This document shows positions 1 through 36,833 of a stretch of DNA of 36,833 nucleotides, piece after piece. Where the stretch lies: assembly GCA_964469835.1 (NCBI GenBank), contig CAYYBI010000397.1:1-36833 (forward strand). Direction: 5' to 3'. The position numbers and the translations under genes are program-made. Within the stretch, counting starts at the first letter, position 1, and each line of letters begins with the position of its first letter. The notes beneath the pieces were generated by a model. That model saw nothing but the letters and a program-made list of their open reading frames with translations. It made no database searches and had not been told where the DNA came from. The DNA comes from an uncultured Rhodospirillaceae bacterium (GTDB taxonomy: Bacteria > Pseudomonadota > Alphaproteobacteria > UBA8366).

Positions 1-1921
1 GCCAACGGCCATCCAGATAAATCCGGCGATGCGCCTTGGGCGCCGATTTACCCCGGCTCTCGAATGCCCGCAACCGCGGCTTCGGCAACCGGCCAATTGC
101 GGTCACCCGCAACGTCACGATTTCCACCGGGCTGCCGGGCTCGTTATAGGCGAACTGCTTGAGGTGCTGATCGTGGAAGTCCTGAATCAGCCGATCCAGG
201 CCCACCGCACTGGTTTCCGCGCCGGCCCACGGCACCAGCAATTCGAAGGCTTGGCCGCGATAGCGCATATCCGCTGCCACCGCGAAATCCCGATCGTTCC
301 GCGCGATGTCGTCCCGGTCGAGCAAGTCCGTGCCATCGGCCATTAGAGAGTCCAATAGGTTCTGCAGCGCCGGTAGGGATTCCGGCTCCGCCGGCACGAG
401 ACGCGACCGCGCCAGATCATGCGTGATATCCGAAAACAAGATGCCGTAGGCGGATAAAGTGCCCGGATCGCGCGGGAACACGACGCGGTCCATACTCAAT
501 TCCTCGGCAAGAGCAACCGCGTGAAGCCCGCCCGCCCCGCCGAACGACGCGAGCGCGAAATCCCGCGGATCCAGTCCCTTCTCGAAAAGACTCAATTTAA
601 TCGCCGCCGCCATATTGGCGTTCGCCACCGACAGCATGCCTTCGGCCGCCGCCTCCATCGACAGCCCGAGCGGCTCGCCGATCCGCCCGGCAATTGCCTG
701 TGCCGCCGTATCGCGGTCGAGCCGCATGGCGCCGCCAAGAAAGAAATCGGGATCGATACGGCCCAGCGCGACATTGGCGTCGGTGACCGCCGGTTCCTCG
801 CCACCCTGTCCATAAGCGACCGGCCCGGGGCTGGCGCCGGCGCTGCGCGGCCCCACATGCAGGGCTCCACCGGGATCGATCCAGGCAATCGAGCCACCGC
901 CGGCGCCGACGGTGCGAATTTCCATCATCGGCAGCCGAACCGGCAGCCCATCGATTTCCCCTTCGGTGATCACCGAACTCGTGCCCTCCCGCACGACGCA
1001 CACATCGAAACTGGTGCCGCCCATATCGACGCCAACAAGGTTGGGCTCGTCCATATCCGCGGCCAATTGGGTGACCGCCATCGCGCCGCCGGACGGCCCG
1101 GAAAGCAGCAGCCGCACCGGCTGCACTCCGGCAACCCCCGGCGTCGCCAGCCCGCCATTCGATTGCACCAGATAGAGATGCGGATCGAAGCGGGCTTCCT
1201 GCATCCGCGCTGACAGACGGTCGAGATAGCGCGCCACCACCGGCACCAACAGCGCATTCAGCGCCGTCGTCGACGACCGCTCGAATTCCCTGATTTCCGG
1301 GCTTACGTCGCCGGACAACGACACCGCCAGCTCGGGCCAGTCGGCGTGGATGATGTCCCGGACCGCATGTTCATGCACCGGATTGGCATAGGCGTGCAGC
1401 AGGCAGACCGCCACCGCTTCGACCGGTGCGTCATCACCGGCGCGCATCGCGGCGATGGCCGTGCGGACATCCTCGCCGGAGAGATCGGTTTCCACGCTGC
1501 CGTCCGCGCGGACCCGCTCGGACACGCCGAAGCGCCGCCGGCGCGGCACCAGAACGGGCCGCGGCTCGGCCTTCAAGCTGTAGATGTCCTTGCGAACATG
1601 GCGGCCAATTTCGAGCACATCCTCGAATCCGCGCGTCGTCAACAGCGCCGCGGGCGGCAGCTTGCGCTCGAGCACCGCGTTGGTAGCGATTGTCGTGCCG
1701 TGCAGCACCAGGCCGACGTCATCGAGCGCGAAGCCGAACCGCTGCGCCGCACCGGCAATACCGTTCATGAACCCATCCGAGGGGTCGGCCGGCGTGGTCG
1801 GTACCTTGAACGCCGACACGGTGCCCGACCGGCCGTCGAATACCTGCAAATCCGTGAACGTTCCGCCGATATCGACGGCGATCCGCACCGGCCGGTCAGC
1901 GTTGGCGTCGCGCGTGGTCAT
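1..1921 (-). CDS. Hydantoinase/oxoprolinase A-type subunit (HyuA family), 3' end cut by the window edge
   Basis: Absent from the ORF track because no stop lies in the window. My translation of the minus strand from ATG 1921..1919 gives MTTRDANADRPVRIAVDIGGTFTDLQVFDGRSGTVSAFKVPTTPADPSDGF... and stays open to position 1 (about 640 codons). The DIGGTFTD, VDMGGTSFDV and VGAGGGSIAW motifs are typical of HyuA/N-methylhydantoinase A. Confidence 0.85.
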   Translation of the reverse strand, partial: MTTRDANADRPVRIAVDIGGTFTDLQVFDGRSGTVSAFKVPTTPADPSDGFMNGIAGAAQRFGFALDDVGLVLHGTTIATNAVLERKLPPAALLTTRGFEDVLEIGRHVRKDIYSLKAEPRPVLVPRRRRFGVSERVRADGSVETDLSGEDVRTAIAAMRAGDDAPVEAVAVCLLHAYANPVHEHAVRDIIHADWPELAVSLSGDVSPEIREFERSSTTALNALLVPVVARYLDRLSARMQEARFDPHLYLVQSNGGLATPGVAGVQPVRLLLSGPSGGAMAVTQLAADMDEPNLVGVDMGGTSFDVCVVREGTSSVITEGEIDGLPVRLPMMEIRTVGAGGGSIAWIDPGGALHVGPRSAGASPGPVAYGQGGEEPAVTDANVALGRIDPDFFLGGAMRLDRDTAAQAIAGRIGEPLGLSMEAAAEGMLSVANANMAAAIKLSLFEKGLDPRDFALASFGGAGGLHAVALAEELSMDRVVFPRDPGTLSAYGILFSDITHDLARSRLVPAEPESLPALQNLLDSLMADGTDLLDRDDIARNDRDFAVAADMRYRGQAFELLVPWAGAETSAVGLDRLIQDFHDQHLKQFAYNEPGSPVEIVTLRVTAIGRLPKPRLRAFESRGKSAPKAHRRIYLDGRW

Positions 1922-1951
1922 GAAGCTCGGTGCTCTTGCATTCGGTAGATT

Positions 1952-3646
1952 TTACTCTTTTCTATTCTTGCCGGTCCCGCGATGTGCCTCGGCCCAGGAT
2001 TGACCAAACTTGCCGCTCCGGCGGTCCGCTGCCAATGCGCGCGCATCGCGATCTTGGGGCGGACCGTAGCCGCCGGCGCCCGGCGTTTCAACGACGATGC
2101 TGTCGCCGGGCGCAACGTCGATCCCGCTCGGTTTGATCGGCAACGCGACATCCTCGCCCGCTGCGTTTCGCAAGACGAAGCGGCCGCATCCGCCCGGGCC
2201 GCCACCAAAAATACCCCAGGGCGCATTGCGAAACCGCTCCCCGGCCCCGTTGAACGTGCAGTGGTGGCCCACCGGGGTAATGATCCGGCGCAAACCCAGG
2301 CCACCGCGATACCGTCCCGCTCCGCCGGAATCCTCCACCAAACCGTAACTTTCGACACGCAGGGGATACTCCATCTCGATCGCCTCAACCGGCAGGTTGG
2401 AGGTATTGGTAATATGGACCTGCACGCCGTCGCGCCCGTCCCGGCTCGCCCGGCCGCCGAAGCCGCCACCCAGTGTTTCGAGATAGAGGTAATCCGTCCC
2501 GCTGCGCGGATCGCGCCCGGCGAACACCGCCGTGGTGTTGGCCCCGTTGGCCGCGCCAACCACCGCGTCGGGCAAGGCCTCGGCCAGCGCGCCGATGACG
2601 ACATCGACGATGCGCTGGCAAGTATTCGCGCGCGCCGCCACCGGCGCCGGCGCGACGCAATCGACGAGGCTGCCCGGCTCGGCGGTGATATCGCATACCG
2701 CCAGGACGCCGTGATTGTTCGGCACGGCCGGGTCGAGCAGCGCCTTCAGCGTATAACACACCGACGCCTGGGTGGCGTTCATGGTCACGTTGACATTGCC
2801 GCGCACCTGCGGCGCGGTGCCGGTGAAATCGAAGTGGATCCCGTCGCCGGCGACCCGGACAACGACCCGGATAGGGATATCAACCGTGCCGAACCCGTCA
2901 TCGTCCATGACGTCCTCAAACCGGTAGACGCCGTCCGGAATGGTGGCGATTGCATCCCGCATGCGTCGTTCAGTCCGTAAAATGATTTCGCCGAATGCAT
3001 CGAGCAGGGTATCCGCCGAATGACGGGCGGCGAGTTCCTTCAACCGGCGCACTCCTAGCCGGCAGGCGGCGATCTGCGCGTTGTAGTCGCCCCGCCGCTC
3101 CTCCGGCAGCCGCACGTTGAGCAACAGAAGCTCGAACAGATCCTGCTGCAGGGCGCCCCGGTCGAACAGTTTAACCACCGGAATGCGCAGCCCTTCCTGA
3201 TAAATTTCGGACATCCCACCCGCCATCGAACCGGGCACCATGCCGCCAATATCCGCGTGATGGGCGATATTGCAGACATAGGCGATCAGCCGTCCGTCAT
3301 CGAACACCGGCATCGCCATGTTGACATCGGGAAGATGGGTGCCGCCCGCCACGTGCGGATCATTGGCCACGAACAGATCGCCCTCGCGGATTTCCTCGGC
3401 GGGATACTTCGTGTGCAGGCTTTCCATCATGCCGATCATCGACGCCAAATGGATCGGTAGCGAATGTTCCGCCTGCACCACCAAGCGCCCCTGCGGGTCG
3501 CAAATCGCGGTCGAGTGGTCGCGCCGTTCCTTGATGTTCGTGGAGTATGCGCTGCGCATCAGGGCGATGAACGTCTCGTCCGTGACCGACCGAAGCGCGT
3601 TGAACAGAATTTCTAATGCAACCGGGTCGAGCTTCGCCGCCATCAT
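1952..3646 (-). CDS. Hydantoinase B/oxoprolinase family protein (HyuB)
   Basis: 564-aa ORF (MMAAKLDPVALEILFNALRSVTDETF..., ANDPHVAGGTHLPDV) typical of the HyuB family. Its ATG overlaps the stop of the upstream hyuA in ATGA (3643-3646), suggesting translational coupling. Confidence 0.9.
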   Translation of the reverse strand: MMAAKLDPVALEILFNALRSVTDETFIALMRSAYSTNIKERRDHSTAICDPQGRLVVQAEHSLPIHLASMIGMMESLHTKYPAEEIREGDLFVANDPHVAGGTHLPDVNMAMPVFDDGRLIAYVCNIAHHADIGGMVPGSMAGGMSEIYQEGLRIPVVKLFDRGALQQDLFELLLLNVRLPEERRGDYNAQIAACRLGVRRLKELAARHSADTLLDAFGEIILRTERRMRDAIATIPDGVYRFEDVMDDDGFGTVDIPIRVVVRVAGDGIHFDFTGTAPQVRGNVNVTMNATQASVCYTLKALLDPAVPNNHGVLAVCDITAEPGSLVDCVAPAPVAARANTCQRIVDVVIGALAEALPDAVVGAANGANTTAVFAGRDPRSGTDYLYLETLGGGFGGRASRDGRDGVQVHITNTSNLPVEAIEMEYPLRVESYGLVEDSGGAGRYRGGLGLRRIITPVGHHCTFNGAGERFRNAPWGIFGGGPGGCGRFVLRNAAGEDVALPIKPSGIDVAPGDSIVVETPGAGGYGPPQDRDARALAADRRSGKFGQSWAEAHRGTGKNRKE

Positions 3647-5733
3647 GGCGTCACCCCCACCCGAAGGATCAGATTGCGCCGCCCATCGACCGTGGCGGCG
3701 TCGCCGGGGAAGACCACGGTGGTCGTATCGAGCTGCTCGACTATGGCGGGCCCTTCAATTCGCTGACCGGGCCGCAGTGCCGACCGCCCAAAAACGGGCG
3801 TTCTGACAGCGGTGCTTTCATCGAACCAGACCGGGCGATACTCATCCGGCGTTGGCGCTGGCGGCGCAACGTTTTCCTCCCTCGGCGGCAGCGGCTTTGG
3901 CAGCCGGCCATGGGCGGTAAGACGGATATTAATGATTTCCATCGGGTCCTCGGGATTGTGAAATCCGTAACTCCGCTCATGGGCGTCGAAAAACAGGCCG
4001 CGCAGCGTCGCCGCATCCGGAACTTCGGGCGGCTTATCGACTCCCTCGGTTTCGCCGACCGGAACGGGAAGCTCGAAATTCTGTCCGGCGTATCGCATAT
4101 CGAAGCTGAGCGAGAGACGATGGGACAGCGCCTGTGCGGCACCGCCGCCCGCCCAGCGCGCCGCCTCCGCCGCAAGGCCACTTGCCGCATCGGCCGCCGC
4201 GGCGAGACCATCCCGGCCAACCGGATACCGGCCGCTGGCCACGAAATCCTCTTTCAGATCGGAAACGACGAGCCCCTGGGCGCAGAGGATACCGGGGGAC
4301 GGCGGCACAATCACCTCGCCGATGCCGAGCGCCCGCGCCACTTCGGTCGCGTGTAACGGCCCCGCGCCGCCGAGTGCCATCAGGGCGAAGGTCCGGGGAT
4401 CGTAACCCCGCTCGACCGAGATTACCCGGATTGCCCGCACCATGCTGGCGACGACGATGCCCAGCACCCCCACCGCGGTCCACTCAAGCGTCGCGTCCAA
4501 TCGTTCGGCAACGGGCGCCATGACGCGGCGCGCCGCCTCGATATCGAGCGCCATCGCGCCGCCGAGCAATCCACCGGGCGATAGACGCCCCAACAGCAGG
4601 TTTGCGTCCGAGACGGTCGGCCGGTCCCCGCCATGGCCGTAGCATGCGGGACCCGGCATCGCTCCGGCACTGTCCGGCCCCACCTTGAGGAGGCCGTCCC
4701 GGTCGAACCAGGCGATCGAGCCGCCACCGGCACCGACCGTGTGAACGTCCACCATCGGCAGGCGGATCGGAAAACCCGCCACCTCCTGTTCATGACTGAT
4801 GCCGGCTTCATGCCCCTGGATCAGGCAGACATCCGCGCTGGTGCCGCCCATATCCAGCGTGATGACATCCGGCCGATCCGCCAGCTTGCCGACATGCACG
4901 GCGCCGACGACCCCCGCCGCCGGCCCCGACAGCGCCGTTCGAACCGGAAAGCCCTCGGCACGCTCGATGGACATCAAACCGCCGCTCGATTGGTTGATGC
5001 CGATCGCCGCCTCAGGCGCCCGCTCGGACAGCCCATGCCGCAAATCGCGCATGTACCGGGCGATGACCGGCTGGAGATAGGCGTTTTGTACCGTGGTCGA
5101 ACTGCGCTCGAATTCGCGGAATTCCGGCTGTACCCGCGACGACAGGGACAGATTCATATCGGGCAAGGCATCGTGCAGTGCATCACCGATGCGCCGCTCG
5201 TGCTCCGGGTTGAGAAAGGAGAACAACAGGCACACCGCGCACGCCTCGACGGACGCCGCACGAACCGCCGCGACGATATTCTGCACCGCGGCCTCGGCCA
5301 GCGGCGTGACCACCGCGCCGTCCGGCCCAACGCGCTCGGCGATTTCAAAGCGATGCTCCCGCGGCACGATCGGTGGCGGATAGTCGACCTGCAGATCGTA
5401 CATTTTTGGCCGGGTTTGGCGGCCGATTTCCAGCAAATCCCGGAAGCCTTCGGTCGTGACCAGCGCCACCGTCGCGCCACGGCGTTGAATCAGTGCATTT
5501 GTGGCTACCGTGGTTCCATGTCCGAGACGGCCGATGGCGGCCCGGTCGATCCTTTTGCTTTCGCATAGCTCATCCAATCCCGAAAGGATCGCCTCGGCCG
5601 GGTTTTCCGGTGTCGACGGCGTCTTATGCACATGCTCCGATCCGGTTTCGTCGTCGAAGGCGTAAAAATCCGTGAAGGTGCCGCCGACATCAACGCCAAT
5701 GAACCACACATATCCCTCCCTTGGCCCCGCCAA
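3643..5733 (-). CDS. Hydantoinase/oxoprolinase A-type subunit (HyuA)
   Basis: 696-aa ORF with N-terminal IGVDVGGTFTDF, later LDMGGTSADV and VGAGGGSIAW. It is paired with the downstream hyuB. Confidence 0.9.
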   Translation of the reverse strand: MAGPREGYVWFIGVDVGGTFTDFYAFDDETGSEHVHKTPSTPENPAEAILSGLDELCESKRIDRAAIGRLGHGTTVATNALIQRRGATVALVTTEGFRDLLEIGRQTRPKMYDLQVDYPPPIVPREHRFEIAERVGPDGAVVTPLAEAAVQNIVAAVRAASVEACAVCLLFSFLNPEHERRIGDALHDALPDMNLSLSSRVQPEFREFERSSTTVQNAYLQPVIARYMRDLRHGLSERAPEAAIGINQSSGGLMSIERAEGFPVRTALSGPAAGVVGAVHVGKLADRPDVITLDMGGTSADVCLIQGHEAGISHEQEVAGFPIRLPMVDVHTVGAGGGSIAWFDRDGLLKVGPDSAGAMPGPACYGHGGDRPTVSDANLLLGRLSPGGLLGGAMALDIEAARRVMAPVAERLDATLEWTAVGVLGIVVASMVRAIRVISVERGYDPRTFALMALGGAGPLHATEVARALGIGEVIVPPSPGILCAQGLVVSDLKEDFVASGRYPVGRDGLAAAADAASGLAAEAARWAGGGAAQALSHRLSLSFDMRYAGQNFELPVPVGETEGVDKPPEVPDAATLRGLFFDAHERSYGFHNPEDPMEIINIRLTAHGRLPKPLPPREENVAPPAPTPDEYRPVWFDESTAVRTPVFGRSALRPGQRIEGPAIVEQLDTTTVVFPGDAATVDGRRNLILRVGVTP

Positions 5734-5959
5734 CGCTTACATTCAATAACACCGTGGAAGCGGGCGAGCTTCCGGTGGACGTTAGGATTTCCGTACGATA
5801 CGGTTGCAACACTGGTAGCGTAGCCACCGGATGTCTTTGGGGCGAGGTATTCCGCCACAGGATTGCGGTATCAACGGAATTTGCAGCACAAACCCGGCCG
5901 ACGAACGGCCGGCAACATTTTGGACGCCGTACGCGGCCGACGACGACAGGGAGAGTTAA

Positions 5960-7024
5960 ATGAGGAAAAAGACTATCGCATACGCGCTGGCAGGCATCCT
6001 CGCTTGCGGCGCCGTATTCACAGGCGACGCATCCGCCGCCGGTCCGCAGAAGAACGCCTTCAAGGTGGTGGGAACCTGGGGCAATCTGAGCAACTACAAA
6101 ATCCATGAAGGACCGTTCTGGAATAAGCTCATCACCGAAAAATCCGGTGGGGCGCTGACGGCGCACGCACCGCCACTGACCGAACTCGGCCTCAAGGGCT
6201 TCGAGGTAATGCGGCTATTGAAACTCGGCGTGTTCGACTTCGCCCATGGCGTGATCGGATACGTCGCCTCCGAAGACGCGGTCTTCGAGGGCGTTGACCT
6301 GGCCGGCATCGCTCAGGATATCGAATCGGCGCGCGAAGTGACGAAAATTTACCGTCCGATCCTGGAGAAAGCCTTCGCGAAGACCTTCAACGCCAAACTC
6401 CTGGTCATGTATCCGTTTCCCAGCCAGTTGATCTGGTGCAACGCCAACGTCAACAGCGTCAAGGATCTCAAGGGCAAACGCATCCGTACCTACAGCACAA
6501 CGCTCGGTGATTTCATCGAGGGCGCGGGCGCCAGCAGCGTGACCATTGCCTTCGCCGAAGTCGTTCCGGCCCTGCAAAAAGGCGTCGCCGATTGCGGCAT
6601 CACCGGCACCATGCCGGCCTACCGCGCGAAATGGCACGAAGTCATTACCCATGTGATGAAACTCCGGGTCGGCTGGGGCATCTCGTTCGGCGCCTTCAGC
6701 CTGAAGCGCTGGAACAAGCTGGACAAGGATACCCAGGCATTCCTCACCAAGGAACTCAAGGCGCTTGAAGACCGCATGTGGGCGAAGACCAAGCAAGAGG
6801 ACAATATGGGTATCATCTGCAACACGGGCACGGGCAAATGCACCGAAGGCAAGCCCGGCAAGATGAAGCTCGTCAATGCCTCGGCCGCGGACGAGAAAGC
6901 GCGCGAGAAAATCCTGAGCGATTTTGTCCTGCGCCGCTGGGCCAAACGTTGCGGCGAGCCTTGTGTCGCCAATTGGAACAAGACGGTTGGCAAATACCTG
7001 AAGATCAAAGCCAGCGCGAAATAA
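5960..7024 (+). CDS. TRAP transporter substrate-binding protein (DctP family)
   Basis: 354-aa ORF with signal peptide MRKKTIAYALAGILACGAVFTGDASA. GGGAGAG Shine-Dalgarno just upstream. Followed by DctQ- and DctM-type genes. Confidence 0.85.
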   Translation: MRKKTIAYALAGILACGAVFTGDASAAGPQKNAFKVVGTWGNLSNYKIHEGPFWNKLITEKSGGALTAHAPPLTELGLKGFEVMRLLKLGVFDFAHGVIGYVASEDAVFEGVDLAGIAQDIESAREVTKIYRPILEKAFAKTFNAKLLVMYPFPSQLIWCNANVNSVKDLKGKRIRTYSTTLGDFIEGAGASSVTIAFAEVVPALQKGVADCGITGTMPAYRAKWHEVITHVMKLRVGWGISFGAFSLKRWNKLDKDTQAFLTKELKALEDRMWAKTKQEDNMGIICNTGTGKCTEGKPGKMKLVNASAADEKAREKILSDFVLRRWAKRCGEPCVANWNKTVGKYLKIKASAK

Positions 7025-7091
7025 TATCCTGGCCGGATGACGGATCCTTAACGGCAACCGTCATCCGGCCAATATTTTGGGGGTTTCGGGC

Positions 7092-7754
7092 ATGGCTAAC
7101 GACACGGGCGCCATTCAGGGCGCGCTCCGGATATTGGCGCGTGTCAGCACGCACGCGGAACGATTTTCGCGCTACACCGTCTGGGCCGGCGGGGTGTTGA
7201 TGCTGATCGCCGCCGTCGTGGTCACGCTCGACGTGTTGCAACGAAAAGTCAGCCATCTGACTGGGCTGAGCATTTCCGGATCGGATGAAATCTCCGGCTA
7301 TTTGTTCGCAATTAGCACGTCCTGGGCCTTTTCCTTTGCCCTGTTGCATCGCGCCAATGTCAGGGTCGATGCCCTGTATCTGGTCTTGCCGCGTCGAATT
7401 CGCGCGGTGCTCGATGTCTTTGGAATTATTCTCCTCAGCATATTCGTCGCCGTCGTCACCTGGCACGCGCTGCAAATGTTCATACATAACGCGACGAACT
7501 GGTCCAAATCGATCACGCCACTTCTCACGCCGCTCGCGATCCCTCAGTTCTTCTGGATCATCGGCCTCATTCTCTTTTCCTTGAACCTCTTGCTGGTCCT
7601 GCTGCGGGCAGGCCTTGCGCTGACCGTCGGCGATTTAGCCACGGTGAGTAATGTCGCCGGCGCCCGTACCCAACAGGAAGAACTCGAGGAAGAATTGCGG
7701 TCCCTGCATATCGATGTGACGACCGACGGACCCACGCCCGGCAAGGACCGCTGA
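7092..7754 (+). CDS. TRAP transporter small permease (DctQ family)
   Basis: Hydrophobic four-helix-type protein between the DctP and DctM genes. The track start at 7077 is TTG. I prefer ATG 7092 (MANDTGAIQGALRIL...), which follows a G-rich SD-like stretch. Confidence 0.8.
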   Translation: MANDTGAIQGALRILARVSTHAERFSRYTVWAGGVLMLIAAVVVTLDVLQRKVSHLTGLSISGSDEISGYLFAISTSWAFSFALLHRANVRVDALYLVLPRRIRAVLDVFGIILLSIFVAVVTWHALQMFIHNATNWSKSITPLLTPLAIPQFFWIIGLILFSLNLLLVLLRAGLALTVGDLATVSNVAGARTQQEELEEELRSLHIDVTTDGPTPGKDR

Positions 7755-7755
7755 A

Positions 7756-9060
7756 ATGCTCGCCAACACCCTTATTATTCTGCTCGTGCTGATTGCACTG
7801 AGCGTGCCGGTCGCCGCGGTTCTCGGTATCTTGAGCCTGATCCTCGCCGATGTGTATTCGCCGATGCCGGTGACCCGGGCCATCGGTGAATCCTTCTGGC
7901 AATACGGCGCCGATTCGATCCTCGTCGCAATTCCCATGTTCATCCTGCTCGGTGAAATCCTGCTGCGATCCGGTATTACGCAGCGCATGTACGACGCTTT
8001 GGCGCAGTGGCTGTCCTGGCTGCCCGGCGGGCTGATGCATTCCAATATCGGCTCCTGCGCCATGTTCGCCGCGACCTCGGGCTCCAGCGTGGCGACGGCG
8101 GCGACCGTCAGCACGGTCGCCCTGCCGGAAATCGACCGCCGCGGTTATAACGAACGCCTGTTCGTCGGCACGCTCGCCGCCGGGGGAACGCTCGGGATTC
8201 TGATTCCGCCATCGATCAACCTGATCATCTATGGCCTGCTGACCGACACCTCGGTGCCGCAACTCTATCTGGCCGGTCTTGTGCCCGGCATCATCCTGTC
8301 GTCGCTGTTCATGCTGACGGTCATCGCCGGCTGCTTGTGGAAACCGGAATGGGGCGGCGAGCCAATCGCGACAAGCTGGAAAAAGCGGTTCGGCGTGCTG
8401 CCCGACCTGCTTCCGCCGATGTGCATTTTTGCCGTCGTCGTCGGCTCGATCTACGCCGGCCTCGCGACGCCGACCGAAGCGGCATCGCTCGGCGTGATCG
8501 CCGCGCTTGGACTCGCCGCCTATTACGGCACGCTCAAGGTCGACATGCTGCGGTCCGCGATTGAAGGCACGATGACGACGACGGCAATGGTCATGCTGAT
8601 CATCCTGGCGGCAATCTTCCTGAATTTCGTCCTCGCGGTAACCGGCATGACCGCCCTGCTGACCGGGTTCATCAAGGGGTTGGGGTTGGGGCCCTACAAC
8701 ACCCTGATGGTCATCATCCTATTTTATCTGATCCTGGGCTGCTTCATGGAGACATTCTCCATGCTGATTACTACGGCGCCGTTGATCGTCCCGATCGTCG
8801 CTTCGCTCGACCTTGGCATTGGCGACGATCACACGGTCAAAATCTGGTTCGGCATCCTGCTGACGGTGCTTTTGGAAGCCGCCTTGATTACCCCGCCGAT
8901 CGGCGTAAATCTTTACGTAGTGCAAGGCGTCCGGCAACGCGGCACGATGAACGACGTGATAATCGGCACGCTGCCTTTTGTTGCCTCCATGTTCGTCATG
9001 ATTGTCCTGATCGTGGTGTACCCGCAGATCGCGCTATGGCTGCCGAAACTATTTTATTGA
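7756..9060 (+). CDS. TRAP transporter large permease (DctM family)
   Basis: 434-aa polytopic membrane protein. ATG lies 1 nt after the dctQ stop. Typical DctM sequence (MLANTLIILLVLIALSVPVAAVLG...). Confidence 0.9.
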   Translation: MLANTLIILLVLIALSVPVAAVLGILSLILADVYSPMPVTRAIGESFWQYGADSILVAIPMFILLGEILLRSGITQRMYDALAQWLSWLPGGLMHSNIGSCAMFAATSGSSVATAATVSTVALPEIDRRGYNERLFVGTLAAGGTLGILIPPSINLIIYGLLTDTSVPQLYLAGLVPGIILSSLFMLTVIAGCLWKPEWGGEPIATSWKKRFGVLPDLLPPMCIFAVVVGSIYAGLATPTEAASLGVIAALGLAAYYGTLKVDMLRSAIEGTMTTTAMVMLIILAAIFLNFVLAVTGMTALLTGFIKGLGLGPYNTLMVIILFYLILGCFMETFSMLITTAPLIVPIVASLDLGIGDDHTVKIWFGILLTVLLEAALITPPIGVNLYVVQGVRQRGTMNDVIIGTLPFVASMFVMIVLIVVYPQIALWLPKLFY

Positions 9061-9579
9061 GATAATTCGGACGCGCGGCCTGTAATTAGGTCAGGGAAGC
9101 GCAACTATTTCGGCGCCGGAATAATGCGCCGGCAATAAGCCCGGTTCACGTTGCGGTGAACGCGATACAGCGCGTCGCGCAAAGCGATTCGCAAAACATC
9201 ACTTTAAAAACCAAACGATGATGCACATGAGTGTTACAGAATGGCGACATGTTGTCGCAGACGCGGTAGAGGAATTTTGAGTCGCGTTTGGAAAAGGTTA
9301 TGCCGAATTGTCGAACGCCGATTCGGCGCCGGGTTCAAATTTCGGTCTTGAAGACTTTGCAGAGTCTTTCACATAATTGTGTGTTAGTCTTACCAATACT
9401 GCTAAATAGAAATGAAAAGTTTGGCTAACATTGTCGAATGGGTAAGCTAATCTTAATTAAATTAGGCTTAGGCTTCGTCATACAACGGAACGCACAACCA
9501 AAAAAATCCACGGGAGAACTGACGATGCAGGTGCACACGAGAACGTAAATACGATCAACTAGTCGGAAAGGTGACCGCT

Positions 9580-11514
9580 ATGGATCTCTTCGATGTTTTT
9601 TCCGAAGTCTATGCACGGGAAAGGCAAGAGGATATCGGCTTGCAAGACTATCTTCTGAGCTGCCGAGATAATCCTGCCATGTTTGCCAGCGCCGCAGAGC
9701 GAATGGTCGCGGCAATTGGTGAGCCTGAATTGATCGACACCAGTACCGACCCGCGGCTTGGCCGCATCTGTATGAACCGCACGATCAAGCGGTACCCCGC
9801 ATTCAGCGAATTTTACGGCATGGAAGACACGATCGAACGGATCGTGGGCTATTTCCGTTATGCCGCGCAGGGCCTCGAGGAACGGAAGCAGATACTCTAT
9901 CTGCTGGGTCCCGTCGGCGGCGGCAAATCGACGCTTGCCGAGCGCCTCAAACAGCTCATGGAGCTTTCCCCTGTCTATGTCTTGAAGGCAGGTGAAGAAA
10001 TCAGCCCGGTTTTTGAATCACCGCTCGGTATGTTCAACCCGGATCGCATGGGCGATCTGCTCGAGGACAAATACGGCATCCCCCAGCGCCGGCTCACCGG
10101 CTTGGCGTCCCCTTGGGCAATCAAGCGGCTGGACGAGTTCGACGGCGACCTAAGCCGGTTCTCGGTGGTCCGCCTGATGCCGTCCAAGCTGCGGCAAATC
10201 TGCATCGCCAAAACGGAACCAGGCGATGAGAACAATCAGGATATCTCCTCGCTCGTCGGCAAGGTGGACATCCGCAAGCTCGAACATTTCAGCCAACACG
10301 ACCCGGACGCCTACAGCTATTCGGGCAGCCTGAACCGGACGACGCAGGGATTGCTAGAATTCGTCGAAATGTTCAAGGCGCCGATCAAGGTGCTGCATCC
10401 GCTGCTTACCGCGACACAGGAAGGCAACTATATCGGCACCGAATCGCTCGGTGGCATTCCGTATCAGGGCATCATCCTGGCCCATTCAAACGAATCCGAA
10501 TGGCAGCAGTTCAAGCAGAACAAGAACAATGAAGCGTTCCTAGACCGGCTTTGCGTGGTTAAGGTTCCGTATTGCCTCCGGGTTACCGAAGAAACCCAGA
10601 TCTACGAAAAACTGCTGCGCGAAAGCGAATTGTCCAAATCTTCGTGCGCCCCCGAAACGCTCAAGACACTGGCCCGCTTCAGCGTCTTGACGCGCCTCAA
10701 GGAACACGAAAATTCAAATCTCCACACTAAGATGCGGATCTATGACGGCGAGAACCTGAAAGATACGGGTCCGCAAGTGAAGACGATGCAGGAATACCGC
10801 GACACCGCCGGTGTCGATGAGGGCATGACGGGCGTAAGCACCCGGTTCGCCTTTAAGGTCCTGTCGGAAACCTTCAACTACGACACTGAAGAAGTCGCGG
10901 CCGATCCTGTGCATCTGATGTACATCATTGAAAATTCGGTAAAGCGCGAGCAATTCCCGGAAGACCAGCAGAACGCGTATCTGGAATTCATCAAAACCGA
11001 TTTGGCGCCGAAATACGCCGAATTCATCGGCAACGAAATTCAGAAGGCCTATCTCGAATCGTATACCGAATACGGTCAGAATTTGTTCGACCGCTACATC
11101 ACCTATGCCGACGCCTGGATCGAAGAGCAATCCTTCAAGGATCCCGACACCGGTCAGATGTTCGACCGGGAAATTCTCGAGGAAGAGCTGTCCAAGATCG
11201 AGAAGCCGGCCGGCGTCACCAACGCCAAGGATTTCCGCAACGAAGTGGTCAAGTTCGCATTGCGCGCGCGGGCCAAGAATGACGGCAAGAACCCGGACTG
11301 GACGAGTTACGAGAAACTGCGCGAAGTCATCGAGAAACGCATGTTCAGCAATGTCGAAGACCTGCTGCCGGTGATCAGTTTCGGGACCAAGCAGGACTCC
11401 GAGTCGGACGGCAAGCACAATGAGTTTGTCCGGCGCATGACGGGCCGCGGCTATACTGAACGCCAGGTGCGTCGCCTCGTCGAGTGGTACATGCGGGTCA
11501 ACAAGGCCGGCTGA
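9580..11514 (+). CDS. prkA: PrkA family serine protein kinase (YeaG-like)
   Basis: About 644 aa with Walker A LLGPVGGGKST and PrkA-type sequence throughout. The track start at 9571 is GTG. ATG 9580 sits at better distance from GGAAAGG. Confidence 0.92.
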   Translation: MDLFDVFSEVYARERQEDIGLQDYLLSCRDNPAMFASAAERMVAAIGEPELIDTSTDPRLGRICMNRTIKRYPAFSEFYGMEDTIERIVGYFRYAAQGLEERKQILYLLGPVGGGKSTLAERLKQLMELSPVYVLKAGEEISPVFESPLGMFNPDRMGDLLEDKYGIPQRRLTGLASPWAIKRLDEFDGDLSRFSVVRLMPSKLRQICIAKTEPGDENNQDISSLVGKVDIRKLEHFSQHDPDAYSYSGSLNRTTQGLLEFVEMFKAPIKVLHPLLTATQEGNYIGTESLGGIPYQGIILAHSNESEWQQFKQNKNNEAFLDRLCVVKVPYCLRVTEETQIYEKLLRESELSKSSCAPETLKTLARFSVLTRLKEHENSNLHTKMRIYDGENLKDTGPQVKTMQEYRDTAGVDEGMTGVSTRFAFKVLSETFNYDTEEVAADPVHLMYIIENSVKREQFPEDQQNAYLEFIKTDLAPKYAEFIGNEIQKAYLESYTEYGQNLFDRYITYADAWIEEQSFKDPDTGQMFDREILEEELSKIEKPAGVTNAKDFRNEVVKFALRARAKNDGKNPDWTSYEKLREVIEKRMFSNVEDLLPVISFGTKQDSESDGKHNEFVRRMTGRGYTERQVRRLVEWYMRVNKAG

Positions 11515-11533
11515 CGCCGGCCTTGTAATCGTC

Positions 11534-12847
11534 ATGCGACATTTCGTCGATCGCCGTCTGAATCCGAAGGACAAGAACCTCGGCAACCGGCAAAAGTTCA
11601 TGCGCCGGGCGCGGGAGCAGATCAAGAAGGTCGTCGACGATTCGATAAAAGGCCGCAGCATTACGAATGTCGACGAGGGCGAGACCATCTCGATCCCGAC
11701 CAAGGGGATCAACGAACCTCGCTTTCAGAATTCGCGCGATGGCGGTTTCCGCAAACGGGTCTTTTCCGGCAACAAGGACTTCAACACCGGCGACAAGATC
11801 GAAAAACCGCAGCAGGGCGGCGGAGGCGATGGCGGCAAGAAGGCGTCCGATGCCGGCGAAGGCGAAGACGAATTCACCTTCGAGCTCTCGCGTGAAGAAT
11901 TCCTCGATATTTATTTCGAAGATCTCGAACTGCCGGATTTGGTCAAAAAGGATTTGCGCGAAATCAAGTCCTTCTCATACCAGCGCGCGGGGTTCAGCCT
12001 CACCGGCACGCCGAATCAGATTTCGGTCCGACGCACCATCCGGAACAGTTTCGGGCGCCGGATTGCGCTGCAGCGGCCCAGCAATACCGATATCAACGAT
12101 CTGGAAGTTGAAATCAACGACATCGAGCTGCACGGTCCGCAGTCGGATCACGATCTGGTCCGGCTCGATCTGCTGAAACAGAAATGGCACGAGCTGTTCG
12201 TCTCGCGCCGCGGCATCCCCTATCTCGACCCGGTGGACATCCGCTATAAGCGGCTTGAAAAGCGGCCGCGGCCGAATACCAAAGCGGTCATGTTCTGCCT
12301 GATGGACGTATCGGGGTCGATGGGCGAACGCGAAAAGGAATTGGCGAAACGCTTCTTCATCCTGCTGCACCTTTTCCTCAAGCGCCGCTATGAGCAAACC
12401 GACATCGTCTTCATCCGTCATACCCATGAAGCCAGCGAAGTCGACGAAGAGACGTTCTTTTACAGCCGTGAGAGCGGCGGTACGGTCGTGAGCACCGCGC
12501 TGACCGAAATGCTCAAGGTGCAAAAGGACCGTTACCCGGCCGATAGCTGGAACATCTATGCCGCCCAGGCGTCGGACGGCGACAATTTTCCCGACGACGG
12601 CGACAAATGCATCAATATGCTGGGCAAGGAAATCATGCCGCTTTGCCAGTATTTCGCCTATGTGGAGATTGTGGACGAGCGCGAACTCGATATGTTCCAG
12701 ACGACATCCGTCGGCGCAGAGCTGTGGCAATCCTATCGGGCGGTGAAGGAAAACTGGCCGAACTTCGAAATGAAGCATATCGCCAGGCCGGGTGATATCT
12801 ATCCTGTCTTCCGGGAGTTGTTTACCAAGCAGCCGGCGGCGACTTGA
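11534..12847 (+). CDS. yeaH: YeaH/YhbH family protein (DUF444)
   Basis: 437 aa with the Gly-rich acidic linker QQGGGGDGGKKASDAGEGEDEF and the C-terminal vWA-like segment FCLMDVSGSMGE. Canonical position after prkA. Confidence 0.9.
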   Translation: MRHFVDRRLNPKDKNLGNRQKFMRRAREQIKKVVDDSIKGRSITNVDEGETISIPTKGINEPRFQNSRDGGFRKRVFSGNKDFNTGDKIEKPQQGGGGDGGKKASDAGEGEDEFTFELSREEFLDIYFEDLELPDLVKKDLREIKSFSYQRAGFSLTGTPNQISVRRTIRNSFGRRIALQRPSNTDINDLEVEINDIELHGPQSDHDLVRLDLLKQKWHELFVSRRGIPYLDPVDIRYKRLEKRPRPNTKAVMFCLMDVSGSMGEREKELAKRFFILLHLFLKRRYEQTDIVFIRHTHEASEVDEETFFYSRESGGTVVSTALTEMLKVQKDRYPADSWNIYAAQASDGDNFPDDGDKCINMLGKEIMPLCQYFAYVEIVDERELDMFQTTSVGAELWQSYRAVKENWPNFEMKHIARPGDIYPVFRELFTKQPAAT

Positions 12848-12886
12848 TGGTCGACGGATGACCAGGACCACCGGAGCGGAGGCATA

Positions 12887-14419
12887 ATGTCGGCAGAACT
12901 CGCGACCAAGCCCCTGTTCGAGGGTACCGAATGGACCTTCGATATACTCGACAAAACCTACAATGCGATCGAGGAAATCGCGTTGGAGGAATTGGGCCTC
13001 GATACCTACCCGAATCAAATCGAAATCATTTCCGCCGAACAGATGCTGGACGCGCATTCATCGGTCGGCATGCCGTTGATGTATCACCATTGGTCGTTCG
13101 GCAAGCACTTCGTGCAGGAGGAAAAATCCTATCGCAAAGGCTTTTCGGGATTGGCCTATGAGATCGTCATCAACTCCAATCCCTGCATCAGCTACAACAT
13201 GGAACAAAACAGCATGCCGATCCAAACGCTGGTGATGGCGCATGCTGCATTCGGCCACAATCATTTCTTCAAGAACAATTATCTGTTTCAACAATGGACC
13301 GATGCCGAAGGCGTTCTCGACTATCTCGACTACACCAAAAAATTTGTCGCGCGCTGCGAAGAGGAGTTCGGCATCGCCGCGGTCGAAGAGATCCTCGATG
13401 CGGCGCACGCGTTGATGGATCACGCCGTCTCGCGATACCCACGCCCACGAGAGTTGACCAAAAAGGAACGCGCCGCCCGCGAACAAGAACACCGGGACTA
13501 TGAGGAAAAATCCTTCAATGACCTGTGGCGCACCGTGCCGACCGCCAAACCGGAGGAGGCGCCGGACGCCGCCGAGGAGGATGCCTCGGAGCGCATGCGC
13601 GAACTGAAGCTGCCGGAAGAAAACCTGCTCTACTTCATCGAACGCCACAGCCCGGTACTCCTGCCATGGCAGCGGCAACTTCTCGGCATCGTCGGGTATG
13701 TGGCGCAATATTTTTACCCGCAGAAACAAACCAAAGTGATGAATGAAGGCTGCGCCACCTTCGTGCACCACTACATCCTGAACCGCTTGTTCGATAAAGG
13801 GCTGATCACCGAGGGCGCGATGCTGGAGGTCCTGCACAGCCATTCCAGCGTGGTCTATCAGCCGGAATTCGACCAACCCGGTTATCGGGGCGCAAACCCC
13901 TATGCCTTGGGATTCGGAATGATGCAGGATATCAAGCGCATCTGCACGGAACCGAAACCCGAGGATGAAGAATGGTTCCCGGAGATTGCAGGACGCGGCA
14001 ATTGGCAGGAGGTGCTGCGCGACGCCTGGGCCAACTATCGCGATGAATCCTTTATCCGGCAATTCCTGAGCCCGAACATGATCCGGCAATTGCGCCTGTT
14101 CACCCTGGCGGACGAGTCCAATGACCCGCATTACATGGTAACCGCGATTCACAACGACGCGGGCTATCGAAGGGTCCGGGAAACGCTCGCGGAATCCTAC
14201 GATATCGGTACCATAGAACCCGATATTCAGATCATCGATGCCGACCTGCGCGGCAACCGTGAATTGCGGTTGCAGCACACGATGACCAACAAGATCCCGC
14301 TCTCCGAGAAGATGCGCGACGAAGTCCTGAAGCATGTGCGCGTGCTTTGGGGCTATGACGTCAGCTTAGTCGGCGTCGAAAGTGACGGCAGCAAGGTCTA
14401 CGAAACAAAAGTCTCCTGA
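12887..14419 (+). CDS. ycgB: SpoVR family protein (YcgB-like)
   Basis: 510 aa. Third member of the conserved prkA-yeaH-ycgB trio. Typical segments AYEIVINSNPCISYNMEQNS and VMAHAAFGHNHFFKNN. Confidence 0.9.
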   Translation: MSAELATKPLFEGTEWTFDILDKTYNAIEEIALEELGLDTYPNQIEIISAEQMLDAHSSVGMPLMYHHWSFGKHFVQEEKSYRKGFSGLAYEIVINSNPCISYNMEQNSMPIQTLVMAHAAFGHNHFFKNNYLFQQWTDAEGVLDYLDYTKKFVARCEEEFGIAAVEEILDAAHALMDHAVSRYPRPRELTKKERAAREQEHRDYEEKSFNDLWRTVPTAKPEEAPDAAEEDASERMRELKLPEENLLYFIERHSPVLLPWQRQLLGIVGYVAQYFYPQKQTKVMNEGCATFVHHYILNRLFDKGLITEGAMLEVLHSHSSVVYQPEFDQPGYRGANPYALGFGMMQDIKRICTEPKPEDEEWFPEIAGRGNWQEVLRDAWANYRDESFIRQFLSPNMIRQLRLFTLADESNDPHYMVTAIHNDAGYRRVRETLAESYDIGTIEPDIQIIDADLRGNRELRLQHTMTNKIPLSEKMRDEVLKHVRVLWGYDVSLVGVESDGSKVYETKVS

Positions 14420-14650
14420 CCGGTTGCGCCGCAATCGCCATGCGGCCGGGCCGAATCGCGTGACCTCGATGCAACCTTTCGGTTGACAGTTCGCCGCCTT
14501 ATTCCCAATCATCATTGTAATTTCCTTTCGGTTCGATCCGAAGGACGCGGACGTTATGGCAAAAAAGCGCCAAACAGCGACGCGGCAAAGCAAATCCGGC
14601 CGGACCGTCATGGAAATGGCGTTACAACCAGCCGAATACAGGGAGGCACC

Positions 14651-15820
14651 ATGAAACCCAAATTCACTAAAGCGATCGTCGCTTCGGCATCGGTCGGAAT
14701 CGCTATTAGCGCAAGCGCGCTTCTCGGCATCAGCGCCGCCGGCGCGGGCGAAATCAAGCTGCCAAAACAGATGACCTGGACAGCCTATGGGACGACTTCG
14801 ACCGGTTATCAACAATCGGTCGCTATCGGCAACGTGCTGAAAAAGAAATACGGCATGCAGCTCAATATCAAAACGGGCAAGAACGATGTCGCCCGGATGC
14901 TGCCGCTAAAGGCCCGCAAGGCCGATTTCTGTTCCTGCGGCATCGCGTTTTACTTCGCCCATGAAGGCGTCTTCATGTTCGGCAAGGAAAATTGGGGTCC
15001 GCAAGCGATCAGCATGGCGATGGCCTCGATCGGTGGCGCAGGTATCGGCCTCGGCGTTGCCAAAGATTCGGGCACCAAGGCGTATAGCGACCTGAAGGGC
15101 AAGCGCGTCGCATGGGTCCGCGGCGCACCGGCGCTCAACCAGAACGCGGCGTCCTTCCTTGCCTATGGCGGATTGACCTGGAAAGACGTGAAGAAAGTCG
15201 AATTCGGCGGCTGGAAAGATTCGATCAACGGCATCATTAATGGGCAGGTGGACGCCGGCGTTATGTCCACGGTGTCGCCCCACGCGAAGCGCATCGAAGC
15301 ATCCCCGCGCGGGCTGATCTTTCCGCAGATGAACCACAAGGATAAGACCGCATGGGGCCGGATGAACGGAATTGCTCCTTGGGCGCAACCGCATATGGCC
15401 ACCATCGGCGCAACCGTTTCGAAGGAAAAGCCGTGGACCGGATCGGGATATTTCTATCCGGTGCTGGTCACCAACAACGATTTCTCGTCCGATAATGTCT
15501 ACAACCTGGTGAAAGGCATCAATGAAAGCCACGACGACTTCAAGGGCACGGCGCCCGGTGTCGATGGCTGGCATAAAGACCGGCAAAACTTCCAGTGGGT
15601 CGTTCCGTGGCATCCGGGTGCGGTCAAATATTGGAAAGAAATCGGCCTTTGGACCGAAGCCGCACAAGCGCACAACGACACGCTGATGAAACGCCAGGGC
15701 GTCTTGGCGAAAACATGGATGGCCTATAAAGCCAAACCGGCCGCTGACTTCCAGGCGGGTTGGTTGAAGGCGCGCGCGGCTGGATTACGGGCGGCAAACC
15801 TGCCCGTAATCTTTAACTGA
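14651..15820 (+). CDS. TAXI-family TRAP transporter solute receptor
   Basis: ATG 14651 is preceded by GGGAGG and starts a signal peptide MKPKFTKAIVASASVGIAISASALLGISAAGAGE. The TTG 14483 extension in the track is non-protein-like. Followed by a fused 4TM/12TM TRAP permease. Confidence 0.85.
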   Translation: MKPKFTKAIVASASVGIAISASALLGISAAGAGEIKLPKQMTWTAYGTTSTGYQQSVAIGNVLKKKYGMQLNIKTGKNDVARMLPLKARKADFCSCGIAFYFAHEGVFMFGKENWGPQAISMAMASIGGAGIGLGVAKDSGTKAYSDLKGKRVAWVRGAPALNQNAASFLAYGGLTWKDVKKVEFGGWKDSINGIINGQVDAGVMSTVSPHAKRIEASPRGLIFPQMNHKDKTAWGRMNGIAPWAQPHMATIGATVSKEKPWTGSGYFYPVLVTNNDFSSDNVYNLVKGINESHDDFKGTAPGVDGWHKDRQNFQWVVPWHPGAVKYWKEIGLWTEAAQAHNDTLMKRQGVLAKTWMAYKAKPAADFQAGWLKARAAGLRAANLPVIFN

Positions 15821-15848
15821 TCGCGAGTCCGGCGAACGGCATACGCCC

Positions 15849-17903
15849 ATGAGCATCCGGGCGCCCGAGGGAAAAGACGCGGTGGCGGAGATTGCCCGCC
15901 ACCGCCAACTCCCTGGCCTATGGCACAAAATCCTGTTGATTGCCTCGTGTCTGGCGATTGTGTTGTCCGCCTATCAGCTTTTTAACGTCGGAAGCATGTT
16001 TTCCGATGCCGGATTTCTCGGTGGCATCCCGCTGAAATTCAGCCAGGCGGTCGGTTTCAGTTTCAATCTCCTGCCGGAACAATATCTCTTCTGGCTACTG
16101 TTTCTTCTGCTGCCATTGGTGTTCATCTTCTGGCCGGCCCACAAACGAGCGCCCAAAGACAGCGTCCCGTGGTACGATCTCGTGCTGTTTGTCGTGACCG
16201 CCGGCGTTTCGCTCTACTTCGTCTATTACGGCGGCCGCATTCTCGACGAAGGCTGGGAATATGAAGTACCCGACGACGCGAGCGAAGCCAGGTATCTCAC
16301 CTATGTCCTCTGGGCGCTGGTGATCGACGCAACCCGGCGCGCGGGCGGCCTGCCGATCGCCAGCATCGTCATGCTCTTCTCGATCTATCCTTTCTTCGCC
16401 GATCAATTGCCCGGAATACTGCTCGCGTCCTCGCCGGAATGGACGGAAATCGGCAACCGCATGGTCATGAGCACCGAGGCCATCTTCGGCATTCCGATGC
16501 GGGCATTTGGCACGCTCGTTATCGGGTTTCTGATTTTCGGCGTCGCCCTGCAGCATACCGGCGGCGGAAGCTTCTTCCTCAACCTCGCCTTTTCGCTACT
16601 GGGGCACGTTCGGGGCGGCCCTGCCAAGGTAGCAATTTTCGCAAGCGGGCTGATGGGCTCGATGAGTGGCAGCGTCATCACCAACGTGCTGACCACCGGC
16701 GTAATGACGATCCCCACCATGAAGCGGGTCGGTTTCCGACCGGCCTATGCCGGTGGGGTCGAAACCTGCGCGTCGACCGGCGGCGTGCTGATGCCGCCGA
16801 TCATGGGCGCCACCGCCTTCGTGATGGCCCTGTTCCTGGAGGTTCCTTATCGCGACGTCGCCATTGCGGCCGTCATTCCATCGGTCATGTATTTCTTTGG
16901 CCTGTTCATGCAGATCGATGCCTACTCGGCGCGCAACGACCTGAAAGGCCTGCCGCCGGAGGAAATGCCGAATCTGAAGCAGACCCTGAAAGAAGGCTGG
17001 TACTTCATCGCCGTCTTCGTCCTGCTCATCTGGATGCTCGTTTTCCTGAACCAGGAAACCATCGCCCCCTACTTCGCCACCGTTCTGCTGCTGATCCTGA
17101 ACCAGGTCTTTCCCTATCATCGCTGGACCAAGGCCGATTTCTGGACCTTCATCGAATCGGTCGGCAAGCTGTTCGCCGAACTCGCCGCCCTGCTGGCCGG
17201 GATCGGGATTATCGTGGGCGCGCTGATCATCACTGGCAAGATCGGCAACCTCGCCAGCGACCTGCTACAATTGGCCGGCGGCTCGACGATCATCCTGCTG
17301 CTGATGGGCGCCTTCACCAGCTTCATTCTCGGCATCGGCATGACCGTCACCGCGGCGTACGTCTTCCTCGCCATCGCGCTCGCCCCCGCCCTGATCAAGG
17401 GCGGACTGGACCCCATGGCCGTGCATATGTTCATTTTCTACTGGGGTATGTTGAGTTTCATTACACCGCCCGTGGCGCTGGGCGCCTATGCGGCCGCCCC
17501 CATCGCCAAGGCCCCGCCGATCAAGACCGGGCTGGAGGCGATGCGGCTCGGTAGCATCATCTATTTCATTCCCTTCTTCTTCGTTTTCGACCCGGCCTTT
17601 ATCTGGCGCGGACCGATCGAAATGACCCTGTTTCTGTTCGCGCAGGCTATGGTCGGCATCGTCTTTGTCGCAGGCGCGTTACAGGGCTTTTTGGTTTTCG
17701 TCGGATGGATGAGCAACCGGCCGGCCGGATTGATCGGTCGTGCGCTTATCGGCATCGGCGGAATCGCGCTCGCCATGCCGGGAAACAAGATCATCGACGT
17801 CACCAACGGCGAACTGGCGATCTGGGCCGCCGTGCTGATTTTAGTCGGTGTCGTCGTAGCCCTGCTCGATCGGCGCAGTGCCGTGGTCGAAGCAGCGAAC
17901 TAG
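15849..17903 (+). CDS. TRAP transporter fused permease (4TM/12TM, TAXI-associated)
   Basis: 684-aa highly hydrophobic protein directly downstream of the TAXI receptor gene. Confidence 0.9.
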   Translation: MSIRAPEGKDAVAEIARHRQLPGLWHKILLIASCLAIVLSAYQLFNVGSMFSDAGFLGGIPLKFSQAVGFSFNLLPEQYLFWLLFLLLPLVFIFWPAHKRAPKDSVPWYDLVLFVVTAGVSLYFVYYGGRILDEGWEYEVPDDASEARYLTYVLWALVIDATRRAGGLPIASIVMLFSIYPFFADQLPGILLASSPEWTEIGNRMVMSTEAIFGIPMRAFGTLVIGFLIFGVALQHTGGGSFFLNLAFSLLGHVRGGPAKVAIFASGLMGSMSGSVITNVLTTGVMTIPTMKRVGFRPAYAGGVETCASTGGVLMPPIMGATAFVMALFLEVPYRDVAIAAVIPSVMYFFGLFMQIDAYSARNDLKGLPPEEMPNLKQTLKEGWYFIAVFVLLIWMLVFLNQETIAPYFATVLLLILNQVFPYHRWTKADFWTFIESVGKLFAELAALLAGIGIIVGALIITGKIGNLASDLLQLAGGSTIILLLMGAFTSFILGIGMTVTAAYVFLAIALAPALIKGGLDPMAVHMFIFYWGMLSFITPPVALGAYAAAPIAKAPPIKTGLEAMRLGSIIYFIPFFFVFDPAFIWRGPIEMTLFLFAQAMVGIVFVAGALQGFLVFVGWMSNRPAGLIGRALIGIGGIALAMPGNKIIDVTNGELAIWAAVLILVGVVVALLDRRSAVVEAAN

Positions 17904-17915
17904 TGCCCCCGCCGC

Positions 17916-18668
17916 TTAGCCGCGCGGGAATTGAAGGATCAGCATTTCCAAGCCGTCCTCCCCCGCCACCGCCCGCGGCGCGGGTTCATCGGGGGTGACG
18001 TAGCGGCAGGATAGCTCCGGCATCGCCACATCGTCGTGGATCAACGTTCCTTTCACCACGACATGATACTGGCCGCCGCCCGAAGACGGATCGGGGCACT
18101 GCGCGGCCTGCCCGCCGCCAACCCGCAGGATGTAGGCGACAAGCCCGTCCGCATCCGCTTCCATGACGGTTTCCAACGCGGCCTTACCGCGGTTCCGCAG
18201 CGTACCGGCATCGCTCACCGACACTTCGTCCGAAAGCCGGTGGCGGCGTGGCCCATCCGGCAGTATGTCGCGGGACTCCGGCATATATTTCGCCCCGGAA
18301 TCCCAAAGCTGGCGCAGGGTGAAGTACTGCACACCATCTGCTCCGGCGGCAATCGGTCCGTATGGTGTATTGCCGCCCGCATAGTGAACGGTCACGGGAA
18401 AGGCCTCTTTCTTGCCCATTTGTCCGCTGCCGCCCACGAAGACCTGAAACTGATTGGTGTTGTGAAAATGCGGCGGCGTCACGCTGCCGGGCGGCTGTTC
18501 GACCAGGAATCCTTGCGGCAGATCGTTGGCATTGGCCTCGTTACCGGCAACGTACCGGCCGCGCGTCGGCGCCGTGCCGATAAATTCACTCAACACATAA
18601 TCATGGCCGTTCACATGAACGATCCGTTGATGAGTCCGGGCCTCGGGCGTGGACCGTGCCAGCAGCAT
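17916..18668 (-). CDS. Cupin-fold hypothetical protein
   Basis: ORF 17916..18689. I prefer the internal ATG 18668 (MLLARSTPE...), which lies 6 nt after AGGAG. The cupin-like metal motif is GSVTPPHFHNTNQFQVFVGGSG. No precise family can be assigned by eye. Confidence 0.6.
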   Translation of the reverse strand: MLLARSTPEARTHQRIVHVNGHDYVLSEFIGTAPTRGRYVAGNEANANDLPQGFLVEQPPGSVTPPHFHNTNQFQVFVGGSGQMGKKEAFPVTVHYAGGNTPYGPIAAGADGVQYFTLRQLWDSGAKYMPESRDILPDGPRRHRLSDEVSVSDAGTLRNRGKAALETVMEADADGLVAYILRVGGGQAAQCPDPSSGGGQYHVVVKGTLIHDDVAMPELSCRYVTPDEPAPRAVAGEDGLEMLILQFPRG

Positions 18669-18821
18669 GGCGGCTCCTATTTTCCACAAACAAAACGGCC
18701 GATCGACCGACGCGAACGACCAACAGATGCGATACTATCATCAGGCGTCGTCCGGACAAAAGTGCGGCAACTGTTTCTTCAAGGTTGCGGGCGATGAGTG
18801 TTCCCGTCGTAAAATTGCCAC

Positions 18822-18963
18822 AAAATCTCCCCGGTATCGCCCGTGCCCGATCAAATTGTCGCCATGGATAACAGCGATAGTCACATCCTACTCCCCAATA
18901 GGAAATACCCTTCACTTGCGATTTCAGGGTCCCGATGTGTCACATCTCGGGACCCTTTTTTTT
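18822..18963 (+). ncRNA. Candidate small RNA, or 5' attenuator of the downstream response regulator gene; 5' end uncertain
   Basis: A strong intrinsic terminator ends at 18963 with no plus-strand coding gene upstream. Two CUCCCC motifs lie at 18827-18832 and 18890-18895. The second sits in the loop of the hairpin TCCTA-CTCCCCAA-TAGGA. A possible promoter is TTGCGG (18785-18790), 19-nt spacer, TAAAAT (18810-18815). Confidence 0.3.
18927..18963 (+). terminator. Rho-independent terminator
   Basis: GGGTCCCGATGTG / CACATC(TC)TCGGGACCC forms a stem of about 13 bp with a 2-nt bulge, followed by T8 (18956-18963). The T-run is only on the plus strand. Confidence 0.75.
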
Positions 18964-19099
18964 CGCCTGCCGGCCCGCTGTATGCATCGGGATCGGAGCG
19001 CGGTAGTCCGCGTATCGACTTCCGGAGACAAACTGTGCAGAATCCCCCAATCAATGAATCAACAACACGGGTAGACACCCCGGACAAGTAAGTTATCCA

Positions 19100-19600
19100 A
19101 TGCCATATGATCTTTCCCGGCTGCAGATACTCGTCGTAGAAGACGGTGCATTCATGCAGCGAATTCTGCGGGAGTTGCTGAGATCGATCGGCGTGCCGTC
19201 AATCAACATCGCGATCGTGCCGGACGGTGAATCCGCCCTCAGGGTGCTGCGCGACAAAACGCCGGACATCGTTGTCTGCGATTGGCAAATGCCCGGCATG
19301 AGCGGCCTTGAACTAATCCGAAAAATGCGGGATCCGAAGGCAGGTTCAAATACCTATGTTCCGATCATCCTCTGCACCGCTTTCACCGACCGCGCAAAGA
19401 TAGAAGCGGCGCGCGACGCGGGCGTGCACGAAATTCTCGCAAAGCCGCTCAAGGCCGAAGACATGTATGCGCGCATTGCCAGCATCATCGAGTCCCCCCG
19501 CCCCTTTATCCGGGCACCCAACTATTTCGGTCCGGATCGCCGGCGACAGGATCTGCCTTTCGACGGGCCTGATAAGCGACAGGACACCGTGCAGCTCTAA
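19100..19600 (+). CDS. Single-domain response regulator (CheY-like receiver) with a short basic C-terminal tail
   Basis: 166 aa. LQILVVEDGAFMQRIL..., the phospho-acceptor context IVVCDWQMPGMSGLEL and a conserved K in ILAKPL. The tail is PNYFGPDRRRQDLPFDGPDKRQ. No kinase gene is adjacent. Confidence 0.85.
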   Translation: MPYDLSRLQILVVEDGAFMQRILRELLRSIGVPSINIAIVPDGESALRVLRDKTPDIVVCDWQMPGMSGLELIRKMRDPKAGSNTYVPIILCTAFTDRAKIEAARDAGVHEILAKPLKAEDMYARIASIIESPRPFIRAPNYFGPDRRRQDLPFDGPDKRQDTVQL

Positions 19601-19783
19601 CCCATTGCGCATCCGTGTTTTCGTCGCGTGGCGGGCGTACTTCCGCAATACCGAAAATTTCAAAGCCAGGGTTGGGAACAAGCCAGGTATGGGACACCCT
19701 TGATCCCACGCGCAATGCGCTATGATCTGGCAGCAATGGCATTTGAAACTTTGCCGATCAACAGCCAATCCGAAAGAGCGCGC

Positions 19784-21022
19784 ATGACCAATCCCAGCGA
19801 ACCGTCCAAGGCAGCGCCGCCCCCACTCGACGGTATTAAGGTGCTTGATTTCAGCCACGTGCTTGCGGGTCCGTGGGCGACGCTCAACCTTGCCGATCTC
19901 GGCGCCGAAATCATCAAGATCGAAACCCCCAAAGGGGGAGACGATTCCCGCAATTTCGAACGGGTGGAAGCGCTGCACGGCGAGTCCGCGTATTTTCCAT
20001 TCGTGAACCGAAACAAGCTCAGCCTTGCGCTCGATTTTTCAACGCCATCGGGATGCGCGGTGGCCAAAAAATTGGCAGCCGGTGTGGATATTCTGATTGA
20101 AAATTTTCGGCCCGGCGTCATGCAACGCCGCGGTCTCGATTACGACTCCCTGCACGTGCTCAATCCGGGTCTCATCTATTGCTCGATCTCGGGTTACGGC
20201 CACGACAGTCCGTATCGGGACCTGCCCGGCTACGATCCGGTGGCGCAAGCCGAGAGCGGCATGATGTCGTATAACGGCGAACCCGGCGGCGCCCCTTTGC
20301 GCACCGGCGTCTCCTACGGCGATATGTTTGCCGGCATGTATGCCTCACAGGCGATCCTCGCGGCCCTGCACGTGCGTGGCCGCGACGGGATGGGCCAGTT
20401 CATCGATATCGCGCTGCTGGACACCACCGTGGCAATGACCGCCAATCTCGCGCAACGATATTTCATCACCGGGGACAACGCCGAGCGGGTCGGCAACAGC
20501 CATCACTTCCTCGAACCAGTCTGCCTGTTCGACGCAAAGGACGGTCTGATCTCGCTGATTATCGGCAATGAGCGCCAATGGGAACGGTTCTGCAAAGACG
20601 TGATTGAACGCCCCGATTTGCTCGACGATCCGCGCTTCGCCACCAACGCCGACCGCATGCAGCACCGCGCGAAAACCCGCGAGCTGCTCGGCGCAATATT
20701 GCGTCGTGACACGAGGGCAAATTGGGTTCGCAAGTTCCGCAAGGCCGGCGTGCCGGCGGGTGCGGTGCGTGAGGTCGGCGAAGCGCTCACCAGCCCCGAA
20801 GTCGAGGCGCGCGGGTTGATCTACGAAGTGGCGCATCCGCTGGCCGGGTCCATCCAAGTGGTCGGGACGCCGATGCGGCTTTCGCGCACGCCAGCGGCCA
20901 AGCCTGCCCCGGCGCCGGCGCTCGGTCAGCAATCGGCCGAAATCCTGCGCCGCTTCGGCTATACCAACCGAGATATCGCGGCGCTTCGGGCCGACGGCGC
21001 CATTCCGGGCGGCGAGGAATAG
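19784..21022 (+). CDS. Family III CoA-transferase (CaiB/BaiF family)
   Basis: From ATG 19784: MTNPSEPSKAAPPPLDGIKVLDFSHVLAGPWATLNLADLGAEIIKIE..., the typical N-terminus of this family. The upstream extension to 19628 in the track is not protein-like. Confidence 0.9.
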   Translation: MTNPSEPSKAAPPPLDGIKVLDFSHVLAGPWATLNLADLGAEIIKIETPKGGDDSRNFERVEALHGESAYFPFVNRNKLSLALDFSTPSGCAVAKKLAAGVDILIENFRPGVMQRRGLDYDSLHVLNPGLIYCSISGYGHDSPYRDLPGYDPVAQAESGMMSYNGEPGGAPLRTGVSYGDMFAGMYASQAILAALHVRGRDGMGQFIDIALLDTTVAMTANLAQRYFITGDNAERVGNSHHFLEPVCLFDAKDGLISLIIGNERQWERFCKDVIERPDLLDDPRFATNADRMQHRAKTRELLGAILRRDTRANWVRKFRKAGVPAGAVREVGEALTSPEVEARGLIYEVAHPLAGSIQVVGTPMRLSRTPAAKPAPAPALGQQSAEILRRFGYTNRDIAALRADGAIPGGEE

Positions 21023-21106
21023 ACGCGACACCGGAAATCCGAAGCCACTAAGCCATCCGCCGGCTCTTGCCCGGTCAAACGGATCAATAAGTAAGGAAAC
21101 GTCGAA

Positions 21107-21595
21107 ATGCCATCGCCATCCGCCGACACGGTGCTGAAACGCCTACGCGACTTGGGCATTGACCTGCCTGACCCGGAAACCACCGTCTATGACTATATCC
21201 CGCTTTCGATACACAACCGGGTCGCCTATATGGCGGGGCAAATTCCCAAACGCCCGGGCGGATTGATCGCGGTCGGCAAGGCCGGCGATGAGGTTTCGCT
21301 AGAGCTCGCCCAGGAAGCCGCCCGCGTTTGTGTCGAACAAGCGCTTTCCTGGATCCACGCCAAGGCCGGCGGGGTCGACAAAGTGGAGCGTGTCTTACGC
21401 ATGGACTGCTATGTCGCCGCCGCCGAGGGTTTCGAGCAAATCTCCGATATCGCCGATGCAGCGTCGGGACTGCTGATCGCGCTGTACGGCGAGGCGGGCC
21501 GGCATCCCCGCTCGGTTATCGGCGTCTCCCGCCTGCCTCGCCAGTCGCCGGTGCTTCTCGAACTAACCTTCGCGCTCAAAAGGGATCCGGAATAA
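21107..21595 (+). CDS. RidA/YjgF-family protein
   Basis: 162 aa of YjgF/RidA-like architecture (AYMAGQIPK..., ...VIGVSRLPRQSPVLLELTFAL). Confidence 0.8.
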   Translation: MPSPSADTVLKRLRDLGIDLPDPETTVYDYIPLSIHNRVAYMAGQIPKRPGGLIAVGKAGDEVSLELAQEAARVCVEQALSWIHAKAGGVDKVERVLRMDCYVAAAEGFEQISDIADAASGLLIALYGEAGRHPRSVIGVSRLPRQSPVLLELTFALKRDPE

Positions 21596-21618
21596 GCGGC
21601 AATCCTAAACCCGAACGA

Positions 21619-22017
21619 TCAAGCCTTCGCCTTCCAGACCTTGGTCGCATAGTTCTCGTTCACGAGGTCGAACACCACGCCGTTGGGATCGCGATACTTC
21701 TGCTCCGTATCGGAGTGCTCCCGGCTGGGAATGCGCATGTGATATTTCGCGCCGTTGTCCGTGACGGCTTTGCCGGCTTCCTCCAGATCGTCGACGACAA
21801 AACCGATATGATGCAGTCCGAAGAAGTCCTTTCCCCGCTCATCCCCTGCGGTCTTGTCGTCGGGGAAGTTCAGGATTGCGAGGCTGACCGTCCCGTCGGA
21901 CAGCAGGACGCCGAATTTCGACTCGTAAACCCGCTCCATTTCGAAGGATTTTTGATAGAAGGCCGCGGTCGCTTCCGGATCCGGTACGGTAATCGCCACG
22001 TGTCGCAATTTCGCCAT
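21619..22017 (-). CDS. VOC family protein (glyoxalase/bleomycin-resistance/dioxygenase fold)
   Basis: MAKLRHVAITVPDPEATAAFYQKSFEM...GLHHIGFVVDDLEEA. ATG 22017 sits 9 nt after AAGGA. The track start at 22026 is the alternative. Last gene of the selenoprotein operon. Confidence 0.85.
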   Translation of the reverse strand: MAKLRHVAITVPDPEATAAFYQKSFEMERVYESKFGVLLSDGTVSLAILNFPDDKTAGDERGKDFFGLHHIGFVVDDLEEAGKAVTDNGAKYHMRIPSREHSDTEQKYRDPNGVVFDLVNENYATKVWKAKA

Positions 22018-22082
22018 GGATATCATCCTTTATGCAGTGAGCCCGATCCGATTATTCAGAGCCCGGACGTTCTGGTTGGTCG

Positions 22083-23189
22083 CTAGTTCAGTAAGTCCCG
22101 CACGGCGCCAAGCGGCGCGCCGTCTTTCCGCAGGATCGGTTTGGTGACGCTGAGATTATAGCTGGCGTTAAGAATCGCGTTCATGTGGCGGCCGGGACCG
22201 CCGGCAATCACGATCAAGATGTCCTCCGGCTTGGAGACGATCGGCGCCATGCAATCGTCATCGTCGAGATCGACACACGCTGCCATCGGTGTGGTTCCCC
22301 AACCGCCGCGATTACGCAGCTTGCCGACCGGCTGGCGCGCGGTTTCGAACAGATAGCGCCGAACATCCGCTTTGCTCCAGCCGCGCTCGTCAAGCCAATT
22401 TGCGGATTCGGCGGTCATCAGCAGCATCTGCTCGCTTTCCAGGCCGCTGCGGTAGAGGCTGTTCGCGCCGAGATGCGCCATCGCCGACGCGCCGCTGCCG
22501 AGATATAATTCCGGTGTCTCGCTCACCAGGTCGTTCACATTGTGCGGCGCCTCGCCGCAATAGAGCGTGACGGTACTGGTACCGGGATCGAAACCGCGGT
22601 CCCCGTGCAGCGGCGTCCAGGGACTGCCCTCTTCATCCTCGCCGAGGCAATAGCTGTATTTCCCGGGATGGCCATGGGTTGCCATATCGGTCACGCCGGG
22701 CACGCCGCCGCCGACATTGATCAACAGTAGCCGAAGCGCCCTGCCGATCGTGGCGTTGGCGCGAAAACCCTGGCCGAGGACGTTCCGATGGCAGTTGACG
22801 TCAAGCTCGTGCCGGACCGGCCCGTTTATGATGATCAGATGGGCGCCGGGATGCGTCGTGGTCTGCCGGCCATAGAGATTATATTGCGGTTCGGCCACCG
22901 CTTCGGTCGCCGCGATGAGCACCGGCAAAAATTCCGGCTTGCAGCCCGCCATGACCGCGCTAACGGCGATCTTCTCAACCGTCGCCGCGCCCCCCTTGGG
23001 CGGCAGTTCAACGACGGTCTCCTCCGGCGCACGATCGGTGTAGCGCAAGGTCTCTCCCACCAAATCCTCGGTCGGCGGGATGATGGGAAGTCCATCGGTC
23101 CAACCGTTTGCACAGAAATGCTCATAAACCGCATAAGGCGAGTCCGGAAGCTCGAGAAACTTCCCGTCGCTGTCCCGGGGGCCTGCCAT
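22083..23189 (-). CDS. Conserved-looking hypothetical protein (368 aa), partner of the UGSC selenoprotein
   Basis: Long ORF with gene-like codon bias. The probable start is ATG 23189 (MAGPRDSDGKFLELPDSPYAVYEHFCANGWTDGLPIIPPTEDL...), 7 nt after the upstream stop. I could not recognise a domain by eye. Confidence 0.7.
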   Translation of the reverse strand: MAGPRDSDGKFLELPDSPYAVYEHFCANGWTDGLPIIPPTEDLVGETLRYTDRAPEETVVELPPKGGAATVEKIAVSAVMAGCKPEFLPVLIAATEAVAEPQYNLYGRQTTTHPGAHLIIINGPVRHELDVNCHRNVLGQGFRANATIGRALRLLLINVGGGVPGVTDMATHGHPGKYSYCLGEDEEGSPWTPLHGDRGFDPGTSTVTLYCGEAPHNVNDLVSETPELYLGSGASAMAHLGANSLYRSGLESEQMLLMTAESANWLDERGWSKADVRRYLFETARQPVGKLRNRGGWGTTPMAACVDLDDDDCMAPIVSKPEDILIVIAGGPGRHMNAILNASYNLSVTKPILRKDGAPLGAVRDLLN

Positions 23190-23196
23190 GCCGATG

Positions 23197-23748
23197 CTAA
23201 GCCGGGTTGAGCAGTGAATCGACGATCGCGTCGGACGCGTCACGCGCGACACCGCGCACTTCATCGACGGGCCGCGCCGAAATAGGATGCGGAATGACGA
23301 TCAGCGGCAATGTCTCCATGCTTTGCAACTTGGTCAGCAGCCGGCCGTATTCGGCAAACACCGTGGTGACGATAGTGCCGGTCGCAATTCCTTCCCGTTC
23401 GAACGTCATGCTGTCATGGACACTCCACGACGTGCATGACCCTCAATCCCCGAGGGCAGTAACCACTCCATCGCAGTCGCTCTTGATCGCCGCGAACATC
23501 TCCGGCCGCGCGCCGCTGACGCTTTCTTTCCGGTAATGCCGCACCTCGACACCGGGGAAACGTTCCTTGAGGCGCGCCTCCACCACTTCAAAGATGATTT
23601 CTGTACGGTCCTTGGTGTTGTTAAGCAGGCCAATGACCTTACCATCGAGGCTATCAAAGCGGCGGGCCGGAGAATCCTGGTTGTCCGTTTCTTCGGCGGC
23701 GGGGTTATAGACACGCACCGTGCGCGTGTTCCGCGTGCTGCCATCCAT
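23197..23748 (-). CDS. UGSC-type selenoprotein (183 aa with selenocysteine at codon 102, encoded by TGA at 23445..23443)
   Basis: ATG 23748 lies 8 nt after GGAG. Track ORFs 23443..23988 and 23197..23409 share one frame and are joined by TGA GGG TCA TGC, which reads ...SDCDGVVTALGD-U-GSC-TSWSVHDSMTFEREGIATG... The 11 sense codons from GGG to AGC, between the TGA and the next ATG, keep gene-like third-position GC. A hairpin follows the TGA. Confidence 0.75.
23413..23440 (-). other. Candidate SECIS-like hairpin immediately 3' of the UGA codon
   Basis: The mRNA reads UGA GG-GUCAUG-CAC-GUCGUGGA-GUG-UC-CAUGAC. This gives a 6-bp lower stem, a 3-bp upper stem with a UC bulge, and an 8-nt G/U-rich loop. 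A second CAUGAC copy 3 nt further on offers an alternative pairing. Confidence 0.35.
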
Positions 23749-24006
23749 CGATCGATCTCCTATCTCGGCACCCGGTCGACCGGTGCCGGCGACGTCCGGC
23801 AAAAACCGAGCTTCTACACGGCAGTCTATATCGGCAAGAGAGATGATGTAACCCAGCCCCGTACCCGAGCACGACCGATCTGCAATCAGTAATACCTCGA
23901 CATCCATCGCAACTTGCCGGCGCAGGGACAGCACAATGCTGCGCGGCGACAACAAAGAGGCGCTCGAGACCGACCCTCGTTCAAGCATCTATCGCCGCTC
24001 GACAAC

Positions 24007-24180
24007 CTATCCGAAGTTTTTCGAACCGGAGCGAATCCGCGGTACCGTTCCCGATTTCGATTTATGGCAGCCGGATACCTCCGCGTGCTGGCCAGATTCC
24101 AGCACGCCCAAAAGCTTCTGCTTTGACTTCCGCCATTCCGATCCGGTCGCCAAGACCTCGACGCGGTCGACAGTCACCAT
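24007..24180 (-). CDS. Possible small protein (57 aa), very uncertain
   Basis: Part of track ORF 24007..24216. From the internal ATG: MVTVDRVEVLATGSEWRKSKQKLLGVLESGQHAEVSGCHKSKSGTVPRIRSGSKNFG. Third-position GC is about 70% by hand count, similar to neighbouring genes. There is no recognisable family and the SD is poor. Confidence 0.25.
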   Translation of the reverse strand: MVTVDRVEVLATGSEWRKSKQKLLGVLESGQHAEVSGCHKSKSGTVPRIRSGSKNFG

Positions 24181-24462
24181 CCTGATAACTTCGTCCTTGC
24201 AGAATATGTAAATCATAAATACCGCTAAAGCGGCCGCTTTTGTTAAAACAAACCCATAAATTATTCTTGAAAATACTATTTTATTACTTCGTTAATGCAA
24301 ATCACTGTTATCCCTTACATTAAAAATAACAAACTTACATAGATCTATATTCGAATTAGCCTGTCGCTATTTAGCCATTTCCGTACAACCCAACGGGCAC
24401 AAATACTGCAATCCGCTACAACGCCGGAGGCGCATTCACGTCAAGGACCCGAAACGGCGCGA

Positions 24463-24774
24463 TCACTTCTTTTCAGCTTCAACAATTGGCGCCGATGGTG
24501 GCCGGTCCCCGCGCCGCACGGCGGCGTTCCAGCACTCGACACAAACCGCATAGGTGCCAAAGGCTCCTCCATCCGACAAAATACCATGGTCACACAGTTG
24601 GCAGAATTGCCATGCGTGGCCATCCATCTCGACATATCTTTCGCGCGCACTGCCGATGACCTGCCCTTCATGGGCGGCGTGACACGTTGGATCGAGACAC
24701 ACGGCAGGACCAATTCTGCCCTTCCCGCAAACCAGGCAAATAGGAAAATAACCGTCTTCGTCCTGATTGCTCAT
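24463..24774 (-). CDS. Cysteine-rich small protein (103 aa, two 4-Cys clusters; putative zinc-binding)
   Basis: MSNQDEDGYFPICLVCGKGRIGPAVCLDPTCHAAHEG...FCQLCDHGILSDGGAFGTYAVCVECWN. Cys at positions 13, 16, 26, 31, 58, 61, 78 and 81. AGGGG SD-like motif and a TTGAAT-N17-TACATA promoter-like pair upstream on the minus strand. Confidence 0.6.
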   Translation of the reverse strand: MSNQDEDGYFPICLVCGKGRIGPAVCLDPTCHAAHEGQVIGSARERYVEMDGHAWQFCQLCDHGILSDGGAFGTYAVCVECWNAAVRRGDRPPSAPIVEAEKK

Positions 24775-24872
24775 GCAGCGCCCCTGCCCGATTAAACCTT
24801 GACGGTGTCTATGTATATGAATTTATTAAATCATTCAACAAACACCAAGGCCAACGTACGACCAAGCGCGTC

Positions 24873-25568
24873 TCAGTTTGCCGACACCCACCCCGGCACC
24901 TGCCCTAGGTTGTTTTCAACCGATTTCACGCCCGGCGTATTTTCCGCCGCTAATTGTGCCGCTTTTTTTTCATTTCGGCTCTCGACCAAGCCCCAAAGCT
25001 GCACCGCGCCATCCTCGACCAGCACATTAATTCGGCCCGCCCGGAGCCCCACGTCCGTGCACAACGTTTGCATTAAGGACTCCCGGATCGTGCGGTCGTC
25101 TACCGAAACGGGCGCCCGTTCGGCGCTCCCTCTACGCGCCAGTCCCTGCAGCAAATTGGCGCGGCTCACAATGCCGACGAGCTTTCCATCCCGCAGAACC
25201 GGCGCCCGCTTTATGTGATGTTTCTCAAGCAGCGCCGCGATTTTATCGACCGGCGTATCTTCCGCGACGGCCACCAGATCACGAGTCATGACCTCTCCGG
25301 CCATCATGCCGTGGCTTTTGACATACGCTGCGGCTTTGTCGTCGGCTGAAAAAAGCGCTTCGAGCCACCAAGATTGCCGGGCAACGGTCTCATTTTCGTC
25401 GCGCCGCATCAGGTCGCCTTCGCTCACGATACCGACGGCCCGGTTATCCGCGTCGACAACGGGTACGGCACTGATCCGATGCGTCAAAAGGATTCCCGCA
25501 ATATCGCGGACGGATGTTTCCGGTAGCACCGAAATCACAGTGGTCGTCATGATATCTTTGGCTTGCAT
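24873..25568 (-). CDS. CBS-pair plus BON domain protein
   Basis: ATG 25568 follows GGAGGAATTCCC. MQAKDIMTTTVISVLPETSVRDIAGILLTHRISAVPVVD... forms two CBS motifs. The C-terminal INVLVEDGAVQLWGLVESRNEKKAAQLAAENTPGVKSVENNL is BON-like. The track start at 25613 is less likely. Confidence 0.85.
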   Translation of the reverse strand: MQAKDIMTTTVISVLPETSVRDIAGILLTHRISAVPVVDADNRAVGIVSEGDLMRRDENETVARQSWWLEALFSADDKAAAYVKSHGMMAGEVMTRDLVAVAEDTPVDKIAALLEKHHIKRAPVLRDGKLVGIVSRANLLQGLARRGSAERAPVSVDDRTIRESLMQTLCTDVGLRAGRINVLVEDGAVQLWGLVESRNEKKAAQLAAENTPGVKSVENNLGQVPGWVSAN

Positions 25569-25669
25569 GGGAATTCCTCCATTACATGGAGCGGTGCGCA
25601 TCGCACCCCCCACATTGTCAAGTTGAAGGGACCACGAAACAAATTTTATTGGATCGGCGGCGCATCGTA

Positions 25670-25683
25670 TTGAGACGGATCAA
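25670..25683. promoter_or_regulatory. FNR/FixK/Dnr-type box (TTGAG-ACGG-ATCAA)
   Basis: Matches 9 of 10 positions of the TTGAT-N4-ATCAA consensus. It is centred about 108 bp upstream of the CBS-BON start codon. Confidence 0.35.
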
Positions 25684-25828
25684 CAGGCCCCGGTTGAATC
25701 TTCCGGACCTCAAAAAACAAGTTATTCAGTTTTTCAAACACTCGGCGCGGATTCCTCATACGGAACATTGTGTGATCACCAGCAACCTCCGGCTGGCCAA
25801 GCATCGACCTCGCGATTTCGTGCCGCCG

Positions 25829-27076
25829 CTACCGCGCTGGGCCGACACCCTTAATGTCGGCGTCGCTGCGAACCACGCCATCCGCCCGCAGTCTTTCGAT
25901 CTCGGACTCGTCATAACCGAGTGCGGACAATACCTCGGCGTTATGCTCTCCCACCGCCGGAGGCCGCCGCGGCGACACCTTGTCCTGGCCAAGCATAAAG
26001 ACAGGGGATCCGACGGTTCGCCGCACCGGCGCCTCCGGGTCGCCCACGGGAATCACGGCCCCCGCATCGGCGAAGACCCGGTCGTCCACCACGTCCTGCG
26101 GCCGATTGACGACACCGAAGGTGATGCCGTGTTGTTCCAAAACAAGCCGCCACTCCGCCCAATCCCGCTGCTTGAATTCTTCATCCAGAATCGCGATCAG
26201 GGCGCGCGCGTTTTGCCGGCGCAACGCCGTGGTCTTGAAACGATCGTCCGCCAGCAATTCCGCGCGGCCGATTCCGTGGAAGAATTTGTCCGCCTGCTTG
26301 TCTTCATTGACCATCGCCAGAATGAACCAACGGCCATCGCGGGTGGTGTAATGATTGGCCAGCGCGTTGAACCAATCATCGCGGTGCGGCCGCGGCGGGA
26401 TCTCCGCGCCCACCAACGCCGCCTGGATATAGAAGGTATTCCACCAGGCCCCATTGGCGACCAGCGAGGTCGAGACCTGGCTCCCCTCGCCGGTCCTTTC
26501 GCGGTGGTATAATCCCATCATGATCGCGCCGAACAGCGAGGCACCGGTCGGATGATCCCCCATGCCCGGCGTCGACCGGGTCGGTGCGAGTTCCGGGGCA
26601 CTCCGCAACAGGTCCATCAGGCCGCTGCGCGCCCAAAGCGCCGTCGAATCGAAGCCGGCCTTGTCAGCCTCCGCCCCCTGCTCCCCATAGGCGGTCATGG
26701 ACGCATAGATCAGCCGGGGATTGTAGGGCCGTAAATCTTCGTATCGCAGTTTCAGCTTTGCCCGCACCGGCAGCGGGAAATTGGTAATCAGCACATCCGC
26801 GTCTGCGACCAGCTTGTGCAGGATCTCCTGCCCAGCCGGTTGCTTGAGGTCGAGGCAGATTCCACGCTTGCTGCGATTATCCGCCATCCAGGAATAATCG
26901 AATTCCGCCCGCGGCATGCCGGGCCCCCGGTCGTAGGTTCGGTAGGGATCGCCGCCCGGCGCTTCGACCTTGATCACATCAGCGCCGAAATCGGCCATGA
27001 TCGTTCCCGCCACGGGCCCGGCGATATAACTCGCGATGTCCAGCACCCGCAATCCTTCGCACACCCGGCCTGTCAT
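25829..27076 (-). CDS. Family III CoA-transferase (CaiB/BaiF family)
   Basis: 415 aa. MTGRVCEGLRVLDIASYIAGPVAGTIMADFGADVIKVEAPGGDPYR..., the typical family III N-terminus. Confidence 0.9.
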   Translation of the reverse strand: MTGRVCEGLRVLDIASYIAGPVAGTIMADFGADVIKVEAPGGDPYRTYDRGPGMPRAEFDYSWMADNRSKRGICLDLKQPAGQEILHKLVADADVLITNFPLPVRAKLKLRYEDLRPYNPRLIYASMTAYGEQGAEADKAGFDSTALWARSGLMDLLRSAPELAPTRSTPGMGDHPTGASLFGAIMMGLYHRERTGEGSQVSTSLVANGAWWNTFYIQAALVGAEIPPRPHRDDWFNALANHYTTRDGRWFILAMVNEDKQADKFFHGIGRAELLADDRFKTTALRRQNARALIAILDEEFKQRDWAEWRLVLEQHGITFGVVNRPQDVVDDRVFADAGAVIPVGDPEAPVRRTVGSPVFMLGQDKVSPRRPPAVGEHNAEVLSALGYDESEIERLRADGVVRSDADIKGVGPAR

Positions 27077-27220
27077 GAATGGAAAATCCTTGTCTTCGTT
27101 GGCGTCCGACGCCCGCCAGGGCCCCCACTCCGTTTAGACCAGGATTGCCGCTAGCGGAAGAGCACGCGCCGACGGGAAACAGCAATTATTGAAAGGGGAC
27201 AGGCCCGGACCGATCGCAAT

Positions 27221-27427
27221 CTACGTCTTGGGCGGAATACTCGGCGACTCGATCTGTCCCGGCAGATCAAGGGCAGCGTAAATGACCGGATCGAATATCT
27301 TGTCACACCGATATTTGCGGTACAAATGCAATCCGATCCAGACCGACACGATGAATAAGACGATCGCCACCACCGCGACGACAGAAAGTATGACGATGAC
27401 GCCGCGAAACGCAACTCCGAGATTCAT
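27221..27427 (-). CDS. Possible small single-pass membrane protein (68 aa)
   Basis: MNLGVAFRGVIVILSVVAVVAIVLFIVSVWIGLHLYRKYR... has one clear hydrophobic helix followed by basic residues. Codon usage is acceptable, the SD is weak, and no family is recognised. Confidence 0.4.
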   Translation of the reverse strand: MNLGVAFRGVIVILSVVAVVAIVLFIVSVWIGLHLYRKYRCDKIFDPVIYAALDLPGQIESPSIPPKT

Positions 27428-27532
27428 GGCGCGATACGGCCCTAATATGTCCTAAAGGATTTCAAGCCGGGCGACAATTCACTGGACTGGCTGAATTACC
27501 AGCTGCTTGGTGCCCGCGGGCACCGACCGGCT

Positions 27533-27949
27533 TCAGCCGCCCATGTTCTTCATTGCCTCGGTAATTTCCTCTGGGGTTACGTCGCGGAGGTGCGTCGCAA
27601 AAGTCCAGTTGAAGCCATACGGATCGCTCGCCGCTGCGGTTCGGTCATGCCAGAACATGTCTTCCGGTTCCGCGCAACGCGTCGTGCCGGCGCTGAGTGA
27701 CTGCGAATAGGCCGTGTCGGCGTCATCCACATAGAGGTAAAATTTGACCGGTAACGACCTATCCGCTGCATTCTTCCCCCAATCCGGGTTAGCATCGCCC
27801 AGAACGATACGCGACGTGCCGACTTGCGGCATCGCGAAGGGATTTTCATCATGCAATTCGGATTTAATATTCGCATGCACGCTGCGGCGGCCTCCGTTTT
27901 CAACCCAAATTTCGGCCGCATCACCGGGACCACGGAAACCACAGATCAA
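27533..27949 (-). CDS. VOC family protein (PhnB-like), start uncertain
   Basis: The C-terminal 110 aa of track ORF 27533..28111 look VOC/PhnB-like (...RIVLGDANPDWG...VKFYLYVDDADTAYSQSLSAGTTRCAEPEDMFWHDRTAAASDPYGFNWTFATH). The upstream part of the ORF overlaps nnrS and is not protein-like. The only plausible in-frame start is TTG 27949. Confidence 0.5.
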   Translation of the reverse strand: MICGFRGPGDAAEIWVENGGRRSVHANIKSELHDENPFAMPQVGTSRIVLGDANPDWGKNAADRSLPVKFYLYVDDADTAYSQSLSAGTTRCAEPEDMFWHDRTAAASDPYGFNWTFATHLRDVTPEEITEAMKNMGG

Positions 27950-29160
27950 TGACCACGCAGAACCACACGCCGATTCCGCGGCACCGGACAACGCATGGCC
28001 CGGCGATCCTCGCCCAAGGGTTTCGGCCTTTCTTTCTGTTGGCGGGCATTTGGGCGGCCGCCACGCTTGCGCTTTTCTTCGCGACACTCCAAGGCTGGAC
28101 CGTGCTTCCAACGGCCTTCAGTCCGGTCGATTGGCATTCACATGAGATGTTGTTCGGTTATATAAGCGCGTCGATCGCGGGGTTTCTCCTAACGGCGATC
28201 CCGAATTGGACGGGTCGGTTGCCGCTTCAGGGCGCACCCCTTCTGGGTCTTGCCCTGTTGTGGCTGGCGGGCCGGGCCGCCGTCGCGGTTTCGGACCTCA
28301 TCGGTGCAACGCCGGCGGCACTGATCGACCTCTCGTTCTTGTTCGCGCTGTGTGCCGTTACGCTGCGGGAGATCCTCGCCGGGCGCAACTGGCGCAACCT
28401 TCCAATTATCCTCGTGATCAGCCTGCTCTTGATTGTTAACGCCCTGATGCACGTCGAACTCCTCGGTCTGCTGGATTCCGATGGATTTGCGCGTCGATCT
28501 GCGGTCGCCATAGTCATCATGCTAATTACCCTGGTCGGTGGCCGAATTGTTCCAAGCTTTACCCGAAATTGGCTGGCGAAGCGCGGCGCCCGCGTCCTCC
28601 CCGGTCAATTCGGTTTTTTTGACCGGCTGACCGTGGCGGCCACGCTGATCGCGCTGTGTGTTTGGGCAGTCGTCCCCGATGCAGCCCTCGCTGCCAGATT
28701 TAGCGCTGTCGCGGCGGTGTTGAACCTCATCCGGCTGCTTCGCTGGCGCGGCTATTACACGCATCCGGAGCCGCTTCTCTGGGTCTTGCACCTTGCCTAT
28801 CTTTGGATTCCGGTCGGCCTTGCCCTGCTTGCACTGAGCCATTGGTGGCCCGCCCTCCCGCCGAGCGGCGCACTCCACGCGCTCACAACGGGGGCAATGG
28901 GCACCATGACGCTTGCGGTGATGAGCCGCACGACGCTCGGGCACACGGGTCGCGCGCTACACGCCGGATCGGCTCTTACGACCGCCTATCTCTGCGTAAC
29001 GCTCGCCGCGCTTCTCCGCATAGCGTCCGCCCTGTGGAGCGAAATGTATACACCGTTGCTGACGGCCGCCGCGCTTGCCTGGTTCATCGCCTTCGTCTTG
29101 TTCCTTGCTGTGTGCGCACCAATGCTCTCCACACAACGCCAGGACCGGCAAGCAGGCTAA
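27949..29160 (+). CDS. nnrS: NnrS family membrane protein
   Basis: 403-aa polytopic protein with N-terminal ...GPAILAQGFRPFFLLAGIWAAATLALFF... and conserved His-containing helices typical of NnrS. Confidence 0.9.
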   Translation: MTTQNHTPIPRHRTTHGPAILAQGFRPFFLLAGIWAAATLALFFATLQGWTVLPTAFSPVDWHSHEMLFGYISASIAGFLLTAIPNWTGRLPLQGAPLLGLALLWLAGRAAVAVSDLIGATPAALIDLSFLFALCAVTLREILAGRNWRNLPIILVISLLLIVNALMHVELLGLLDSDGFARRSAVAIVIMLITLVGGRIVPSFTRNWLAKRGARVLPGQFGFFDRLTVAATLIALCVWAVVPDAALAARFSAVAAVLNLIRLLRWRGYYTHPEPLLWVLHLAYLWIPVGLALLALSHWWPALPPSGALHALTTGAMGTMTLAVMSRTTLGHTGRALHAGSALTTAYLCVTLAALLRIASALWSEMYTPLLTAAALAWFIAFVLFLAVCAPMLSTQRQDRQAG

Positions 29161-29281
29161 TCACGGGCGACGTTGCGCGGCGGCAATCCCCCAGGACAAA
29201 CACGACATTTTGTGACCCCAGCGCCAATCCCGTAAATTGGCCGACACCTTAAACTGATCGAAACCGCACGGGTGTCTCGTC

Positions 29282-29932
29282 ATGGTTCAAATACGCATCG
29301 GCTTCGTCGGCGACAGCATCACCCATGGGACCGGGGACGAGACATTATTGGGCTGGCCTTATCGTGCCGGCCAGGCGGAAGTGGCGCGCGGCCACGACGT
29401 CACGGTCTACAATCTCGGCATCCGGGCGGATACGTCGGGGTTGGTGGCGGAACGCTGGGAAGCGGAGTGCCGGGCGCGTCTGAAGCCAAGTTTCGCCTGT
29501 GCCACGGTCTTCGCCATCGGCATCAACGACAGCGCCCATGAAAAGAGCGACGCGATGAATGGGCAGCGGATCGAACTGGCCCGCTCACTCGAAATTATCA
29601 GCGAAATGCTGCCCAAGGCCGGAGAATTCGGCCCCGTTCTCTGGATCGGCCCGACGCCGGTTGTCGAAGCGATGATGCCGATTACCCGCCTGCCGGGCGT
29701 GATCTATGACTTCCGGAACGATGCGATCGACGACTACAACCGTGCTTATGTCGCAAAAGCGGCTGACCTCGGCGTGCCCTATCTCGATCTCTTCACACCG
29801 TTAAGCGCCGACCCGGCATGGGAAGCCGCACTCCGGAAATCCGATGGGCTCCACCCGAATGCGCAAGGCTACGAAATGATGGCGGCCCGGATCGGCGACT
29901 GGACAGGCTGGCGCGGACTCTTCGACGGCTAA
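29282..29932 (+). CDS. SGNH/GDSL-type hydrolase
   Basis: 216 aa. Block I is IGFVGDSITHGTGD, with a C-terminal DGLHPN catalytic block. Confidence 0.85.
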   Translation: MVQIRIGFVGDSITHGTGDETLLGWPYRAGQAEVARGHDVTVYNLGIRADTSGLVAERWEAECRARLKPSFACATVFAIGINDSAHEKSDAMNGQRIELARSLEIISEMLPKAGEFGPVLWIGPTPVVEAMMPITRLPGVIYDFRNDAIDDYNRAYVAKAADLGVPYLDLFTPLSADPAWEAALRKSDGLHPNAQGYEMMAARIGDWTGWRGLFDG

Positions 29933-29939
29933 CGGGCCG

Positions 29940-31574
29940 TTATTCCGTCATCACGAACCCTTCGTAGTCCTTCTCCACAACTTCCTTGCATATCGCCGTA
30001 TACCGGTCGACACCGCCAACATAGGGCATGAAGACGCGCGGCTTGCCGGGAATATTCGCGCCCATATACCAGGAATTCGCGCGCGGATAGAGTGTCGAAT
30101 TGGCAACGTCGTTCACATGTTGGACCCAGAATTCCTCGGCCTCCTCCGTCGCCTCAATCCGAGACAGGCCGCGTCCGCGCAATGTCTCGATACACTCCAC
30201 GATCCAGTCAACATGCTGTTCGATCGACAGGATCATCTGCGATTTCACGCCGGGACTGCCGGGACCGGTAATAGTGAAGAGGTTAGGAAAGCCCGCGACC
30301 ATCAGGCCGAGATAGGTCTTCGGTCCCGCCTGCCACTTTTCCCGCATCGTTAGGCCCGCGGTGGTGCGAATATCGACCTCGAGGACCGCCCCGGTCATGG
30401 CGTCGAAGCCGGTCGCGAATATGATCGCGTCGAGAGCGTAGTCGCCCGTTTTCGTCCGCAGGCCATCCGGCGTTATTTCCTCGATCGGCGCATTCTGTAC
30501 ATCGACCAGCGTTACATTGTCGCGGTTGTAGGTTTCGTAATAGTCGGTGTCGAGGCAGATCCGCTTGGTGCCGATCGGATGGTCCTTCGGCGCCAGCAGC
30601 TCGGCGACCGTCGGATCCTTCACCGTTTCTCGAATGCGCTGGCGCACGAAATCCGCCGCCGTGTCATTCGATTCCTGATTCACCAGCAGATCCTTATAGG
30701 CGAACAGGAAGCTGATCGTCCCACCCTTCGCCCAGCGCGCCGCATAGTGCTTCTCGCGCGCCTCGGGTTCGTCTTCGACGGCGGCCTTCTCCGGTGGCGG
30801 ATAGCCCGAAATACCAAAGGGCGTGAAATAGGCCGCCGCGCGGCGGTCCGCATACTCCGCCTTGTGCGCCCGCACTTCTTCATCCGGGAGCGGCATGTTG
30901 CGCGCCGGCAGGCTATAATTCGCCGTTCGCTGGAACACGTGCAGGTGTTTCGCCTGTTTCGCGACAAGCGGGATGATCTGGATACCGGTCGAGCCGGTGC
31001 CGATCACGCCGACCCGCTTGCCGGTGAAATCCACACCATCCTTACGCCACAGGCCGCTGTGATACCAATCGCCTTGAAAATTCGTCAGCCCCTTGAAGTC
31101 CGGCCCCCGCGGCGTCGACAGGTTGCCGACCGCCATAATGCAGAACTGTGCCGAAACCCGGTCGCCAGTGTCGGTCTCGACCGTCCAGCGATTGGCACCG
31201 GGATCGTAAACGGCGGAGGTGACGCGCACATCCAGTTGAATGTCGCGGCGCAAATCGAACCTGTCCGCCACATGATCGATGTAGCGCAGGATATCCGGCT
31301 GCTTCGAATACCGATCCGGCCAATCCCATTCCTGCTGCAATTCCTCGGAGAAGGAATAGGAATACTCCATGCTCTCGACGTCGCAGCGTGCCCCCGGATA
31401 GCGGTTCCAAAACCACGTCCCGCCGATCCCGTCACCGGCCTCAAATACCTTCACCGCGAGCCCCAGGGCGCGCAGACGATGCAAGGCATATAGTCCGGCG
31501 CCGACGACGACGACATCGAACGTCGCACTTCCCGCTTCGGACGCCCCGGCGGGTTCCTCCTGCACTTCAGACAT
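29940..31574 (-). CDS. Type I Baeyer-Villiger (flavin-containing) monooxygenase
   Basis: 544 aa. FAD motif VVVVGAGLYAL, fingerprint FQGDWYHSGLW (FxGxxxHxxxW), NADPH motif VGVIGTGSTG. Confidence 0.9.
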   Translation of the reverse strand: MSEVQEEPAGASEAGSATFDVVVVGAGLYALHRLRALGLAVKVFEAGDGIGGTWFWNRYPGARCDVESMEYSYSFSEELQQEWDWPDRYSKQPDILRYIDHVADRFDLRRDIQLDVRVTSAVYDPGANRWTVETDTGDRVSAQFCIMAVGNLSTPRGPDFKGLTNFQGDWYHSGLWRKDGVDFTGKRVGVIGTGSTGIQIIPLVAKQAKHLHVFQRTANYSLPARNMPLPDEEVRAHKAEYADRRAAAYFTPFGISGYPPPEKAAVEDEPEAREKHYAARWAKGGTISFLFAYKDLLVNQESNDTAADFVRQRIRETVKDPTVAELLAPKDHPIGTKRICLDTDYYETYNRDNVTLVDVQNAPIEEITPDGLRTKTGDYALDAIIFATGFDAMTGAVLEVDIRTTAGLTMREKWQAGPKTYLGLMVAGFPNLFTITGPGSPGVKSQMILSIEQHVDWIVECIETLRGRGLSRIEATEEAEEFWVQHVNDVANSTLYPRANSWYMGANIPGKPRVFMPYVGGVDRYTAICKEVVEKDYEGFVMTE

Positions 31575-31809
31575 AAATTCGGTCCCGGTCGCTGCTTTTT
31601 GATTCCAGCCTTTTTAAGTCTGCGCCGCAGTTTTACAAGCCGCCGAATCCTTGGCAACGGTCAGGGCGGCGATAATTCCCCGTATGAACCCGGCAACAAG
31701 CCGACGATGAGCCCGATCAAAGAATTGTTAACCTAATAGGTTTATGCGCCTGTTAAGGTGAAACTTCGTCGAATTGGAAGGATGAACGTATGGAGTTGCA
31801 ACGATAGCG

Positions 31810-32295
31810 GTGCCAAAGGAATGGGTAGTCGGCTGGCGTGAATGGCTTGCAATCCCGGCGTTGACGCTCCCGGTGATCAAGGCAAAAGTCGACACCGGCG
31901 CGCGCACGTCGGCGCTGCATGCCTTCTATCTTGAGCCCTGCGAGGTTGACGGCATTGAACGAATTCGGTTCGGCGTTCACCCCTTGCAGCGGCGGAAAGA
32001 CATCATCGTCCATTGCGAAGCGGATATTCTCGATCGGCGCGTCGTGACCGATTCCGGTGGACATCGTGAAATGCGCTACACCATCGAAGTCGAGATCATT
32101 CTGGGCGGCGAGACCTGGCCGGTCGAAATGACATTGACCGACCGGGATACGATGCAATTCCGGATGCTGCTCGGCCGCACGGCGTTGCGCGGGCGCGCGT
32201 TGGTCGACCCTGCTAGATCGTATCGCACCGGTCGCATGAAACGCGAGGACATCGTCCAAGCCTATTCGTCGAACGGGAAGGAGATTTCCGTATGA
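31810..32295 (+). CDS. Retropepsin-like 'ATP-dependent zinc protease' family protein (RimB-like, COG4067)
   Basis: GTG start. ...[34 protein letters not shown]... is typical of the family. The stop overlaps the rimK ATG in ATGA. Confidence 0.8.
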
Positions 32296-33197
32296 AGATT
32301 GCCATGCTGGCCAGAAATCCAGAATTGTATTCGCACAAGAGGCTGGTCGATGTGGCACGAGAACGGGGTCACGAGATCGAAATTATCGACACCCTGCGCG
32401 TCTACATGAACGTCACGTCACACCGGTCGGAAATCCGCTATATGGGCGAGCCCATCGCCGGCTTCGACGCGGTCATCCCACGTATCGGCGCGTCGATCAC
32501 ATTCTACGGTCTCGCCGTGCTGCGCCAATTCGAGGTCATGGACATCTACCCGCTCAACGAATCCGTCGCGATTGGACGGTCGCGGGACAAGTTGCGATCC
32601 CTGCAGTTGCTGGCGCGACGGGGAATCGGCCTGCCGGTCACGGGTTTTGCGCACGCGACACAGTTCGCCGACGACCTGATCGACATGGTGGGCGGCGCGC
32701 CGGTGGTCATCAAATTGCTCGAGGGGACGCAGGGCGTCGGGGTCGTGCTCGCCGAAACCCAATCCTCCGCCAGGAGCGTAATCCAGGCATTCCGCGGCGC
32801 GAAAGTGAATATCCTGGTCCAGGAGTTTATCAAGGAAGCAGGTGGCACGGACATCCGGTGCATCGTCATCGGCGATCGCGTCGTTGCTTCGATGAAACGA
32901 GAGGGCGCGGCCGACGATTTTCGATCGAACCTGCATCGCGGCGGCCGTGCGGACACGATCCGCATTACACCGGAGGAACGGTCGACTGCCGTAAGGTCGG
33001 CAAGAATTCTCGGCTTGAACGTTGCCGGCGTCGACATGCTGCGCTCCAATCATGGGCCGGTCGTCATGGAGGTAAACTCGTCGCCAGGGCTCGAAGGTGT
33101 CGAGACGGCGACCGGACTGGATATCGCCAGCAAAATCATCGAGTTCATCGAAAAAAATGCCAAACCGAATAAAACGAAAACGCGGGGGAAGGGTTAG
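32292..33197 (+). CDS. rimK: Ribosomal protein S6 glutamate ligase / alpha-L-glutamate ligase RimK (ATP-grasp)
   Basis: 301 aa. [41 protein letters not shown]... and the ATP-grasp core closely resemble RimK. Confidence 0.92.
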
Positions 33198-34214
33198 ATG
33201 ACGTGGGGGCCCGTTACGATTTGCGGCACCACACTGCAGCCCGGAGAACGGGCGACCGTGGATGTTCCTGCGACCGCCCTGTCGACACACACGGAAGTCA
33301 TCATGCCTGTACATGTGGTGCACGGGCGACGGCCGGGTCCGCGATTGTTTGTCTGCGCCGCATTGCATGGCGACGAAATCAACGGCATCGAAATCCTACG
33401 GCGAATGATGCGCCTGGCGGCGCTCCGTAGGCTTTCCGGCACGCTCATTGCCGTTCCCGTGGTCAACGTCATGGGCTTTATCGCGCGCTCCCGCTACCTG
33501 CCCGACCGGCGCGACCTCAACCGGTCGTTCCCAGGGTCCATCAGCGGATCGCTGGCGGCCCGTCTCGCCAACCTGTTCCTGACGGAAGTTGTTCACGATT
33601 CCACGCATGGCATCGATCTCCACACCGGCGCCATCCATCGCACCAACTACCCGCAAATTCGCGCCAATCTCGACAACGCCGAAGCGGAACGCCTGGCGCT
33701 CGCCTTCGGCGCGCCCATCGTCATCAATGCCGGTCTGCGCGCCGGCAGCCTGCGCGCCGCCGCCAAGAACCATGAGATCCCTGTGCTGGTCTATGAAGCA
33801 GGAGAGGCGCTGCGATTTGAGGAAGTCCCGATCCGCGCCGGTTTCCGTGGCGTTCTTCGCGTCATGCGGGCGCTCGATATGCTGCCGCGTGCCAGGCAAC
33901 GGCAAGAACCGGTCCCTCCGGTTATTATCCGGTCGAGCGGATGGGCCCGCGCGCCGTCCAGTGGCGTGTTGCGTCTGGTCACCCATAACGGAGCTTTGGT
34001 CAAGCCGGGCGACCGGCTGGGCCTAATCTCGGACCCCTATGGAGAGAAGGAAGCCGAAATCTGTGCCCGCGCCGGCGGCATCGTGATCGGGCACACGACA
34101 TTGCCGGTGGTCAACGAGGGTGATGCGCTGTTCCATATCGGCCGGACGGAAGGAACGGAAGCCGCCGCAGACGCGTTGGACGCTTTCGAATCGGAAGTCG
34201 GCAACGGCCGTTGA
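33198..34214 (+). CDS. Succinylglutamate desuccinylase/aspartoacylase (AstE/AspA, M14-like) family protein
   Basis: 338 aa. The zinc-ligand context is LFVCAALHGDEINGIEILRR, then DLNRSFPG. ATG lies immediately after the rimK TAG. Confidence 0.85.
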   Translation: MTWGPVTICGTTLQPGERATVDVPATALSTHTEVIMPVHVVHGRRPGPRLFVCAALHGDEINGIEILRRMMRLAALRRLSGTLIAVPVVNVMGFIARSRYLPDRRDLNRSFPGSISGSLAARLANLFLTEVVHDSTHGIDLHTGAIHRTNYPQIRANLDNAEAERLALAFGAPIVINAGLRAGSLRAAAKNHEIPVLVYEAGEALRFEEVPIRAGFRGVLRVMRALDMLPRARQRQEPVPPVIIRSSGWARAPSSGVLRLVTHNGALVKPGDRLGLISDPYGEKEAEICARAGGIVIGHTTLPVVNEGDALFHIGRTEGTEAAADALDAFESEVGNGR

Positions 34215-34271
34215 GGCTTGAACGACCGGCGTGGACCAATGAGTCCTCTCGTTCTTAAAACGCCGATTCAA

Positions 34272-35276
34272 TTACACCTGGTAAACCCGTACCGCCGTAT
34301 CGTGAAATAGCTTGGCCCTCTCGCTCGCCGAATAATCCTCGGTGATGCGTTTAAAAGAGTTCCATAGGACATTATAACTGCAACTAATCTTGTCGACGGG
34401 AAAGTTGGATTCGAACATGCAACGGTCGGGACCGAAGTGTTCAATGGCCGTTTCGTAATAGCGTCGCGTCGCGTCGCATAATTCCCGGCTTGTCGGCGGC
34501 TTCGGCTTTTCGTGCCAACCGAAACCGACGTAGTCCATGGCCATCCCGCCAAGTTTAACGACAATATTTGGGCACCCGGCCAGATCGGCCATGCTTTCAC
34601 GCCATACGGTAAAGATTTCCTCCTGCCGACCCGCATACGCGCCGATACCCGTGATACCGCCGAGATGGTTCAGAACAATGGGCGTGCCGGGAAACGCCCT
34701 TGCCAGGTCCGCGCATTCCGAAAGCTGGTGGTACCGACAGGACAGATCAAAGCTCAGGCCGAGTGCATCGAGTTCGGCGAAGCCGTCACGAAATTTCGCA
34801 TCCAGATACAGTCCAGGCGCTTGTGCGCGGGCAATGCGCGGGTCCGGATCCCAGGCGCCGGTACACCGGATACCGCGAAAGCGATCTGGGGCCGCCGCAA
34901 CTTCCGCGTCCAGCACCTCCCTAACCCGAGTCCCCATAGAGAGGTCCGCATAGCCGACGATGCCAGCCGCGATTCGAGTCGTCCCGTACAAGCCCGAAGC
35001 CGCCATCGCCGCGACACCGTTGGCGAACTCTACCTCGCCCACATATTTCATCTCCCCCGGCCCGTCGGCGCGGTACATGGCAAGGTGCTCGATAAAGACC
35101 GTCGAGACGATGTTGTGACCGGTCTGTAGATCCTTCTGGATCTCGTCCATGAGGTAGCGCCGCTCGATGCGCCCCTCGCGGTGATCCCAGAGGTGATGGT
35201 GCGGGTCGCAAATGGGAAGATCCGGGTCGATCGCGTCTTCCCGTATTTGTGCAAGCCAGTCGTCGTTGGTCGCCAT
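34272..35276 (-). CDS. Amidohydrolase-2 family metal-dependent hydrolase
   Basis: MATNDDWLAQIREDAIDPDLPICDPHHHLWDH... carries the HxH metal motif. The track start at 35288 is TTG. I prefer ATG 35276, 8 nt after the tauD-like stop. Confidence 0.85.
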   Translation of the reverse strand: MATNDDWLAQIREDAIDPDLPICDPHHHLWDHREGRIERRYLMDEIQKDLQTGHNIVSTVFIEHLAMYRADGPGEMKYVGEVEFANGVAAMAASGLYGTTRIAAGIVGYADLSMGTRVREVLDAEVAAAPDRFRGIRCTGAWDPDPRIARAQAPGLYLDAKFRDGFAELDALGLSFDLSCRYHQLSECADLARAFPGTPIVLNHLGGITGIGAYAGRQEEIFTVWRESMADLAGCPNIVVKLGGMAMDYVGFGWHEKPKPPTSRELCDATRRYYETAIEHFGPDRCMFESNFPVDKISCSYNVLWNSFKRITEDYSASERAKLFHDTAVRVYQV

Positions 35277-35284
35277 GGCGGCGC

Positions 35285-36166
35285 TCAAGCGGCGATCAAC
35301 GCTTCGCCCATGATTTGCGTTCGGTGCATCATCCGGCGCTCGTTGTTATCGAACGATTCTCGATAGTGCATCGTGCACCGATTGTCCCAGATCAGCAGGT
35401 CCCCGACCGCCCATTCGTGGCCCCAGGAAAATTCGCCATCGGCACAATGCTGCCAGAGCGCATCCCACAATTTCGTGTCCGTCTCACCCAAAACGTTGGA
35501 CGCGCCCGACCGCCGGCCCAAGTAGAGCGCCTTTCGACCGGTCGCGGGATGGACGCGCACCAACGGATGGCGCGCACCCGGCGCCCGCTCGGGATCAGTG
35601 GTCCCCACGAACGCGGCAAATTTCTTTCGCACTTCGCCGGCACTGGTATAGGTCGCATCGTGCACCGCCTCGCGCCCCGCGATTGCCTGTTTCAGGTCGT
35701 CCGGCAGCGTTTCATATGCCCGGTACATATTCATCAGATGGGTGGCGCCGCCCTGCTTGGGCACCTCGAGCGCATAAAGAAGGCTGGCGGTGGGTGGCTT
35801 CTCCATGAACGACATATCCGTATGCCAAATCGCCTCGCCATTGCCGAGGCTGCCGATGGCTTCGCCATCAATTGTGATATTGGAGACACACGCCAACTCG
35901 GGAAAACCCTCGATCCAATGGCTGCCCGATTTATTCGGCGGCGCGAGTTCGAGCTCGCCGAATATCTTCGAGAATTCGATCAACTGCGAGTCAGCCAGCG
36001 CCTGGTTCCGAATGAGCAGGACTAAATTCTCGTGCCACGCCTCGAGAATCGTCGTTTTGACGCGTTCATCAACCGGCATCCTCAGGTCAACGCCGCTAAT
36101 CTCGGCACCGATTGGCGCATCCAACCGACGGACGTTTACATCTGCGTTAAGGGCGGCTTGCATCAT
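35285..36166 (-). CDS. TauD/TfdA family Fe(II)/2-oxoglutarate dioxygenase
   Basis: 293 aa. ...AIWHTDMSFMEKPPTASLLYALEVPKQGGATHLMNM... carries the HxD facial-triad motif, and the overall TauD-like layout is present. Confidence 0.9.
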   Translation of the reverse strand: MMQAALNADVNVRRLDAPIGAEISGVDLRMPVDERVKTTILEAWHENLVLLIRNQALADSQLIEFSKIFGELELAPPNKSGSHWIEGFPELACVSNITIDGEAIGSLGNGEAIWHTDMSFMEKPPTASLLYALEVPKQGGATHLMNMYRAYETLPDDLKQAIAGREAVHDATYTSAGEVRKKFAAFVGTTDPERAPGARHPLVRVHPATGRKALYLGRRSGASNVLGETDTKLWDALWQHCADGEFSWGHEWAVGDLLIWDNRCTMHYRESFDNNERRMMHRTQIMGEALIAA

Positions 36167-36320
36167 GCAGGACTCCAGGTTTCGCGGTATGGCGGACTGA
36201 TTTTTTACACGGTCTTCCGTTGTGCTTTGAACGATGGATTATGCATGGCGACGCCGGACATGCCAAACCGACCCCATGGTTTCGAATGGTGTACTGGTAT
36301 TTTCGAAGTCCGGCATGTTT

Positions 36321-36356
36321 ACGCCCCCAACCCATTGGGTTGACGGCGTTTTATTT
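36321..36356 (+). terminator. Terminator-like hairpin followed by TTTATTT, abutting the 3' end of the tRNA fragment
   Basis: ACGCC-CC-CAACCC-ATT-GGGTTG-AC-GGCGT gives 5 + 6 bp, then TTTATTT. The T-rich tail exists only on the plus strand. It may still be the native structure flanking the tRNA 3' end. Confidence 0.45.
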
Positions 36357-36400
36357 GGTTGCGGGGGTAGGATTTGAACCTACGACCTTCAGGTTATGAG
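36356..36400 (-). tRNA. 3' portion only (about 45 nt) of an initiator-type tRNA-Met(CAT) gene; truncated, probable att-site remnant
   Basis: The minus strand reads CTCATAA-CCTGA-AGGTC-GTAGG-TTCAAAT-CCTAC-CCCCGCA-A-CCA. That covers anticodon loop, 3' anticodon stem, variable loop, T arm, 3' acceptor strand, discriminator A and CCA, and is very close to bacterial tRNA-fMet. The sequence 5' of it cannot form the anticodon stem (CCTAA vs CCTGA), D arm or acceptor stem. Confidence 0.6.
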
Positions 36401-36453
36401 TTAGGTGCTCCCATTACCATGTAGCCGTACCGAGCCGCATTCGTTACATTTCT

Positions 36454-36467
36454 ATTGATATATCAAT
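36454..36467. repeat. Perfect 14-bp palindrome ATTGATATATCAAT
   Basis: Read directly from the sequence. Lies between the tRNA fragment and the integrase gene. Confidence 0.8.
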
Positions 36468-36509
36468 GCACTATTGTTGCATTGGTCCGCATGCGTTACT
36501 ATGTACTTT

Positions 36510-36531
36510 GTTTGCCAAACTGTTTGCCAAA
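36510..36531 (+). repeat. Tandem direct repeat GTTTGCCAAA-CT-GTTTGCCAAA
   Basis: Two identical 10-mers with a 12-bp period, ending 11 bp upstream of the integrase ATG. Confidence 0.8.
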
Positions 36532-36542
36532 ACGGGAACGCC

Positions 36543-36833
36543 ATGCGGAAACGAATTACAAAACGGCTTGTCGAAGGTCTCGTCGCCAAGGACAAGGACA
36601 TAATGCTTTGGGACGACAAGCTTACGGGCTTTGGCGTGCGGGCCAGGCCGTCCGGCGCGAAGTATTACGTGGTGCAGTACCGCGACAAGACCACCCGCAA
36701 ACAGCGCTGGTACAACATTGGCAAACACGACGCGCCCTGGACCACGCATAAGGCACGGCAGGAAGCCGAGACCATCCTTTACCAGGCCAAGGCCAAGAAC
36801 GAACGCGACCCGGCCGAGGAACGCGATACCTTA
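36543..36833 (+). CDS. int: Tyrosine-type (P4-like) integrase, N-terminal part only (runs off the window)
   Basis: Absent from the ORF track because it has no stop. My translation from ATG 36543 is MRKRITKRLVEGLVAKDKDIMLWDDKLTGFGVRARPSGAKYYVVQYRDKTTRKQRWYNIGKHDAPWTTHKARQEAETILYQAKAKNERDPAEERDTL. This is typical of the arm-type DNA-binding domain (DUF4102-like) of tRNA-targeting integrases. Confidence 0.85.
   Translation, partial: MRKRITKRLVEGLVAKDKDIMLWDDKLTGFGVRARPSGAKYYVVQYRDKTTRKQRWYNIGKHDAPWTTHKARQEAETILYQAKAKNERDPAEERDTL

Follow-up and report, generated by a model that had tools for sequence, protein, structure and literature searches.

The window, a stretch of DNA of 36,833 nucleotides, carries on its minus strand a complete gene for a UGSC-family selenoprotein (23197..23748) followed by a gene for a conserved 368-amino-acid protein (22083..23189). 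The first of these genes includes an in-frame TGA (23443..23445) read as selenocysteine (Sec, U102), together with a bacterial SECIS-type hairpin (23399..23446).

The UGSC gene and its family

The gene appears in mechanical ORF calling as two separate pieces of the minus strand. ORF 23443..23988 closes with the TGA at 23445..23443, and the codons right after it, GGG TCA TGC (23442..23434), specify G-S-C. A second ORF, 23197..23409, lies in the same frame, its own ATG being codon 12 past the TGA. The initial annotation of this DNA had proposed that the two ORFs are one gene split by an in-frame TGA, and the coordinates, the frame and the GSC codons were all found as claimed. Read from the ATG at 23748, the joined frame has 183 codons, with the TGA as codon 102, and ends at a TAG (23199..23197). 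A Shine-Dalgarno-like AGGAG is present in the sequence at 23757..23761 of the same strand, with its GGAG 8 nt 5′ of the ATG. The same annotation had named this start, the GGAG 8 nt upstream, the length of 183 amino acids and the Sec at residue 102, and the sequence agrees with it in each respect.

The close homologs produced by gene finders and deposited in the protein collection are 100–101 amino acids long, with the N-terminus MDGST... and the C-terminus ...GD. These two ends establish ATG 23748 as the start and show that the callers truncate the gene at the TGA. The expectation that standard callers would split or truncate this gene turned out to be true in every public relative examined. 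Both here and in all close public relatives, the gene stands as a pair of "hypothetical" ORFs (101 and 70 amino acids) that yield the correct protein once joined. The remaining part of the first mechanical ORF, 23749..23988 on the minus strand, is a non-coding 5′ extension outside the gene, as judged from the homologs, which start at the methionine matching 23748; across these 80 codons DNA conservation with the related locus L001 is only patchy. The segment of 81 codons located 3′ of the Sec codon (23197..23442, minus strand), miscalled as the separate 70-amino-acid ORF 23197..23409, is coding by the measures of dN/dS and frame continuity described below. Its first three codons, at 23434..23442, complete the U-G-S-C (UxxC) redox motif, as placed by the alignment of homologs and by the structure that AlphaFold2 predicts for a homolog with Cys. 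The Sec context is ...ALGD-U-GSCTSW..., and the predicted tryptic peptide across the Sec is SDCDGVVTALGD-U-GSCTSWSVHDSMTFER.

The joined protein, with U replaced by C, was compared with curated profiles. It matched NCBIfam NF041046, the equivalog "UGSC family (seleno)protein", with 131.7 bits (cut-off, 125; E = 2e-38), protein residues 35–179 covering profile positions 1–146 of 147. The match to Pfam PF24696, "UGSC family", was of 153.8 bits (cut-off, 25) and extended over residues 13–179 (profile positions 2–170 of 172), spanning the TGA. The U/C-G-S-C motif occupies a conserved column of the family, where TGA GGG TCA TGC aligns with the CGSC of full-length homologs. An HMM search of the joined protein was among the checks suggested at the outset, and the family profiles do match across the TGA. 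The family name given there is the curated one, and both profiles score above their curated cut-offs. The best relative in the genome collection, 93% identical to the UGSC copy of the window, belongs to an Alphaproteobacteria MAG (GCA_041557595.1).

The feature is already known. Hyphomonas neptunium and ocean metagenomes were the sources in which the "UGSC-containing protein" was described, as a selenoprotein of unknown function (PMC1976440, Zhang and Gladyshev). The 2008 GOS survey assigned to UGSC a UxxC motif, counted 255 Sec forms and 21 Cys forms, found the family relatively commoner in non-marine samples and labelled it "likely Trx-like fold" (PMC2398784). It also reported a single fusion to a domain named Unknown_1, the "UGSC/Unknown_1 fusion" (PMC2398784, Fig. 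S1A). A survey from 2016 found UGSC in 26 sequenced bacteria (PMC5029168), and reviews from 2022 and 2026 still list it without a function (PMC9312934, PMC13188914), the latter citing NF041046. The family has therefore been well documented from 2007 onwards, and the finding made from the bare sequence of the window is correct and rediscovers a curated family, NF041046/PF24696. Known members and the window protein share U-G-S-C at the Sec/Cys column, a length of about 180 amino acids and a bSECIS hairpin, and nothing essential differs between them; the known distribution, with Sec forms in Proteobacteria and Cys forms in Actinobacteria, also fits the window copy. What the analysis usefully provides is a corrected model of the gene and a lead on function that can be tested, namely the module formed by UGSC and its partner and the thiol-redox fusions. 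The joined gene also marks the source organism as a likely selenium user.

The TGA as a selenocysteine codon

With each species represented by a single genome, a scan provided 80 related loci in which the codon at the position of the window TGA could be compared. The column holds TGA in 42 of them and TGC or TGT in the other 38, so that homologs aligned across the TGA with Sec or Cys at that position, one of the checks suggested in the initial annotation, do exist. All 38 loci with a Cys codon are from Actinobacteria. The 42 TGA loci come from Alpha- and Betaproteobacteria, Dehalococcoidia and other Chloroflexota, Eremiobacterota, Methylomirabilota and Binatia, and include one Geopsychrobacteraceae MAG and one MAG labelled Streptomycetaceae. 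Past every TGA examined, the frame stays open, reading GSC[TS]SWSV[HR]D..., for about 80 codons before it reaches a normal stop. The Cys-type homologs, mostly actinobacterial, are single proteins of 178–185 amino acids with ...GD-C-GSC... at the TGA column.

These comparisons bear directly on the possibility that the TGA is a true stop, which would leave either two independent small genes of 101 and 70 amino acids or a pseudogene produced by a nonsense mutation or a sequencing error. Mechanical ORF calling yields two ORFs, public annotations of the relatives all list two genes, and an ATG does occur 12 codons past the TGA. Against these points, 42 loci belonging to several phyla share the TGA at exactly this column, a single HMM covers the two halves and the Cys-type homologs are undivided. 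The segment 3′ of the TGA is under purifying selection, with dN/dS values between the window and its relatives of 0.04 (L013), 0.14 (L005) and 0.16 (L014), and the 11 codons located between the TGA and the downstream ATG are conserved in-frame. Furthermore, several Sec-type homologs have no methionine where the second ORF of the window starts (...HDTIELE, ...HDGIHVE), and the two-gene reading therefore fails. The initial annotation had named, as evidence that would speak against a single gene, homologs ending at the TGA and separate homologs starting at the downstream ATG; what was found instead is the absence of this methionine in several homologs and the conservation of the codons between the ORFs. 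An interpretation with two genes or a pseudogene is thus effectively refuted, and we assign it next to no probability.

A change in the genetic code is also inconsistent with the window. TGA is the normal stop of 13 of its 28 genes and only the UGSC gene has an internal stop, so no code change needs to be considered. For the same reason, and because it occupies one column in 42 of 80 loci, the TGA is more than a chance occurrence. Among 68 TGA-joined ORF pairs listed for the window, none besides UGSC was convincing as a further selenoprotein gene. Joined pairs with high GC3 on both sides of the TGA were rejected as adjacent genes that share a frame.

The TGA is followed by a hairpin of the bacterial SECIS type (23399..23446, minus strand), recognized by its minimum free energy (MFE), by covariation, by the contrast between Sec and Cys forms and by published bSECIS criteria. 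In the predicted fold, a spacer of 11 nt 3′ of the UGA precedes an upper stem of 8 bp, in which 23431..23424 pairs with 23420..23413, an arrangement also seen in the covariation. The apical loop, GUG (23423..23421), is 19 nt past the UGA. The lower stem reaches to 23440/23405 and, in the MFE fold, to 23446/23399. The 74 nt starting from the UGA fold with an MFE of −31.5 kcal/mol (z = −3.59), and 0 of 200 shuffled sequences folded as well. The bSECIS model specifies a loop of 3–9 nt, an upper stem of 4–16 bp, a distance from UGA to loop of 16–37 nt, a G within the first two nucleotides of the loop (usually G followed by G or U) and an MFE of at most −7.5 kcal/mol (PMC13188914). The window hairpin agrees with all four published criteria, having a 3-nt loop with G-U, 8 bp, 19 nt and −27.9 to −31.5 kcal/mol. 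Like the bacterial SECIS consensus (the bSECISearch model, with E. coli fdhF as prototype), it lies directly 3′ of the UGA within the coding region, and its loop starting with G-U, its upper stem, its spacing and an MFE far below −7.5 kcal/mol are those of the consensus. Its primary sequence is unrelated to that of the E. coli fdhF SECIS, and the hairpin of the window is a candidate element known from sequence and fold. A search of Rfam returned no RNA family in the whole window at the gathering threshold, nor in 23150–23800 at permissive settings; this absence is expected because bacterial SECIS elements vary in sequence.

Covariation was analyzed in two sets of sequences. Over 26 distinct Sec-type sequences the 14-bp hairpin was 91.5% paired, with 6 pairs changed on both sides; 0 of 500 shuffles reached the observed values and a slid register gave at most 54% pairing. 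When paralogs were included (41 sequences), the upper stem was 94.2% paired with 20 compensatory cells, none of 500 shuffles was as good and the slid register did not exceed 55.5%. The paralogs in this larger set encode differing peptides in the region (SACSVHD, SSGSLLD, ISCSLHD and SAASVAD). The U of the loop is invariant and the G is present in 39 of the 41 sequences. The mean folding z was −2.46 in the 26 Sec-type genes versus +0.58 in 35 distinct Cys-type genes (Mann-Whitney p = 8e-10), where the same segment folds no better than shuffled sequence. These results indicate that the hairpin is kept by compensatory substitutions in TGA-containing genes only. The SECIS-type element that the initial annotation suggested looking for after the TGA is present, as seen from the published criteria and from covariation. 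The hairpin largely overlaps strongly conserved codons (SWSV[HR]D), and part of its conservation is protein-driven.

The genes for the decoding apparatus were searched in the same DNA. No selA, selB or selD domains were detected in the 36.8-kb window, nor any tRNA; tRNA-Sec was also sought in 37 related loci and found in none of them. The capacity of the source organism to decode Sec is assumed. The lack of a Sec-machinery gene in the window is compatible with another explanation, in which an organism devoid of this machinery reads through the UGA by near-cognate insertion of Trp or Cys, or under stimulation by the hairpin; stable hairpins 3′ of stop codons can in general favor read-through. 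This explanation must be weighed against the existence of a curated selenoprotein family with Sec/Cys pairs (NF041046, PMC2398784) and the occurrence of the TGA forms in lineages with documented UGSC selenoproteins, e.g., Hyphomonas neptunium (PMC1976440). In addition, the hairpin satisfies constraints specific for bSECIS elements, with the loop G-U at a fixed distance in 39 of 41 sequences. We consider read-through without Sec to be highly improbable.

Five independent lines of evidence, i.e., the Sec/Cys pairing, the continuity of the frame, the SECIS hairpin, the covariation and the absence of a code change, agree that the TGA is a Sec codon. By analogy with established bacterial Sec biology, SelB-GTP-Sec-tRNA(Sec) would bind the hairpin on the translating mRNA and Sec would be inserted at UGA102, generating U-G-S-C. 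Considered as a whole, the best explanation is that 23197..23748 of the minus strand is one gene coding for a 183-amino-acid selenoprotein of the UGSC family, and we hold this explanation to be very probable.

The conserved partner gene

The gene located at 22083..23189 on the minus strand starts 7 nt past the UGSC stop and codes for a protein of 368 amino acids. Its association with UGSC was identified through adjacency and fusions. A tblastn tally found a homolog adjoining UGSC in 80 of the 80 loci, mostly downstream of it and, in some Chloroflexota and Methylomirabilota, upstream. In every relative inspected the split UGSC gene is followed by the partner, despite quite different flanking genes. 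The actinobacterial Cys-type genes are also followed by a partner homolog, which is 39% identical to that of the window. Neighborhood clustering over the 80 loci revealed no universal third gene, and a scan for promoters and terminators around the operon gave nothing beyond the expectation from shuffled sequences.

The partner family is large: a search matched more than 7,000 clusters defined at 90% identity, and with clustering at 50% identity there are 6,296 representatives, of which 1,813 have E ≤ 1e-30. Fusions were tallied in the 73 representatives of at least 400 amino acids found among the best 150. The partner is fused to UGSC in 51 of these 73, in both orders, and many of the fused proteins start just after the TGA. 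Other extra domains are rare (4 of the 73 long representatives): a ferredoxin:thioredoxin reductase catalytic domain in two, a thioredoxin-reductase-like flavoprotein with a CAVCD motif in one and an AhpC/Redoxin/thioredoxin-like domain in one. All the domains added to the partner belong to the thiol-redox machinery. The strict pairing with one unannotated 368-amino-acid family and the rare fusions to disulfide-reductase-like and peroxiredoxin-like domains constitute a testable lead to the function of UGSC.

Natural UGSC-partner fusions recovered include P0127, P0196 and P0199. One or both cysteines are missing from some of the fused UGSC domains (CGAS in P0196, WSGV in P0204), so not every member of the wider family has the redox couple. 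The GOS "UGSC/Unknown_1" protein also joins UGSC to a conserved domain of unknown function; it is one fused protein, whereas the window shows adjacency instead, with separate genes 7 nt apart. We infer that the Unknown_1 of 2008 is the 368-amino-acid partner.

Conserved residues of the partner were identified in 51 diverse members that are 37–48% identical to the window protein. Two cysteines, C83 (NAVMAGC-PEY) and C181 (GKY--C-(A/G)E-E), are at least 90% conserved, as are D32, R143, N145 and W191; the residues R150 and E184 do not vary at all. The AlphaFold2 model of the partner has a pLDDT of 86.9 and a pTM of 0.88; its loops 107–112 and 167–173 are predicted with low confidence yet are highly conserved. 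Pfam and NCBIfam returned no family for this protein, permissive thresholds included, and a permissive Pfam scan of 35 partner and 32 UGSC family members produced no recurring remote family. Searches of the PDB with the partner sequence and with a profile of diverse partners gave chance-level matches only. By Foldseek there was no credible match in the PDB, the best being class I fumarate hydratase with a TM of about 0.27. Resemblances to selenophosphate synthetase/ThiL/HypE or to RidA-like proteins were discarded as meaningless (TM 0.1–0.2). No relative of known function was detectable for the partner by PDB sequence and profile searches, Foldseek or permissive Pfam scans.

Predicted fold and proposed redox function

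The UGSC fold was modeled with AlphaFold2 using a natural Cys-form homolog, P0047 (pLDDT 87.4). The model consists of five strand-helix units, with the C/U-G-S-C motif located between the strand 89–95 and the helix 98–113, and its best PDB matches in Foldseek are flavodoxin-like, with TM values of 0.4–0.5. A PDB sequence search with the UGSC profile gave chance-level matches only. The prediction shows a flavodoxin-like alternation of strands and helices for the family, with U/C-x-x-C at the start of a helix. The thioredoxin fold (beta-alpha-beta-alpha-beta-beta-alpha) was rejected on account of the five strand-helix units and the flavodoxin-like matches; the published Trx-like fold of the family is not supported by the model. 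The location of the motif at the N-terminus of a helix in the model suggests that the local redox geometry may resemble that of UxxC enzymes with a thioredoxin fold.

The fold and the partner are also relevant to the question of whether this genuine UGSC selenoprotein acts by itself, as a thioredoxin-like thiol oxidoreductase whose 368-amino-acid neighbor is only loosely related in function. A UxxC motif is typical of thiol oxidoreductases, and the label "likely Trx-like fold" in the literature (PMC2398784) points in the same direction. However, the predicted fold is that of flavodoxins, the partner adjoins UGSC in 80 of 80 loci regardless of which genes flank the pair, and its fusion to UGSC in both orders would be unusual for a general-purpose redox carrier. 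A stand-alone thioredoxin-like oxidoreductase is disfavored by the predicted fold and the invariable linkage to the partner, and we regard it as unlikely.

The proposal that we prefer is that UGSC would be the small redox subunit of a two-subunit selenol/thiol-dependent oxidoreductase. In such an enzyme, Sec102 and Cys105 would cycle between the selenol/thiol and the selenenylsulfide, the 368-amino-acid protein, probably the catalytic subunit, would bind the substrate, which would probably be a small molecule, and the oxidized U-x-x-C would be re-reduced by a thioredoxin-type reductase system. The basis of this model is entirely the adjacency of the genes and the domain fusions, and for the combination of Sec102/Cys105 cycling, a UGSC redox subunit with a 368-amino-acid substrate-binding subunit and thioredoxin-type recycling, this context would give about even chances.

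Known selenoenzymes offer an analogy for this arrangement. GrdA/GrdB and PrdB also combine a small Sec subunit carrying a UxxC-type motif with a separate substrate-binding subunit, and the likeness is one of working principle. The selenoprotein subunit of Grd is re-reduced by a thiol system. The glycine and D-proline reductases have no sequence or profile similarity to UGSC, which makes this an analogy and not a case of membership. The Pfam GRDB profile (PF07355) matched neither the window protein (E up to 1) nor any of 32 family members (E up to 10). The partner is not similar to either GrdE or PrdA, and no site for pyruvoyl formation was identified in it. PrdB is listed among the UxxC proteins (PMC2398784, Table 2).

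A more specific and more tentative suggestion, which we would place somewhat short of even, is that UGSC and the 368-amino-acid protein could represent a widespread, unrecognized two-subunit selenoenzyme. It could be a reductase like the glycine and proline reductases, of a different fold and with thioredoxin-type recycling, and its substrate would be a small organic compound imported by the TctC, TRAP or ABC systems that are often encoded nearby. The lineage-specific neighbors of the pair include TctC, TRAP or ABC uptake components, dehydrogenases, CoA ligases or transferases, IclR regulators and partner paralogs, and some loci have two UGSC-partner pairs.

The partner family and its pairing with UGSC

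The 368-aa gene located 7 nt after the UGSC stop codon (22083-23189, minus strand), referred to as the partner gene, is a member of a very large family; clustering at 50% identity leaves 6,296 representatives. Alpha- and betaproteobacterial partner proteins share at least 60% identity, yet neither Pfam nor NCBIfam includes a model for the family, and no structural relative was found in the PDB. Two loops of the partner, 107-112 (TTTHPG motif) and 167-173 (TDMATHG), are strongly conserved and have low pLDDT values in the predicted model. They may be active-site or processing loops.

Paralogous UGSC-partner pairs, two or more within 10 kb, were found in several genomes (loci L020, L030, L036, and L051), and each of them has its own TGA and SECIS-type hairpin. 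At L036 and L060 the segment that follows the TGA and the partner form one uninterrupted ORF of 459 and 444 codons, respectively. These two loci are therefore fusions of the Sec type, with TGA at the UGSC motif column. The UGSC domain is degenerate in some of the full UGSC-partner fusions: either the second Cys is missing (HCGAS) or neither redox residue is left (WSGV), as observed in the long partner-family representatives P0196 and P0204. Such domains are possibly purely structural.

The UGSC genes of L049, from a MAG labelled Streptomycetaceae, are Sec-type, while those of all other Actinobacteria have Cys. The Sec-type genes of L039 and L040, from MAGs labelled "uncultured Enterobacteriaceae", are nearly identical to that of L041, a Binatia MAG. 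Mis-binning or horizontal transfer could account for this.

Genomic surroundings of the UGSC-partner pair

The pair is flanked by genes for two family III CoA-transferases (19628-21022, plus strand, and 25829-27076, minus strand), a RidA/YjgF-like protein (21107-21595, plus strand), and a glyoxalase/VOC-family protein (21619-22026, minus strand), with TRAP transporter genes located farther away (5960-9060 and 15849-17903). This arrangement would fit a neighbourhood for the catabolism of small carboxylates. The window and L001, its closest relative (93% identical), share the gene order upstream of UGSC (an ORF of 102-103 aa, CBS-BON, and CoA-transferase), and synteny ends immediately after the partner gene. 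In the window, the first of these is a Cys-rich ORF of 103 aa with several CxxC-like pairs (24463-24774, minus strand) that matched no model in Pfam or NCBIfam. A 102-aa gene occupies this position in L001 and L002, and there is no counterpart in L005 or in Betaproteobacteria; therefore, the ORF lies outside the conserved UGSC-partner unit.

The gap upstream of the UGSC gene is 714 nt in the window versus about 147 nt in L001. Within it, an AT-rich stretch (24150-24420; GC about 0.33 compared to 0.60 for the window) is missing from L001 and may be an insertion. Also located there are a terminator-like hairpin (24234..24221, minus strand) and a 69-aa ORF (24007..24216, minus strand). Closer to the UGSC start, a short block, GGGTTACATC...GCCGATATAGACTG (23780-23870, minus strand), is conserved at positions 9900-9990 of L001, while the flanking DNA is not. 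The block could serve as a promoter or an operator; a sigma-70 consensus scan produced no match there.

Other genes in the window

Three ORFs of 200-257 aa (521-1213 and 1346-1948, plus strand; 17916-18689, minus strand) have no Pfam match. The first two have coding-like GC3 values (0.70-0.74) and share a common frame across a TGA. However, an intergenic gap lies between them, and the pair was therefore ruled out as a read-through candidate. Three neighbouring genes with strong Pfam matches (9571-14419, plus strand), which encode PrkA (AAA and kinase domains), a DUF444 protein, and a SpoVR-like protein, are unrelated to the UGSC finding.
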